DNA from: an uncultured Mycoplasmatota bacterium
GTDB lineage: Bacteria; Bacillota_I; Bacilli_A; RF39; UBA660
Assembly: GCA_946413985.1 (NCBI GenBank)
Contig: CAMKMS010000003.1
Location: forward strand, 1-61,696
Direction of reading: 5' to 3'
Length of the DNA stretch: 61,696 nt
Each line of letters begins with the position of its first letter. Position 1 is the stretch's first letter. The position numbers and the translations under genes were made by a program. The notes under the pieces are model-generated. The model was not told where the DNA came from, ran no database searches, and worked only from the letters and a program-made list of their open reading frames with translations. Below, in pieces: positions 1-61,696 of the stretch.

Positions 1-30
1 AGATTATGATAATCAATTTATAATTAAAGA

Positions 31-55
31 AGAATAGATAAAACTATTCTTTTTT
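31..55 (+). terminator. Rho-independent terminator of a gene entering from the left window edge
   Basis: AGAATAG (31-37) pairs with CTATTCT (44-50): 7-bp stem, 6-nt loop, then TTTTT. An incoming partial frame stops at 35-37 (frame 2) or 21-23 (frame 3). Confidence 0.6.
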
Positions 56-82
56 AGTATTATATTTTAATTGTTTTTTATA

Positions 83-205
83 TGATAAAATCACAAAAGG
101 AACAACATATTATTATAAAGTAAGATCACGGATGATGGAAAAGAAGTATATAGTCCATTTAGTGATGTTAAATCTGTTAGAGACTTTAAAGTCTCTTTTT
201 TATTT
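83..205 (+). pseudogene. Decayed 3' remnant of a third Fn3 surface-protein paralog, including its terminator
   Basis: DNA aligns with 3226-3348. It reads DKITKGTTYYYKVRS, then a 1-nt frameshift, then DDGKEVYSPFSDVKSV (compare KGTTYYYKVRS...VYSPFSSVKSI at the end of the 240-3326 gene). The stop codon is lost. The same GAGACTTTAAAGTCTC hairpin plus T-run sits at 179-201. No upstream coding body is present. Confidence 0.7.
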
Positions 206-239
206 GTTATAATTTAAATATAATATAAAAGGAGAGTTT

Positions 240-3200
240 ATGAAGAAGAAATTAATATTTTTATTTGGATTAATTTTAAGTATTTTTTATACTAATATTT
301 ATGGATTAACTAAAAATGATGCAGAAAATATTCTTGATGATTTATCAAATGTTAAAGCATTTATGAATCATTATGAATATAATGAAAATAATGAAGATGC
401 TTACATAATTGATCTTAGTTTAATTAATATTGATAATACTCAATATAATAGAATTGAAGTTGAGAATTATTTGAAAGAAAATGAATGTGATTGGATAACT
501 AATGATGAAGATGAAGAAATAGATGTTAGTTGTTATGACTATTATAATGATGAAGGAGTATTAGAGGATTACTTAAAACTAATTGAAGGAAGATATAAAG
601 TTAAAAAATATGTTGAATCATTTGTTAATGAAAAAAATGAATTATTAACAGATGGATATCAATTATATTTTGATTTTTCTGCTGATGTATCTTATCCAAC
701 AGAAGATAATAGTTTTTATATATCCATTAAAAAGGATGATGAAGAATTAGTAACTAGAAAGTATTTGTTTATAACAAAAGAAATATATGATTATGCTTTA
801 AAATTAAAAAATGGATTGTCACTAACAAAAGTTAATAATGAATATCATATTGATTTTACTAATATCGTAAAACCAGAAATTAAATATAGAAGTGAAAATG
901 AAATTAGTGAAGAATATGAAAAATATTATGAAGAATGTTTAAATGATGAGGAAAGAGAAGATTGCGAAATACTATCTTCTGAAGTACTAGAAAAAGTTAT
1001 TGAAATTGAACATTTAAATGATCTAAATGATTCATATAAGGGAACTTTAAATGCAGTTCATAATAAATATCCTTTATTAGAAGATTTCTTTTTAGTTAAT
1101 GATGGATATTTATCATATGCTCCTGTTAGGTATGATGGTTATTATGTAGAAGTATTAAAAGTAAAAATTGATTTTGCAAATGTGGATGAAAGTATTAAAA
1201 ATGAAGTAGATGAGATAATTAATTCTTTTGAAGACATATATACTATTTCTCATTTACATATGATTAATATGAATTATCATTATGGCTCTTTACCTTTTGA
1301 AGGAGTAAATGATTTAGAATTAAATGAAATATTATTTAGATATAGCGATATTAAGAAAATTATTGAGAACAATAAAGATTTTAATTTTAGAGTGATGAGT
1401 AACGGTGGATATGGAGATGAGTTTGAAACAACTATTTATGCTACAATAGCAGTTTATAAAGATAATATACTGTATGCAACACGTATTATTAAATTAAAAG
1501 AATTAAAAGTTATATATGTAGATAAGAATGAAGAAGGAACTTTATTAGAAAAAACAAATGAAGTTTTAAATAATTATTTTAAAGGTGAAAATCCATATAG
1601 AACTATAGAAGCTCTTGATTGTCCTATTGATTATGATGATGAAGGTGAATGTCCAGTTGAAAAAGAATTCATTATTATTGAAAATGATGATTATTTTGAT
1701 GAATTAGTTAATAATGACTTGAAGAGTGAAGGGACTTATAAATACGGTGGTATTCTTTTATATGGTGACGATGAAGAATACGATTGGGTAATGGCTTGTG
1801 AAGTGAATTCAGAGTTAATTAAAAATGGAATTGTAGAGTCAACAGACGCAGAAAATGATGTAAGTATTGAAACAGATAGCTATGATGTTCCATTGGATGC
1901 AACTATTATTTCTGATGATGTATCTGATGAAGATTATGTATTATTAGCAGAAAATGATAATGAAATAAATATCATTAGTGCGTTTGATTTAAAACTATTT
2001 ATTAGTGGAAAACATAGTTATCTTAGTGCATTTAAATTTGGATTATATGTATATTTTCCAATAGTTGGAGATTTTAGTGAAGGTGATAAAGTAAATGTAG
2101 TTCATATATCTCATAATGGGGTAATAACAGAAGTAATTGAGGGAAGTATTGTTAAAGTAGGAAATAATTTATACGTTAAATTTTTAACAACTCATTTCTC
2201 TACGTTTGCATTAACGACTGATAGTGTAGAAATAAAAAATGAAGATATTGAAGTACCAACAATAAATATTAAAGCAAATAATAATAAATTAACACTTTCA
2301 TGGGATGAACAACAAACTATAAAAAAAGCAAATATCTATAGAAGTTTTGATGGTAAAAAATATAGTAAAGTTGATACTGTTGAAACAAATAGTTATTCTG
2401 ATAGTGGTTTAACATATGGAAAAACTTACTATTATAAAATTAAAGTATATGGAAATGGTAAATGGTCAAGTTTTTCAAATGTAGTTAAAAAGAAAGTATT
2501 ACCAAATAAAGTAACTGGATTAAATGTTTTAAGTATTTCTAGTACAAGTGTAAAAGTAGGATATGATAAGGTAAGTGTTAGTGGATATGAAATTCACTAT
2601 AGTACAGATAATAAAACATTTACTAAATTAGGAGTGCTAACAAGTAATAAGAAACTAGAGTATACTGCTAAATCATTAAAATCAAATAAAAAATATTACT
2701 TCAAAGTAAGAGCATATAAAACAGTTGATGGAAGTAAAGTATATGGAAGCTTTAGTAGTGTAGTAAGTGCAAAAACAGCACCTGCATCTGCTGAATTAAG
2801 TGTTAAATTAACAAACTATGATTCAATGCAAGTTACAATAGGAGAATCTAAGGGAGCTTCAGTTTATGTACTTGAAAAGAGTATTGATGGTGAAAATTAT
2901 GAATTAGTAGAAGAACTACCAAAATATGGAAATATTGATCAGACTGAACAAGAGATGGGAGTAACATATTACTTTAGAGTAAAAGCATGTAATAAAGATG
3001 ATAATTGTTCATCTTGGACAAAAGTTAGTTTAAAACAAACAACAATGAAACCAACATTTACATTAACAACAAAGAGTAAGAAAGTAATAGTAAATGTTAG
3101 TAAAGTAGAAGGCGCAAGCGGATATCAAATATATAGATCAACTAAAAAGGGTGGAAAATATACTAAAGTAAAAGAATTCACTAGCGTTGAAGAATTATTA

Positions 3201-3326
3201 AAGTATGTTGATAAAACTAAAAAAGGAACAACATATTACTATAAAGTAAGAAGTTTTGCTTTAAATAGTGAAGAAAAGAATGTATATAGTCCATTTAGTA
3301 GTGTTAAATCAATAACAAGTAAATAA
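240..3326 (+). CDS. Large secreted surface protein: signal peptide, acidic N-terminal region, four C-terminal fibronectin type III domains
   Basis: 1028-aa ORF with GGAGAG RBS. N-terminus MKKKLIFLFGLILSIFYTNIYG looks like a signal peptide. The C-terminal ~355 aa hold four Fn3-like repeats (LSWDEQ...YYYKIKVYG, GYEIHYSTDNK...YYFKVRAYK, YYFRVKACN, GYQIYRS...YYYKVRSF). I saw no LPXTG motif and no C-terminal TM helix. Confidence 0.8.
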   Translation: MKKKLIFLFGLILSIFYTNIYGLTKNDAENILDDLSNVKAFMNHYEYNENNEDAYIIDLSLINIDNTQYNRIEVENYLKENECDWITNDEDEEIDVSCYDYYNDEGVLEDYLKLIEGRYKVKKYVESFVNEKNELLTDGYQLYFDFSADVSYPTEDNSFYISIKKDDEELVTRKYLFITKEIYDYALKLKNGLSLTKVNNEYHIDFTNIVKPEIKYRSENEISEEYEKYYEECLNDEEREDCEILSSEVLEKVIEIEHLNDLNDSYKGTLNAVHNKYPLLEDFFLVNDGYLSYAPVRYDGYYVEVLKVKIDFANVDESIKNEVDEIINSFEDIYTISHLHMINMNYHYGSLPFEGVNDLELNEILFRYSDIKKIIENNKDFNFRVMSNGGYGDEFETTIYATIAVYKDNILYATRIIKLKELKVIYVDKNEEGTLLEKTNEVLNNYFKGENPYRTIEALDCPIDYDDEGECPVEKEFIIIENDDYFDELVNNDLKSEGTYKYGGILLYGDDEEYDWVMACEVNSELIKNGIVESTDAENDVSIETDSYDVPLDATIISDDVSDEDYVLLAENDNEINIISAFDLKLFISGKHSYLSAFKFGLYVYFPIVGDFSEGDKVNVVHISHNGVITEVIEGSIVKVGNNLYVKFLTTHFSTFALTTDSVEIKNEDIEVPTINIKANNNKLTLSWDEQQTIKKANIYRSFDGKKYSKVDTVETNSYSDSGLTYGKTYYYKIKVYGNGKWSSFSNVVKKKVLPNKVTGLNVLSISSTSVKVGYDKVSVSGYEIHYSTDNKTFTKLGVLTSNKKLEYTAKSLKSNKKYYFKVRAYKTVDGSKVYGSFSSVVSAKTAPASAELSVKLTNYDSMQVTIGESKGASVYVLEKSIDGENYELVEELPKYGNIDQTEQEMGVTYYFRVKACNKDDNCSSWTKVSLKQTTMKPTFTLTTKSKKVIVNVSKVEGASGYQIYRSTKKGGKYTKVKEFTSVEELLKYVDKTKKGTTYYYKVRSFALNSEEKNVYSPFSSVKSITSK

Positions 3327-3348
3327 GAGACTTTAAAGTCTCTTTTTT
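3326..3348 (+). terminator. Rho-independent terminator
   Basis: AGAGACTT/AAGTCTCT palindrome immediately after the stop codon, followed by TTTTTT. Confidence 0.75.
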
Positions 3349-3387
3349 GTTTGATATATGTTATAATTATTTGAGGATGTGATAAAA

Positions 3388-4083
3388 ATGAATAATAATC
3401 AAACGAATTTTAGTGAACCAGTTCCTAGTTTAGGAAGTATTCCATCTTATAATGGAATACCTACTTTTAATATACCTAGTATACCTGTAAAAATGCCAAC
3501 TATTTCTATAGATATTTCTAATCCTCAAAGTGTAATAGTGCCTCAAAATCAAGCTGTTGTTAATAGCAAATTCAAACCTATGAATACTGGTATACCAATT
3601 AGTGAAATAGAAAACAATCCAAATTATAATCCAGAGGCAATGATTGGTAAACTTAAAAGTCAAAGTACATATGAAGAAGGAAAGTATTCACAAGATGAGG
3701 AGTTGGAACTTGCTCGTGCATTTACTAAGCAGTCATATGATTATTATGCTAAACAAAGAAAAAACACTTCTCCTGAAGCTGATAGATTAATGACTAAAGT
3801 TAAAAATGGTTATGAATTAACTGAAGATGAAATACTTGAACTTACATCTACATATGAAGACTATAAAAAATATAAAGAAACTATTGGATCAATAGAAGAA
3901 AGAAAAAGACCTTTTACAGAGATAAGAGAAAGATTAAAAAGTGGAACTGTTACAATGGAAGATTTAGATTTCTTAATTGAACAAAGCGGTTTTGATGTAG
4001 ATATGGCTAATAATATAAGACAAAGCTTTATGAGTAGTGGAAAAATAGTTGATAGCTATGAAGAAGACAATATGAAATTATAA
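3388..4083 (+). CDS. Hypothetical protein with a Pro/Ile/Ser-rich N-terminus and a helical C-terminus
   Basis: ORF track starts at GTG 3379. ATG 3388 lies about 9 nt after a GAGGATG RBS. The N-terminus has repeated IPS/IPT motifs. No family recognised. Confidence 0.55.
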   Translation: MNNNQTNFSEPVPSLGSIPSYNGIPTFNIPSIPVKMPTISIDISNPQSVIVPQNQAVVNSKFKPMNTGIPISEIENNPNYNPEAMIGKLKSQSTYEEGKYSQDEELELARAFTKQSYDYYAKQRKNTSPEADRLMTKVKNGYELTEDEILELTSTYEDYKKYKETIGSIEERKRPFTEIRERLKSGTVTMEDLDFLIEQSGFDVDMANNIRQSFMSSGKIVDSYEEDNMKL

Positions 4084-4166
4084 TTAATGTCTAATGATGT
4101 GTATATTATAGATAAATCAAGTAGTTATAATTTATAGTTGTGATATTATATAATTAGGGTGATTTT

Positions 4167-5483
4167 ATGGAAAGTATTTTATATATTATTTCTGATGTAA
4201 GTATTCTTAATAATTTAGAAATAAATATTTATAATAAAGAGTTTTTTAGTAAACATATTGATATAGAAAAATTAAATAAAATAATTATAATTAAAGAAGT
4301 ATATAATAGATTGATTTCTTTATTTGGAGATAGATTTAGTGAACAGAATTTAAATCGTTTTAATGAAAAAGATGAAGAAGTAAAAAAAGCTCAAAAAAGA
4401 ATAAATACTTGTATTTCTGAATCACAAGAATTGGAAAGAAGAAGAGTAGAATTATCAAAAAAACAAGAATTATTATATAGTGAAGATAAATTTGATGAGA
4501 ATAAAATTACTACTATAGAAAATGAATTAAATGATATATCTAAACAATTAGTTGAAAAGAAATCAGAACTTAAAAAACTAATTAATACTAAAAGAAGTTT
4601 AATGGGTCAAAAGAGAAAAAATGATGCGTTTAAAAGAGGTTATGATAGTAGAATAAAAGATGAATATAAAATATTATCAAAACATCTTAAAGACTTCGAT
4701 ATAAGTAGTTTAAGTATATTGGATGTATTAACAAGTGAAGAATTATTAAAAGAATATGAAGAAGGTTTAAAGCAAATATTACCAAATGAAAAACAAAGAA
4801 AAACATATTTAAATTATTTTAAATCTATATTAACATCTGAAGTAAGTAATACTAAGTCAATTATTGAAACTGCTGTAGATTATCAAAAAAGAGCAAATGA
4901 AGATAATTTATATCATTTAGCTGATTTGGATGAAAAGAATAATCAAATGTTTGAAGCACATCATATTTTAAGTGATATTAATTATATTATTTCATTTGAT
5001 TTTAATCCAGGATTCTTTGATAATATGAAGAAAGGATCAAAAGTAGTAGCAAGTGAAAAAATGATTAGTGCATTTAATGAAATAAAAGGATTTATTGATA
5101 AAGCACTAGAATATGCTCTTAATTATGAAAAATATCGTAGTGATTCAAAACTGGAGCAAACTGCTTTTAATGAGCTAATCTCGATGATTAATAAAATATA
5201 TGAAAGAAATAATAAGAAGAGACCTAAAATATTGGGAATTATTCCTAGAAATGGTTTTTCAAGTATAGAAAGTTTTGCTTATGAAGATGTGGCTATAAAG
5301 TTATATGAGTGGTATTTATTAAAAATACATGATAGGATGAAAAAACATTCAAATAAAAAAGAATTAAATGCTTCTTCTAATCCAAAATTTAAAAAAGTTG
5401 AAGGTAAAAAAGAAATAGTAATAAGTGAAGTAGTTCAAGTGCAAAATGAAACATTAGAGGACGATACTTCATTAAGAATGTAA
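4167..5483 (+). CDS. Hypothetical coiled-coil protein (438 aa)
   Basis: GGGTGA RBS 5 nt before the ATG. K/E-rich heptad-like segments. No TM helix or signal peptide. No family recognised. Confidence 0.6.
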   Translation: MESILYIISDVSILNNLEINIYNKEFFSKHIDIEKLNKIIIIKEVYNRLISLFGDRFSEQNLNRFNEKDEEVKKAQKRINTCISESQELERRRVELSKKQELLYSEDKFDENKITTIENELNDISKQLVEKKSELKKLINTKRSLMGQKRKNDAFKRGYDSRIKDEYKILSKHLKDFDISSLSILDVLTSEELLKEYEEGLKQILPNEKQRKTYLNYFKSILTSEVSNTKSIIETAVDYQKRANEDNLYHLADLDEKNNQMFEAHHILSDINYIISFDFNPGFFDNMKKGSKVVASEKMISAFNEIKGFIDKALEYALNYEKYRSDSKLEQTAFNELISMINKIYERNNKKRPKILGIIPRNGFSSIESFAYEDVAIKLYEWYLLKIHDRMKKHSNKKELNASSNPKFKKVEGKKEIVISEVVQVQNETLEDDTSLRM

Positions 5484-5484
5484 A

Positions 5485-5505
5485 AGCACAGAAATGTGCT
5501 TTTTT
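5485..5505 (+). terminator. Rho-independent terminator
   Basis: AGCACA-gaaa-TGTGCT hairpin followed by TTTTT, directly after the stop at 5483. Confidence 0.7.
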
Positions 5506-5586
5506 ATTGTATAAAAAAAATAATTTTATGATAAAATAAGAGTGTATTATTTCATTAATTATAATATTAGGAAGGAGGATATATTA

Positions 5587-8223
5587 ATGAAAAAACATTT
5601 AAAACTATTTGTAATGGCAATATTAGTAATGGTGTTGTTGCCATTATATGTATTTGCTGATGATACTCGTACAGTTATATCACATGTTGAAGTTACTTCA
5701 AATATGGGAATACCTACTTATGGAGGAGAAGCAAAAACATATTATACTTATTCTACATCTATTGGTGAACCTGCATATGTAACACCACACATGGGAGGAT
5801 GGTATAAAAAGAATGGGGATTCTTGGAATAGTTATAATGGAAGTGTGTTTAGAGAAGGGACATATAGATATGGTAATCAATTAAGAATTGATGATGGAGG
5901 TAATGAATATAAGTTAGATGAAAATCCAGAACTATTAATTGATGGACATAGTTGGACTTTAAGTGGTGGTATGTCTATTGAATCATCTTATTCAATGGGA
6001 TACTTTTATTCACCAGAATATGAAGTTGAAAAAAATGATAGTTTAGAATTAACTTTTATTTATAATAGTAAACTTAATATTGGTGCAAATTATGTTAATC
6101 ATGCAATTGAACAGTATAGTGTTTTAGATGCTGTTATAGGTGGTACAGAACCTTATACATTCCAAAAAATTTCTGGACCAGGATGGGTAAGTGTATCAGC
6201 TGATGGAAAAATTAGTGGTACACCTACAGCAGTAGGAAATAATGATAATTTAGTAGTAAGAGTAACTGATGCAACAAGTGCATATAAAGAAATAACAATT
6301 AATGTTGCTAAAACAAAAATGAATCCAGAAGATAGAAATACAGTATTACACGTGGAAGCTACATCAAATATGGGAACGCCTATTTATGGAGGAGAAGTAA
6401 AGACATATTATACTTATACAACTAATGTTGGTCTTCCTGCATATGTAACACCACATATGGGAGCATGGTATAAAAAGGATGGTAGTAATTGGGTTAATTA
6501 TAATAAATCTACATTTGAAGAAGGAACATATAGATATGGTAATCAATTAAGAATTGACGAAGGATCTGATACAAATAAACTTGATGATAATACGGAATTA
6601 TTAATTGATGGACAAAATTGGACATTAAGTGATTCAATGACTGTGGAACCAGATTATTCTGCAGGCTATTATTATTCACCAGAGTATGTAGTTGAAAAAC
6701 ATGTAGTAAGGACAATTAGTGTTTCTTATGATGAAAGAAGAGTACCATTTGTTAAAGATGCTACAACATCTTATTTCATGGATTGGATAAGAAATAATGC
6801 TAAATCAAGTACTAAAGAATTATTCGTATATGATAATCTTAATACAGTGTTATATACTATTAATGGTTCTAATCTTTCTTATAAACAGGAATCAGAAGAT
6901 GAATTATTAGGAAGTGAAAATGAATATGCTATTCTATATAGCTTAGGTTTTGAAGAAGAGGGCTTAGTATTTCCTGATAATGTAACAGTACTAAGTTATG
7001 ATTCTCAAGTACCAATTGATGAATTAGAAGGATTAACTTTTATTCTTAATGGTATAGAACGCCATGATGTTTATGTATCATACAGCGATTATTGGAATTG
7101 CATTATGATACATGTACCAATGGGGCATGCAAAAGATAAAATGGATTTATATGAACCAACAGTTAAATTAACTAGTAGTAATAATACAATAACTGCTTCA
7201 TGGGATAGTCAATTTTCAGCAATAAAATATAGAGTATATAGAAGTTTAGATAATAAAAAATGGACTAAATTAGGTGATACAACTGAAACAAGTTATTTAG
7301 ATAAAAAATTAACATATGGTCAAAAATATTATTATAAAGTAAAAGCATATGATGGAAGTACATGGTCTAAAAATTCAGAGTCAGTTGGTAAAAAAGTTGT
7401 TCCAAATAAAGTAGAGAACTTAAAAGTAGTAAGTGCTAGTTCAAATAATGTTAAACTTGGATATGATAAAGTAGCAGTAACTGGATATGAAATATATAGT
7501 AGTACTGATAATAAAAAATGGAGTAAAGCTGCTACAATAACTAAAAATACTACGCTTGAATATAATATTAAAAAACTAAAAGCAAATAAAACATATTATT
7601 TTAAAGTAAGAGCATATAAAACAGTAAGTGGTAAAAAAGTATATGGATCATTTAGTAGTGTATTAAGTACAAAAACTGCTCCAGATAAACCAGGATTAAA
7701 ATTAAGTATATATGATCTTGAATCAATAGATTATAATATAACTGCTTCAAAGGGAGCAAGCTATTATGTAGTAGAAGAAGGCTTAGATGGAAAAACTTAT
7801 GATAATTCATTTAATGTAACTGAAGCTAATACATATAGAATGGAATTACTTGAATTTGGAAAAATATATTATTTTAGAGTAAAAGCTTGTAATAGTGAAA
7901 ATAGATGTAGTGGATGGACAACAGCTAAATTAAAATTAACAACGAAAAAACCAGGTTTAAGTTTAAAAACAAGTAGTGGAAAAATAACAGCTACTATAAC
8001 AAGCGTAGAAGGTGCAGATGGCTATCAATTATATATGTCTATGAGTAAAAATGAAGGGTATCAAAAAGTAAAAGAATTTACAACTTCAGAAGAGTTAATG
8101 AAATATACTATGAAGACTTATAGTGGATTTACATATTATTTCAAAGTAAGAAGTTATAAAAAAGTAGATGGTAAACCTGTATATAGTCCATTTAGTAGTA
8201 TTAAATCAATTAAAAGTAAATAA
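5587..8223 (+). CDS. Large secreted surface protein: signal peptide, duplicated ~120-aa N-terminal domain flanking an Ig-like segment, four C-terminal Fn3 domains (paralog of 240-3326)
   Basis: ATG 5587 follows a GGAAGGAGG RBS; the ORF-track start at 5542 is probably too far upstream. Signal-like MKKHLKLFVMAILVMVLLPLYVFA. The segment YTFQKISGPGWVSVSADGKISGTPTAVG resembles a putative-Ig (He_PIG-like) domain. The C-terminal Fn3 module appears roughly two-thirds identical by eye to that of the first gene. Confidence 0.8.
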   Translation: MKKHLKLFVMAILVMVLLPLYVFADDTRTVISHVEVTSNMGIPTYGGEAKTYYTYSTSIGEPAYVTPHMGGWYKKNGDSWNSYNGSVFREGTYRYGNQLRIDDGGNEYKLDENPELLIDGHSWTLSGGMSIESSYSMGYFYSPEYEVEKNDSLELTFIYNSKLNIGANYVNHAIEQYSVLDAVIGGTEPYTFQKISGPGWVSVSADGKISGTPTAVGNNDNLVVRVTDATSAYKEITINVAKTKMNPEDRNTVLHVEATSNMGTPIYGGEVKTYYTYTTNVGLPAYVTPHMGAWYKKDGSNWVNYNKSTFEEGTYRYGNQLRIDEGSDTNKLDDNTELLIDGQNWTLSDSMTVEPDYSAGYYYSPEYVVEKHVVRTISVSYDERRVPFVKDATTSYFMDWIRNNAKSSTKELFVYDNLNTVLYTINGSNLSYKQESEDELLGSENEYAILYSLGFEEEGLVFPDNVTVLSYDSQVPIDELEGLTFILNGIERHDVYVSYSDYWNCIMIHVPMGHAKDKMDLYEPTVKLTSSNNTITASWDSQFSAIKYRVYRSLDNKKWTKLGDTTETSYLDKKLTYGQKYYYKVKAYDGSTWSKNSESVGKKVVPNKVENLKVVSASSNNVKLGYDKVAVTGYEIYSSTDNKKWSKAATITKNTTLEYNIKKLKANKTYYFKVRAYKTVSGKKVYGSFSSVLSTKTAPDKPGLKLSIYDLESIDYNITASKGASYYVVEEGLDGKTYDNSFNVTEANTYRMELLEFGKIYYFRVKACNSENRCSGWTTAKLKLTTKKPGLSLKTSSGKITATITSVEGADGYQLYMSMSKNEGYQKVKEFTTSEELMKYTMKTYSGFTYYFKVRSYKKVDGKPVYSPFSSIKSIKSK
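5668..6699 (+). repeat. Intragenic duplication of a ~120-aa domain (copy A 5668-6033, copy B 6334-6699)
   Basis: Copy A: HVEVTSNMGIPTYGGEAKTYYTYSTSIGEPAYVTPHMGGWYKK...GTYRYGNQLRID...SPEYEVEK. Copy B: HVEATSNMGTPIYGGEVKTYYTYTTNVGLPAYVTPHMGAWYKK...GTYRYGNQLRID...SPEYVVEK. Confidence 0.85.
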
Positions 8224-8244
8224 GCACATTAAATGTGCTTTTTT
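8224..8244 (+). terminator. Rho-independent terminator
   Basis: GCACATT/AATGTGC inverted repeat followed by TTTTTT, right after the stop at 8223. Confidence 0.65.
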
Positions 8245-8267
8245 CATATAATACTTTAGGTGATATT

Positions 8268-9164
8268 ATGGCATTAAAGGGGGTTATCATAGATCCTGGA
8301 CATGGTGGAAAAGATAGTGGTGCAGTAGGTAATGGAATTGTTGAAAAGGATTATGCTTTAAAAATTAGTAAGTATATGTATGATAGATTTAAAGAATTAG
8401 GCATTCCTGTTAGATTAACTAGAGATAGTGATATTACTTTATCTCCAAAAGAAAGGATAAAAGAAATCAAAAAATATTTTGATAGAACTAAAAATACAAT
8501 AGTTGTATCTAATCATTTAAATGCTGGTAAGGGTGATGGTGCAGAAGTAATATATGCATTAAGAGATAAAAATACTCTTGCTAAAAAGATTCTTAATAAT
8601 ATAGAATCGTCTGGTCAAAATGCAAGGAAGTATTATCAATTAAGACTTCCTAATAATTCTAGTAAAGATTATTATTTTATTCATAGGGATACCCCAAATA
8701 ATGAGAGTATTATAGTTGAATATGGTTTTGTTGACAGTCCTAAGGATGATGTTAGTCAAATTAAAAATAACTATAAAGCTTATGCTGAAGCAGTTGTAAA
8801 GGCTATATGTGAATATAAGGGTATAAAATATACTAAACCTAAAAATATTACACTCAATAATAATAATTCGGGTGTAAAAAATGATTATTTTACATATTCT
8901 GTTAAAAAAGGTGACACATTATGGGATATAGCAAGATTATATAATACAAGTGTTGATAATATTAAAAAATTAAACAACCTTAATAATAATTCTCTTAAAA
9001 TTGGACAGGTATTAAAAATACCAGGACAGTTATATATAGTTAAAAAGGGTGATAGTTTATGGAAGATAGCAAAGAATAATAATACAACTATTAACTCTTT
9101 ACTAAAAGCAAATAATCTTAAAAATACTACTTTAAAAGTAGGACAAGAGCTAATAATTATTTGA
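8268..9164 (+). CDS. N-acetylmuramoyl-L-alanine amidase (Amidase_3 type) with two C-terminal LysM domains
   Basis: ATG 8268 follows a GGTGA RBS. The N-terminus VIIDPGHGGKDSGAVGNG is the classic Amidase_3 start. Two LysM-like repeats: YSVKKGDTLWDIARLYNTSVDNIKKLNNL... and YIVKKGDSLWKIAKNNNTTINSLLKANNL... Confidence 0.85.
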   Translation: MALKGVIIDPGHGGKDSGAVGNGIVEKDYALKISKYMYDRFKELGIPVRLTRDSDITLSPKERIKEIKKYFDRTKNTIVVSNHLNAGKGDGAEVIYALRDKNTLAKKILNNIESSGQNARKYYQLRLPNNSSKDYYFIHRDTPNNESIIVEYGFVDSPKDDVSQIKNNYKAYAEAVVKAICEYKGIKYTKPKNITLNNNNSGVKNDYFTYSVKKGDTLWDIARLYNTSVDNIKKLNNLNNNSLKIGQVLKIPGQLYIVKKGDSLWKIAKNNNTTINSLLKANNLKNTTLKVGQELIII

Positions 9165-9207
9165 AAAAAATTATAATTATAGTATAATTATATCGATGGT
9201 GGAAGTT

Positions 9208-11244
9208 ATGAAGTCTCTAAAGAAAAAAGAAAAGAAGAAAAATAATGAAACACTTTCAAATATAAAAAGGGTACTTAGTGAATTTAAAAAGGACTATTTT
9301 GATAAATATAGTCCTAATATATATTATATGGCTATACCTTTTTTACTTATGGATGTGTTTACGTATATTTTTGGTCATAATATAAGATATTCAAGTTATT
9401 TAATTATTTCTCCAATTTTGTTTACTTTAACTTGGAGTCTTTTGTTTGTTCAAACTTCTATTTCACTTAAAAAGTACTGGGGTAAAATACTATATTTATT
9501 ATTTAGTATATTTGCTATATTTTTGTTTTTATTAAACAATGTTTATTATTCTATGACTAAAACATTCTTTGATTTTCATTTATTAGAATCTGCTAGTGAA
9601 GGAGCGCCATATGTATTTGATACATTAAAGAATTGTAATCCTCTTGTATATGTTTCATTATTTATTGTATTTGTATCTGTAATACTTGGATATATTAAAA
9701 TTCCTAAAATTGAAAAAAATGATTTTAATAGACTTAGTAAAACTATATTATTAGTAATAGCTTTAAATATTGTTATTCCACTTACTTATGGATTTGCTAA
9801 TACTGATTTAACATGGTCTAGTTGGAGAAACCCAAAAAATGTTTTTAATTCATTTAATGATAATAATAAAAGTATGAAAATAACTGGATTATATGAATAT
9901 TCTTTTAGAAATTTTTATGTTACTTTTTTAAAAACTCGAGAACAAGAAAATGAAGAAGATATTGAATTCTTAGATTCTGCTTTTCAAGTAGAAAATAATA
10001 CTAAAAATAGTTATACTTCTAAATTAAAGGGTAAGAATTTAATACTTATTCAACTTGAAGGTACTGATAAATGGTTAATTGATGAAAATACTACTCCAAC
10101 ATTATATAAAATGATGAATGAAGGAATTAATTTTGATAATCATTATTCTTATTATAATGGAGGAGGAAGCACATTTAATAGTGAATTTGCTGTTAATACT
10201 GGTTTTATTACACCACTGTCTTATATAAAAAATGCATATTCATTCAATAGAAATTATTATCCATATTCACTTGCTAATTTATTTAAGGAAAGAGGATATA
10301 CTGTAAATGCATTTCATATGAATCATGGTGAATATTATAATAGAACATCTAATTATAAGAATTGGGGATATGATAATTATTATGGCTTAAAAGAATTAGA
10401 TGAATATAAAGATAATAGTTATGAACTTGATAGGGAACTTATATTAAATGAAACATTTAATGAGTTAATGTTTCCAAGTGACACCAATTTTGTTGATTAT
10501 ATTATTGCTTATTCTGGACATTTACCTTTTACAAATACTAAAGGTGTTTGTAAGATGCTATATGAAGAGGATATAGAAAAACAAGTAGTGAAAGAAAAGG
10601 AAAGATTACTTAGTGCTGAAAAGAAAAAATGTAAAAAAGAAAAAAGAAAAGATTGTGATAAATTAACAATTGATTCTATTGAAGTAGAACAACCACCTTT
10701 TGTTGAAATGAGTGAAGAAGAATGTGTTAGACGTCAAGCGCTTGAGACAGATTATATGATGGAGTTACTTCTTCAAAAACTAGAAGAAAAAGATTTGATT
10801 GATAATACTGTAATAGTTGTATTTACTGATCATTATTTATATACTTTAAATGATCAAACTATTTTAGATAAATATAAAACTACATCAAATAATTTAATAA
10901 ACAATACTCCTTGGTTTATATGGAGTACTAACTTAAAGAGTAAGAAAGTAAATAAAGTTACTTCTCAATTAAATATACTTCCTACAATACTTAATTTATA
11001 TGGATTTAAATATAATATTAATAATTATATAGGCAAAGATGCTCTTGATCCTAAATATCAAGGAATTGTATTCTTTAGTGATTATAGTTGGTATGATGGT
11101 AATGTATATGTTGAGGGTGGAGAAGTAACTAATAATAAGAGTATTAAACAATCTAGTTTAGATGATAAGAATGAATATATTAGTTACTTAGCAAAAAAGA
11201 ATGATTTAGCATTAAAATATGATTATTTTAAAAAACAAAAATAA
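9208..11244 (+). CDS. LtaS-family sulfatase-fold membrane enzyme (lipoteichoic acid synthase/phosphoglycerol transferase-like)
   Basis: About five N-terminal TM helices, then an extracellular sulfatase-like domain (LILIQLEGTD, GGGSTFNSEFAVNTG, VVFTDH). The likely start ATG 9208 follows GGTGGAAG. A K/E-rich insertion lies around 10560-10700. Confidence 0.7.
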   Translation: MKSLKKKEKKKNNETLSNIKRVLSEFKKDYFDKYSPNIYYMAIPFLLMDVFTYIFGHNIRYSSYLIISPILFTLTWSLLFVQTSISLKKYWGKILYLLFSIFAIFLFLLNNVYYSMTKTFFDFHLLESASEGAPYVFDTLKNCNPLVYVSLFIVFVSVILGYIKIPKIEKNDFNRLSKTILLVIALNIVIPLTYGFANTDLTWSSWRNPKNVFNSFNDNNKSMKITGLYEYSFRNFYVTFLKTREQENEEDIEFLDSAFQVENNTKNSYTSKLKGKNLILIQLEGTDKWLIDENTTPTLYKMMNEGINFDNHYSYYNGGGSTFNSEFAVNTGFITPLSYIKNAYSFNRNYYPYSLANLFKERGYTVNAFHMNHGEYYNRTSNYKNWGYDNYYGLKELDEYKDNSYELDRELILNETFNELMFPSDTNFVDYIIAYSGHLPFTNTKGVCKMLYEEDIEKQVVKEKERLLSAEKKKCKKEKRKDCDKLTIDSIEVEQPPFVEMSEEECVRRQALETDYMMELLLQKLEEKDLIDNTVIVVFTDHYLYTLNDQTILDKYKTTSNNLINNTPWFIWSTNLKSKKVNKVTSQLNILPTILNLYGFKYNINNYIGKDALDPKYQGIVFFSDYSWYDGNVYVEGGEVTNNKSIKQSSLDDKNEYISYLAKKNDLALKYDYFKKQK

Positions 11245-11268
11245 GATTATTTTGTAATCTTATTTTTT
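11241..11268. terminator. Bidirectional terminator between convergent genes
   Basis: ATAAGATTA-ttttg-TAATCTTAT 9-bp stem flanked by an A-run and a T-run. It overlaps both stop codons. Confidence 0.7.
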
Positions 11269-13466
11269 ATTTCATTGTATAAAATACTTAATATAAATGG
11301 TAAACTCATTGAATATGGAATTACATATCTGTAATATGAATTTACTGGTCCTACCATACACATAGCTATTGTTAAGAATGCTGGTATTAGTAATAAAACG
11401 TATTTATTTTTTTTCTTTCTAAATAATATTAGCATTATATATAAATAAGCCCACGTAGTTAGCCCAATACTAGTAGTTAGATTTAATATAGGTATATATT
11501 GATAAGCAAAGCCATATGAGCTTAAAACTACTCTTACTGGTTTTAAAAGTTTTAAATAGTGATAATCAAAACCAGAATCATTTAATACGTTGTATTTTTT
11601 ATAATAAAAATACCAATTTTGATTTTCTGGATAGATGTAACCATATATATTATTTATTGTTGCTTCTATGTATATTTTGGGTTCTTTTGTTAGATATTTA
11701 AGCCATACTTTAAAATAGTTATTTAAATCTTCTTTTGTTGCATTTTCTTTATACGTATTTTTAATAGGATCGCTTAGTTCTGGATTATATTTTTCTTTAA
11801 CTATACTATAATCTATTATTTTATTAATTATTTCTTTATCTTGATCTTCTATAATATCTTCTTTGTTTGTAATTAAAGATGCTGTTTGTTGAAGTGGTAC
11901 TGATAATACTTCTCTTATACTAGTTGAAGGAACTTTATAATAATTTAACACTTGATTATATGTAAAATGTATTAATGATAAAAATATTATAGTTAGTAAT
12001 AATTGTTTTCTATTTTCTTTTAAAAATAGTAAAGAGAATATTAAAGTAATTAATATCATTATAAATCCATTATGTCTAAATGCGCATACACCAATAGATA
12101 CTAATATTAGAATGAATATATCTTTTTTATTCATTTTATATTTTATTAGTTTGTATAATTGAATTATAAATAATATAAAGAATATGGCATAATATGTATC
12201 TTTGAATGCGCTTAGTGAATAGAATGCAAATAATGGAACTAATGCATATATTAATAAGCACCCATATATTAATTTTATATTAACTTTTTCTTCAAACATT
12301 ACTTTTATTGTATAACTTAATGCTAATATAAATACTAACATTTGAATTAAAGTATAAAGTGCAAGACCAAGATTGTCATAACCAAGTGAGTGTCCAATAT
12401 TAAATAGAAAACCAATTAATAAAGTATGCATTACTGGGTTAAATCTCGTTATTAATGAATTTGTTGTAATATTAGCAGCAGGTGTATAGAATGTAGGAAT
12501 TCCCATATATTCTTGAATTTGATAACTTGGATCATATCCAAATATTCCAGGATAAAAAGCTATAAAATATATTGAATAAATAATCAATAAAATAATAAAT
12601 GATGTTTTGAAAGGATGTAGTTTAAAATAATCTCTTATTTTTTTAAACTTATTGATTTCTAAATCTTTTAAATATAATTTATCTAGATAATCATAAACAA
12701 AATTTAAAATAAAGTTTATGAATATGAAATATCCAAATAGTTTAATAATTGATAAAGCGATATATTGTATATCACCATATACTAAAATAGAAGAATCACA
12801 TGTGTTAAAGCTATATCCAAATATTAATATTAGTGTAAATATTAAACTTAATACTCTAAATGGTTTATATCTAGTAATATTGTTATAATACTTTTTGTAT
12901 AAAATATAAAGTGATACAAAGATAATAGATAAAGGTATTATTTTACTTTGAATATCTATTTTTAATATATTATCTGTTAATACTGGGTTAACTAAAATAG
13001 ATAGGGTAGATAATAATGAATAAACCAATAAAATAGTATTTTTTTTCTTTTTAAAATTGTTATTAAATATAAAATACTTTTGAACTATAAAGTTTATAAA
13101 AAATAATACTACATCAACAGAAAATTTAATTAATGTTTCATTATAAAAAGTATATTGATAAACAATGGTAACAGAAACTGATGAAATAATCATTTGTGTG
13201 ATTACAAAGAAAACATATTCTATAAATGTAGGAGTATCGAATTTCTTTTCATCAATATTAAATACTTTATTTCTATTTAGATAATAGTTTAAACAAGATG
13301 ATATTATTCTGGCTATAATAGTTGAAAGCGCAATTGATAGAACATCAAATTTTTCTTTAAATAGATAATTTAGAAGAGTAAATAATGATAAATCAATTGC
13401 TATACATATTCCTGCAGATAATACATATTTTAAAAATGTACTATATTTATCTATTATTTTTTTCAT
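11247..13466 (-). CDS. Fusion protein: N-terminal GtrA-like domain plus a large polytopic membrane domain (putative GT-C-type glycosyltransferase)
   Basis: 739 aa. The first ~135 aa have GtrA hallmarks (four TM helices, IIARIISSCLNYYLNRNKVF). More than 10 further TM helices follow, then an extracytoplasmic-looking segment (SVPLQQTASLI...YNPELSDPIKN). Its start overlaps the stop of the upstream DUF2304-like gene. Confidence 0.65.
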   Translation of the reverse strand: MKKIIDKYSTFLKYVLSAGICIAIDLSLFTLLNYLFKEKFDVLSIALSTIIARIISSCLNYYLNRNKVFNIDEKKFDTPTFIEYVFFVITQMIISSVSVTIVYQYTFYNETLIKFSVDVVLFFINFIVQKYFIFNNNFKKKKNTILLVYSLLSTLSILVNPVLTDNILKIDIQSKIIPLSIIFVSLYILYKKYYNNITRYKPFRVLSLIFTLILIFGYSFNTCDSSILVYGDIQYIALSIIKLFGYFIFINFILNFVYDYLDKLYLKDLEINKFKKIRDYFKLHPFKTSFIILLIIYSIYFIAFYPGIFGYDPSYQIQEYMGIPTFYTPAANITTNSLITRFNPVMHTLLIGFLFNIGHSLGYDNLGLALYTLIQMLVFILALSYTIKVMFEEKVNIKLIYGCLLIYALVPLFAFYSLSAFKDTYYAIFFILFIIQLYKLIKYKMNKKDIFILILVSIGVCAFRHNGFIMILITLIFSLLFLKENRKQLLLTIIFLSLIHFTYNQVLNYYKVPSTSIREVLSVPLQQTASLITNKEDIIEDQDKEIINKIIDYSIVKEKYNPELSDPIKNTYKENATKEDLNNYFKVWLKYLTKEPKIYIEATINNIYGYIYPENQNWYFYYKKYNVLNDSGFDYHYLKLLKPVRVVLSSYGFAYQYIPILNLTTSIGLTTWAYLYIMLILFRKKKNKYVLLLIPAFLTIAMCMVGPVNSYYRYVIPYSMSLPFILSILYNEIKNKITK

Positions 13467-13800
13467 CTTTAGAATCCTTTTTTAATATTGCTAATTCTTG
13501 AGTAAGTTTTATTATTTTTTCATTTTGTTTATTTAATTTTATACTTAAATTTAATAGTAGCATTGAAGTAAAAATAAATCCCAAAAAGAATATCATGTTT
13601 GAAATAACTTCAAATCCTAAAAAGTTTTTTATAGGTATTAGCATTTTATCAAAAATACAAAGTATCATTAATATAATAATCATAGGAATTAATGTTAATG
13701 CACTCTTATGATCTAATTTTTTATTTAATACCTTTAAATAAATATAAACTATAAATAATATACATACTATTATTAAAAAGATTTTTAAACTAGTATTCAT
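13447..13800 (-). CDS. DUF2304-like small membrane protein
   Basis: ~117 aa from MNTSLKIFLIIVC. Three or four TM helices plus a C-terminal amphipathic tail (KLTQELAILKK). Sitting immediately downstream of a GT2 gene is the typical context. Overlaps both neighbours. Confidence 0.55.
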   Translation of the reverse strand: MNTSLKIFLIIVCILFIVYIYLKVLNKKLDHKSALTLIPMIIILMILCIFDKMLIPIKNFLGFEVISNMIFFLGFIFTSMLLLNLSIKLNKQNEKIIKLTQELAILKKDSKDEKNNR

Positions 13801-14509
13801 CTTCTTCACTTCCTTCTTTATTTGCACTATATGTTGCATTTAATATACATAAACTTACTTTTATCATATAATATATAGAATTTAAAAAATTAATTGAACT
13901 TTTTCCAGATATTCTTTCATTCATTTTAACAGGAATCTCTTTTATTTTGTAATTCTTTTTTAATACTTTTGCTATTGAATCGGGTTCTGGATAATCTATT
14001 GAATAGTTATTAGCAAAATAATTTATTAACTTTTTATTACAAGCTCTAAAACCACTAGTTACATCATATACTTTTTTGTGTGTAACTAGTTTTATAAGTG
14101 AAGATAAAAACTTAATTCCCATTCTTCTTGATGCTGTTGATTTAAACTCACTTAAATCATCAATGTATCTTGAGCCAATTACTAAATCATATCCATTTTC
14201 GATTTCTTTTATTAAGTCATTAATATATTTTGAATCATGTTGATTATCACCATCAAATTGAATTGCAATATCATAGTTATGTTTCTTTGCGTATTTATAT
14301 CCAGTTTGAACAGCACCACCTATACCAACATTAACACTTAAATCTATGAAATTAATATTGTTATTGATACAAATATTTTTTGTATTGTCTATAGATCCAT
14401 CATTAATTACGACATAGTCTATATTTTTTGTATTTTTTTTAAAATTAGCAATTGTATCAACAATAATTTCTTCTTCATTATAAGCAGGAACTATTACTAA
14501 TGTCTTCAT
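13790..14509 (-). CDS. Family 2 glycosyltransferase (polyprenyl-phosphate glycosyltransferase-like, GtrB/CsbB class, soluble form)
   Basis: MKTLVIVPAYNEEE..., VINDGSIDNT and FDGDNQH (DxD) motifs. 239 aa. Confidence 0.8.
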   Translation of the reverse strand: MKTLVIVPAYNEEEIIVDTIANFKKNTKNIDYVVINDGSIDNTKNICINNNINFIDLSVNVGIGGAVQTGYKYAKKHNYDIAIQFDGDNQHDSKYINDLIKEIENGYDLVIGSRYIDDLSEFKSTASRRMGIKFLSSLIKLVTHKKVYDVTSGFRACNKKLINYFANNYSIDYPEPDSIAKVLKKNYKIKEIPVKMNERISGKSSINFLNSIYYMIKVSLCILNATYSANKEGSEEDEY

Positions 14510-14571
14510 ATTACTTCCCTTTCAATCGAACAAATTATAGCATATTCTAGTCATTATGTCTATTTTAGATT

Positions 14572-14599
14572 AAATAAAAAAGTAGATAAAATCTACTTT
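14572..14599 (-). terminator. Rho-independent terminator after the processive GT2 gene
   Basis: AAAGTAGAT-aaa-ATCTACTTT hairpin (14579-14599). On the minus strand it is followed by a T-run (complement of 14572-14580). Confidence 0.65.
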
Positions 14600-16071
14600 A
14601 AATCATCTATTGTTATTTTACTATTATGAGGTATTGGTTTCCATGTTACTTTTTTAAAGAAAGCAACATATGTTGTTAGTCTTCCAATTATATCAAACCA
14701 AGGCCACATAAGAATATCTATTATTATATTTTTTAGTGGTATTTTTTTAATTCTTTTTCTTTCTATAAATAATACATATGCTCCCATCCACATATTTGAA
14801 AAATAAAGAGTAAAATTATAAAATAATCTAAACCATATAGTGAGTAATAAACCAATTATCATTGCTTTAAAACCTGGTTTAATTGTTATATTAATCATAA
14901 ATATACTATTTAATGTTTTATATAACCATGTACTTCCATTAAATAAAGTAACATTATTTATTCCTTCTATATATTGAACACATGAATATACTATTACAGA
15001 AACAATTAACCATCTAATTAGATTAATAAAAGCAATAGGTGTTAGTTGTGATAGTGTATCAAATGATGCAAAACGGTGTCTAATTGATTCAACTATTTTT
15101 AAGAATATACTTTTTTGTTCTTCTTTTTTATCTTTATTCCAATTTGTTTTAATAAATAATTTGCCAAAAAATATATTTATAAATAGATATGGACCAGATT
15201 CTACAAATGCTTGTAAGTGTCCTTTTGACCATCTTAATCTTTGACGAAGCGCTATTTTTAAACTTGTTGGTTGTTCATCGTAGAATTCTGCTTCATCTTG
15301 ATAAGTTATTTGGTAACCTTGAGCAACTGCATCAGCAGTAAGTGCTCTATCTTCTGTAAGAGAAGTATATTTCCAGCCATCTTTTACTATTTCATTTGAA
15401 AATAAAAAACCTGTTCCTTGAATATTAGTTGCAAGTCTTAAGACACTTCTTGCTCTATGATTTGTTCTAATTGATCTAATCCAATGAAGTGCATAATTTG
15501 ATGATATCCAGTTTTCATCAAAATTTTTAGTATTTCTATATGATGTTATTATTTTACATCCTTCATCAAATGCATCATTCATTTTTGCTATGTAATCTTT
15601 TTTTAATAAATTATCGGCATCAAATATAAAGAAAGCTTCAAAGGAGTCAGTATTATAATCTTTTTCTATTTGTTTAAATAAGTATTGAAGTGCAAAACCT
15701 TTTGTTTTATGCTCTTCATCAAATCTTTCATAAACAATAGCACCTTTATTTCTTGCGATGTTTGCAGTTTGATCTGTACAATTATCTGCTACTACGAATA
15801 TCGTATATAAATCTTTAGGATAATCTTGCTTATGAATACTATCTATTAAATTACCAATTACTTCTTCTTCATTTCTTGCTGCTATACATATACCATATTT
15901 ATGATTTTTCTTAGCTTTTTTAAATTTTCTTGTAAAAAACATTCCAATAATAAAATAAAAAACTTTATGAAAAACTAATACACTTAATATTATTCCAATA
16001 ATATCATATATTTTTTTCCATACAGGGTAAGTACCAGCTATATATGAAATTGCATCTTTTATAAATTCCAT
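14593..16071 (-). CDS. Membrane-embedded processive family 2 glycosyltransferase (cellulose/chitin/PNAG-synthase-like)
   Basis: N-terminal TM helix, a GT2 core with VVADNCTD, FDADN (DxD), LTEDRALT (TED) and QRLRWSKG (QxxRW), then about four C-terminal TM helices. Confidence 0.8.
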   Translation of the reverse strand: MEFIKDAISYIAGTYPVWKKIYDIIGIILSVLVFHKVFYFIIGMFFTRKFKKAKKNHKYGICIAARNEEEVIGNLIDSIHKQDYPKDLYTIFVVADNCTDQTANIARNKGAIVYERFDEEHKTKGFALQYLFKQIEKDYNTDSFEAFFIFDADNLLKKDYIAKMNDAFDEGCKIITSYRNTKNFDENWISSNYALHWIRSIRTNHRARSVLRLATNIQGTGFLFSNEIVKDGWKYTSLTEDRALTADAVAQGYQITYQDEAEFYDEQPTSLKIALRQRLRWSKGHLQAFVESGPYLFINIFFGKLFIKTNWNKDKKEEQKSIFLKIVESIRHRFASFDTLSQLTPIAFINLIRWLIVSVIVYSCVQYIEGINNVTLFNGSTWLYKTLNSIFMINITIKPGFKAMIIGLLLTIWFRLFYNFTLYFSNMWMGAYVLFIERKRIKKIPLKNIIIDILMWPWFDIIGRLTTYVAFFKKVTWKPIPHNSKITIDDLK

Positions 16072-16099
16072 AATGAAAACCTCAAAAAAATTATATCAT

Positions 16100-16528
16100 T
16101 TAATATAACTCTTGGCAAACTCCTTTATTTGGTGCATAAAAGCAATGAGATTTATATCTTCCCGTATTTATTTGTTTAAACCAAAGACCTTTGCATTCTT
16201 CACCTTTTTTAGGAGCATAAAACCATAATGCATTTGTAGCTGGATAGTATGTTTCACCTTTTAATACTCTTTTTGCAAGTTCACGTTCTTTTGTTGTTGA
16301 TTTTCCACTATTAAATAAACTACTATTTGTACCCACAAAACCACCAGGATTTTGATATATTACATCTCTAATACTTCTTATATTCTTAAAATCTAAACAA
16401 TTAGCAATTGCTCTATTAACAATAACATTTCCTACCATTAACATAGCAAGTTCTCCTTCTCCAAGAGCTTCTGCTCTCATAAGTCTTGCACATAAATCCA
16501 ATTCTTTATCACTATATTTTATTAGCAT
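16100..16528 (-). CDS. CwlJ/SleB-family cell wall hydrolase (Hydrolase_2 domain)
   Basis: 142 aa. LCARLMRAEALGEGELAMLMVGNVIVNR and the YQNPGGF... region are typical of spore cortex-lytic CwlJ/SleB catalytic domains. Confidence 0.75.
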   Translation of the reverse strand: MLIKYSDKELDLCARLMRAEALGEGELAMLMVGNVIVNRAIANCLDFKNIRSIRDVIYQNPGGFVGTNSSLFNSGKSTTKERELAKRVLKGETYYPATNALWFYAPKKGEECKGLWFKQINTGRYKSHCFYAPNKGVCQELY

Positions 16529-16595
16529 ATTTTCCTCCCAGTATAATATATGATTTTTTATTAATTTATGGTATAATTTGAATAGGTGATATAAT

Positions 16596-16787
16596 ATGAG
16601 TTTAGAAGAATTTGAAATCGATGGTAAAAAAATTCTAATTAATAATTATTATAGCGAAGATGAAACAGGTATTGCATTTAAAGATGGCAATCAGGAATTA
16701 TCTAAAACACAAGAAATTAAAATAATAACTGATGAAGAATTAAACGATAAAACAACATTAGATGTTTTTGGTGAAGATCATGAATAA
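16596..16787 (+). CDS. Small acidic hypothetical protein (63 aa)
   Basis: GGTGA RBS before the ATG. Its stop overlaps the start of the next gene (ATG 16780). No family recognised. Confidence 0.45.
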   Translation: MSLEEFEIDGKKILINNYYSEDETGIAFKDGNQELSKTQEIKIITDEELNDKTTLDVFGEDHE

Positions 16788-18204
16788 TTTTGATGGTGAT
16801 AGAAAACTTGAAATGGATGAAATACTTAATTTCATGTATAAAATAACTAATACTAGGCCTATAACACGAAATGATGTTTATGCTGTATTAAAGTTTTATA
16901 ATCTAAAAAATGATGATAGAGTAAAAGATAAATTTGGAAGAGAAGTATTTGATGGTATAGATAATGAAGGCTTTTTTAAATATTGGGAAAATAGATTTGC
17001 AAGTAAAAAACATATTCATGCTTATGTAGATCCAAGATGGACATATTTTTTCCAATTTACAAATAATATTAGCCATAGCACTGAAAGATTTATAAAACTA
17101 TATGTAGCCCTTGATTCAAAACATTTATATGATGGAGCTAATCTATTATTTGATTTTCTTGAAAGAAATAATATTTCACATTTATCAAAAATATCTAAGA
17201 AATTAAGAGTTGATAATGTAATTATAAGATTAAATTATGATGATTTTGAATCTGCTAAGAAGATTATTGATTTCATAAATAAAACTCCATTCTTAAAAGC
17301 AGGACTTAATAAACCAAATCCATTTATTCCAACAATTAATGGTATTGGTTATATGCAAGAACATGGTAATAGTTATAATTCTGATATTTCAGATTTTATA
17401 AAAGAATATTTAAATGTAGCAAGAAGAAGAGGACAAGAGAGTGTTAGTGCAGAAGAATTTAGAACATTTTTACAAGAATGTCAAAAAAATAATATAACAT
17501 ATGTTCCAGACCAAATAGACTTTGATGATAGTCTAATGAATACTTTTGAAATTGCTTATACTGGTAAGAATAAAAATCTAAATGCTAATAATATTTCAAG
17601 ATTAAATAATGAACAAAAAAGGTCATTATTAATAAATGCATTAAGAGCAACTTTTAGTAAATATGGCATTAATCAAGTAAGAACGGCATTAATACAAATA
17701 ATTAAATTCAATAATTATGGTTTTGTTACTAATGGTGGGCCTAATAATAGATATAGAGAAAACTTAAAAAAATATTTAACACCAGAAGATATAATGGATA
17801 TAATAAATATAGTTAATAAAGCTAAAAATGATATGAAATTTTTAACTGTTGAAGATAAAATAAATGCATTTTGTATGGAATTATTTAGAAATGAATTACC
17901 ATTTATTTTAGATGATATATGTGGAGTTACTTTAGAAAACTATGGCGCTAGTCAGGTATCAATGGCACTTAATGAATATATGAGAACTGGATCAGGTCGT
18001 TATTTTAGTAGATTTAAAAATGGTGATCAAAGTATAAATTATAGAGATAAATTGAGAATGTTCGATAGGACTTCATTTATGAAAGTTGTATTTGATAGTT
18101 TAACAAACAAAGGAATCGAAGCTAAAAATATACCATATCAAGAATTATTTCATGTTTATGCTGATGCTATAGCAAAAGAAAAGATTATAGTTCAAGAAAG
18201 ATAA
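16780..18204 (+). CDS. Hypothetical cytoplasmic protein (~474 aa), orphan
   Basis: ATG 16780 overlaps the upstream stop (CATGAATAA), suggesting translational coupling. No TM helix or signal peptide. I could not assign a family with confidence. Confidence 0.6.
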   Translation: MNNFDGDRKLEMDEILNFMYKITNTRPITRNDVYAVLKFYNLKNDDRVKDKFGREVFDGIDNEGFFKYWENRFASKKHIHAYVDPRWTYFFQFTNNISHSTERFIKLYVALDSKHLYDGANLLFDFLERNNISHLSKISKKLRVDNVIIRLNYDDFESAKKIIDFINKTPFLKAGLNKPNPFIPTINGIGYMQEHGNSYNSDISDFIKEYLNVARRRGQESVSAEEFRTFLQECQKNNITYVPDQIDFDDSLMNTFEIAYTGKNKNLNANNISRLNNEQKRSLLINALRATFSKYGINQVRTALIQIIKFNNYGFVTNGGPNNRYRENLKKYLTPEDIMDIINIVNKAKNDMKFLTVEDKINAFCMELFRNELPFILDDICGVTLENYGASQVSMALNEYMRTGSGRYFSRFKNGDQSINYRDKLRMFDRTSFMKVVFDSLTNKGIEAKNIPYQELFHVYADAIAKEKIIVQER

Positions 18205-18230
18205 AAGAGACTATTTATAGTCTCTTTTTT
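18204..18230. terminator. Bidirectional terminator
   Basis: AGAGACTAT/ATAGTCTCT inverted repeat flanked by AAAA and TTTTTT, between convergent genes. Confidence 0.7.
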
Positions 18231-18810
18231 AATCTACTTTAATTTCTTTTATTACTTTTTTTTCGTCTTTATATTCTAATAACTTATTTACTTTATATGA
18301 TAGTATCATTGTAAGTAGTGTATCAATAACTAATGTAGCTCCTTCTAATCTAACAACTATTTTTGCTAAGAATTCAGGATTAATTATAATAAATATTCCA
18401 AGAATTAAAACAATAGAGGTTAATACAAGGAATATCCACCATGATGTTGTTCTATCTTTTCTAAATTTTAATAAACTAACTATATTTAATGACGAATTAA
18501 TTATTAAAAATAATCCAATTATACTATTAATTGCTCTAATAACCCAAGTAGGATCTACAAATATAGTAATGCTTATAGCAATAGCAGCAATACTAATAAC
18601 AATTGATATTAAATCTTCATTTGTTTCAAGCGCTCTTTTTTTAACTACTCTATATATATAAGCAGCACCTGCTAGCATTAGCATACTTGCGATTAAATAG
18701 CATGCAATATTTAATGATTCAATTGGAAATATTAATAGTAATAAACCAATTATAAAAAGAACAATTAAATTAACAGTACTATTCCATTTAATTTGTTTAA
18801 ATTCAATCAT
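18229..18810 (-). CDS. HdeD/DUF308-like integral membrane protein
   Basis: Six predicted TM helices in repeated pairs. The ORF-track GTG start lies inside the AGGTGA RBS, so ATG 18810 is the likelier start. Confidence 0.5.
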   Translation of the reverse strand: MIEFKQIKWNSTVNLIVLFIIGLLLLIFPIESLNIACYLIASMLMLAGAAYIYRVVKKRALETNEDLISIVISIAAIAISITIFVDPTWVIRAINSIIGLFLIINSSLNIVSLLKFRKDRTTSWWIFLVLTSIVLILGIFIIINPEFLAKIVVRLEGATLVIDTLLTMILSYKVNKLLEYKDEKKVIKEIKVD

Positions 18811-18915
18811 GTTTATCACCTAAATTAATTATACCAAATTGTCAAAAAATGTAAAATATTTATTAAATTCTTTATTAGTTTAATAATTTAATTTAAAATA
18901 AAATTGGGTGATTAT

Positions 18916-19791
18916 ATGGACTTATTTGATAAAATGCAAAATATCAATAAATTCTATAGAATAAATAAAAAAACTCACTCTATAGATGAAAAAAAAGAGT
19001 TTTCTAAAGTTAGAAGTACTTTAGCAAAGTATAATCTCCCTACAAGATGTTTTGATGATAATTTAGTAAATCTTATTATTAATGAAGATTATGATAAATC
19101 AAGTATAAATGGATCAAATCCATATATAGCTGGTTTTTATTATTATAAGACGAATACACTTAATATGCCTTCAAATAATGATGATTTGATTCATGAGTTA
19201 TTTCATATTGCAAGTAATGATTTTGAAAAAAAAGATAATCTACTTGGATGTGAAATTAAAAGTACTCATGGTAAATTTGGAACTAGTTTAAATGAAGGAA
19301 TAGTTGATTATTTTACTTTATTAACTTCTGATAGTTATAAAAGTAAGTATGCTGTTGAATCATTTTTTGCATCATATATTTCTAAAATATATGGAATGGA
19401 TATATTTAAAGAATTCTTTAATGGAAATGCTATTGATTTTTATTCTTCTTTTAAACAAGATGAAGTATTTATTAGAAATATTGTTTCTTTATTAGATAAA
19501 TATCATAGTAAGATTCAATCGTTTTATAATAATGGTAAAATAACTATAGAGATATCTGATAGTGTGTCAGATGCTTTTATAGATTGTGTTTGTGAATTTA
19601 TTAAATTGTTAGAACTTAAGAAAGAAGATGAAAGTGAATTTTTAAATAGTCTTTCTAGTTTATTAAGTGTGGAAGATAATAACTATATTAATTTGATAAA
19701 TGGATTATTTTCATTTAGTGAATATAAAAGTAGGGAAAAGATAATATCTGTAATAAAAGAAGAAGTAGATATGGAGGGATTTAATTTATGA
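18916..19791 (+). CDS. Hypothetical protein with an HExxH motif (putative zinc metallopeptidase)
   Basis: LIHELFHIASN, with NEGIVDYF about 35 residues downstream. No signal peptide. ATG 18916 follows GGGTGA. Its stop overlaps the next start (ATGA at 19788-19791). Confidence 0.5.
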   Translation: MDLFDKMQNINKFYRINKKTHSIDEKKEFSKVRSTLAKYNLPTRCFDDNLVNLIINEDYDKSSINGSNPYIAGFYYYKTNTLNMPSNNDDLIHELFHIASNDFEKKDNLLGCEIKSTHGKFGTSLNEGIVDYFTLLTSDSYKSKYAVESFFASYISKIYGMDIFKEFFNGNAIDFYSSFKQDEVFIRNIVSLLDKYHSKIQSFYNNGKITIEISDSVSDAFIDCVCEFIKLLELKKEDESEFLNSLSSLLSVEDNNYINLINGLFSFSEYKSREKIISVIKEEVDMEGFNL

Positions 19792-21152
19792 CAAAAGTAA
19801 ATAAGGAAATATTTCGTGAATATGATATTCGTGGAGTATATGGAGTTGATTTAAGTGAAGAAGTTGCATATTTAATTGGTCGTGCTTTTGGTACTAAACT
19901 TGTAAGTTTAAATATACCATCAACTGTAGTTGCATATGATAATAGATTATCTAGTGTTACTCTTGAACGTGGTATGGTAAGAGGAATAACAGAATGTGGA
20001 ATTCATGTTAAAAGATTAATGCTTGCAACAACACCTATGTGTTATTTTGCTGCGAATTATTTAGGAGATAATTCTAGTATGATGATAACTGCTTCTCATA
20101 ATCCTAAAGAATATAATGGATTTAAGTTTTCATATAATGGAATTCATAATGCATATGGAGATAGTGTTAAAGAAATTTATAATATTATTGAAAGTGGAAA
20201 ATTTGCAGATGGACAAGGTAGTAGTGAAGTAGTAGATATTACTGATGCATACATCCATTTAATTGTTGATAAATTGAATTTTGGAAATAGAAAAATTAAA
20301 GTAGTATATGATTGTGGAAATGGTACTGCTAGTATAATTGCTGGTAAAATATTCTCTCATTTACCTAATGTTGAAAGTGTTGGTATATATGATACTTCTG
20401 ATGGTAACTTTCCATTTCATCATCCAGACCCATGTGTTGAAGAAAATTTAGATGGACTTAAAGCTAAAGTAAAAGAACTAAATGCTGATCTTGGTGTTGG
20501 ATATGATGGGGATGCTGATAGAGTAGGATTTATTGATGAAAAAGGGACATTTATTCCAATTGATAAATTTTTAATAATAATGTGGAAATATTTATACGAT
20601 AAAGTGGATAAGAAAGAATGTTTATTTGATGTTAAATGTTCTAAAGCATTAGAAGATGAATTAGTAAAACTAGGTGTTAAACCAATAGAATATAGAACAG
20701 GAAACTCTTATACTAGAGCGGCTAGTGCTAAAGGTGATTATCCTTTAAGTGGAGAATTATCAGGACATGTTTATTTTAGAGATAAATTCCCTGGTTATGA
20801 TGATGGTATTTATGTTGGAATGAGATTAATTGAAATGTTAAGTCATACTGACAAACCACTTAGTTTCTTTGTAAATAATATTGTTAAATATTATAGTACT
20901 CCAGAAATAAAATATAAGGTTACAGATGATACTAAATTTGAAATAGTTAATAAGATGAAAGAATATTGCGAAAGCAAACATTATAATTTTATTACTATTG
21001 ATGGAGTTAAAGCAAAATTTGATGATGGCTTTGCTTTAGTACGTGCTAGTAATACAGGGCCTAATATTACATCTCGTTTTGAAGCAACTACAGATAGTAG
21101 ACTTAATGAAATTAAAGAAGAATTTGAAAATGAATTAAAAAAATATATATAA
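19788..21152 (+). CDS. Phosphomannomutase/phosphoglucomutase (alpha-D-phosphohexomutase family)
   Basis: FREYDIRG N-terminus, active-site TASHNPKEYNGFK, metal loop GYDGDADR, sugar loop GELSGH. Confidence 0.9.
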   Translation: MTKVNKEIFREYDIRGVYGVDLSEEVAYLIGRAFGTKLVSLNIPSTVVAYDNRLSSVTLERGMVRGITECGIHVKRLMLATTPMCYFAANYLGDNSSMMITASHNPKEYNGFKFSYNGIHNAYGDSVKEIYNIIESGKFADGQGSSEVVDITDAYIHLIVDKLNFGNRKIKVVYDCGNGTASIIAGKIFSHLPNVESVGIYDTSDGNFPFHHPDPCVEENLDGLKAKVKELNADLGVGYDGDADRVGFIDEKGTFIPIDKFLIIMWKYLYDKVDKKECLFDVKCSKALEDELVKLGVKPIEYRTGNSYTRAASAKGDYPLSGELSGHVYFRDKFPGYDDGIYVGMRLIEMLSHTDKPLSFFVNNIVKYYSTPEIKYKVTDDTKFEIVNKMKEYCESKHYNFITIDGVKAKFDDGFALVRASNTGPNITSRFEATTDSRLNEIKEEFENELKKYI

Positions 21153-21224
21153 AATATGATTTAAAAGTGTGTTTATAATTCTAAACGCTCTTTTATTATG
21201 ATATAATTAGTTAGGTGGATATTA

Positions 21225-21968
21225 ATGAAATTTGTTTATAAAGACACAAATATTAATTACAGTTATTTTGATAACTCATCTAAAACAAGTATTATTTATT
21301 TGCATGGATGGGGTCAAAATATTGCTATGATGATGCCAATTGCTAAACCATTTATTAAAAAATATAATGTTTTGATTATAGATTTACCTGGTTTTGGTGA
21401 TAGTGAAGAACCAAGAGATGTTTGGAGTATTTATGATTATGCAGATATGGTTTATGAACTATCAAAGTCATTAAAAATGAAGAATCCAATATTAATTGGA
21501 CATTCTTTTGGTGGAAAAATATCTTTGGTATTTGCTTCAAAATATAATTGTAATAAATTAGTATTACTTGCGAGCCCATATAAAAAGAAAATAGTTAAAG
21601 ATTCACTAAAAACTAAAGTATTAAAAGGTATGAAAAAAGTACCTGGTTTAAAAGGTTTAGCTGAAAAGGCTAAAAAGTATTTTGGTTCTACTGATTATAA
21701 AAATGCATCTAGTATGATGAGAAAAGTTCTTGTAAATCATGTAAATCTTGATGTTAGTGATGATGCTAAAAAGATTAAATGTCCAACGTTATTAATATGG
21801 GGAACTAAAGATGAAGCTGTTGCTTATGAGGATGCAATTGAGCTTGAAAAGTTAATTAATAATGCTGGAATTGTTACATATGAAGGAAACACTCATTATG
21901 CATATTTAGAAAGATTAAATCAAACAATAAATGTATTAAAAAGTTTTATAGGAAGTGATGAGAAGTGA
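21225..21968 (+). CDS. Alpha/beta-fold hydrolase
   Basis: HG oxyanion motif (YLHGWG), nucleophile elbow GHSFGG and a C-terminal His. 247 aa. Confidence 0.75.
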   Translation: MKFVYKDTNINYSYFDNSSKTSIIYLHGWGQNIAMMMPIAKPFIKKYNVLIIDLPGFGDSEEPRDVWSIYDYADMVYELSKSLKMKNPILIGHSFGGKISLVFASKYNCNKLVLLASPYKKKIVKDSLKTKVLKGMKKVPGLKGLAEKAKKYFGSTDYKNASSMMRKVLVNHVNLDVSDDAKKIKCPTLLIWGTKDEAVAYEDAIELEKLINNAGIVTYEGNTHYAYLERLNQTINVLKSFIGSDEK

Positions 21969-23545
21969 AATTATATTTCATATTATCATTAATACCATGT
22001 ATATTTTACTTAATATATAAAAGTAAAAGAGCAACGCATATGTTACAACAAAATTGGTATAATGATGGAAACAGATATATTAAATGGATAATATCAAATC
22101 CACTAAAAGTATTTGTTAATGTTGATTTATTATTATTTATGTTTATATTTTTAAAAGAATATCCAGCTTTAATAATATTTGAATTATATTTTATAATATG
22201 CTATATAATTGAAAATTATAAAAGAAATAAAGAACAATCTAAAAAGCCACTAGTAATAACACCTAGAGTAAAAAGATTATATATTACTACATTAATTATT
22301 TACTTTTTATGTATATACTTTATATCAGTAGTTAATTTTAAGGAGTCATCTCTTGGTTATTATTACTTTTATATAAGTCTACTTGTATATTTAAATTGGT
22401 TTATTATCTTGATTGCTAATATCATTAATATTCCTATTGAAAAAATTGTATTTAATTATTATAAAAGAAAAGCAAGTAATAAATTAAAAACAATGAATAA
22501 TCTAAAGAAAGTAGCTATTACTGGTAGTTATGGTAAAACAAGTACTAAGAATGCACTTAATGATATTTTAAATGTAAAATATAATTCTTTTGCTACAGAA
22601 AAAAGCTTTAATACTATGAATGGTTTAATGATATCAATTAATAATAAACTTGATAAATTTACTGATGTATTTATTGCTGAAATGGGAGCTTTTAAAAGAG
22701 GAGAAATAAAACCTAAGTGTGATTTTATAAAACCACAATATGGAATTATTACAACAATTGGAACAGCACATTTAGAAAGTTTTGGAAGTCGTGAGAATAT
22801 TCAAAAAGGTAAATTTGAACTTGTTGATAGTTTACCAGAAGATGGTATAGCTGTTTTAAATATGGATGATGAATATCAAACAAATTATGATATTAAAAGT
22901 AAATGCAAAGTGGTTTGGGTTTCTTTAAAAAATAAAAAAGCAGATGTTTATGCTGATAACATTAAACTATCAAATAAAGGAACAAGATTTGATTGTCATT
23001 TTAAAGATAATAAAAGTGTTGTTCTTGAAACAAAATTATTAGGTGATAAGAATGTTTATAATATTTTACAGGCAGTTGCTCTTGCATATAATATGGGTTT
23101 GACTCTTGAAGAAATTAAAATTGGTGTTAAGAGAATTAAAACTGTTGAGCATAGACTTGAACTTAAAAAATATGGAGATATAAATATTATTGATGATGCT
23201 TATAATTCAAATGTTGATGGATCATCTATGGCTCTTGATGTACTTGGATTAATGGATGGTAAAAAAATAGTATGTACTCCAGGTATGATTGAACTTGGAC
23301 AAAAGCAATATGAATATAATATGGAATTCGGACGCCATATGGCACATGTTTGTGATGAGGTAATACTAATTGGAGAAGAGCAAACTAAACCTATATTAGA
23401 TGGACTTAAGAAAGAAAAATATGATGAAAAGAAGATACATATTCTAAATGATGTTAAAGAAGCTTTTCCATTAATGAGAAAATTAGCAAATGGAAATACT
23501 TATGTTCTTTTAGAAAATGATTTACCTGATATATTTAATGAATAG
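21965..23545 (+). CDS. murF: MurF-like UDP-MurNAc-tripeptide--D-Ala-D-Ala ligase with an N-terminal multi-TM extension
   Basis: Mur ligase P-loop ITGSYGKTSTK, then EMGA...GEI, TTIGTAHLESFGS, NMDD and DDAYNSN motifs. The first ~165 aa form about five hydrophobic helices. The GTG start overlaps the upstream stop (GTGA). ddl lies immediately downstream. Confidence 0.75.
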   Translation: MKLYFILSLIPCIFYLIYKSKRATHMLQQNWYNDGNRYIKWIISNPLKVFVNVDLLLFMFIFLKEYPALIIFELYFIICYIIENYKRNKEQSKKPLVITPRVKRLYITTLIIYFLCIYFISVVNFKESSLGYYYFYISLLVYLNWFIILIANIINIPIEKIVFNYYKRKASNKLKTMNNLKKVAITGSYGKTSTKNALNDILNVKYNSFATEKSFNTMNGLMISINNKLDKFTDVFIAEMGAFKRGEIKPKCDFIKPQYGIITTIGTAHLESFGSRENIQKGKFELVDSLPEDGIAVLNMDDEYQTNYDIKSKCKVVWVSLKNKKADVYADNIKLSNKGTRFDCHFKDNKSVVLETKLLGDKNVYNILQAVALAYNMGLTLEEIKIGVKRIKTVEHRLELKKYGDINIIDDAYNSNVDGSSMALDVLGLMDGKKIVCTPGMIELGQKQYEYNMEFGRHMAHVCDEVILIGEEQTKPILDGLKKEKYDEKKIHILNDVKEAFPLMRKLANGNTYVLLENDLPDIFNE

Positions 23546-23555
23546 GAGGATTATT

Positions 23556-24743
23556 ATGAAAATTAAATTGGGTGTTATATTTGGAGGAGAAAGTGTTGAG
23601 CATGAAGTAAGTATTATTTCTGCTTTGCAAGCAATAAAAAATTTAGATGAAGAAAAGTATGAAGTTATACCTATTTATATGTCTAAAGAAAAAACATGGT
23701 ATACTGGGAATGCCTTAACTGATATTGATACATTTAGGGATTTTGAAAGTTTGAAAAGATATACTAAAAAAGTAACATTAATTAATAGAAATGATCACTT
23801 TTATTTAGTAAATACTACTGGTATTTTTAGAAGAGATATATGTGAACTTGATATGATTTTACCAGTTGTTCATGGTAGTGGAGTAGAAGATGGATCTTTA
23901 GCTGGTTTCTTTGAAACAGTAGGTATTCCTTATGTAGGAAGTCATGTACTTGCTTCTTCAATTGGACAAGATAAAGTTGTTATGAAACAAGTACTTAGAG
24001 ATAATGGTATTAATATAGTTGATTATACATGGTTTTTTGATAATGAATATCTTGAAGATAAAGAAAGAATTTTAAAGAACATCGAAAAGTTAGGATATCC
24101 AGTAGTAGTAAAGCCTGCTAATCTTGGTAGTAGTGTAGGTATTAGTTTTGTTAAAAATAAAGATGAAATAGAAGAAGCACTTGAAGATGCTATAAACTAT
24201 GATAATAAAATTGTGGTTGAAAAAGCAGTAGAAAATTTAATAGAAGTAAATTCTAGTGTAATTGGTAATTATGAACATCAAAAAGTTAGTCCACTTGAAG
24301 AAGTAATGGGTGAAGATGAAATATTAAGTTTTACTGATAAATATTTATCAAATGGTAAAACTAAAGGTTCTTCAAGTAAAGGAATGGCTTCAACTAGTAG
24401 AATAGTACCAGCTAGAATTAGTGATGAATTAACAAAAAGTATTCAAGAAACTTCTAAAGATGTATTTAGATTATTTAATTTTAGTGGAGTAGTAAGAATA
24501 GATTATTTAATTGATTCTAAAACAAATAAATATTATGTTAATGAACCAAATACTATTCCTGGAAGTCTTGCTTTCTACTTATGGAAAGAAGAAGGCATAT
24601 CTTATAAAGAAGAATTAAATGAAATAATTAGTATAGCTATTAAAGAATTTAAAAACAAAGAAAAGAAAACCACTTCATTTGAATCTAATATTTTAGAAGG
24701 ATTTAGTGGTTCTAAGGGAGTTAAAGGTGGAATAAAAAAATAG
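23556..24743 (+). CDS. ddl: D-alanine--D-alanine ligase
   Basis: ATG 23556 follows an AGGAGG RBS. MKIKLGVIFGGESVEHEVSIISA is the canonical Ddl N-terminus. ATP-grasp motifs GYPVVVKPANLGSSVGI and NEPNTIPG are present. Confidence 0.9.
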   Translation: MKIKLGVIFGGESVEHEVSIISALQAIKNLDEEKYEVIPIYMSKEKTWYTGNALTDIDTFRDFESLKRYTKKVTLINRNDHFYLVNTTGIFRRDICELDMILPVVHGSGVEDGSLAGFFETVGIPYVGSHVLASSIGQDKVVMKQVLRDNGINIVDYTWFFDNEYLEDKERILKNIEKLGYPVVVKPANLGSSVGISFVKNKDEIEEALEDAINYDNKIVVEKAVENLIEVNSSVIGNYEHQKVSPLEEVMGEDEILSFTDKYLSNGKTKGSSSKGMASTSRIVPARISDELTKSIQETSKDVFRLFNFSGVVRIDYLIDSKTNKYYVNEPNTIPGSLAFYLWKEEGISYKEELNEIISIAIKEFKNKEKKTTSFESNILEGFSGSKGVKGGIKK

Positions 24744-24768
24744 ATGTGCTCTTAACACATCTATTTTT
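24741..24768. terminator. Bidirectional terminator
   Basis: TAGATGTG-ctcttaa-CACATCTA stem flanked by an A-run and a T-run, between convergent genes. Confidence 0.7.
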
Positions 24769-25255
24769 ATTTAGATAGTTTTTTTGTTTTTTCTTCTATC
24801 CTTCCAAACTTATTAAAAACAACAGAACCAACTTTTGAATCATAATATCCACTAATACGTACTTGCTCAGTATTGATAAAAGTAACAGTATATAGATATT
24901 TTACTATATTTTTATTTTCTACTTTTTGAATATCATATGATTGAATTTCATATCCATCAGGAATATCTATATCAGCTAAATTATTTTCACTAGAAAACAT
25001 ATATGTATTAACTACAACATGTGAATATGGTTCTTGAGTAAAGTAAAGTGAATCATATACATTAAATACATTTGTGCTACTTTTACTTGTTGTTTGTTTT
25101 TCTTCTTTGTGAATAAGATGAGTTGATACGAAATAAGGCACCATTGAATGTAACCAAGCTGATAATACTAATGCACTAGTAAATGCAAATTTTTTACTTT
25201 CAAAGAAATCTTCATCAGAAGTAAAAGTAAGCTTATCTAATATTTTATCTATCAT
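24767..25255 (-). CDS. Hypothetical membrane-anchored protein (162 aa)
   Basis: One TM helix (FAFTSALVLSAWLHSMVPYFV). GGGGGAAT-type RBS upstream. No family recognised. Confidence 0.5.
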   Translation of the reverse strand: MIDKILDKLTFTSDEDFFESKKFAFTSALVLSAWLHSMVPYFVSTHLIHKEEKQTTSKSSTNVFNVYDSLYFTQEPYSHVVVNTYMFSSENNLADIDIPDGYEIQSYDIQKVENKNIVKYLYTVTFINTEQVRISGYYDSKVGSVVFNKFGRIEEKTKKLSK

Positions 25256-25438
25256 TTTTATTCCCCCTTTGTCTTCTTTTTAAGGCGGGTATATTATACC
25301 ACAAAAACGCCAAAAAGTTAAGGAACTATGGGCTTTAAAGAGCTTTGACTATAATAAAAAAGTGTTTATTTCAATAGTTGTTGGCATATTAATTATTTAG
25401 TGATAAAATATAAATAGATGATAGAAAGGAAGAAGTAT

Positions 25439-26335
25439 ATGAAAAAGTTATCTAAAATAGTTTTATTATTATTTGTTGTTTTATTTATGAGTGGTTGTGT
25501 AAAATACAATGTTGATATAAAGATTTCAAATAATAAAAAGATGGATATGTCATTTATTAGTGCTGTTTCTAGTAGTTTAAAAGGACAAGGAACTGAAACT
25601 ACTGAAGAGAATGATGATGCCATTGAAAAATTAAAAAGCGAGGGTTGGAAGGTTGAAGAATACAAAGATGATACGTATGAAGGATATAAATTAACAAAAT
25701 CTTTTGCTAATATTGATGATTTAAGTTCATCAAATGAAACAGTTGTTAATTTAAATGAGTTTGGTCAAGAAGGAAAACTAGCAAACGTTTTATTTCAAAA
25801 GAAAGAAGAAGGTGGAAAAACAGTTTATTATGCTAACTTTAAGTTTAGTATAAGTGATTCAGATGCTTCTACAGAGGATGCTGAAGGTGAACAAGATAAT
25901 CAAATGCAAGAGATGGTTAAACAAATGATGAAAACAATGGATCTTAAATTTACAGTTGAAGTTCCAAAAGTTCTTTCAAGTAATGCAACTACTACAGATG
26001 GAAATAAATTAACTTGGGATTTAACAAAAATGGAAGAAGGAAAGAATATTGAATTCTCTTTTACAGTTAATAATAGTTCATTCCCAGTTATACCTGTAGC
26101 AATTGGAGTAGGAGTTCTTGTTATAATAGTATTAGTAGTTGTTCTTTCTAAAAAAGGAAAGAAAGAGGAAACTCCTATATATACTGAAGAATCTATAACA
26201 CCAGAAGTATCAAGTACCCCTGCAACAGCTGAAGAAGTACAATCTGTAGCTCCAGCAATGCCTGAAGCCCCAGTTGAACCTATTCAAAATATAGAAGAAG
26301 AAAATTCTAATAATCAAGTTGATAATAATTTATAA
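25439..26335 (+). CDS. Putative lipoprotein with a C-terminal TM helix and a Pro/Glu-rich tail
   Basis: MKKLSKIVLLLFVVLFMSGC has a lipobox-like cleavage site. A second TM helix is PVIPVAIGVGVLVIIVLVVVL, followed by a PEAPVEP-rich tail. ATG 25439 follows GAAAGGAAG. Confidence 0.6.
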   Translation: MKKLSKIVLLLFVVLFMSGCVKYNVDIKISNNKKMDMSFISAVSSSLKGQGTETTEENDDAIEKLKSEGWKVEEYKDDTYEGYKLTKSFANIDDLSSSNETVVNLNEFGQEGKLANVLFQKKEEGGKTVYYANFKFSISDSDASTEDAEGEQDNQMQEMVKQMMKTMDLKFTVEVPKVLSSNATTTDGNKLTWDLTKMEEGKNIEFSFTVNNSSFPVIPVAIGVGVLVIIVLVVVLSKKGKKEETPIYTEESITPEVSSTPATAEEVQSVAPAMPEAPVEPIQNIEEENSNNQVDNNL

Positions 26336-26400
26336 GATTAGAATATAGTAAAAACGATTGAATATATTTAAATAAATGATAAAATATATTAGAGGTTTTT

Positions 26401-26919
26401 ATGGAAGGAATTATTAATTATATTATAAATTTATTTAGTGGAATTACTGGAAGTACATTTGGACGTGAAATAGTTGTATTTATTATTTCTATGATGCCAA
26501 TACTTGAACTTCGTGGTGGCTTAATAGCAGCAGCACTTTTAAAAGTAAATCCAATAGTTGGATATGTTGTTTCTATTATAGGTAATGTAATTCCTGTACC
26601 ATTTATATTATTATTCATTACTAAAATACTTGATTGGATGGAAAAAAGTAATATTAAGTTTTTCTATAAATTAGCTTCTTGGATAAGAAAAAAAGCCGAT
26701 AATCATAAAGGCCAAATAGAAAAGTATGGTTATATTGGACTTATATTATTTGTAGGTATTCCACTTCCTGGTACTGGTGCTTGGACTGGATGTTTAATTG
26801 CATCTTTACTAGGATTAGATAGAAAAAAGTCATTTATGTGTACAATGGTTGGAATATTAATTGCAAGTATAATTATGATGATATTATCATATGGTGTACT
26901 AAGTAATTTAATTGATTAA
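26401..26919 (+). CDS. Small multidrug-export-like membrane protein (COG2426 family)
   Basis: PILELRGGL and GIPLPGTGAWTG motifs. Four TM helices. 172 aa. Confidence 0.65.
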   Translation: MEGIINYIINLFSGITGSTFGREIVVFIISMMPILELRGGLIAAALLKVNPIVGYVVSIIGNVIPVPFILLFITKILDWMEKSNIKFFYKLASWIRKKADNHKGQIEKYGYIGLILFVGIPLPGTGAWTGCLIASLLGLDRKKSFMCTMVGILIASIIMMILSYGVLSNLID

Positions 26920-26946
26920 AAAAGCTGTAATTTTTACAGCTTTTAA
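26918..26946. terminator. Bidirectional terminator
   Basis: AAAAGCTGTAA-ttt-TTACAGCTTTT perfect inverted repeat between convergent genes. Confidence 0.75.
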
Positions 26947-27662
26947 ATTGTCAAACTATTAAATATTTCTTTCATATCTTCTTTTATTATTAAGGATGCT
27001 TTATTATCATATTGCGTTGGTTGTTTATTAATCATTACTAAATTTTTTCCTTTAAAGTATTTTATAAATCCTGTAGCTGGATATACATTTAGACTTGTTC
27101 CAGCAATAATAAGTGTATCACAATTTTTTATTGCATCTATTGAATTAGCAACATCACTATCATTTAAACTTTCTCCATATAATACAACATCAGGTTTTAT
27201 AATGCCACCACATTCACAAGTAGGAATACCTTTTGAATTAAATACATATTTAGCATCATATTCTTTTTTACACTTTAAGCAATGATTTTTATAAATTGTG
27301 CCATGAATTTCATATACATTTTTATTTCCAGCTTTAGTATGAAGACCATCAACATTTTGAGTGATTATTGCTTTTAATTTACCACATTTTTCAAGTTTAG
27401 CTAAATATTTGTGAACAACATTTGGTCTTGCTTTTAACAAATTAAATTTTGCTTTATAAAAATCATAAAAATCATCTGTTTTAGTAAAGAAAAAACTATT
27501 ACTTAATACTATTTCAGGAGGATATTTACATTTTTGATTATAAAGACCATCTTCACTTCTAAAATCTGGTATACCACTTGCAGTACTAACTCCAGCCCCT
27601 CCAAAGAATACTATGGATTTTGATTCATTAATAATTTTTTGTAATTCTTCTATATTATTCAT
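26943..27662 (-). CDS. cobB: NAD-dependent protein deacylase (Sir2 family)
   Basis: FFGGAGVSTASGIPDFRS, TQNVDGLH, catalytic His in EIHG, and a zinc ribbon CLKC...CECGG. Confidence 0.9.
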   Translation of the reverse strand: MNNIEELQKIINESKSIVFFGGAGVSTASGIPDFRSEDGLYNQKCKYPPEIVLSNSFFFTKTDDFYDFYKAKFNLLKARPNVVHKYLAKLEKCGKLKAIITQNVDGLHTKAGNKNVYEIHGTIYKNHCLKCKKEYDAKYVFNSKGIPTCECGGIIKPDVVLYGESLNDSDVANSIDAIKNCDTLIIAGTSLNVYPATGFIKYFKGKNLVMINKQPTQYDNKASLIIKEDMKEIFNSLTI

Positions 27663-27680
27663 ATTAATATTATATCACGA

Positions 27681-27709
27681 TTGAAAAATAATGAAATAGA
27701 TGTTATAAT
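27681..27709 (+). promoter_or_regulatory. SigA-type promoter for the ZIP transporter gene
   Basis: TTGAAA (27681-27686), a 17-nt spacer, then an extended -10 TGtTATAAT (27701-27709). Confidence 0.55.
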
Positions 27710-27734
27710 CTTTATTGCTTTTTGAGGTGATATT

Positions 27735-28463
27735 ATGAATATAAGTGCCATATTAATTACTTTGGTATCTGGTATTGCATTTTTTATTGGATATTTAATT
27801 ACATTATTTGTTAAAGATGAAAAAAAATTAGTTACTTTTGCAGTAGGTTTTTCTTTTTCAATAATAATTGGATTATCTTTCTTTGATTTATTGCCCGAAT
27901 GTATTGAATCTTTAGATAATAAATTAATTATGATACTATGTATGATTGGTGGAGTAGGACTATTAAAAATATTAGATTTATTTGTACCAGAACATAATCA
28001 TGAAGGACATGGTAAACATCATTTAGAAAGTCATATGGAGCATATTGGTCTTGTATCAGCTATTGCATTATTCTTACATAATATAATAGAAGGAACTGCT
28101 GTTTATACAACTGCTTTAAGTGATTTAAAACTAGGAACTCTAATGGTACTTGGTGTTTCATTTCATAATATTCCACTTGGAATACAAGTGTCTTCTTTAA
28201 TACATAATAAAAAAGAAAAAGTATTAATGATTTCATTTTTAGCATTATCTAGTGTAGTTGGTATTTTATTATTAAATGTATTTAATATTCATATAAATGA
28301 AATGATTAGTGGAATACTTATTTCTATTACATTTGGTATGTTAATATATATTTCTTTATTTGAATTATTATGTGAAGTTAAAGAGCACTTTAAAGAAAAA
28401 GAACTAAAATTGGGACTTTTAGTTGGTGTTATCTTTATATTGATAGGACACTTTATACATTAA
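27735..28463 (+). CDS. ZIP-family divalent metal (zinc) transporter
   Basis: About eight TM helices, a His-rich loop HNHEGHGKHHLESHMEH, and HNIIEG / HNIPLG motifs. Confidence 0.8.
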   Translation: MNISAILITLVSGIAFFIGYLITLFVKDEKKLVTFAVGFSFSIIIGLSFFDLLPECIESLDNKLIMILCMIGGVGLLKILDLFVPEHNHEGHGKHHLESHMEHIGLVSAIALFLHNIIEGTAVYTTALSDLKLGTLMVLGVSFHNIPLGIQVSSLIHNKKEKVLMISFLALSSVVGILLLNVFNIHINEMISGILISITFGMLIYISLFELLCEVKEHFKEKELKLGLLVGVIFILIGHFIH

Positions 28464-28464
28464 T

Positions 28465-29106
28465 ATGAAAAAGAATGAAAAATTAAAAATTTTATTTGAA
28501 GATAAATATTTAATAATTGTTTATAAAAAATGTGGTATTCCAACAATTAAAAGTGATAATTACAAGGATAATTTATATAGTCAAGTATATAATTATTTAC
28601 ATAAAAAGAATCAAAGAGTATTTGTTGTTCATAGATTAGATGCTCAAACAAGTGGGCTTGTAGTATTTGCTAAGAATGAAAAAGTAAAAGAGAATTTGCA
28701 AATGAATTGGGATAATGTTTTAAGAGAATATTATGCTGTTGTACATGGACATACTAATAATGAGGATACTATTGAATCTTATCTTAAAGAAACTAAAACA
28801 TTATATACATATAGTAGTAATGATAAAAACGGTAAATATGCTAAGACTCATTATTTAAAAATAAAAGAGAATAAACAGTATACACTTCTTAAAATTGATA
28901 TTGAAACAGGACGTAAAAATCAAATAAGAGTGCATATGAAAGATAATAATACTCCAATACTTGGAGATAAAAAATATGGTATTAAAGATGGATTTAGAAA
29001 TATGCTACTTGAAGCAAGCAGAATAATGTTTGTTCATCCAATAACTACTCAAAGAATAGATATTAGTTTAGAAATACCCGATTTATTTCTAAAATTATTT
29101 GAATAG
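28465..29106 (+). CDS. RluA-family pseudouridine synthase
   Basis: Catalytic motif HRLDAQTSGLVVFAK and GRKNQIRVH. 213 aa, with no S4 domain. Confidence 0.85.
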   Translation: MKKNEKLKILFEDKYLIIVYKKCGIPTIKSDNYKDNLYSQVYNYLHKKNQRVFVVHRLDAQTSGLVVFAKNEKVKENLQMNWDNVLREYYAVVHGHTNNEDTIESYLKETKTLYTYSSNDKNGKYAKTHYLKIKENKQYTLLKIDIETGRKNQIRVHMKDNNTPILGDKKYGIKDGFRNMLLEASRIMFVHPITTQRIDISLEIPDLFLKLFE

Positions 29107-29130
29107 GCTATTAATAAATAGCCTTTTTTT
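29105..29130 (+). terminator. Rho-independent terminator
   Basis: AGGCTATT-aata-AATAGCCT stem followed by TTTTTT. Confidence 0.75.
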
Positions 29131-29205
29131 GTGTAAAATATTTTATAATTAATTGCTACTTTTAAAATAAGCATGTATAATTATTATAAAGGATGGTATG
29201 TAATC

Positions 29206-29370
29206 ATGGATAAAAATGAAGGTAGTTCTAAAATTAAGCAACTAGAAAAAAATCGTGAGCAAGTGGAAAAAGAAATGAATGAATTTTCTAGATGTTTAGA
29301 TTTACTTGAAAAAACTGAGAGTTTAATAGCGTATTGCGATTCACTTTTAGAGAAAGAAGGTGAAAAATAG
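29206..29370 (+). CDS. Small helical hypothetical protein (~54 aa)
   Basis: MDKNEGSSKIKQLEKNREQVEKEM..., coiled-coil-like. Its stop lies 1 nt before the next ATG. The start is uncertain: the ORF track gives 29173. Confidence 0.4.
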   Translation: MDKNEGSSKIKQLEKNREQVEKEMNEFSRCLDLLEKTESLIAYCDSLLEKEGEK

Positions 29371-29371
29371 T

Positions 29372-30832
29372 ATGGAAAATACTGAATTAACAGAATTAGA
29401 ACAAAATATTGAAAAGATTAAAAACCTTATTTCTTATTCATCAAATATTGATAGGGAAAGTGTTGAAAAATTAAGAGATGTTTTAGAAGTAATTGATGGA
29501 ATCATCAGAATTAAACTTGCTGAAAATATTATTTCTAATAGTTCAGTAAAATCAAGAATCCAGGGAATTATAGATAAAAAAATAGATGAGTATAAAAAGA
29601 AAAAAGAAGAAATTGCTAGGTCAATACCTGAAGTTACTAATTATTCTGATGTAAGAATAGATGCATTAGATAAAGCAATTAGAACATTAGAAGATATTAA
29701 GAAAAATGTTCAAAAAGATTTTTATGATGGAGTATTAAAATCAATTTGTGGTGGAGATAAAGAATCTAGAAAAGATATTTTATACTATTGCTTGGATAGA
29801 CTTACAGAGGGCTATAATTATTATCCAAAATATTTAAAAGATGGATTATTAGTAGATGGAAATGGTAAACTTGCTAGGAGATATTCTGATAATGAGATAG
29901 TAATTAATAGAGATATTATAAATAAGATGTTTTCTATTTTATCTGATAAAGAATTTTGCCAAAGATTACGTGAATATTTTTCTGCTATAGCAAGAGCAGG
30001 TTATGCACAGTCAAATCTTGAAACAAGAGAAACTCTATTAATCAAATTGGATAGCTTAAAAAGAATGCGTAACTTTGATTTTAATGGAAGAGTAGCGGAA
30101 TTTAAAGATATTGTATATGAAGATGGGATATATGAGCACATTGCTGAAGAAAATAAATATAAAAATAAAATAAAACGTTTAAAGGATGAAAAGGCAAAGT
30201 ACTCTCGTGGATTTATTTCTAAATTATTTCATGGTAAAGAATTAATGGATTTGGAAGAAGAAATTGCAGATAAAGAAGCATTAGCTGGAATAAGTAATAC
30301 AACAGTAAAAAATGCTGTTAATAAAAGATTAGTTAGTGAACTAAGTAAACAATTTCCAGGAGCAGAAGAAACTCTAGATAAGATATTATTTACAAGCGTT
30401 AGTGAAACCGAAACGATAATTGACCAAGAAATTAAGAATGTAGAATCTAAGCTTGAAGAATTAAAAGATCAAGAATCTTATTATGATACAGAAATGAAAG
30501 CGGCTGCAGAAATATATCAATCACTTGGTGATAGAGTGGATAAAATTCCTGAAAGTGAATTACCATTATTTGAAAGTGTTGTAATGAGAAGTAATAGTAA
30601 TAAGTTTAGATTAATAGTATATATGTTAAAAGTTTTAAGTGATGTGGAAGGATTATCTTTTGATGAAGCTGTTAAAGGATATAGAGGCGGAGTTAAGAAA
30701 ATAGAAGCTTTATCACAATTCTATGAAGAACGTATTGGAGAGTATGAAAAGAAAAAAGAAGGAGAAATTAAATCTCAAATTGTAGCTGCTGAAGGAGAGT
30801 ATAAAGACTCAGAAATTCCAATTAGAAGATAA
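29372..30832 (+). CDS. Hypothetical coiled-coil protein (~486 aa), orphan
   Basis: ATG 29372 follows a GAAGGTGA RBS; the track GTG 29360 lies inside that RBS. K/E-rich helical sequence with no TM helix. No family recognised. Confidence 0.6.
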   Translation: MENTELTELEQNIEKIKNLISYSSNIDRESVEKLRDVLEVIDGIIRIKLAENIISNSSVKSRIQGIIDKKIDEYKKKKEEIARSIPEVTNYSDVRIDALDKAIRTLEDIKKNVQKDFYDGVLKSICGGDKESRKDILYYCLDRLTEGYNYYPKYLKDGLLVDGNGKLARRYSDNEIVINRDIINKMFSILSDKEFCQRLREYFSAIARAGYAQSNLETRETLLIKLDSLKRMRNFDFNGRVAEFKDIVYEDGIYEHIAEENKYKNKIKRLKDEKAKYSRGFISKLFHGKELMDLEEEIADKEALAGISNTTVKNAVNKRLVSELSKQFPGAEETLDKILFTSVSETETIIDQEIKNVESKLEELKDQESYYDTEMKAAAEIYQSLGDRVDKIPESELPLFESVVMRSNSNKFRLIVYMLKVLSDVEGLSFDEAVKGYRGGVKKIEALSQFYEERIGEYEKKKEGEIKSQIVAAEGEYKDSEIPIRR

Positions 30833-30836
30833 TATT

Positions 30837-30866
30837 AAAGAAACTTCATAATGAAGTTTCTTTTTT
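30837..30866. terminator. Bidirectional terminator
   Basis: GAAACTTCA-taa-TGAAGTTTC stem flanked by an A-run and a T-run, between convergent genes. Confidence 0.75.
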
Positions 30867-31563
30867 ATTCATTTAATCTTTTAGCATGTAATACTATTTT
30901 TCTATTATATGTATAGCATGAAGATAAGGTGAGTATTTTATCATTTGTATCAAGTTTAACATTATAATTATATATACTTCTATTTTCGATAGTATTTAAA
31001 AATACTTTAAAATCAGTTTTACTGGTAAAAGATGTTGTAATGTAGTAATCTTCTGTTTTAATTGTATAAGTACTAAAAACTTGATAATTAATTTTTTTAT
31101 TCTTTAAAAATATTGTAATTATGTGATTATCTTTATTTTTATACCAGTATTTTTTTATTACATTTTTAAGTGTTCCAAACATAGTTCCATCTTTTCTAGC
31201 ATGTGCATAAATGACTGTATTTTGATCATTAAAATCAGTATTGTTTTTGTAATCCATAAATAGCCATCCGCTATTAGAATATGTTTTATCTATAGAATGA
31301 TTTAAATAAAATGAATTATCATATGTTTTTAAAAATGGATAATTTATATTGGTATTATTTACTCTTAAAAATCCCACAGTATCATTATTCATATTTTTGA
31401 AATAGTCAATACTAATCATTCTTTCTTCTTTTGATGGAACTATTTCTTTATTTATTTCACTTATTATTTCTTTTGTGTGATGTGAATCTTTAATCCATAT
31501 TAAAACATTTACTATTGAATATATAAATAGTGTAGTAAAAATAATAAGAATTATTTTTTTCAT
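30865..31563 (-). CDS. srtB: Class B-like sortase
   Basis: N-terminal TM anchor, His motif VIYAHARKDGTMFGTL, catalytic Cys in LTLSSCY, and a C-terminal Arg (LHAKR). Lies 21 nt downstream of the PBP gene. Confidence 0.75.
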   Translation of the reverse strand: MKKIILIIFTTLFIYSIVNVLIWIKDSHHTKEIISEINKEIVPSKEERMISIDYFKNMNNDTVGFLRVNNTNINYPFLKTYDNSFYLNHSIDKTYSNSGWLFMDYKNNTDFNDQNTVIYAHARKDGTMFGTLKNVIKKYWYKNKDNHIITIFLKNKKINYQVFSTYTIKTEDYYITTSFTSKTDFKVFLNTIENRSIYNYNVKLDTNDKILTLSSCYTYNRKIVLHAKRLNE

Positions 31564-31584
31564 TAGTTATTATGTTAAATCTAA

Positions 31585-33657
31585 TTATTGTTTATTGTCT
31601 TCTTTTTTGTTTTCAGTTTCTTCTTTCTTTGGAGCATCTGCAACTCTAGTTGTAGGTTGCGTTCCTTTTATGAATAAATGTGTTTGTATTTTACTTCTTG
31701 GAGTTGAAGCAGATGGTAGTTTTGGTGGATTTGTTCCAAAGACTACTTGTGAATAAACAAGACCACTTGGACGAGTAAAAGTTGAATATTTTTTATGTAT
31801 TTTATTATTAATTTCTGCTTGTATTTTTTTTCTTTCTTCTCTTGCTTCATTAGTAGTATTATATGTTGATCTTGTTAATTTATCATATCCATACCATATA
31901 GCAACGCTATAATCTTTAGTAAATGTTGCTGTCCATGAATCTTGTATTACTTCACGATTTAATCCAAGACGTCTTAATCTTGTTTCATCATATGAACTTG
32001 TACCTGTCTTAGTAGCAATTTCTGTTCCTCTTACATATACTTGTGATGGTGTAACTCCTTGTAATATATATGCGATCATATAAGCAGTTGTTGCTTTCAT
32101 AACTCTTTTCTTTTTAAAATTGAATTTTTCAACAATATCTCCTGTTGATGTTTTATAAACAATTTTTTTAACAGAATGTGGTTCAGTATAATAACCACCA
32201 TTTCCAAAAGCAGAATATGCAGCAGCTAATTGTACTGGAGATACACCAGTAAATGCACCTATTGCATGTGCTTCATGAATGTATTTTGTTTTTCCTAAGT
32301 ATTCTGGTTTTATTCCAAGAGATGTTACAAATTTATTAATTTTATCATTACTTACTGCTTGAAATGCTTGAAGAGCACAAGTGTTTCTTGAGTCAACTAA
32401 ACATTCTTTTAGTGTTAAAAATCCTCTATATCTATAATCATAGTTTTGCATTATACCACCATCTGAATATCTTACAGGCTGATCCATAAAAGGAGTATAT
32501 GTTGACCAATTTTTGTATTCAATACCTGGACCATAATCAAATAATGGTTTAGCAGTAGAACCTGGATGACGTTTTATTTGAGTAGCATAGTTTAATGACA
32601 TTTCTGTTTTTTTATTACGACCAGCTCCTACTGCTACAATTGCTCCTGTTTTATTATCAATAACACCAATTCCTACTTGAACTTTTTTATCTTTAAATTT
32701 ATGTTTTTTATAGAAATTATTTATTACATCTTGTTTACTCTTTACCATAGTTGAATATATATCCATACTAACTTCATATGGATTGTTGCCAGTTCTATCA
32801 ATTACTTCTTGTACAACTGTATCAATAAATCCTTGATATTTATTAATCTTACTTGGTTGTTTTTTTAGTAATTTTTTAATATTTACTTTTAAGGCTGCAT
32901 TAGCCTCTGTTTCAGTTATAAATCCATGTCTTAACATCAGATTAATTACTTCATTTTTTCTTTCATTAGTTTTACTTGGATTAACGTATGGATCATATTC
33001 TCCAGGTGCTTGGAACATTCCAGCTATCATTGCTGCTTCAACTAAATTAATATTTCCAACATTTTTATTAAAATAGGTTTTAGCTGCCATAGCAACACCA
33101 TAGTTTCCACCACCTAAATATGGAGCATTTACATAAAATTCAAGTATTTCTTCTTTTGAATAGTCTCTCTCAATTTTGAACATTGACATATATACATCAG
33201 TAAATTTTCTTATTACACCAGCTATGCCTCTTGATTCAGTAGATGTAAATGAATTTTTTGATACTTGCATTGTTATAGTCGAAGCACCACCTGCATCTTT
33301 TCCTGAAAAGAATCCATAACTTGCTATCATAAATCTTGGTAAATCTACACCATTATGTTCAAAAAATCTTGCATCTTCAGTTGCTAAAATTGCATCTATT
33401 AAAACTTGAGGTAATTCTTTATATTCTACAATCTGTCTTTTCTCAGTACCAATAGTAGCTATTAAATTACCTTTTGAATCATATATGTTAGATGATTCTT
33501 TTTTATAAAGTAAGTCTTTATTAAACTCAGGGGCATTTATATAAATGAAATACATAAATCCGCATCCAGCCATAATAAAAATGACTATAAAAACAATGAT
33601 TATAGCACTAATATTATTGATTAAGTTAAATTTATGTTTCTTAACTTTTGTTTTCAT
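31585..33657 (-). CDS. Bifunctional class A penicillin-binding protein (glycosyltransferase GT51 plus transpeptidase)
   Basis: GT51 motifs ATEDARFFEHNGVD and GGSTITMQ. Transpeptidase motifs STAKP (SxxK) and KTGTS. N-terminal TM helix. Confidence 0.9.
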   Translation of the reverse strand: MKTKVKKHKFNLINNISAIIIVFIVIFIMAGCGFMYFIYINAPEFNKDLLYKKESSNIYDSKGNLIATIGTEKRQIVEYKELPQVLIDAILATEDARFFEHNGVDLPRFMIASYGFFSGKDAGGASTITMQVSKNSFTSTESRGIAGVIRKFTDVYMSMFKIERDYSKEEILEFYVNAPYLGGGNYGVAMAAKTYFNKNVGNINLVEAAMIAGMFQAPGEYDPYVNPSKTNERKNEVINLMLRHGFITETEANAALKVNIKKLLKKQPSKINKYQGFIDTVVQEVIDRTGNNPYEVSMDIYSTMVKSKQDVINNFYKKHKFKDKKVQVGIGVIDNKTGAIVAVGAGRNKKTEMSLNYATQIKRHPGSTAKPLFDYGPGIEYKNWSTYTPFMDQPVRYSDGGIMQNYDYRYRGFLTLKECLVDSRNTCALQAFQAVSNDKINKFVTSLGIKPEYLGKTKYIHEAHAIGAFTGVSPVQLAAAYSAFGNGGYYTEPHSVKKIVYKTSTGDIVEKFNFKKKRVMKATTAYMIAYILQGVTPSQVYVRGTEIATKTGTSSYDETRLRRLGLNREVIQDSWTATFTKDYSVAIWYGYDKLTRSTYNTTNEAREERKKIQAEINNKIHKKYSTFTRPSGLVYSQVVFGTNPPKLPSASTPRSKIQTHLFIKGTQPTTRVADAPKKEETENKKEDNKQ

Positions 33658-33742
33658 TTATTTCCCCCTATAAGAAGTATAACACAATATTATTATGAAC
33701 TAAAAGAGAAATTTAATACTTTTTTAAATTTTTTTAAGTTAT

Positions 33743-33771
33743 TTTACTTTATAAATTAGAAATGTTATAAT
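33743..33771 (+). promoter_or_regulatory. SigA-type promoter for the lipid kinase gene
   Basis: TTTACT, a 17-nt spacer, then an extended -10 TGtTATAAT (33763-33771). The ORF-track ATG at 33772 would then fall upstream of the transcription start, which supports ATG 33796. Confidence 0.45.
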
Positions 33772-33795
33772 ATGCGTGTAATAAGGAGGATTATT

Positions 33796-34740
33796 ATGTT
33801 AAATTGTGTCGTTATTTATAATCCTAATAGTGGAAGATTATCTAATAGAAATGATGTTAAAAAAATTCATAAAATATTAGAGAATTATGGATATGAGACA
33901 AAAATAATTTATACAGAGTATAGAGGTCATGCTAAAGAAATAACCAAAAGTTTAAAGGATTGTGATTTATTACTTTGCGCTGGAGGAGATGGAACATTAA
34001 ATGAAGTAATAAGTGGTAATATTGAAAGAAAAAAGCCAATACTTTTAGGTCATCTTCCTCTTGGTAGTGTTAATGATGTTGCTCATATGTATGGAATGAG
34101 TGGTAATACTATTAAGAATATTGCTCTTTTATTAAATGGAGTAAAAAAGAATATTGATGTTTGCTTAATAAATGGAAGCCCATTTGTATATGTTGCTTGT
34201 ATGGGTGCATTTGTAGATATTTCATATGCTACTCCAAGAAAATTAAAAGAAAAATATGGACGTATAGCATATGTAATGTATGGTATTAAACAATTGAAGG
34301 AAAAAATTGAATTTAAAAAATTAAAGTATACTGTTGATGGGGAAACTTATGAAGATGAATTCTCTTTTATATTTATAACTAATAGTAATAGAGTTGGTGG
34401 AATGAATATAAAAGATATATATGATGATGTTAAATTAGATGATAATAAGTTTGAAGTATTAATGTGTAAAATTAAAAATAAATGGGATATTTTAAAAGCA
34501 ATTCATTATATTAAAAGAAGGGAATTAAATGATATTCCAATGTTTACATATTTTAAAACTAATTATATTAAATTTGAATTTGAGAATATTCCACCATCTT
34601 GGTGTATTGATGGGGATGAATTAACTCATGAGGAAAAAGTGTTTGAAATAAGCATTAATAAAGATAATTATATGATGCTTCCAAGTAAAAATGTTAGTCT
34701 TCTTTTTGAGAACAAAAGTGATGAAGAAGAAAATGAATAA
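33796..34740 (+). CDS. Diacylglycerol kinase-family lipid kinase (DagK/YegS-like)
   Basis: AGGAGG RBS. VIYNPNSG and GGDGTLNEV motifs. Confidence 0.85.
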   Translation: MLNCVVIYNPNSGRLSNRNDVKKIHKILENYGYETKIIYTEYRGHAKEITKSLKDCDLLLCAGGDGTLNEVISGNIERKKPILLGHLPLGSVNDVAHMYGMSGNTIKNIALLLNGVKKNIDVCLINGSPFVYVACMGAFVDISYATPRKLKEKYGRIAYVMYGIKQLKEKIEFKKLKYTVDGETYEDEFSFIFITNSNRVGGMNIKDIYDDVKLDDNKFEVLMCKIKNKWDILKAIHYIKRRELNDIPMFTYFKTNYIKFEFENIPPSWCIDGDELTHEEKVFEISINKDNYMMLPSKNVSLLFENKSDEEENE

Positions 34741-34767
34741 AAAGGATTTTAAAATCCTTTTTTTTAT
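34741..34767 (+). terminator. Rho-independent terminator
   Basis: AAAGGATT-ttaa-AATCCTTT palindrome followed by TTTTTTT. Confidence 0.75.
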
Positions 34768-34798
34768 TTTATAATATATATAATAGGAGGAAATGATT

Positions 34799-35758
34799 AT
34801 GCAAGTGATTAAAGCAATTGTTTTGTTACTAGTTGGTTTTGTTTTAATTGTAAAATGTTCTGATATATTTGTTGATGCTATTAGTAGTATTGCTTCATAT
34901 TGCAAAATGAGTAAAATGATGATTGCTCTTACTATAGGTGCATTTGGAACATGTGCTCCAGAACTTGCCATATCATTTTCAAGTATTAGTAGTGGAAATG
35001 GAGATATAGCTCTTGCTAATGTAATTGGTAGTTGTGTAATTAATATAACACTGGTTATTGGTATGGCGTGTTGTATATCCCCAATAAAAGTTAAAAATGA
35101 ATCAATTAAGAAAGAATTACCTATACTTCTTTTGGTTACAACAATGTTTTCCTTATCCTCTGTACTACATAAAGTAGAAGACAGTTCAATATTTGTTCTT
35201 GGAAGATTAGATGGATTATTATATGTATTCTTATTTTGTACATTTATGTTTTATATTTTATCTGTTATAAAAGCTAAAAAAGGTGTATTTGAATTTTTTA
35301 AACCAAAGTATAGTTTGCCAAAATCTTTAATATATACAGTAGTATGTGGTGTTTTAATAGTGGTTGCAAGTGATTTAATAGTTGATAATGCTGTAGAATT
35401 ATCATCTATGTTAAATATAAGTACAAAAATAATAACAATGACTATTGTTGTAATTGGTACATCTCTTCCAGAAATGACTATGACTGTAATAGCAGCAAAA
35501 AAGGGTGAATTTGATATTGCTCTTGGTAATATAATTGGAACAAATATATTTAATATTGGAATAGTACTAGGATTACCATTATTAATATATGGAAATATTT
35601 CCAGTAATCATTTTTCTTTAATAGATATGTTCTTTGTGTTATTATCAGCAGTATTATTGTATGTATTCTCTAAAAACGATAGGGTATTATCTAGAAAAGA
35701 AGGAGCTATATTTATAATAGTCTTTGTAATATATTATTCATATTTATTTATCGTTTAA
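34799..35758 (+). CDS. Ca2+/cation antiporter (CaCA, YrbG-like) membrane protein
   Basis: Two alpha-repeat motifs, GTCAPELAISF and GTSLPEMTMTV. About 10 TM helices. ATG 34799 lies 8 nt after AGGAGG; ATG 34793 is also possible. Confidence 0.8.
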   Translation: MQVIKAIVLLLVGFVLIVKCSDIFVDAISSIASYCKMSKMMIALTIGAFGTCAPELAISFSSISSGNGDIALANVIGSCVINITLVIGMACCISPIKVKNESIKKELPILLLVTTMFSLSSVLHKVEDSSIFVLGRLDGLLYVFLFCTFMFYILSVIKAKKGVFEFFKPKYSLPKSLIYTVVCGVLIVVASDLIVDNAVELSSMLNISTKIITMTIVVIGTSLPEMTMTVIAAKKGEFDIALGNIIGTNIFNIGIVLGLPLLIYGNISSNHFSLIDMFFVLLSAVLLYVFSKNDRVLSRKEGAIFIIVFVIYYSYLFIV

Positions 35759-35788
35759 ACTAATATCTTTTATTGATATTAGTTTTTT
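35758..35788 (+). terminator. Rho-independent terminator
   Basis: AACTAATATC-ttttatt-GATATTAGTT stem followed by TTTT. Confidence 0.75.
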
Positions 35789-35849
35789 ATTAAAATATTA
35801 GTGGAATAAAAACTCATTATATAGTATAATAATATAGGAGTTTTTTGAT

Positions 35850-38783
35850 ATGGAGTTTAATACAAAAAAATTTAAAAATAATATAATGTTTTTTATAGTT
35901 TGTATAGCTTTAATAGTAGTTTTATCTCTATTAACTCTTTTGGGTGAAAAAAGTAAGAATTATTATGATGAAAAAGATCTTACAGATAATGAAGTAAGTA
36001 TTAATAAACTTGTATTAAATGAATTAATGTCATCGAATAAAGGTGCCATAGCTTATGAAGATGGAAAACTATATGATTATATTGAAATATATAATGGTAA
36101 TGATCATGATATCAATTTAAAAAACTATGGTTTATCAGATAATAACAAAGAAGTAAAATGGGTTTTTCCTGATGTTACGATTGAGTCAAAGGCATATATG
36201 GTAATATTCTTAACTGGAAAAACAACTAATACTAGTGCTAACTTTAAATTAAAAAGTGGTGGTGGTGAAGTAGTAGCTTTATTAAAACCAAATGGAAAAG
36301 CAGTTGATGCGATTGAAACTGTGGCTCTTGATGGAAATACTGTTATGGCAAGAAATGAAGAAGGATCTTGGGTTATTCAAGATAAACCAACACCTGGATT
36401 TGCAAATACTATAAGTGGACATAAAGAATACTTAGAATCTTTAATGAGTAAAGATGAAAAAGAAATAGTAATAAATGAAATATTACCAGAAAACAAGGGA
36501 AATTTTAAAAATAAATCTGGTGTATATAGTGGATATATTGAAATAAAAAATATAAGTAACAAAAGTATTAATCTTGAAGGATATAGTTTATCTAATAGTG
36601 AAAATGCTCCTTTTAAATGGACTATTCCAAATGTTGTTTTACCAAGTAAAAGTGTTATGGTTATTTATACAAGTGGTGTTAGTAGTATTGAGGATGAACT
36701 AAGTACAAACTTTAAGTTAAAAAATAAAAATGGTGTAGTAATACTTAGTAATAATAAAGGTAAAATAATAGAAAAAGTTGAATATGAAAATCTAGGGAAT
36801 GGACTTGCTTATATTAGAGAAGATGATAAATTCTTAACAAATAATTCTATTAGTCCAGGATATCCTAATACTCTTGATGGTATTAAAGCTTTTCAAAAAA
36901 AATATTTAGTTAAAGTAAAAGATTTAATCATTAATGAAGTTATGAATTCTAATTATGAATATTTGGCACAGAATGGTGGAAAATATTATGATTGGATTGA
37001 ATTATATAATAATAGTGATAAGACAATTAATTTAAGTGATTATTGCCTAACTACTAATATTAATACTGCTTGTATGTATAATCTTGAAAAAAAGGAATTA
37101 AAGAGTAAAGAGTACTATATAGTAATGGCATCAGGTGATAAAAATTTATCAAATAAAAAGTATAAACATGCTGACTTTAAATTAGGAAGTACTGAGGGAA
37201 TTTATTTAACAAAGGATGATAAAATAATTGATACATTATTTATTGCTAATGTACCAAATGGTTATTCAATTGGAAAAGGTAGTAGTAGTGGAATTTATTA
37301 TTTTAGTAAACCAACTCCAGGAAAAGAAAATGATAGTGGTAAACAAGCTATATCATATTTACCAAGTGCTTCGGTTAAAAGTAAAATAATAAATAAAACA
37401 AAGGGATTCAAAGTAACTCTTAGTGGAAAAGATAATATTTATTATACGCTTGATGGTTCAGAGCCAACAACGTCTTCAAAAGTATACAGTAGTCCTCTTA
37501 CTATTAAGAAGACTACTGTTTTAAGAATAATGGCTAAAGAGGATGGAAAACTTAAAAGTGCTGTTAATACATATTCATATATAGTAAATGAAAATCATAC
37601 TTTACCAGTATTATCTTTAGCAATTGATGAAGATGATCTTAGCCATGTTAATTACAATACATCTCTAACAAGTAAAGTTCAAGAACCTGTTAATGTAGAA
37701 TTAATAGAACAAGATGGTAGTGGTTTTCAAGTAAATGGTGGCTTAAAACTATTTGGTGGTTCAACAAGATTTATGAGAAAGAAAAGCTATGAAATAAAAT
37801 TTAAAAAGAAATATGGGGATGCTCATTTGAATTATCCTTTATTTGATAGCGTAGATAGTAGTTCTTTTGAATCAATTGTTTTAAGGACTGGATCTCAAGA
37901 TGAATTTACAGCTTATTATGATGAGGGTGAAGAAGGTAGAACTTTAATTCGTGATATAGTGGCAACATCACTTGTTGGCGAGTATACAAATGTTGATGTT
38001 CAAGCATATAAACCGGTAGTACTATATATTAATGGTTCTTATTGGGGTCTATATTTTATTCGTGAAAAAGTTGATGAAAATTTTGTATCTAATCATTATA
38101 ATGTTAAAACTACAGAAGATGATACTGATATATTAAGAATTGATGGAGAAGTTAAATCTGGAAGTAATAAAGCATATAATGAAATGATGAGTTTTATTTA
38201 TAATAATTCATTAAGTGATAGTAATAATTATAAAAAAATAAAGGGATTAATTGATATAGAAAACTTATGTGATTTTTGGTTTGCTGAGATATGGACTAAT
38301 AATTATGATATAGTAAATACTAGATATTTTAGAAATAAGAATATTGATAATGGAAAATGGAAATTTATTTTTTATGATTTAGATAGTGGCTTATATCATG
38401 AAACTGGTTATGGATTTAATTATTATACTAGAGCTCAAGGTATTGGTTATGGTAATTTTAGTACAGCTCTTTTAAGAAATCTAATGAAAAGTAGTGAATT
38501 TAAAGAAACTTTCTTAAAAAGAATGAGTTATAATTTAAAAAACACATGGAGTGCTAAGAATTATGAAAAGAAAGTTGATGAAGTAGTTAAAGAAATTGGA
38601 AAAGATGAAATGAAAAGAAATCTTGAAAGATGGGATAATATGTCGTATAGTACTTGGCAGATGCATGTTAATGATTTAAAAGCTTTTGCTAGAAAAAGAA
38701 ATAAAGCTGTAATAGAAGATGCTAGATCTTATTTTGGATTATCAAGTGCAGAAGTTAAGAAGTATTTTGGTGATGTGGAATGA
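35850..38783 (+). CDS. Membrane-anchored CotH-family kinase-fold protein with three lamin-tail-domain-like repeats and a chitobiase/hexosaminidase-C-like module
   Basis: N-terminal TM helix. Three LTD-like repeats (INELMSSN...YIEIYNGNDHDINL, INEILPEN...YIEIKNISNKSINL, INEVMNSN...WIELYNNSDKTINL). IYYTLDGSEPTTSSKVYSSPLTI segment. CotH core motifs LRTGSQD, YINGSYWGLYFIREK and FYDLDSG. Confidence 0.8.
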   Translation: MEFNTKKFKNNIMFFIVCIALIVVLSLLTLLGEKSKNYYDEKDLTDNEVSINKLVLNELMSSNKGAIAYEDGKLYDYIEIYNGNDHDINLKNYGLSDNNKEVKWVFPDVTIESKAYMVIFLTGKTTNTSANFKLKSGGGEVVALLKPNGKAVDAIETVALDGNTVMARNEEGSWVIQDKPTPGFANTISGHKEYLESLMSKDEKEIVINEILPENKGNFKNKSGVYSGYIEIKNISNKSINLEGYSLSNSENAPFKWTIPNVVLPSKSVMVIYTSGVSSIEDELSTNFKLKNKNGVVILSNNKGKIIEKVEYENLGNGLAYIREDDKFLTNNSISPGYPNTLDGIKAFQKKYLVKVKDLIINEVMNSNYEYLAQNGGKYYDWIELYNNSDKTINLSDYCLTTNINTACMYNLEKKELKSKEYYIVMASGDKNLSNKKYKHADFKLGSTEGIYLTKDDKIIDTLFIANVPNGYSIGKGSSSGIYYFSKPTPGKENDSGKQAISYLPSASVKSKIINKTKGFKVTLSGKDNIYYTLDGSEPTTSSKVYSSPLTIKKTTVLRIMAKEDGKLKSAVNTYSYIVNENHTLPVLSLAIDEDDLSHVNYNTSLTSKVQEPVNVELIEQDGSGFQVNGGLKLFGGSTRFMRKKSYEIKFKKKYGDAHLNYPLFDSVDSSSFESIVLRTGSQDEFTAYYDEGEEGRTLIRDIVATSLVGEYTNVDVQAYKPVVLYINGSYWGLYFIREKVDENFVSNHYNVKTTEDDTDILRIDGEVKSGSNKAYNEMMSFIYNNSLSDSNNYKKIKGLIDIENLCDFWFAEIWTNNYDIVNTRYFRNKNIDNGKWKFIFYDLDSGLYHETGYGFNYYTRAQGIGYGNFSTALLRNLMKSSEFKETFLKRMSYNLKNTWSAKNYEKKVDEVVKEIGKDEMKRNLERWDNMSYSTWQMHVNDLKAFARKRNKAVIEDARSYFGLSSAEVKKYFGDVE

Positions 38784-39466
38784 AAGAATATAAATATAGA
38801 CATGAATTAAAATTTAAAATATCAGAAAGTGCTAGTGAAGTATTAAAACAGAAATTATCTTTAATAATGGCTACTGATGATAATGCTTTTTTTGAAGATG
38901 GATCATATTTAATTAAGAGTTTATATTTTGATGATTTGAATTCTAAGTCATATTATGAAAAAATGGATGGTGTATTATACAGAAAGAAATATAGAATTAG
39001 AATTTATAATGACGATGATTCATTTATTAGGCTTGAAAAGAAAATGAAACATAATAATATGACTGCTAAAGAGCAAATGTTGATTTCAAAGGATATCTAT
39101 TGTAAAATATTAAATGGTAATTATGATGAGATTCATAATGCAGAGGGGTTGTTATTAGAATTTCTAAATGACGCTAAAACTAAAGGTTTAATACCTTCAA
39201 TAATAGTTGGTTACCATAGAATAGCATTTATTTATCCAATAAGTGATGTTAGAATAACATTTGATTCTAATATTGAAAGTGGGCTATATAATTATGATTT
39301 GTTTGATAGTAATATGCCTACATATAGAGTTGATGAAAAAGGAAAAATAGTGCTTGAAGTTAAATTTAATGAAGTATTACCTTTACATATAGCAAATATA
39401 TTAAATGATATTCCATCGTGTAGGGAAGCAGTTAGTAAATTTGCAATATGTAGAAGTATAAAGTAA
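38780..39466 (+). CDS. VTC-domain (polyphosphate polymerase / triphosphate-tunnel fold) protein
   Basis: YRHELKFKI..., IKSLYFDD, YRIRIYN and LEKKMK strand pattern typical of bacterial VTC/CYTH-like proteins. Its ATG overlaps the cotH stop (ATGA). Confidence 0.65.
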   Translation: MKEYKYRHELKFKISESASEVLKQKLSLIMATDDNAFFEDGSYLIKSLYFDDLNSKSYYEKMDGVLYRKKYRIRIYNDDDSFIRLEKKMKHNNMTAKEQMLISKDIYCKILNGNYDEIHNAEGLLLEFLNDAKTKGLIPSIIVGYHRIAFIYPISDVRITFDSNIESGLYNYDLFDSNMPTYRVDEKGKIVLEVKFNEVLPLHIANILNDIPSCREAVSKFAICRSIK

Positions 39467-39476
39467 GGAGTAAAAT

Positions 39477-40175
39477 ATGAATATAGGTATGAGTGTTGTA
39501 GACACTATAAAAAAATCAGTTTTAGAAAATTTTACAGGAACTATTTCTGTAACAGATATGTTAATATCATTAGTGGTAGCTTTTCTAATAGGGTTATTCA
39601 TAATATATGTTTATAGGAAAACATATACTGGTGTTGTTTATTCAAAAGCATTTTCTTTATGTATTTTAATGCTTTCAATGGTAACAGCAATGATTATTAG
39701 AACAATTAGTAGTAATATTAGTTTATCTTTAGGTATGGTTGGTGCTTTATCTATTGTAAGATTTAGGACTGCTGTAAAAGAACCTGTTGATACTGGATTT
39801 ATGTTCTGGGGAATATCTGCTGGTATTATGGCAGGAGCTGGACTTTATATAATAGCAATCGTTGCTTCATTAATACTTGGTGTTTTATATTTCTTTACAT
39901 ATTTAATGGGATTTAGAGTTTCTAATAGATATCTACTTGTTTTAAAATATGATGTAGATGCTCATAATGAAGTAATGAAAAAATTAAGAGCATTAAAGAA
40001 GTTTAAAGTTAGAAGTAAATCAATCTTTAATGATAAAGTAGAATTATCACTTGAAGTAGATATTAAAGAAAACAAAAATGGTAGTGTAAGTACTACTATT
40101 GTAGATGAATTTAGTGGGGTGGATGGAATTATTAATGCTAGTTTAATAGCATATCAAAATGATTTTGGAGATTAG
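39477..40175 (+). CDS. DUF4956-family membrane protein
   Basis: TM helices plus the signature GALSIVRFRTAVKEPVDTGFMFWGISAGIMAGAG. Begins 10 nt after the VTC gene. Confidence 0.7.
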   Translation: MNIGMSVVDTIKKSVLENFTGTISVTDMLISLVVAFLIGLFIIYVYRKTYTGVVYSKAFSLCILMLSMVTAMIIRTISSNISLSLGMVGALSIVRFRTAVKEPVDTGFMFWGISAGIMAGAGLYIIAIVASLILGVLYFFTYLMGFRVSNRYLLVLKYDVDAHNEVMKKLRALKKFKVRSKSIFNDKVELSLEVDIKENKNGSVSTTIVDEFSGVDGIINASLIAYQNDFGD

Positions 40176-40189
40176 GAGTAAAAAAACAT

Positions 40190-41596
40190 ATGGAAAAAAA
40201 GAAAGTACTTAAAATAACACCTGTTTTAATAACACTAAATGTTTTAGTGTTATTTACTATTGTTGGATTTTACATGTTTAGATTAGTTAAGTACTATAAG
40301 ATTGAAAATGGGGATAATGATGAAGATGATACAGTTTATTTAGTTGATACTTTAAAAAGAAAACAAAGTTATTTGGATGAAACTAAAGGGCTAGTATTAA
40401 ATGAAGATACTGGAGTATATACATATAAAGGTAAAATAGATGATAATTATTTAAAATACTCTGGTATGATTTATAGAATACTTAGTATTGATAAAAATAA
40501 TAATATTAAGGCTGTAAGTGAAAGTAATGTTACTATATTATATCCAGAATTAAAAAAAGGATATGAAAAATCATCTATTAATAAGTGGTTAAATGTTAGT
40601 GAGGCAAAATATAGTGGTATTTATGAAAAAACTTTAGTAGATTCTGATGACTTACTTGTAAAGACAAGTTTTTGTAATGATGTAATTGATGATGTATCTA
40701 GTATTACATGTGATAATGTATTAGATACTTATAATATTTCATTATTATCTTTGTATGATTATAAAATGGCTGGCGGAAAAGAAAGTTTTTTAAATAATGG
40801 AGATATATTTTATTTAGGTTCATTAAATAGTAAAAATGATGAATACTATGTTACAGATGAAGGCGAAATAGCTTTAAATGAAAGAGATAGTAAAGCAATA
40901 ACAATAAAACCAGTAATTACTATTTCTGGTGGAAGTAAATTGTTAAGTGGAGATGGTAGTAAAAATAAACCATACATTATTGAAAAACATAAAATAAATA
41001 CTATCGCAGATGCTTACGTAAATAGTATTGTTAAAATTGATGATATAAATTATAAAGTAATTGAAGTTCAAAAAAATAAAGTTAAATTAACTTCATTAGA
41101 TGTAATTATGAAAAAAGAAAAACCATATTTAATTAAATTTGGTGGTGAAACAAGCGCATATACAACTACTAATACAGTAGGTAAGTATTTAAATAAAACA
41201 TTTTTAAAATCATTGAGTTTAAAAGATTATGTTGTAAATGGAAATTATTTTATTGGATCTCTTGCGCTTACAAATCTTGATTATGCTTATGCAAGAAGTG
41301 AAACAGTAAAAGCTAAAGTAGGTATGCTTACTATTGGTGATATGTTTATAAATGAAACTACAAATACATTTACATTATTAAGAGGTATGGAAGATGTTGA
41401 TATTATTAATGTTATAAATGAAAATGGAGGTATTTTTGCTGATACAATAGAAGCAAAATATAATGTTAGACCAGCATTTTATATTAAAAGCAGTTTAGAA
41501 ATACTATCTGGAAAAGGAACATTAAATAGTCCATATGAGTTGGGAGTTAAAAATGAAGAAGCAGAAAACAGTGAAAAAACAGAAACAGAAGGTTAG
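40190..41596 (+). CDS. Membrane-anchored extracytoplasmic protein with an internally duplicated domain
   Basis: N-terminal TM helix (ITPVLITLNVLVLFTIVGFYMF). Two domain ends share the pattern KPVITISGGSKLLSGDGSKNKPYII and VRPAFYIKSSLEILSGKGTLNSPYEL. Acidic C-terminal tail. Confidence 0.6.
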   Translation: MEKKKVLKITPVLITLNVLVLFTIVGFYMFRLVKYYKIENGDNDEDDTVYLVDTLKRKQSYLDETKGLVLNEDTGVYTYKGKIDDNYLKYSGMIYRILSIDKNNNIKAVSESNVTILYPELKKGYEKSSINKWLNVSEAKYSGIYEKTLVDSDDLLVKTSFCNDVIDDVSSITCDNVLDTYNISLLSLYDYKMAGGKESFLNNGDIFYLGSLNSKNDEYYVTDEGEIALNERDSKAITIKPVITISGGSKLLSGDGSKNKPYIIEKHKINTIADAYVNSIVKIDDINYKVIEVQKNKVKLTSLDVIMKKEKPYLIKFGGETSAYTTTNTVGKYLNKTFLKSLSLKDYVVNGNYFIGSLALTNLDYAYARSETVKAKVGMLTIGDMFINETTNTFTLLRGMEDVDIINVINENGGIFADTIEAKYNVRPAFYIKSSLEILSGKGTLNSPYELGVKNEEAENSEKTETEG

Positions 41597-42572
41597 TAAA
41601 TTTAGTATATTCTTAATATTTGTGGATATAATAGCTTTAGCATGCTTCTTTTTAGCATATGGGCCAGTAGATTATTTTAGAGATTTTTATGTAACTTCTG
41701 CTATGACAAGTATGACTCATAAGTATTTTGCTTATACTCTTTATAGTGAAGAAGAAATAGAAAGAATTCTTGATAATAATAAAATAATTGAGCCTGAAGA
41801 AGATACTGATTCTTCTAAGATTACTTTCAATCCTAATTTTGAGACTGATACATATGAATCTATTTATGAAGAACAAATATTAAAGAAGAATAAGGGAAAT
41901 GATATATATAAAATAATAAAAGTTGATGAGCCATCATATGTAATGTATATTACTGCAATTTATGATCCATCAAGAATAGACTTAGTATCTGCTAATAACT
42001 TGGCCTATGGAGGACAAGAAGTAGAAGAAATGGCAAAAGATAATAATGCTCTTGTTGCAATTAATGCTGGTGCTGCTGCAATAATAGGCCGTTCATTAGT
42101 ACCAAGAGGTATTTTCATGATGGATGGTAAAGTACTATATGATAGTGGAGAAGCTGAAAAAATAATTGCATTTAATAAAGATCATGCACTTGTACTTGCC
42201 ACAATGACTTCAAAACAAGCTAAAAAGGCTGGCATTGTTGATGCAGTATATTTTGGACCATTTTTAATTGTTAATGGTAAAGCAGCTAAATTTGATGGTG
42301 ATGGTGGATATGGAAATAGACCAAGAACAGCTATTGGTCAAAGACAAGATGGAATAGTATTATTTATTACTATTAATGGTAAAGCTGGTTTTAATGGTGT
42401 AACCATGGAAGAATTAACTAAAATATTTGTAAGATATAAAGCATATAATGCAGCTAATCTTGATGGTGGTGGTTCTACAACGCTAGTTGAAAAAGGTGAA
42501 CTAATTAATGATCCAGCAGGATGGGGTTATAGTGGCGCTCGACATGTTGCAAATGCATTTATTGTAAAATAG
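41553..42572 (+). CDS. Phosphodiester glycosidase-family protein (NAGPA / uncovering-enzyme-like domain), membrane anchored
   Basis: N-terminal TM helix. AINAG..., GPFLIVNGK, PRTAIGQRQDG and NLDGGGSTTL motifs. Overlaps the end of the upstream gene. Confidence 0.75.
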   Translation: MKKQKTVKKQKQKVSKFSIFLIFVDIIALACFFLAYGPVDYFRDFYVTSAMTSMTHKYFAYTLYSEEEIERILDNNKIIEPEEDTDSSKITFNPNFETDTYESIYEEQILKKNKGNDIYKIIKVDEPSYVMYITAIYDPSRIDLVSANNLAYGGQEVEEMAKDNNALVAINAGAAAIIGRSLVPRGIFMMDGKVLYDSGEAEKIIAFNKDHALVLATMTSKQAKKAGIVDAVYFGPFLIVNGKAAKFDGDGGYGNRPRTAIGQRQDGIVLFITINGKAGFNGVTMEELTKIFVRYKAYNAANLDGGGSTTLVEKGELINDPAGWGYSGARHVANAFIVK

Positions 42573-42581
42573 GTGATTGAT

Positions 42582-43607
42582 ATGAAAAAGAGGGTTTTAT
42601 ATTTTGATTTGTTGAAAATTGTTTCCATTATATTTGTTGTACTAATACATGTTATTAGTGAATTTTGGAGTTTTTTAGATGTTAATAGTAATTCTTTTAT
42701 AGTATTATCTATACTAGATTCTATTTCAAGATTTTGTGTACCCATTTATTTTATGGTAAGTGGGGCTCTTTTCTTAAATGAAGAAAAGAAAATAACAATA
42801 AAAGATGTTTTAAAAAAATATGTACCTAGAGTATTACTATTATTTGTATTTTGGAATTTAACATATAGTTTTCTATATATTATATTTGATAGTAGAACTA
42901 TAACAATTAATACAGTTTATAATGTGTTTTTAGATACTATATTAGGAGATGGAATATTTCATTTATATTTTTTACCTATAATTATTGGATTTTATTTGTG
43001 TTTACCAATATTAAAACAAATAACTAAAAAAGAAAATAGAAACATATTAAAATATTTAATAATATTACTATTTATATTTGGTGGATTTAATAGAATATTT
43101 GATTATTTGTTTAATGTTACTATATCTTATACAATTGTATTTGGAGAATTTCTTATTTATTTTATACTTGGTTATTATTTAAATACATTTGATATATCAA
43201 AAAAGAATACTAAATTAATATATGCATTTGGAATTATTGGTCTAGTTATTACACTTTTTGGAACAATAATTAGTTCTAAAGCAAATGGTATTACTGATGT
43301 ATTCTTTAAGTATGATACTTTTAATGTTATTTTATATTCATCATCTGTTTTCTTATTTGCTAAAAATAATTTTGTAAGATTTAATGAAAAAGTATTAAAA
43401 TTATTAACACAAACTAATTTCGGAGTTTATTTAATTCATGGGCTTATACTTGGATTCTTTGAGTATATAGGATTATTTGGTAAAATTGCTGATGTTTCTA
43501 TAGCTTTATCTGTTTTATTAAATAGTATAATTATATATTTAATGTCTACTTTATGTGTTTATGTTTTAATTAAAATACCATATATAAGAAAATTGGTTTC
43601 ATTATAA
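42582..43607 (+). CDS. Acyltransferase family 3 (membrane O-acyltransferase)
   Basis: AGGTGA RBS. FDLLKIVSIIFVVLIHV start, about 10 TM helices, PIYFMVSGALF motif. Confidence 0.8.
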   Translation: MKKRVLYFDLLKIVSIIFVVLIHVISEFWSFLDVNSNSFIVLSILDSISRFCVPIYFMVSGALFLNEEKKITIKDVLKKYVPRVLLLFVFWNLTYSFLYIIFDSRTITINTVYNVFLDTILGDGIFHLYFLPIIIGFYLCLPILKQITKKENRNILKYLIILLFIFGGFNRIFDYLFNVTISYTIVFGEFLIYFILGYYLNTFDISKKNTKLIYAFGIIGLVITLFGTIISSKANGITDVFFKYDTFNVILYSSSVFLFAKNNFVRFNEKVLKLLTQTNFGVYLIHGLILGFFEYIGLFGKIADVSIALSVLLNSIIIYLMSTLCVYVLIKIPYIRKLVSL

Positions 43608-43628
43608 GAAGTTTACACTTCTTTTTTT
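43606..43628 (+). terminator. Rho-independent terminator closing the six-gene CotH operon
   Basis: AAGAAGT-ttac-ACTTCTT stem followed by TTTTT. Confidence 0.75.
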
Positions 43629-43699
43629 GTGGTTTTTGAAATATTGATTTTAAGTTTTGATATGCTATAATTATTATATAATAAGGAGAGTGGGTAATA

Positions 43700-44257
43700 A
43701 TGGAATTAAGAGATGGAGCATCAAAAATATATTTAATAAGCGGAAAAGCAAGACATGGCAAGGATACATTTTCTTCATATTTAAAAAGTGTTTATGAGAA
43801 AAATGGAAAGAAAGTAATTGTTACTCAGTTATCAAAGTATATTAAATATTATGCAAGAGAAATAACAGGATGGAATTTAACTGAAGAAGATAAGCCAAGA
43901 GAATTGCTTCAAACTCTTGGAACGGGAATTATTCGTGAGAAATTAGGAAAAGATGATTTATTTATAAATAGAATGGTTGATGATATTGAAATATTCTCAT
44001 GTTTTTATGACGCTATTATTATTAGTGATGTAAGACTTAAAAAAGAGATAGATGATTTAAGAGTTCATTTTCCTGATTTAGTAAGTATAAATATATTTAG
44101 ACCTAATTTTGATAATGGATTAACTGAAGAACAAAAAAAGCATAAAACTGAAATAGATCTTGACGATTATGATAAGTTTAATGAACAAATTATCAATACT
44201 ACACTAGAAGAATTAATGAAAAATGCAGAAAATATATACACAAAATACGAAAGATAG
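43700..44257 (+). CDS. P-loop kinase-like protein (dNMP-kinase-like)
   Basis: ISGKARHGKDT Walker-A variant resembling phage-type deoxynucleotide monophosphate kinases. 185 aa. GGAGAG RBS. Confidence 0.5.
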   Translation: MELRDGASKIYLISGKARHGKDTFSSYLKSVYEKNGKKVIVTQLSKYIKYYAREITGWNLTEEDKPRELLQTLGTGIIREKLGKDDLFINRMVDDIEIFSCFYDAIIISDVRLKKEIDDLRVHFPDLVSINIFRPNFDNGLTEEQKKHKTEIDLDDYDKFNEQIINTTLEELMKNAENIYTKYER

Positions 44258-44265
44258 GTGTAAAA

Positions 44266-45405
44266 ATGAAATTAATTACTGAAGCAGATGTAAAAGGAAA
44301 AAAAGTTATCGTAAGAGTTGACTTTAATGTTCCAATTAAAGATGGAAAAATAATTGATGATAATAGAATAGTTAGTAGTCTTAAAACAATTGATTATTTA
44401 GTTAGTAATAATGCTAAAGTAATATTATTATCACATTTGGGAAGAGTTAAAAGTGAAGAGGATAAAAAGAATTCTTCTTTGATGTTGGTTGCTAACCATT
44501 TATCAACACTTGTTACTTATCCTGTATACTTTACACATGAAACAAGGGGAAGTGAACTTGAAGCTTGTGTTAATAATTTATTAGAGGGAGAAGTTTTACT
44601 TGTTGAGAATACTAGATTTGAGGATGTTCCAAAAACTTTAGAATCATCTTGTGATGAAAAATTAAGTAAGTATTGGGCAAGTCTTGCTGATATATTTGTA
44701 CTTGATGCATTTGGAACTGCTCATAGATGTCATGCTTCAACATATGGTATTTCTAAATATATTCCATCATATGCTGGTTTTTTAGTAAATGACGAAGTTA
44801 ATATGTTAAATAAAGCTTTAAAAGAAAAAAGAACACTACTTTTAGGTGGTGCAAAAGTTGATGATAAAATAGGAGTACTTAATAATCTAGTTCCAACTTC
44901 AGAAAAAGTATTAATTGGTGGAGCTATGTGTTTTACATTTTTAAAGGCTAAAGGATTTAATGTAGGTAAAAGTATTGTTAGTGAAGAAAACTTAGATTAT
45001 GTAAAGTCATTATTAGATAAGTATTCTTCAAAAATAATATTACCACTTGATTTTATGACACAAAATGGTGTTAAAGATATTGATGAATTTAATGATTCTG
45101 ATATTGGTTTTGATATAGGACCTAAAACTATTCATGAATTTGAAAACAATCTTAAAAAAAGTAATCTTGTATTATGGAATGGACCACTTGGTAAGTATGA
45201 AGAAAAAGATTATGAAAATGGTACTAAGGAATTAATGATTTTTTTACAGAATCAAGATTATCCAACAATACTTGCAGGAGGAGATGTAACTGGAGCATCT
45301 AAGTATTTTAATGCTAAAATGTATTATGTTTCAACAGGTGGTGGAAGTACTCTTGAGTATTTAGAGGGTAAAAAATTTAAAACGTTAGAAAGATTAAATG
45401 GATAA
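44266..45405 (+). CDS. pgk: Phosphoglycerate kinase
   Basis: VRVDFNVP, SHLGR, AHR and GGGST motifs in the canonical order. Confidence 0.9.
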   Translation: MKLITEADVKGKKVIVRVDFNVPIKDGKIIDDNRIVSSLKTIDYLVSNNAKVILLSHLGRVKSEEDKKNSSLMLVANHLSTLVTYPVYFTHETRGSELEACVNNLLEGEVLLVENTRFEDVPKTLESSCDEKLSKYWASLADIFVLDAFGTAHRCHASTYGISKYIPSYAGFLVNDEVNMLNKALKEKRTLLLGGAKVDDKIGVLNNLVPTSEKVLIGGAMCFTFLKAKGFNVGKSIVSEENLDYVKSLLDKYSSKIILPLDFMTQNGVKDIDEFNDSDIGFDIGPKTIHEFENNLKKSNLVLWNGPLGKYEEKDYENGTKELMIFLQNQDYPTILAGGDVTGASKYFNAKMYYVSTGGGSTLEYLEGKKFKTLERLNG

Positions 45406-45468
45406 AATTATTTATCTATTTAATTTTTTTTTGATTAAATATTTGTTATAATTAGTATGGTGAAATAT

Positions 45469-46740
45469 ATGAGTATTTTGGAGTTATGTGATAATGGAGA
45501 TGTTTTATCAGTCTTAAGAATAGTTAATATAGTGTTAACAATTATTAGAGTTTCTGTTCCAATTATATTAATACTATCTTTAATGATTGGTTATATGAGT
45601 GCAGTAAAAGATAATGATAGTGATGCTCTAAATAAAGTAAATAAACAAGCAGCTGTTAAAATAATATCTGCCGTACTTGTATTTTTAATACCAACATTTG
45701 TTAAATTAATTGTTGAAATAGCAGATCCTGGAAATAGATCATATTTGTCGTGCATTAATAGTGCTACCACAGAAAATATAAGTGAAGCTTATAGAATTGA
45801 AGCTGAAAAATATATTGATATTGCAAGTGAAAGTTTAAGAAAGACAGACTATGATATGGCAGAAAGAATGTATTCAAAAGTTAAAAGTGATAAAGATAAA
45901 GAAGAATTAAGACGTGAACTCGATGAATTAAAAAAATATATAGATTTAAGAGAAAAAATTGTTACTTTAGGGAAAAATTTTAATAGAGATGATTATAAAG
46001 CAATAAAAGATGAGATAGAAAAAATAGAAGATCCATATATGAAAGAAAGAATGGAAGATATTTTAAAAGAATATGTTGGTTCTAAAGGAGGGATTGCTCA
46101 GTTCGATATTGATCCAAATTCTGAATTATATAGAAATTTGAAAAATTTTGACGGTAAAACTTTAAAAGCAGTTTTAGAAGAAAATGGTTCTAGTGTTGAA
46201 AAATTAAATGCTCAAATGCAAGCAGCTGTAGAAGCAGTTGGTGTTGGAACAAGAGAAGCACCTGTAGTAGCAGGTTTAACATTAATTGAAACACTAGCTA
46301 ATTATGGTTATAGAATTAACTATGACTGGGGTGGAAAATGGTATCATGTAGGAATAGATGGTGAAATGGGTAAGAGAATAAATCCTCCATATTGTGATTC
46401 TCACCCAAATCCAGATAGATGTAGAACAAAATTAATTTGGAAAGGATTTGACTGTAGTGGTTTTGTTAACTGGTCATTTATTCAAGGGTTTAATAATGAA
46501 AAAGCAAACAGAGAATATACTGTAGCTAGTGGTGGAATATCATTAAGAGGTCAAACAACAGCAATTTGTAATGTTGGTGATGTTGTAGTAAATGAAGATC
46601 ATATTACTATGGTTGTTGGACATGATGATGAAAAGAAAAAATATATTATTATGGAATCTACTGGTGGAGGAGTTAAACTTTCATATTATGATTATAATAA
46701 TGCTTCATATTATTGTAGACACGTAAAATATTCAAATTAG
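45469..46740 (+). CDS. Membrane-associated coiled-coil protein with a C-terminal NlpC/P60-like cysteine peptidase domain
   Basis: Two N-terminal TM helices, a K/E/D-rich helical linker, then a C-terminal FDCSGFVNWSF (catalytic Cys context) with HITMVVGH downstream. Start is 45457 or 45469 (GGTGA RBS). Confidence 0.6.
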   Translation: MSILELCDNGDVLSVLRIVNIVLTIIRVSVPIILILSLMIGYMSAVKDNDSDALNKVNKQAAVKIISAVLVFLIPTFVKLIVEIADPGNRSYLSCINSATTENISEAYRIEAEKYIDIASESLRKTDYDMAERMYSKVKSDKDKEELRRELDELKKYIDLREKIVTLGKNFNRDDYKAIKDEIEKIEDPYMKERMEDILKEYVGSKGGIAQFDIDPNSELYRNLKNFDGKTLKAVLEENGSSVEKLNAQMQAAVEAVGVGTREAPVVAGLTLIETLANYGYRINYDWGGKWYHVGIDGEMGKRINPPYCDSHPNPDRCRTKLIWKGFDCSGFVNWSFIQGFNNEKANREYTVASGGISLRGQTTAICNVGDVVVNEDHITMVVGHDDEKKKYIIMESTGGGVKLSYYDYNNASYYCRHVKYSN

Positions 46741-46767
46741 TTATTCAATAATGAATAACTTTTTTTT
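46740..46767 (+). terminator. Rho-independent terminator
   Basis: GTTATTCA-ataa-TGAATAAC stem followed by TTTTTTTT. Confidence 0.8.
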
Positions 46768-46786
46768 GTAAGAAAAAGTGTAAATA

Positions 46787-46793
46787 TTCGACA
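46787..46793 (-). promoter_or_regulatory. Consensus Spo0A box (TGTCGAA on the minus strand) upstream of spo0A
   Basis: The plus strand reads TTCGACA, an exact reverse complement of the 0A-box core TGNCGAA. It ends 68 nt upstream of the spo0A ATG. Confidence 0.45.
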
Positions 46794-46861
46794 AAAATCT
46801 TTAAAATATACCGTAGAAATATATATAATTATTGTATTATAATAAAGAAAAAGGAGAAAAA

Positions 46862-47620
46862 ATGAAAATTAAAGTATTGGTAGTAGATGATAGTGCAGTA
46901 CAAGTGCAGTTGTTGAAGAAGTACTTTAATGGAAGTGAAAAAGTAGAAGTAGTAGCTAGTGCATCAAATGGGGAGGAATTTCTAAATCTATTAGAAAACA
47001 AGAAAATAGATTTTGATATTCTAATTCTTGATCTTGTTATGCCACTTTTAGATGGATTTGAAGTCCTAGAGTATATGAAAGAACATAATATTGATAAGAA
47101 AACCATAGTAATGACATCTTTTAATGAAGATGAAACTATTAGAAGAGTTAGTGAATATGGATGTAAGTATTATGCTTTAAAACCATTTGATTTTAAAAAA
47201 CTAGAAAGTATTATAATAAGTATTAATAATTCGATTAAAGCAAGTAAAGAATTAATTGAAATGCAAGATAAGGATTTACAAATAAAAGTTACTAATTTAT
47301 TACATGCTTTGGGTATACCATCACACATAAAAGGATATCAATATATACGTTCTGCTATACTTATGGTTTATGATAATCCTAGTTTTATTGGAGGAATAAC
47401 TAAAGAATTATATCCAGATTTAAGTATTAAGTTTAATACATCCATAGATAGAGTAGAAAGAGCAATAAGACATGCTATTGAATTATCTTGGAATAGAGGA
47501 GATATAGATTTAATGGAAAGTATATTTGGAAATAGTGTTGATATAGATAGAGCTAAACCAACTAATTCAGAATTTATTGTTACAATAGCTGATAAATTAA
47601 GACTTGATATGATTGCATAA
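46862..47620 (+). CDS. spo0A: Sporulation master regulator Spo0A (response regulator)
   Basis: Receiver domain (VLVVDDS, ILDLVMPLLDG). The Spo0A-specific C-terminal domain shows GIPSHIKGYQYIRSAI, ERAIRHAIE and KPTNSEFI. AAAGGAG RBS before ATG 46862. Confidence 0.9.
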   Translation: MKIKVLVVDDSAVQVQLLKKYFNGSEKVEVVASASNGEEFLNLLENKKIDFDILILDLVMPLLDGFEVLEYMKEHNIDKKTIVMTSFNEDETIRRVSEYGCKYYALKPFDFKKLESIIISINNSIKASKELIEMQDKDLQIKVTNLLHALGIPSHIKGYQYIRSAILMVYDNPSFIGGITKELYPDLSIKFNTSIDRVERAIRHAIELSWNRGDIDLMESIFGNSVDIDRAKPTNSEFIVTIADKLRLDMIA

Positions 47621-47676
47621 AATAAATCATTCAAGTTTTTTTTATTTTGTGATAAAATAGGTTAGAGGAAAAAAAT

Positions 47677-49179
47677 ATGAAAAAAATTTTATTACTAGTA
47701 TTAGATGGGTTTGGTCTTAGGCAAAGTGATAATGGTAATGCAATTAAGATGGCTAATTTGCCTAATATAAATAAAATAATGGAAGAGTATCCTAAAAGTG
47801 AATTATCAACAATTGGAGAAGATGTTGGTCTTCCTAAAGGAATTGTTGGTAATTGTGAAGTAGGTCACATGACAATTGGAGCAGGAAGAACAGTAATACA
47901 ACCATATACAATGATTAATAATAGTATTAAAAACAAGTCATTTTTTGAAAATGATAAGCTATTAGATATGATGGATCATGTTAAGAATAATAAAAGTACT
48001 CTTCATTTGATTGGACTATTAAGCCAAAATTCTAATCATTCAAGTATGGATCATTTTTATGCATTGATTGCTCTTTGTAAAATTAGAGGTGTTAATAATG
48101 TTGTTTTTCATTTTATAACAGATGGTAAAGATTCAACATTATATGGTGCTAAAGATTATATTAATAATTTTATGAAGAAAATAGAAAGATTAGGTATTGG
48201 CATAATTGGAACATTATGTGGTAGATATTATGCTATGGATTGTGATGGAAACTACGATAGGATAAATAAAGCATATGATTTATATGTACATAATGTTGGA
48301 AGCAATTTTGCTGATTATAATAGATGCTTAGACTTACACTATAAAAATAATATAACTGATGAATATGTTAATCCTAGTGTAATTACAAAAGGAAGCAATA
48401 TTAAAGATAATGATGGTGTTCTATTTGTAGATTATAGGCCAGAAATTATAGATGAATTAATAACTTCATTAACAGATGATTCATTTAATAAATTTAATAC
48501 TAGAAAATTAAATAATGTTAAATACTGTGCTTTGTATAGTACTTCAAATAAAATAGATGGTGCTTATACTAATGAAACAATATCTAATACTTTTGGAAAA
48601 TATCTATCTGATTTAGGATTTAAACAAGCAAGAATAGCAGAAGCTTGTAGATATCCACATGTAACATATTTTTTTGATGGAGCAGAGGAGTTCTCAGATA
48701 AAAATTTATATAAATTACAAATACCATCAGTTAAAGTAGCAAGATATGATATGAAACCAGAAATGAATATTGCTGATGTTACAAGTGCAACTTTAAGTGC
48801 AATTGAAGAAGATATGGATTTTATTCTTGTTAATTTTGCAAATCCAGATGTAGTAGGTCAAACAGGAAATATTCCTGCAACTATAAGAGCACTTGAAACT
48901 TGTGATATTTGTATTGAAAAAATATTAGAACATGCGAGTGAAAACTTCTACGATGTAGTAATAACTTCTGATCATGGTAATGTTGAAATGATGAAAAATG
49001 AAGATGGAAGCATTAATACAACTCACACAGATAATAATGTTCCATTCATAATTTGCAATAAAAAATATAAGTTAAAAGAATTTGGTACTTTAAGAGATGT
49101 AATTCCTACTATTATAGATATGTTTGAGATAAGTAAACCTAAGGAAATGACAGGGGAAAGCTTAATAGTAAAGAATTAG
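47677..49179 (+). CDS. gpmI: 2,3-bisphosphoglycerate-independent phosphoglycerate mutase
   Basis: LLVLDGFG N-terminus, catalytic Ser region GNCEVGHMTIGAGR, and C-terminal TSDHGN. Confidence 0.88.
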   Translation: MKKILLLVLDGFGLRQSDNGNAIKMANLPNINKIMEEYPKSELSTIGEDVGLPKGIVGNCEVGHMTIGAGRTVIQPYTMINNSIKNKSFFENDKLLDMMDHVKNNKSTLHLIGLLSQNSNHSSMDHFYALIALCKIRGVNNVVFHFITDGKDSTLYGAKDYINNFMKKIERLGIGIIGTLCGRYYAMDCDGNYDRINKAYDLYVHNVGSNFADYNRCLDLHYKNNITDEYVNPSVITKGSNIKDNDGVLFVDYRPEIIDELITSLTDDSFNKFNTRKLNNVKYCALYSTSNKIDGAYTNETISNTFGKYLSDLGFKQARIAEACRYPHVTYFFDGAEEFSDKNLYKLQIPSVKVARYDMKPEMNIADVTSATLSAIEEDMDFILVNFANPDVVGQTGNIPATIRALETCDICIEKILEHASENFYDVVITSDHGNVEMMKNEDGSINTTHTDNNVPFIICNKKYKLKEFGTLRDVIPTIIDMFEISKPKEMTGESLIVKN

Positions 49180-49211
49180 TAAAAAAAATAAGAAAAATTG
49201 AGAAAAATTGC

Positions 49212-49240
49212 TTGATTTTTCTTTTATTATGGCATATAAT
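49212..49240 (+). promoter_or_regulatory. SigA-type promoter of the S10 ribosomal protein operon
   Basis: TTGATT (49212-49217), a 17-nt spacer, then TATAAT (49235-49240). It is preceded by an A-rich tandem AGAAAAATTG x2 (49191-49210), which looks like an UP element. Confidence 0.65.
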
Positions 49241-49246
49241 CAATAT

Positions 49247-49373
49247 CGAACGACTGGCGATGATGTGCAAGGTTGCTGATACACCAGGTTAAGTTGAATT
49301 GAACTTAATTTATAATCAGGTAATTTGCGCGTAGCAAGTCTATAAAAATATTATAGGCGAAGGAGGAATTAAT
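49247..49373 (+). promoter_or_regulatory. 5' leader of the S10 operon (candidate structured autoregulatory leader)
   Basis: A ~125-nt untranslated region noticeably more GC-rich than other intergenic DNA. It contains the TTAAGTT-gaattg-AACTTAA hairpin and shorter complementary segments (ACTGG...CCAG, TTGC-gcgta-GCAA) before the AGGAGG RBS. Confidence 0.35.
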
Positions 49374-49682
49374 ATGTCTAAAGACAAAGTAAGAATCAGA
49401 CTTAAATCATTTGATCACAGAAGTGTTGATCAAGCTTGCTCAAAAATTGTTGAGACTGTTAAGAGAACTGGTGGAGTTGTAAGTGGACCTGTACCACTAC
49501 CAACTGAAATTGAAAAGATTACTATTCTAAGAGCTGTTCACAAATATAAAGATAGCCGTGAACAATTCGAGATTAGGACTCACAAAAGATTAATTGATAT
49601 CGATTCTCCAAGTAAAGAAACAATTGATGCTTTAGCTCACATGGATTTACCAGGTGGAGTAGATATTCAAATTAAGAAATAG
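49374..49682 (+). CDS. rpsJ: 30S ribosomal protein S10
   Basis: IRLKSFDH...[18 protein letters not shown]. First gene of the operon. Confidence 0.97.
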
Positions 49683-49711
49683 TTTTTAAGATTAAAGAAA
49701 GGAAAGAAAAA

Positions 49712-50515
49712 ATGAAAGGAATCTTAGGACGTAAAGTTGGAATGACTGAAGTATTCACAACTGACGGAAAATTAATACCTGTTACAGTAATTGAAGTTGA
49801 ACCAAATGTTGTAACTCAAATTAAGACTACTGAAAAAGATGGGTATGAAGCTATTCAACTAGGTGCTTTTGATAAGAAAGAATCATCTAGTAACAATCCT
49901 GAAAAAGGACATGCTAAAAAAGCTGGTACATCACCTAAGCGCTTCTTACGTGAAATAAGAGGAGTTGATACTTCTTCTTATACACTTGGACAAGTTATTG
50001 AGGCAGATGTATTTTCAAAAGGAGACACTGTTGATGTAACTGGTACATCAAAAGGGAAAGGTTTCCAAGGTGTAATTAAGAGATGGAATCAATCTCGTGG
50101 ACCAGAAACTCATGGATCTACATATCATAGACGTGTTGGATCTTTAGGTACAATGAGACCAATGAGAGTTTTAAAAGGTAAAAAGTTACCAGGACATATG
50201 GGTAACGAACAAATCACTATTCAAAATTTAATGATAGTTGATGTTGATAAAGAAAACAAATACATATTAGTAAGTGGAAATGTTCCAGGACCTAAAATGT
50301 CATTTGTATTCATTAGAGATGCTATTAAAGGTAGCAAAGAATTCGATAAAGTTGAATTAATTTCATATGAAGATACTAATGAATCTTCTCCAGTTAATGA
50401 AGTCGTTAATAATGAAACTGTTGTAGAAGAAACAAATGAAGTAGTTAAAAATGAAACTAATGAAACTGAAGTAGAAACTACTGAAGAAGCAACTAATGAG
50501 GAGGTATCTGAATAA
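49712..50515 (+). CDS. rplC: 50S ribosomal protein L3 with a ~60-aa acidic C-terminal extension
   Basis: [12 protein letters not shown]...[12 protein letters not shown] core. 267 aa, against about 210 typically. Confidence 0.95.
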
Positions 50516-51138
50516 TGGCAAAGACTCAAGTTTTAAACCTTAAAGGTGAAAAAGTAAAAGATATTACTCTTAAAGATAGTGTATGGAATACTGAAGTTAA
50601 AGAAAGTCTTATGCGTGATGCTATAGTAGTTAGTCAAGCTAGTATGAGACAAGGAACTGCTTCAACTAAAACTAGAAGTGAAGTAAGTGGTGGCGGACGT
50701 AAGCCATATAAACAAAAAGGTACTGGTAATGCAAGACAAGGATCTACTCGTGCTGTTCAATGGCCAGGTGGTGGAATTGCTCATGGACCAAAACCAAGAA
50801 AATATGATTTAAAACAAAATAGAAAAGAAAGAAGATTGGCACTAGCTAGTGCACTTACATCTAAATTAAAAGATAAAGAAGTTGTAGTTGTTGATAGTTT
50901 AAAATTAGATACAGCTAAAACTAAAGATTTTAATGCTATGTTAAAAAATCTTAAATTAGATGGAAAAGTATTAGTAGTATTTAATGAAGGAAATGAAAAC
51001 TTATTCTTAGCTTCAAGTAATATGAGAAATGTTGCTGTTATGGAAGCTAGTGAAATAAATGTTTTAGATCTTGTAGCTTGTAAATATCTATTAATAGATG
51101 AATCTTCAGTTAAGAAAATTGAGGAGGTGCTTAACTAA
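50515..51138 (+). CDS. rplD: 50S ribosomal protein L4
   Basis: SGGGRKPYKQKGTGNARQGS motif. GAGGAGG RBS lies inside the L3 tail. Confidence 0.96.
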   Translation: MAKTQVLNLKGEKVKDITLKDSVWNTEVKESLMRDAIVVSQASMRQGTASTKTRSEVSGGGRKPYKQKGTGNARQGSTRAVQWPGGGIAHGPKPRKYDLKQNRKERRLALASALTSKLKDKEVVVVDSLKLDTAKTKDFNAMLKNLKLDGKVLVVFNEGNENLFLASSNMRNVAVMEASEINVLDLVACKYLLIDESSVKKIEEVLN

Positions 51139-51401
51139 TGAATATAATTTTAGCACCAGTTATTACTGAAAAAAGCGAAAGTTTAAAAGCAAATAATGTA
51201 TATGTATTTAAAGTAAATAAGAAAGCTAATAAAACTCAAATCAAAAATGAAATTGAGAAACAATTTAAAGTTAAAGTACTTAGTGTTAATACTGTAAATG
51301 CTGTACAAAAAAATAGAAGAGTAGGAAGATATACAGGTTTAACAGCTGCTTATAAAAAAGCATATGTAAAACTTGCAGAAGGTTCTACTATAGAATACTA
51401 G
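51138..51401 (+). CDS. rplW: 50S ribosomal protein L23
   Basis: APVITEKS...YKKAYVKL. Correct operon position. Confidence 0.93.
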
Positions 51402-51411
51402 GAGGGACAAT

Positions 51412-52242
51412 ATGCCAGTTAGAAATTTAAAGCCTAATACTCCTGGAACAAGAGGAATGAATGTTTTAGTAAACGATGTAATTACTAAGAGTAAACCTGA
51501 AAAAGGTCTTCTTGTTAAAAAAAGTAAAACAGGCGGAAGAAATAATCAAGGAAAAATTACTGTTCGTCATATTGGCGGTGGAGTAAGACAAAAATATCGT
51601 CTAATTGATTTCAAGAGAAATAAAGATGGTATTGAAGGTAGAGTTGCTTCAATCGAATATGATCCAAACAGAAGTGCAAACATCGCATTAATTAATTATG
51701 CTGATGGAGAAAAAAGATATATAATTGCTCCACTTAATTTAAAAGTTGGAGATAAAATTGAAAGTGGAGAAAATGCTGATATTAAAGACGGAAATGCTCT
51801 TCCACTAAACAATATTCCTGTTGGAACAATGGTTCACAATGTTGAATTAAATCCAGGCGCTGGAGCTAAACTTGCAAGAAGTGCTGGAAGTAGCGTACAA
51901 ATTCTTGGTAAAGAAGGAAAATACGTTATTATAAGATTAAAGAGCGGTGAAACAAGAAAAGTTTTAGGAGTTTGCCGTGCAACAGTTGGTGAAGTTGGAA
52001 ATACTGATTATGAACTTGTTCATTTAGGAAAAGCAGGAAGAAAAAGACATATGGGAATTAGACCTACAGTTCGTGGATCTGTTATGAACCCTAATGATCA
52101 CCCACATGGTGGTGGTGAAGGTAGAGCTCCAGTAGGACGTGCTCAACCAATGACTCCTTGGGGTAAACCAGCTCTAGGACTTAAGACTAGAAAAACTAAA
52201 AAAGCATCTGAGAAGTTAATCATGACAAGACGTAAGAAATAA
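51412..52242 (+). CDS. rplB: 50S ribosomal protein L2
   Basis: [15 protein letters not shown]...[13 protein letters not shown]. Confidence 0.97.
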
Positions 52243-52261
52243 TTAAGAAAGGAACCGTAAA

Positions 52262-52528
52262 ATGTCAAGAAGTTTAAAAAAAGGACCATATGCATTTCCT
52301 AGACTTTTAAAGAAAGTAAGAGATTTAAATGCAAGTGGTAAAAAAGAAGTTATTAAAACTTGGTCAAGACGTTCAACTATATTTCCAGAATTTGTAGGAC
52401 ATACATTTGCTGTTCATAATGGACGTGAATTCATTCCTGTATATGTAACTGAAGATATGGTAGGACATAAACTTGGTGAGTTTGCTTTAACTCGTAAGTT
52501 TAATGGCCATGCTGGAAGCGGTAAGTAG
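52262..52528 (+). CDS. rpsS: 30S ribosomal protein S19
   Basis: [10 protein letters not shown]...[23 protein letters not shown]. Confidence 0.97.
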
Positions 52529-52538
52529 GAGGCAATAA

Positions 52539-52889
52539 ATGGAAACATATAGTATACATAAAGGTGCACAAATCGCACCACTAAAAGCTAGAATGACTCT
52601 AGATTTAATTAGAGGAAAAAGTGTAAGCCAAGCTGAAGCAATCTTACTTACTACAAATACAAAAGCAAGTAGATTAATTATAAAAGTATTAAATTCTGCT
52701 GTAGCTAATGCTGTTAACAACTTTGGAGCTAAAAAAGAAGATTTAGTTATTAAAGAAACTTACATTAGTGAAGGAAGAACATTAAAAAGAAGAAAAGCTG
52801 CTTCTCACTCAAGAGTAGCTAAGAATTATCATAGAACAAGCCATATTTATGTATGTGTTACAGATAATATGGAAAAGAAGGAGGACTAA
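52539..52889 (+). CDS. rplV: 50S ribosomal protein L22
   Basis: [13 protein letters not shown]...[10 protein letters not shown]. Correct operon position. Confidence 0.93.
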
Positions 52890-52891
52890 AC

Positions 52892-53569
52892 ATGGGACAA
52901 AAGGTAAGTCCAATAGGACTTAGAATTGGTGTTAACAGAGACTGGGAAAGTAAATGGTATGCACCAACTAAAGATTTTGCTAAATATTTAAATAATGATA
53001 TGAAAATTAGAAAATATTTAGATAAAGAATTAAAAGGATGTTCAGTTGCTTCTATCGTTATTGAAAGAAATAATAAAAGAACAAATGTAATTATCAATAC
53101 ATCTAAACCTGGTATCGTTATTGGTAAAGGTGGAGCTGATATTGAAAAACATAAGAAAGCTTTACAAAAACTTACTGGTGAAGAAATCTATTTAAATATA
53201 GTTGAAGTTAAGAATCCTGACTTAAGTGCTGCATTAGTAGCTGAAAGTATTGCACTTCAAATTCAAAATAGAGCTTCATTTAGAGCAGTTCAAAAGAGAG
53301 CTATTAGAAATACAATGAAAGCAGGAGCAGTTGGTATTAAAGTTGCTGTATCTGGACGTTTAGCTGGAGCTGAAATGGCTCGTACTGAAGGATATACTGA
53401 AGGTACTGTACCACTACATACTATTAGAGCTGATATAGATTATGCTCATAGAGAAGCTGATACTATTTATGGAAAAATCGGTGTTAAAGTATGGATTTAC
53501 AAAGGCGAAATACTTCCTGCTAAAAATGTAAAGGGAGGTAATGAAGATGTTAATTCCAAAAAGAACTAA
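52892..53569 (+). CDS. rpsC: 30S ribosomal protein S3
   Basis: [13 protein letters not shown]...[10 protein letters not shown] (KH domain). Confidence 0.97.
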
Positions 53570-53969
53570 ATATAGAAAACCTCATAGAGTTAGTTATGAA
53601 GGAAAAGCCAAGGGTAACACAGTGTTAACTCATGGTGAATATGGACTTATGGCTAAAGAAGGATCATACATTACAGCAAGACAAATTGAAGCAGCAAGAA
53701 TTGCTATGACTCGTTATATGAAAGAATTTAAAAGAGGAAAAGTATTCATTAATATTTTCCCACACTTAGCAAGAACTAAGAAACCTGCTGAAGTACGTAT
53801 GGGTAGTGGAAAAGGTAATGTTGAAGAATGGGCAGCAGTAGTAAAAGAAGGTAAAATCATGTTTGAAATGACTGATGTTACTGAAGAAATTGCTAGAGAA
53901 GCTTTCCGTTTAGCAGGACACAAACTACCAATCAAAACAAAATTTGTAGCAAAGGAAGTGGCTAAATAA
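53547..53969 (+). CDS. rplP: 50S ribosomal protein L16
   Basis: Canonical [11 protein letters not shown] start at 53547, 9 nt after GGGAGG. The ORF-track start at 53541 is too close to the RBS. Confidence 0.96.
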
Positions 53970-54178
53970 TGAAAATGGCAGATATTAGAAAATTAACCAC
54001 TCAAGAACTAAATAAAAGACTTGAAGAGAATAAAAAGGAATTATTTAATTTAAAATTCGCATCTGCAACTGGTAATTTAGAAAAACCTCATAGAATTAAG
54101 GAATTAAGACATGAAGTTGCTAAAATTAAAACAGTTATTAGAGAAAGAGAATTAAGTGAAGTAAAGGAGGCTAACTAA
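53969..54178 (+). CDS. rpmC: 50S ribosomal protein L29
   Basis: [25 protein letters not shown]. Its start overlaps the rplP stop. An alternative ATG lies at 53975. Confidence 0.92.
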
Positions 54179-54435
54179 TGGAAGGTAAGAAACAAGAATT
54201 AGTTGGAAAAGTTGTAAGTACTGCTTGCGATAAAACTATAACTATTGAAGTTGTTACTTATAAAAAACATCCACTTTACAAGAAAAACGTTAAAACTACT
54301 AAAAGATATGCAGTACATGATGAAGAGAATAAAGCTAAAGTAGGAGATATAGTTAAAGTTGTATCTTCTCGTCCTCTATCTAAAACAAAAAGATATGTAT
54401 TAGATAGTATTGTTGAGGAAGCTGTTATTCTATAA
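54178..54435 (+). CDS. rpsQ: 30S ribosomal protein S17
   Basis: [16 protein letters not shown]...HPLYKK...YAVHDE. Confidence 0.95.
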
Positions 54436-54454
54436 CTTTGGAAAGGAGAGAGTT

Positions 54455-54823
54455 ATGATACAACCAGAAACCCGTTTAAAGGTAGCTGACAATTCAGGTG
54501 CTCGTGAAATCTTAGTAATCAGAGTTCTTGGTGGAAGCAAAGTTAAAAACGGAAATATAGGAGATGTTGTTGTTGGAACTGTTAAAAAAGCTATTCCAAA
54601 TTCAAACACTCCAAAAGGAAAAGTAGTTAAAGCTGTTATTGTAAGAACAGTTAGAGGTGTCGCAAGAAAAGATGGAAGTCATATTAAATTTGATGACAAT
54701 GCTTGCGTACTTATAAAAGAAGATAATAGTCCAGTTGGAACTCGTGTTCTAGGACCTGTAGCTAGAGAGCTTCGTGATAAGAACTTTATGAAGATTGTTT
54801 CACTAGCTCCAGAGGTATTATAG
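54455..54823 (+). CDS. rplN: 50S ribosomal protein L14
   Basis: Canonical [16 protein letters not shown] start at 54455 after a GAAAGGAGAG RBS. Confidence 0.97.
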
Positions 54824-54832
54824 GAGGATAAC

Positions 54833-55153
54833 ATGAAGATAAAAGTTGGAGATAATGTACGTGTTATTACTGGAAGCAACAAAGGAAAAGAAGGAAAAGT
54901 TTTAAAAGTATTGAAAAAAGAAAACAGAGTACTTGTTGATGGAGTTAATATTGTTAAAAAACATGTTAAACCAAATCGTGAAAATGAAACTGGTGGAATT
55001 TTAGAAGTAGAAGCTCCATTACATATATCTAATGTAAAAGTTGTTTCTAAAGAAACTAAAAAAGAAGAAAAAGCAAAAGAAGCTAAAAAAGAAGAAAAAG
55101 TAAAAGAAGCTAAAAAAGCTCAAAAAACTTCTAAGAAAAAAGAAAGTAAGTAG
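54833..55153 (+). CDS. rplX: 50S ribosomal protein L24 with a K/E-rich low-complexity C-terminus
   Basis: [23 protein letters not shown] (KOW motif)...EAPLHISNV, followed by [23 protein letters not shown]... Confidence 0.93.
55064..55117 (+). repeat. 27-bp tandem duplication inside rplX
   Basis: GAAGAAAAAGCAAAAGAAGCTAAAAAA (55064-55090) is followed by GAAGAAAAAGTAAAAGAAGCTAAAAAA (55091-55117), with one mismatch. Confidence 0.9.
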
Positions 55154-55160
55154 GTGAGTT

Positions 55161-55700
55161 ATGGAAACATTAAAGAAATTATATGAAGAACAAATAGTTC
55201 CAGAATTAACTAAAAAGTTTAACTACACTACTAAAATGCAAGTACCTAGATTAGAAAAAATCGTATTAAATATGGGTGTTGGAGACGCAACTAGTGACCA
55301 AAAATTCTTAGATGCTGCAGTTAAAGATTTAGAATGTATTTCTGGTCAAAAACCTGTAGTAACTACTGCTAAAAAATCTATAGCAGGATTTAAATTAAGA
55401 GCAGGAAATAAAATTGGATGTAAGGTTACTTTAAGAGGGGATAACATGTATAACTTCTTAAATAAACTTATTACAATTGCTTTACCTAGAGTTCGTGATT
55501 TTAGAGGAATTTCTAAAAATAGTTTTGATGGAAGAGGTAATTATACTCTTGGTATCAAAGAACAATTAGTATTTCCAGAAGTAGAATACGATCAAGTAAT
55601 TAAAGTTAGAGGTTTAGATATTGTTATGGTTACAACAGCTAAAACTAATGAAGAAGCTCTTGCTTTATTACAAGAATTTGGGTTACCTTTTAGAAAGTAA
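55161..55700 (+). CDS. rplE: 50S ribosomal protein L5
   Basis: [13 protein letters not shown]...RDFRG...[10 protein letters not shown]. Confidence 0.97.
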
Positions 55701-55718
55701 GTAGGAGAGGAAATATTT

Positions 55719-55904
55719 ATGGCAAAGAAAAGTAAAGTTATATCTCAAAAAAGAGGTAGTAAATTCTCTACTAGAAATTATACTAGATGTACAAGATGTG
55801 GTCGTCCACATGGTGTACTAAGCAAATTTGGTTTATGCCGTATTTGTTTTAGAGAACTTGCTTATAAAGGACAAATACCAGGCGTAAAAAAATCAAGCTG
55901 GTAG
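55719..55904 (+). CDS. rpsN: 30S ribosomal protein S14 type Z (zinc-binding)
   Basis: 61 aa with a CTRCGRPHG...CRIC zinc ribbon. Confidence 0.96.
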
Positions 55905-55976
55905 AATTAATAAAAAATATGAAAAAAATATACCAATACATTAACAGGCAAATGTTAATAAGAAGGGAGGCCTATA

Positions 55977-56372
55977 ATGGTTAATGATACAGTAGCAGAT
56001 ATGCTTACAAGAATTCGTAATGCAAATGCTATGAAGTATAAAACTGTTGAAGTACCAGGTACTAAATTAACAAGAGGTATTGCTGATATTTTAACTAAAG
56101 AAGGTTTTATAGACGGATATGACACTAACAAGTTAGCTGTTGGTGAGATGTTAGTTTTAAACCTAAAATATTCAAAATCTAAAGAAAGAGTAATCAATGG
56201 TCTTAAGAGAATTTCTAAACCAGGATTACGTGTATATGCTAAAGCTGATGAAATGCCAAGAGTTTTAAATGGACTTGGAATTGCAATTGTTTCAACATCA
56301 GATGGTCTTATGACTGATAAAGAAGCAAGAGCAAAGAAAATTGGTGGAGAAGTTTTGGCTTACATATGGTAG
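55977..56372 (+). CDS. rpsH: 30S ribosomal protein S8
   Basis: [13 protein letters not shown]...GGEVLAYIW. Confidence 0.97.
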
Positions 56373-56380
56373 GTGCACAC

Positions 56381-56926
56381 ATGAGTAGAATAGGAAACAG
56401 AATATTAACTATTCCAGCAGGAGTAGAAGTTAATGTTGAAGGAAACAAAATAACAACAAAAGGACCAAAAGGAACACTAGAATTTAATTTTAGAAAAGAT
56501 AGTGTTGATGTTAAAGTTGAAGGAACAGAAATAAGTGTTTCTCGTAAAAATGATTTAAAAGAAACTAAACAATTACATGGAACAACTAATTCAGTTATCA
56601 ACAATATGTTAATTGGTGTAAGCGAAGGATTCAAAAGAGAATTAGAAATCAATGGTGTAGGTTATAGATTCCAATTATCAGGTAATAAATTATCTGTATT
56701 TGCTGGATATTCTCATCAAGTTGATTTACAAATTCCAGCTGGTATTAAAGTAGAAATGCCAGATAAATCTACAACTGAACTAGTTATAAGCGGATATGAT
56801 AAACAAGCAGTTAGCGAATTTGCATCTAATGTTAGAAAGATTCGTAAACCAGAACCTTACAAAGGAAAAGGAATTAAGTTTAAAGAAGAACATATCCGTC
56901 GTAAAGAAGGAAAGAAAGCTGCATAG
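56381..56926 (+). CDS. rplF: 50S ribosomal protein L6
   Basis: MSRIGNRILTIPAGVEV start at 56381 after an AGGTG RBS...PEPYKGKGIKF. Confidence 0.96.
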   Translation: MSRIGNRILTIPAGVEVNVEGNKITTKGPKGTLEFNFRKDSVDVKVEGTEISVSRKNDLKETKQLHGTTNSVINNMLIGVSEGFKRELEINGVGYRFQLSGNKLSVFAGYSHQVDLQIPAGIKVEMPDKSTTELVISGYDKQAVSEFASNVRKIRKPEPYKGKGIKFKEEHIRRKEGKKAA

Positions 56927-56940
56927 GAGGGAAATAAAAA

Positions 56941-57294
56941 ATGATAAAAAAAGAATCAAAAAATGTTATGAGAATTAAAAGACATAAAAAGATTAGACAA
57001 ACATTATCTGGTACAAATACAACTCCTAGACTATGTGTTTTTAGAAGTAATACAGCAATTTATGCACAATTAATAGATGATGTTAAAGGTGTTACTGTTG
57101 CTAGTTCATCTTCTTTAGAACTAAAAGCTAAAAATAATAATCTTGAAGCTGCAGCTGCAGTAGGAAAAGATATTGCAGAAAAAGCTAAAAAAGCTAAGAT
57201 CAAAACAGTAGTATTTGATCGTGGTGGATATCTATATCACGGACGTGTAAAAGCTCTTGCTGAAGCAGCTCGTGAAAATGGACTAGAATTCTAG
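56941..57294 (+). CDS. rplR: 50S ribosomal protein L18
   Basis: [18 protein letters not shown]...[21 protein letters not shown]. Confidence 0.96.
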
Positions 57295-57303
57295 GAGGAA
57301 ATA

Positions 57304-57819
57304 ATGGACGAGAAAAAGAGAACTATTCGTGAACCTAAGAAATTATACGAAGATAAAATAATATCTATCGGAAAAGTTACAAAGGTTACACAAGGTGGAC
57401 GTAATTTTAGATTTTCAGCTACTGTTGCAGTAGGAGATAGAAAAGGTAAAGTTGGAATTGGAACAGGTAAATCTAAAGAAATTCCAGTTGCTGTTTCTAA
57501 AGCTATCAAAGAAGCTGAAAAGAATATAGTAAAAGTTAATTTAGTAGACGACAGAACTATATCTCATGAAGTTACTGGTGTTTGTGGAGCTGCTAAAGTG
57601 TTAATTAGACCTGCTAAAGCTGGTCGTGGAATTATCGCTGGTGGAGCATCAAGAATCGTTTTAGAATTAGCTGGTGTTAAAGATGTTGTTGCTAAGAATT
57701 TAGGTAGCAATACTCAAATTAATACTGCTAAAGCTACAATTGAAGCACTTAGAAACCAAAGAACTATAGAACATGTTGCTGAATTACGTGGAAAAACAGT
57801 TGAGGAGGTACTAAAATAA
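57304..57819 (+). CDS. rpsE: 30S ribosomal protein S5
   Basis: [36 protein letters not shown]. Confidence 0.97.
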
Positions 57820-58262
57820 TGAAATTACATGAATTAGGTACTGTTGATGGATCAACTCATAGAAGAAAAGTTGTTGGACGTGGACCAGGAAGTGGACACG
57901 GAAAAACATCTGGTCGTGGTGAAAAAGGACAAAAGGCTAGAAGTGGTGGAGGAGTACATCCTTGGTTTGAAGGTGGTCAAACACCATTATATAAGAGATT
58001 ACCAAGAAGAGGTTTCTCAAATGCAAGATTCGCTACTAAATATGCTATTGTAAACGTTTCAGATTTAAATAGATTTAAAGATGGAGATACAGTTACTCCT
58101 GAATTATTAAAAGAATCTGGATTAGTTAAAAAAGAATTAAATGGAATTAAAATTTTAGGAAATGGTAAATTAGAAAAGAAATTAACTGTTAAAGCTAATG
58201 TATTTACTAATAGTGCTATTACTAAAATTGAGGAATTGGGTGGAACTACGGAGGTGATTTAA
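57819..58262 (+). CDS. rplO: 50S ribosomal protein L15
   Basis: MKLHEL...[24 protein letters not shown]. Its start overlaps the rpsE stop by 1 nt. Confidence 0.96.
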
Positions 58263-58263
58263 T

Positions 58264-59529
58264 ATGTTTGCTACATTTAAGCAAATATTTAGAAGCACTA
58301 ATAAGGATTTAAGAGGTAGAATTGCCTTTACATTATTTGTTCTATTCATTTTTGCATTTGGAAATTCTATCACAATTCCTGGAATGAAACCATATACTGG
58401 AGATATTGGATTTTTGGAATTATTTAATGCAATAAATGGTGGTGGTATAAGACAATTTTCAATATTTGCACTTGGTGTTATGCCTTATATCTCTGCATCA
58501 ATCATTATCCAAATACTTCAAATGGATATAATTCCATACTTTAAAGAACTAAAAGAAATGGGTGAAGAAGGAAGAAGAAAAATTGCAAAAATAACTAGAT
58601 ATGCTGGACTTGCTATTGCATTTGTACAAGGTTTCTTTTATCCAATGATGTTTATTGATAAATCAGATATTAGTACTTCACCATTATTATTTTTCAAGAT
58701 TGCCATAATCTTAACAGCAGGTACTGCCTTCTTGTTATGGTTAGGCGATCAAGTTACAGAAAAAGGTCTAGGAAATGGAGTTTCATTACTAATCATGGCC
58801 GGTATTGTTGATACTATGCCAAATATGTTTGTAACTGCATTTAAGAGTTTAGTACCTGATGCTAGTAACGCATTTATTGGATGGTCATCATTCGCTTTAT
58901 TCGTACTTGTATACCTAGTAATTATAGTAGGTGTAATATTTGTAGAACAAGCTGAAAGAAGAATACCAATTCAATATTCAAATAGAAGTGCTGGAAGCTA
59001 TGGTGGACAACAAACATTCTTACCATTAAAGCTTAATTCAGCAAGTGTAATGCCTGTAATCATAGCTAGTGTTATTATGGGTATTCCATCAATAATTACA
59101 TATTTTGTAAAAAGTTCAAAAGTTACCACATTTATTAATAGTTACTTACAAACTTCTACTCCAGTTGGATTTGCTATATATATATTGTTAATATTTGCAT
59201 TTACTTATATATATACATTCTTAACTATTAATCCAGAAGAGTTAAGTAAGAACTTAAATAAGAATGGTGGTTATATTCCTGGTGTTAGACCTGGAAGTGA
59301 AACAGAAAATTATATTTCAAAAGTATTATCAAGAATTACATTTATGGGAGCTATATTTATTTGTTTCTTAGCAGCATTACCAATTGTATTTACAAAAGTA
59401 AGTGGTCTTCCTAATAGTATTCAATTAGGTGGAACATCAATATTAATCGCTGTTGGTGTTATTCTTGAAACATATAAACAACTTGAAAGTTCAGTAGCAT
59501 CAAGAAATTATAGTAATAGGAGAAAATAA
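58264..59529 (+). CDS. secY: Preprotein translocase subunit SecY
   Basis: 10-TM protein. FALGVMPYISASII and GGYIPGVRPG motifs. Correct operon position. Confidence 0.96.
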   Translation: MFATFKQIFRSTNKDLRGRIAFTLFVLFIFAFGNSITIPGMKPYTGDIGFLELFNAINGGGIRQFSIFALGVMPYISASIIIQILQMDIIPYFKELKEMGEEGRRKIAKITRYAGLAIAFVQGFFYPMMFIDKSDISTSPLLFFKIAIILTAGTAFLLWLGDQVTEKGLGNGVSLLIMAGIVDTMPNMFVTAFKSLVPDASNAFIGWSSFALFVLVYLVIIVGVIFVEQAERRIPIQYSNRSAGSYGGQQTFLPLKLNSASVMPVIIASVIMGIPSIITYFVKSSKVTTFINSYLQTSTPVGFAIYILLIFAFTYIYTFLTINPEELSKNLNKNGGYIPGVRPGSETENYISKVLSRITFMGAIFICFLAALPIVFTKVSGLPNSIQLGGTSILIAVGVILETYKQLESSVASRNYSNRRK

Positions 59530-60179
59530 TGAATTTAATTTTAATTGCGGCACCAGCAGCTGGTAAAGGAACATTAGCAAGTGCTTTAAATGAAAAGTAT
59601 AATCTTGTATGTATCAGCGCAGGTGAACTTTTAAGGGGTGTTGATCCTAATACAGAATTAGGACGTGAAATTAGAGATATTCAGTCACGTAGAGAACTAG
59701 TTGATGATAGAATAACTAATGCTTTAATGAAAGAAAGACTTATGAAGGATGATATTAAGAATGGATTCATTCTTGATGGATATCCAAGACGTATGGCACA
59801 AGTATTAGCAGTTAATGATATGTGTGAAGAATTAAATTTACATATTGATTATGCAATAGTATTAAACGTTAGTTATGATGTAGCATTAAAAAGAACTTTA
59901 GGAAGAGAGATTTGTCCAGTTTGTAAAAAGACATATAATAAATTAACTGGTGTTAATGCACCAAAAGTTGATGGTATGTGTGATGATTGTAATGTTGCTT
60001 TAACTAGAAGAAATGATGATAATGAAGAGACATTCAAGGCAGGATATAAAACATTTAATGAAAATTGTCCTGCAGTAATTGAATACTACAGAAATAAGGG
60101 AATTTTAGTTGAAGTAAATGCAGAAGGAAGTCCAGAAGAAACAATGGAACAAATTGAAAGAATTATAGGAAGTAAATAA
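59529..60179 (+). CDS. adk: Adenylate kinase (zinc-lid type)
   Basis: P-loop APAAGKGT, GFILDGYPR, and lid CPVC...CDDC. Confidence 0.94.
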   Translation: MNLILIAAPAAGKGTLASALNEKYNLVCISAGELLRGVDPNTELGREIRDIQSRRELVDDRITNALMKERLMKDDIKNGFILDGYPRRMAQVLAVNDMCEELNLHIDYAIVLNVSYDVALKRTLGREICPVCKKTYNKLTGVNAPKVDGMCDDCNVALTRRNDDNEETFKAGYKTFNENCPAVIEYYRNKGILVEVNAEGSPEETMEQIERIIGSK

Positions 60180-60928
60180 TGATTAGTATTAAAAATGAAC
60201 AAGAAATAAAGTATATGAGGGAAGCTGGAATAATAGCATATGATCTTCTTATGAGTTTAAAAAACATTATTAAACCAGGTATTACAACAAAAGAAATTGA
60301 TGAATATTGTTATAAGTTTATCAAAAAGCGTAAAGCTAAACCTGCATTTCTTGGATATGATGGATTCCCTGCTACTGCGTGTATTAGTTTAAATGATATG
60401 GTAGTACATGGAATCCCAGATAATACTAAACTAAAAGATGGTGATATTGTTACAGTAGATACTGGAGCAATAGTAAATGGTTATTATTCTGATACTGCAT
60501 ATACTTATATAGTAGGTCATGTAGATAAAAAGACTGAAGAGTTTGTTAATAATACTAGAAAAGCCTTATATAAAGGACTTTCTGTAATTAAAGAAGGAAT
60601 TAAACTAAACGAGGTTTGCAAGGCTATAGAAAGCGTTGCAAGAGAAAATGGATATGGTGTGTTTGAAGTTTTAACTGGTCATGGAGTAGGAAGCGATATG
60701 CATGAAGATCCATTTATTCCTAACTATGCTAATCATGAGAGTGAAGGAATTATTCTAAAAAGTGGAATGACTCTTGCAATTGAACCAATGTTTAGTTTAG
60801 GAACAAAAGAAGTTTGGCTTATGCCAGACGAGTGGGGAATAGTTACCAGAGATGGCAGCTTAACAGCCCACTTTGAACATACTATTCTTGTAACTAAAGA
60901 TGGTTATGAGATATTAACGGGAGAGTGA
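60179..60928 (+). CDS. map: Type I methionine aminopeptidase
   Basis: VVHGIP, DTGA and GHGVG motifs, and EHT near the C-terminus. Confidence 0.95.
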   Translation: MISIKNEQEIKYMREAGIIAYDLLMSLKNIIKPGITTKEIDEYCYKFIKKRKAKPAFLGYDGFPATACISLNDMVVHGIPDNTKLKDGDIVTVDTGAIVNGYYSDTAYTYIVGHVDKKTEEFVNNTRKALYKGLSVIKEGIKLNEVCKAIESVARENGYGVFEVLTGHGVGSDMHEDPFIPNYANHESEGIILKSGMTLAIEPMFSLGTKEVWLMPDEWGIVTRDGSLTAHFEHTILVTKDGYEILTGE

Positions 60929-60933
60929 TCAAA

Positions 60934-61155
60934 ATGGCCAAAGAAAAAGACGGTTATATTGAGCTTGAAGGTAAGGTACTTGAAGTTATACCTGGAGGAG
61001 ACTTTAAGGTACAACTAGATAATGGGCACGTACTTGTTGCTCGTGTTTCTGGAAAAATGCGCTTAAACATGATTCGTATTTACCCAGGTGATAAAGTGCT
61101 TATGGAAGTACCTATATGTGATTTAACACACGGGCGTATAATATATAGAAAATAA
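60934..61155 (+). CDS. infA: Translation initiation factor IF-1
   Basis: [18 protein letters not shown]...SGKMR.N.IRI.PGDKV...GRIIYR. ATG 60934 is the canonical start. Confidence 0.95.
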
Positions 61156-61168
61156 TGGAGGTATTAAA

Positions 61169-61282
61169 ATGAAAGTAAGACCATCAGTAAAGAAAATTTG
61201 CGATAAATGCAAAATAATTAAAAGAAACGGAAAAGTTTGTGTAATTTGTGAAAATCCAAAACATAAACAAAGACAAGGCTAA
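61169..61282 (+). CDS. rpmJ: 50S ribosomal protein L36
   Basis: Absent from the ORF track because it is under 60 aa. [37 protein letters not shown], with a GGAGG RBS upstream. Confidence 0.95.
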
Positions 61283-61296
61283 TTTAGGAGGAAAAT

Positions 61297-61662
61297 ATGG
61301 CACGTATTAAAAATATTGACTTACCAAAAAATAAAAGAATAGTTGTAGCACTTACTTATATTTATGGAATTGGTCCTACAAGAGCACATGAAATCTGTAC
61401 TAATGCTAAAGTATCAGAAGATACAAGAACTGATGCATTAACTGTTGAAGAAATCAATAGATTAAGAAGTGAAGCAGATAAATATGTTTTAGTTGGAGAC
61501 TTAAAAAGAGAAGTTGAGATGAATATCAAGACTAAAATGGAAATTAATTCTTATCAAGGAACAAGACATAAAAAAGGCTTACCTGTAAGAGGACAACATA
61601 CTAGTAGAAATGCTAGAACTCGTAAAGGTAAAGGTAAGACTATTGCTAATAAGAAGAAATAG
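61297..61662 (+). CDS. rpsM: 30S ribosomal protein S13
   Basis: [13 protein letters not shown]...ALTYIYGIG...RGQHT. Confidence 0.97.
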
Positions 61663-61674
61663 GAGGGATAACTT

Positions 61675-61696
61675 ATGGCTTATAATAGAAGAAAAA
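61675..61696 (+). CDS. rpsK: 30S ribosomal protein S11, 5' end only (truncated by the window)
   Basis: AGGAGGG RBS, then ATG 61675 (MAYNRRK...). Position after rpsM fits the alpha operon. Only 7 codons are visible. Confidence 0.6.

Follow-up and report, generated by a model that had tools for sequence, protein, structure and literature searches.

A CotH-VTC-DUF4956 gene trio with additional surface-type partners outside any Pel locus in a gut Bacilli genome

Genes for a CotH-family kinase, a polyphosphate (polyP) polymerase of the VTC type and a DUF4956 membrane protein are known as an accessory set of Gram-positive Pel loci, and the trio has been reported from streptococci and bifidobacteria (Whitfield et al. 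2020, PMC7112168). In S. intermedius, where the trio corresponds to SIR_1594-1592, deletion of the CotH and DUF4956 genes altered the Pel level and aggregation whereas deletion of the VTC gene gave no aggregation phenotype (mBio 2025, PMC12345266). In the Pel papers the trio is suggested to be regulatory (PMC7112168, PMC12345266), and the mBio paper states that no such synteny was detected outside Pel loci (PMC12345266). VTC-domain genes and a CotH gene also occur in NELoc-2 of necrotic-enteritis strains of Clostridium perfringens, each VTC gene being followed there by a gene for a membrane protein of ~222-226 aa annotated as 'tubulin/FtsZ', which is likely a DUF4956 protein (Lepp et al. 2010, PMC2879425). 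The yeast VTC complex (Vtc4/Vtc3/Vtc1) couples polyP synthesis to membrane translocation (PMC9911596). Our literature searches found neither biochemical proof of polyP synthesis by any bacterial VTC-domain protein nor biochemical evidence for conduction by DUF4956. An earlier sequence-only reading of the locus described here held that the trio has no experimentally assigned function. This is correct as far as a biochemical function is concerned, but the trio had already been noticed and deletion phenotypes exist.

In the window (the whole 61.7-kb stretch of DNA analyzed, from an AT-rich gut Bacilli genome) six tightly packed, co-directional ORFs occupy positions 35850-43607 of the + strand (Table 1). 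As in the Pel accessory set the three families are contiguous and comprise an exported CotH, a cytoplasmic VTC protein and a DUF4956 protein with 4-5 predicted TM segments and an ACT-like C-terminal domain. In contrast to the Pel-type CotH with its C-terminal FN3 domain, the CotH of the window carries three LTD and a CHB_HEX_C domain, the partners of the trio are a DUF6273-like ectoprotein (P4), a NAGPA-like enzyme and an O-acyltransferase (AT3), and the cluster lies inside a glycolytic/housekeeping block with no Pel locus, pelDEADAFG and DUF4832 being absent from the whole window. Among the wall and housekeeping genes around the cluster are those for GlmM, a MurF-like protein, Ddl, PBP1a and a sortase. 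NELoc-2 differs in having two copies of the VTC pair around a resolvase, in the linked HEAT-repeat protein and chitin-synthase-like glycosyltransferase, and in being a variable pathogenicity-associated locus with no NAGPA and no P4.

Table 1. Genes and flanking hairpins of the operon
Feature	Position	Strand	Length or stem
Upstream hairpin and T-run, upstream boundary of the operon	35757..35793 (hairpin 35757-35785)	+	11-bp AT-rich stem
CotH-family kinase	35850..38783	+	977 aa
VTC-domain protein	38780..39466	+	228 aa
DUF4956 protein	39477..40175	+	232 aa
P4 ectoprotein	40190..41596	+	468 aa
NAGPA-like enzyme	41553..42572 (alternative ATG 41535)	+	339 aa (345 from 41535)
AT3, Acyl_transf_3 O-acyltransferase	42582..43607 (alternative GTG 42573, ORF list)	+	341 aa
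Downstream hairpin and T-run after AT3	43606..43629 (hairpin 43606-43623)	+	short stem

The minimal spacing that had been read from the sequence was reproduced throughout. The CotH stop and the VTC start overlap in an ATGA (38780-38783), 10 nt lie between VTC and DUF4956 and 14 nt between DUF4956 and P4, P4 and NAGPA overlap by 44 nt if NAGPA starts at ATG 41553 (with a GGGAG ribosome binding site 7 nt upstream), and the NAGPA-AT3 gap is 9 nt if AT3 starts at ATG 42582, which is preceded by AGGTG. Both overlaps recur in relatives at 50-96% identity, more than chance would give, and the ATGA overlap implies translational coupling of CotH and VTC. The flanking hairpins had been called terminators on both sides. 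The upstream one, which ends the preceding Na/Ca-exchanger gene, is real (dG -10.3 kcal/mol, z -4.3 vs shuffles); the downstream one (dG -6.2, z -1.4) is probably a weak terminator. The AT-rich stems explain why a consensus terminator scan detected neither hairpin. Further downstream, positions 43644-43671 hold a good promoter-like site for the next gene (TTGATT-16-TATAAT, TG-extended, 10/12 matches).

Domains were called with Pfam and TM segments by hydropathy. The calls of CotH, VTC, DUF4956, NAGPA and Acyl_transf_3, and likewise those of LTD and CHB_HEX_C_1/Fn3_assoc, all pass the gathering thresholds, and all proteins of the operon except VTC are either polytopic or anchored by a TM segment, as had been claimed; CotH, P4 and NAGPA have a single N-terminal TM segment each, placing the kinase, P4 and NAGPA outside and VTC inside by prediction.

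The VTC protein (Pfam E 2e-32) has a domain of the Vtc4 type, i.e., a triphosphate-tunnel (TTM), polyP-polymerase-like domain, and the family profile matches the TTM domain of Vtc4 with an E value of 1e-12 (Vtc2, 1.4e-6; Vtc3, 2e-3). Residues K11, R72, R74 and K88 map to K200, R264, R266 and K281 of Vtc4, and K97, Y145, R147 and R158 to K294, Y359, R361 and R373; all eight are invariant across 60 diverse homologues (34-67% identity) except R147 (at least 90%). Mutation of R264, R266 and E426 is what has been used to inactivate the yeast enzyme (PMC9911596). Judged from these residues, which are the tunnel residues of the yeast catalytic domain, the polymerase-type active site is complete. TM segments are found neither in the VTC protein of the window nor in any of the VTC proteins overall (0/84), and the protein is predicted to be soluble and cytoplasmic. 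Yeast VTC and the pair in the window both combine a soluble cytoplasmic polymerase domain with a membrane component, and both have basic residues that are conserved at the interface with the membrane. Unlike in yeast, however, the polymerase-like enzyme has no SPX domain and is a separate protein unfused to TM helices (of the 150 best VTC representatives, the 10 longest were inspected and include no VTC-DUF4956 fusion), the membrane partner is the MgtC-like DUF4956 instead of the three-helix VTC transmembrane domain, and the putative translocation would cross the cytoplasmic membrane to the outside.

For the DUF4956 protein (Pfam E 1e-11) a weak NCBIfam match to MgtC/SapB was found (27.6 bits vs a cutoff of 214). 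Three segments exceed the hydropathy threshold, and from the AF2 model, which is of low confidence (pLDDT 55) and was used for secondary structure only, about five membrane helices followed by a C-terminal ACT-like beta-alpha-beta-beta-alpha-beta domain are suggested, an architecture like that of MgtC. According to published work the studied MgtC-family member acts as a regulator and not as a channel. Because of the poor structure prediction no pore could be demonstrated in DUF4956. The protein has the invariant motif S84-x-GMVGALSIV-R95-F-R97-TA-x-K101-x-P-x-D105, in which R95, R97 and K101 are 100% conserved across 74 diverse sequences. Hydropathy and the positive-inside rule place the part R95-F-R97-T-A-x-K101 at the cytoplasmic membrane interface by prediction, and this basic motif parallels the positively charged path leading from the tunnel exit to the channel in yeast VTC.

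The CotH protein consists of an N-terminal TM segment (12-30), three LTD (E 1e-41), a CHB_HEX_C_1/Fn3_assoc module (521-577, E 2e-14) and the CotH kinase domain (633-953, E 2e-39), and the three lamin-tail-like repeats and the hexosaminidase-C-like module proposed earlier are thereby confirmed. The profile of the kinase domain matches B. cereus CotH (5JD9, E 3e-34). D820 and D843, neither of which varies in the alignment, correspond to the catalytic D228 and D251 of B. subtilis CotH; at the sequence level the catalytic aspartates are therefore intact. The PKL-fold domain with both aspartates is common to the Bacillus spore-coat kinase (Nguyen et al. 2016, as cited in PMC7821199) and to the protein of the window, which differs in its length (977 aa vs 359 aa of the 5JD9 chain), its 600-residue N-terminal LTD/CHB_HEX_C extension and its genetic coupling to VTC-DUF4956, no CotB/CotG partners being noticed in the annotated flanks. 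It is predicted to be membrane-anchored with its entire catalytic portion outside the membrane, and an N-terminal hydrophobic segment is present in 54/58 VTC-linked CotH proteins.

P4 is a membrane-anchored ectoprotein. Its two beta-rich domains are homologous to each other, resemble DUF6273, have a C-type-lectin-like core and end with the motif RP......SG.G....PY. The internal duplication, already suspected from the sequence, was confirmed by profile-profile comparison of the halves (hhalign prob 96.7%, E 4e-10). P4 has at least 573 homologues and no Pfam match above threshold (DUF6273: 13.6 bits for the protein of the window, 28.4 bits for homologue P0101). The AF2 model has a pLDDT of 88.6. 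The sole significant fold match was to some part of the chain of the T. ramosa IgAse 9qa6 (E 2e-4), a protein whose N-terminal domain has been described as a CTLD core. The NAGPA-like enzyme (Pfam E 2e-39, TM residues 23-41) retains the invariant catalytic-loop motif DGGGS defined for NAGPA in PMC13474241 and is a putative membrane-anchored phosphodiester alpha-HexNAc-ase. With the lysosomal uncovering enzyme it shares the domain, this loop, a membrane tether and a predicted non-cytoplasmic catalytic domain; it differs from it in being bacterial, in its N-terminal anchor and in having no EGF stalk and no propeptide evidence. The human-bacterial identity is <20% (PMC13474241).

The sequence-only reading had treated the six genes as one unit. 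Among the loci examined the six genes fall into three groups: the trio is widespread, P4 and NAGPA are clade-specific and occur together in gut "Bacilli/Tenericutes" MAGs only, and AT3 is confined to the window. VTC and DUF4956 adjoin in 79/84 sources, all five misses being contig ends, and in 44/44 fully flanked loci (sampled from Clostridia, Bacilli and Collinsella), so that the pairing is essentially obligate. CotH adjoins the pair at 35/44 of these fully flanked loci, where three different orders of the genes occur; in 9/44 (~20%) no CotH lies within 10 kb, and at three loci LTD-only exoproteins take its place. Only 8/44 fully flanked loci are Pel-linked and 27/35 full trio loci are not, which contradicts the statement on synteny cited above (PMC12345266). 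The core trio is thus known from the literature but lies outside any Pel locus in the window and at most loci, and the window adds P4, the NAGPA-like enzyme and AT3 as surface-type partners. The only recurrent neighbours of the trio or pair are OmpR/PhoB-family two-component systems, and outside Pel-linked and NAGPA-linked loci glycan-synthesis genes are not enriched. Identity to relatives is 79-84% for VTC and 75-83% for DUF4956, exceeding that of PGK (63-69%) and iPGM (66-68%) in the same relatives and indicating strong constraint.

As a tentative reading we propose that the cluster is a membrane-spanning phosphoryl-transfer machine for the cell surface. On the inner side of the membrane VTC would take phosphate from ATP and polymerize it, and DUF4956, a functional analogue but not a homologue of the yeast VTC transmembrane channel, would take the polyP chain and hand it outward. 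There, where ATP would not be supplied, the anchored CotH, positioned by its three LTD and CHB_HEX_C, would modify a surface polymer, the polyP that has been exported serving as its phosphoryl donor or as its substrate. In the gut Bacilli clade the tandem lectin-like P4 and the NAGPA-like enzyme may act on the same polymer, the latter stripping HexNAc caps off HexNAc-1-phosphodiesters. This proposal is supported by the inside/outside split of VTC and CotH, by the intact catalytic residues of VTC, CotH and NAGPA, by the invariant basic motif of DUF4956 at the predicted cytoplasmic interface, by the obligate pair with its CotH linkage, ATGA overlap and high conservation, by the surface link of the LTD-only exoproteins, and by the deletion phenotypes of CotH and DUF4956 in S. 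intermedius (PMC12345266). Polyphosphate handling must, however, also have a CotH-independent role, given the pairs that stand without CotH. Against the proposal speak the MgtC kinship of DUF4956, the normal aggregation after VTC deletion when the other two deletions have an effect, the neighbours of stand-alone trios, which lack glycan-synthesis enrichment, and the lack of a VTC-DUF4956 fusion among the 10 longest VTC representatives inspected; furthermore, we know of no PKL-fold kinase using polyP as donor. As to the product, "phosphate-linked decorations on a surface glycopolymer" is still what we infer, and a protein or a general component of the wall could alternatively be the target of the trio.

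The CotH-free pairs would fit an intracellular polyP metabolism, in which VTC and DUF4956, tethered to the membrane, synthesize polyP for a cytoplasmic store of phosphate or cations or regulate it, as an alternative to PPK1. DUF4956 would then only anchor the enzyme or regulate it, like MgtC, a regulator of phosphate and ATP homeostasis, and CotH would be a separate exported protein kinase that is only co-regulated. The MgtC/SapB match and MgtC-like architecture, the very high conservation of the pair, as expected of a housekeeping metabolic enzyme, and the two-component systems as sole recurrent neighbours agree with this. We nevertheless consider it fairly unlikely, since CotH adjoins in 80% of the full loci in three gene orders and is apparently translationally coupled to VTC, exported LTD-only proteins stand in for it at some loci, and the exported kinase would still have no phosphoryl donor.

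The genetics and topology which favour the phosphoryl-transfer machine would also be expected if exported polyP were itself the product, deposited by VTC and DUF4956 as a polyanionic wall layer that stands in for teichoic acid in small AT-rich genomes. CotH would then be a ligase or anchor joining polyP to a sugar or a protein of the wall and not a conventional kinase, and the LTD repeats would bind the polyanion. The LTD-only proteins linked to the pair, the conservation above that of glycolytic enzymes and the wall/housekeeping neighbours are in line with this. The CotH active site, however, resembles that of an ordinary phosphotransferase. Nothing speaks directly against this possibility, which we regard as improbable.

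Members of the CYTH/TTM group can be triphosphatases, and the TTM superfamily is described as catalytically diverse (PMC4641920). The VTC-like protein might therefore be a signalling enzyme or a hydrolase of the triphosphate-tunnel type, and the trio a regulatory circuit for exopolymer production as proposed for Pel loci, where CotH or DUF4956 deletion shifts Pel levels and VTC deletion has no aggregation phenotype. This is rather improbable, as the residues that are conserved, K200 among them, are those of the Vtc4 polymerase, the profile fits Vtc4 far better than Vtc2 or Vtc3, and near most trio loci there is no exopolymer locus to regulate. A spore-coat or sporulation function like that of Bacillus CotH, suggested by the family membership and by a Spo0A_C-containing response regulator nearby (46832-47620), is very improbable in agreement with the earlier preference for the cell surface, as Bacillus CotH acts inside the mother cell during spore-coat assembly whereas the CotH of the window has an N-terminal TM anchor, no CotB/CotG-like Ser/Lys/Arg-rich repeat gene was noticed adjacent in the annotated flanks, and the trio occurs in non-sporulating genera (Collinsella among our loci, streptococci and bifidobacteria by the published report).

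Under the preferred phosphoryl-transfer reading the AT3 O-acyltransferase would have joined the operon in this strain. AT3 (Acyl_transf_3, Pfam E 1e-35) is polytopic with ~10 hydrophobic segments. The gene occurs in 0/83 analyzed loci other than that of the window and is missing even from the relatives at L084-L088, which are 92-96% identical in DUF4956. No relative examined has AT3, whose addition to the operon is specific to the strain or species. Its GC content is 19.7%, that of the neighbouring genes 24-31%.

With a GC content of 26.6% the window is very rich in AT, and within it the six genes of the cluster, encoding CotH, VTC, DUF4956, the duplicated-domain protein P4, NAGPA and the O-acyltransferase AT3, are closely packed. 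The tight spacing described in the sequence-only reading was found again: an ATGA overlap joins CotH and VTC, gaps of 10 and 14 nt were measured, and the claimed 44-nt overlap and 9-nt gap hold if NAGPA and AT3 start at the ATG codons listed in the table, each of which has a good Shine-Dalgarno sequence. Pfam supported each of the proposed domains (CotH, VTC, DUF4956, NAGPA and Acyl_transf_3), and hydropathy analysis returned the proposed topology, with an N-terminal transmembrane segment in CotH, P4 and NAGPA, polytopic DUF4956 and AT3 proteins and no such segment in VTC. With the two hairpins proposed as terminators the result was mixed. The upstream hairpin stood up well (dG -10.3, z -4.3). 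Its downstream counterpart is weak (dG -6.2, z -1.4), but a T-run and a strong promoter-like site come after it. A scan for consensus terminators detected neither of these AT-rich hairpins, and an Rfam search of the whole window gave no riboswitch and no other RNA. The cluster as it had been observed is confirmed and its interpretation is borne out in part.

Coordinates of the features in the window and in other loci with VTC-DUF4956 (L numbers)
Feature	Sequence	Position	Strand	Source
Six ORFs of the cluster	window	35850-43607	+	ORF listing
ATGA overlap	window	38780-38783		
NAGPA start codon	window	41553		
AT3 start codon	window	42582		
GlmM-like mutase, Mur ligase, Ddl, class A PBP, sortase	window	18904-33657		
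P-loop kinase, 185 aa	window	43700-44257		
Protein in the tpi slot	window	45457-46740		
Spo0A_C-domain response regulator	window	46832-47620		
CotH called as two ORFs	L086	769-3643		
Serpin-family gene	L087	3233-4282		
LTD-only protein	L031	2767-4227		
LTD-only protein	L041	8537-9988		
LTD-only protein	L058	8368-9444		
Mannan-active enzyme	L030	10555-14157		
Mannan-active enzyme	L068	11556-12680		

The second protein (228 aa) consists of a VTC domain only (PF09359, E 2e-32, 112.9 bits against a cutoff of 23). A VTC profile found the Vtc4 structures 3G3Q, 5IIG and 8I6V with E values of 1e-12 to 2e-11, and the catalytic TTM domain of Vtc4 was matched (E 1e-12) far better than the TTM domains of Vtc2 or Vtc3. 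In the alignment K11, R72, R74 and K88 of the window protein correspond one-to-one to K200 (the catalytic lysine), R264, R266 and K281 of Vtc4, and K97, Y145, R147 and R158 to K294, Y359, R361 and R373. Two further residues, E193 and K195, are located in a LEVK strand which the profile alignment pairs weakly with the LEVK strand of Vtc4; E193 would be E426 in the numbering of Vtc4. With the exception of R147, which is at least 90% conserved, the mapped tunnel residues as well as E193 and K195 are invariant in 60 homologues of 34-67% identity. The yeast VTC is inactivated by mutating R264, R266 and E426 (PMC9911596). Judged by these residues the active site is intact and of the polymerase type, and the synthesis of polyphosphate (polyP) from ATP is itself predicted.

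Eukaryotic VTC carries an SPX domain and a C-terminal three-helix transmembrane domain in the same chain or complex, whereas the window VTC has neither, and not one of 84 VTC proteins has a transmembrane or N-terminal hydrophobic segment. The membrane part is formed in yeast by the three-helix domain; the partner of the window VTC is instead DUF4956. In the literature searched we found no biochemical characterisation of a bacterial VTC-domain protein or of DUF4956, in agreement with the earlier claim that the trio of CotH, VTC and DUF4956 has no experimentally assigned function. With a profile of diverse VTC proteins homologues were found in at least 594 species genomes, and the VTC proteins form 4384 clusters at 50% identity. 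A Rosetta-stone test for a natural VTC-DUF4956 fusion was negative for the 10 longest (360-620 aa) of the best 150 VTC representatives, in which Pfam detected VTC and no other domain. N-terminal extensions of 140-400 residues are present in about one fifth of the best VTC representatives; the three that we read (P0251, P0256 and P0277) are of low complexity and rich in Pro, Arg, Glu and Lys.

The third protein (232 aa) matches DUF4956 (E 1e-11, 45 bits against a cutoff of 30.6) and, weakly, MgtC/SapB (27.6 bits against a cutoff of 214), and is therefore a member of DUF4956 and at most a distant relative of MgtC. Its AF2 model is poor (pLDDT 55) because the retrievable homologues are all at least 82% identical, and the secondary-structure pattern alone is usable, namely five helices followed by a beta-alpha-beta-beta-alpha-beta domain. 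This modelled pattern and the weak MgtC/SapB match are in line with what has been published on the streptococcal homologue. Among 74 diverse DUF4956 sequences the segment S84-x-GMVGALSIV-R95-F-R97-TA-x-K101-x-P-x-D105 is essentially invariant, and by hydropathy and the positive-inside rule it would lie where the third helix ends on the cytoplasmic side.

The first protein (977 aa) combines three LTD repeats (Pfam E 1e-41), a CHB_HEX_C_1/Fn3_assoc module (E 2e-14) and a complete CotH domain (PF08757, E 2e-39, 136.7 bits against a cutoff of 23.8), its residues 633-953 spanning positions 2-321 of the 322 of the CotH profile. A search of the PDB with the single CotH sequence gave no match, and a profile of CotH domains was required to find the CotH of B. 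cereus (5JD9, E 3e-34). Mutation of D228 and D251, the catalytic and the metal-binding aspartate, inactivates the CotH of B. subtilis (PMC7821199). The equivalent residues are D820 (in NNYD) and D843 (in YDLD), whose spacing of 23 residues is that of the B. subtilis and B. cereus proteins and which are invariant in an alignment of 15 diverse VTC-linked CotH domains. By this comparison the catalytic site is intact, and kinase activity itself is predicted. An N-terminal hydrophobic segment is found in 54 of 58 VTC-linked CotH proteins. In one close relative CotH is called as two ORFs, one LTD-only (307 aa) and one of 612 aa, which could be due to a frameshift, a pseudogene or an assembly error.

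For the 468-aa protein P4 Pfam gave no match above threshold and an exact look-up of the sequence found no entry; homologues of the same length number at least 573. The AF2 model is confident (pLDDT 88.6) and consists of a transmembrane helix followed by two beta-rich domains which are homologous to each other (hhalign probability 96.7%, E 4e-10). Against DUF6273 (PF19789, cutoff 23.5 bits) the window protein scores 13.6 bits, its homologues P0026 and P0076 score 21-22 and P0101 scores 28.4. The domains thus appear to be distantly DUF6273-like, sub-threshold in the window protein and above threshold in one homologue. A fold search gave a single significant match, the IgA peptidase of T. ramosa (9qa6, E 2e-4, TM-score 0.31 over 306 columns), for which the output gives no matched part of the chain. 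The N-terminal domain of this peptidase is described with a C-type-lectin-like core, with which the modelled fold of P4 is compatible. P4 therefore looks like a binding module and not like an enzyme, which we regard as a lead. The fifth protein belongs to NAGPA (PF09992, E 2e-39, 135.9 bits against a cutoff of 25) and keeps, as far as its sequence tells, the active-site loop: DGGGS is present at residues 304-308, and this motif is invariant and essential according to the structure paper on human NAGPA (2026, PMC13474241).

The sixth protein is an Acyl_transf_3 member (PF01757, E 1e-35, 123.8 bits against a cutoff of 31) with about 10 hydrophobic segments, its residues 9-333 spanning positions 2-325 of the 326 of the profile. 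The GC content of its gene is 19.7% compared with 24-31% in the neighbouring genes. In the contigs with P4 homologues the order CotH (with three LTD repeats)-VTC-DUF4956-P4-NAGPA is kept, the CotH/VTC and P4/NAGPA overlaps are retained, and the cluster is set in a housekeeping block whose genes follow one another as WhiA, PRK, GAPDH, cluster, P-loop kinase, PGK, TIM, Spo0A_C-type regulator, iPGM and the S10 ribosomal operon. AT3 is absent from all relatives found through P4, including those with a 92-96% identical DUF4956, and in these NAGPA borders directly on the gene of the P-loop kinase or overlaps it; we therefore consider AT3 a recent insertion. P4 and NAGPA were seen solely in a clade of gut "Bacilli/Tenericutes" MAGs, with divergent orientation in two of these loci. 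The proposed six-gene operon accordingly resolves into a widespread trio, a clade-limited P4/NAGPA part, and AT3, which is an addition in the window.

On its two sides the window cluster is flanked by a Na/Ca exchanger and by the P-loop kinase with PGK. The P-loop kinase has weak Pfam matches to DNMK and phosphomevalonate kinase and, in the PDB, to the T4 dNMP kinase alone (E 5e-3). Its gene is the first one after the cluster in all close relatives; in L084 and L085 it overlaps the stop codon of NAGPA and may be transcribed together with the cluster. A gene for a 235-aa triose-phosphate isomerase separates pgk from the Spo0A_C-type regulator in L001, L003 and L004; in the closest relatives (L084-L088) and the window this slot is filled by a protein of 423-429 aa with no Pfam family (sub-threshold NlpC/P60) and no PDB match. 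The regulator itself is found between pgk and iPGM in the whole clade, labelled Bacilli/Tenericutes, an unusual position for a Spo0A-like gene. Upstream of the cluster the genes differ among relatives (GlmM, GlmS or a pilin-like N_methyl protein; DAGK and the Na/Ca exchanger in the window), and in one close relative a serpin-family gene directly precedes CotH. From the many cell-wall genes upstream of the cluster (see table) we conclude that the source organism is walled, despite some relatives labelled 'Tenericutes'.

Between the window and L001, L003 and L004 the identity is 79-84% for VTC, 75-83% for DUF4956, 63-69% for PGK, 66-68% for iPGM, 61-64% for CotH, 48-53% for NAGPA and 47-51% for P4. 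VTC and DUF4956 are hence more constrained than the glycolytic enzymes, and the exposed proteins evolve faster. Within the gut Bacilli clade the module thus resembles a core function and not an accessory island.

For a survey of gene neighbourhoods with HMMs from the window proteins we analyzed the loci of 80 of the at least 594 species genomes. DUF4956 adjoins VTC in 79 of 84 sources, and all five misses are at contig ends. The fully flanked loci (at least 6 kb on each side, n=44) contain DUF4956 in all 44 cases, CotH in 35, P4/NAGPA in 9 and Pel exopolysaccharide genes in 8, the latter being confirmed by Pfam (PelF, PelG, DUF2194 and DUF4832). The trio genes, contiguous in the window, occur in the orders CotH-VTC-DUF4956, CotH-DUF4956-VTC and, for example in C. 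difficile and Paraclostridium ghonii, VTC-DUF4956-CotH. Genes for CotH, a polyP polymerase, DUF4956 and DUF4832 have been described as accessory genes of Gram-positive Pel loci (Whitfield et al. 2020, PMC7112168), and VTC, a membrane protein and CotH are listed for NELoc-2 of C. perfringens (Lepp et al. 2010, PMC2879425). In S. intermedius deletion of CotH or DUF4956 alters Pel level and aggregation, deletion of VTC gave no aggregation phenotype, and synteny of the trio was stated not to have been found outside Pel loci (2025, PMC12345266). This last statement is contradicted by our survey, since 27 of the 35 full trio loci are without Pel genes. The Pel accessory set is contiguous with pelDEADAFG and usually DUF4832, whereas the window trio is without these, and HMMs made from PelF, PelG, DUF2194, PelE and DUF4832 of the Pel-linked loci found no match in the window. 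As an observation the trio is already known; its non-Pel version with NAGPA, a DUF6273-like partner and a housekeeping block is new, and in the window it constitutes a self-contained module rather than a Pel accessory.

The predicted topology of the cluster places a polymerase-like enzyme inside the cell, its obligate partner in the membrane and a kinase outside. A kinase outside the cell lacks a supply of ATP. Yeast VTC couples polyP synthesis to translocation of the polymer, which follows a basic path through a membrane channel (PMC9911596). For these two reasons the model that we favour is one of polyP export: the polymer would be made and passed to the outside by VTC and DUF4956, and CotH would use it on a surface polymer. 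We give this model somewhat less than an even chance. Wall material containing HexNAc-1-phosphodiesters would be the target of P4 and NAGPA as partners specific to the clade, and AT3 would be a strain-specific O-acylation add-on. The wider proposal of a bacterial counterpart of the VTC machine, with a Vtc4-like polymerase and a DUF4956 channel extruding polyP across the cytoplasmic membrane as energy and phosphoryl source of the extracellular CotH kinase, and as a core envelope function in one gut Bacilli lineage, is doubtful. Mirror-tree distance correlations between VTC, DUF4956 and CotH are all alike (r 0.78-0.85) and fit co-inheritance with no discrimination between models.

Against polyP export stand the missing aggregation phenotype of the S. 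intermedius VTC deletion, the about 20% of VTC-DUF4956 pairs without CotH, and the relation of DUF4956 to MgtC, whose studied member is regulatory. An intracellular polyP or a regulatory role for VTC and DUF4956, which the MgtC relation would suit and the predicted outside position of the kinase would not, is unlikely. That polyP itself is the exported wall polyanion, anchored by CotH, would share the topology of the export model; we think this quite improbable. Lower still we place a signalling role for a VTC-like TTM protein which is not a polymerase, a reading that sits well with the unaltered aggregation and badly with the conserved Vtc4 residues. Collinsella, streptococci and bifidobacteria are non-sporulating genera. 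A spore-coat role, suggested by the CotH domain, is scarcely credible, given that the Bacillus-type protein is cytoplasmic (mother cell) with CotB and CotG substrates encoded nearby and the window protein has an N-terminal transmembrane segment at residues 12-30 and VTC, DUF4956, P4 and NAGPA as neighbours, that the trio occurs in Collinsella loci as well, and that streptococci and bifidobacteria are reported to carry it (Whitfield et al. 2020, PMC7112168).

If the wider proposal of a bacterial VTC machine is true, it would account for phosphorylation driven outside the cell without external ATP, and the machine would be a core envelope function in one gut Bacilli lineage, conserved above glycolytic enzymes. 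PPK1 and PPK2 are the enzymes credited with polyP synthesis in bacteria; if the Vtc4-type polymerase is active, it would add a third, unstudied route. This enzyme is invariably paired with a membrane protein and usually with an exported kinase, which leads to a concrete, testable idea of Gram-positive surface phosphorylation without extracellular ATP. Carriers include C. difficile, necrotic-enteritis strains of C. perfringens, oral and abscess streptococci and abundant uncultured gut Bacilli, so that the function of the trio is relevant to biofilm, envelope biology and host interaction. The value of a follow-up lies in this sharp hypothesis on how bacteria may make polyP with a Vtc4-type enzyme and phosphorylate material outside the cell.

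When the 147 genes immediately next to the stand-alone trio were classified with Pfam, OmpR-type two-component systems and RNA methyltransferases were the only recurrent families; genes for glycan synthesis were not enriched. Pairs of an OmpR/PhoB response regulator and a histidine kinase adjoin VTC-DUF4956 in L006, L023, L025, L030, L046, L055 and L067, which are mainly Clostridia-titled (Tissierella, Proteocatella, Paraclostridium, Syntrophomonas, Oscillospiraceae and Ruminococcus) with one Bacilli MAG. An identity with PhoPR was not supported: the NCBIfam models PhoB, PhoR, PnpS and WalK matched best and none reached its equivalog cutoff, and these systems are of the generic OmpR/PhoB family. 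Directly upstream of the pair, three loci carry proteins with two or three LTD repeats and no CotH, which suggests that the LTD module is linked to VTC-DUF4956 independently of the kinase; since this exoprotein replaces CotH beside the pair, the LTD repeats may be tied to the product of the pair. In two CotH-less loci the pair is followed by a mannan-active enzyme, which in one is a protein of 1200 aa carrying a GH130 mannooligosaccharide phosphorylase domain and in the other a GH26 mannanase.
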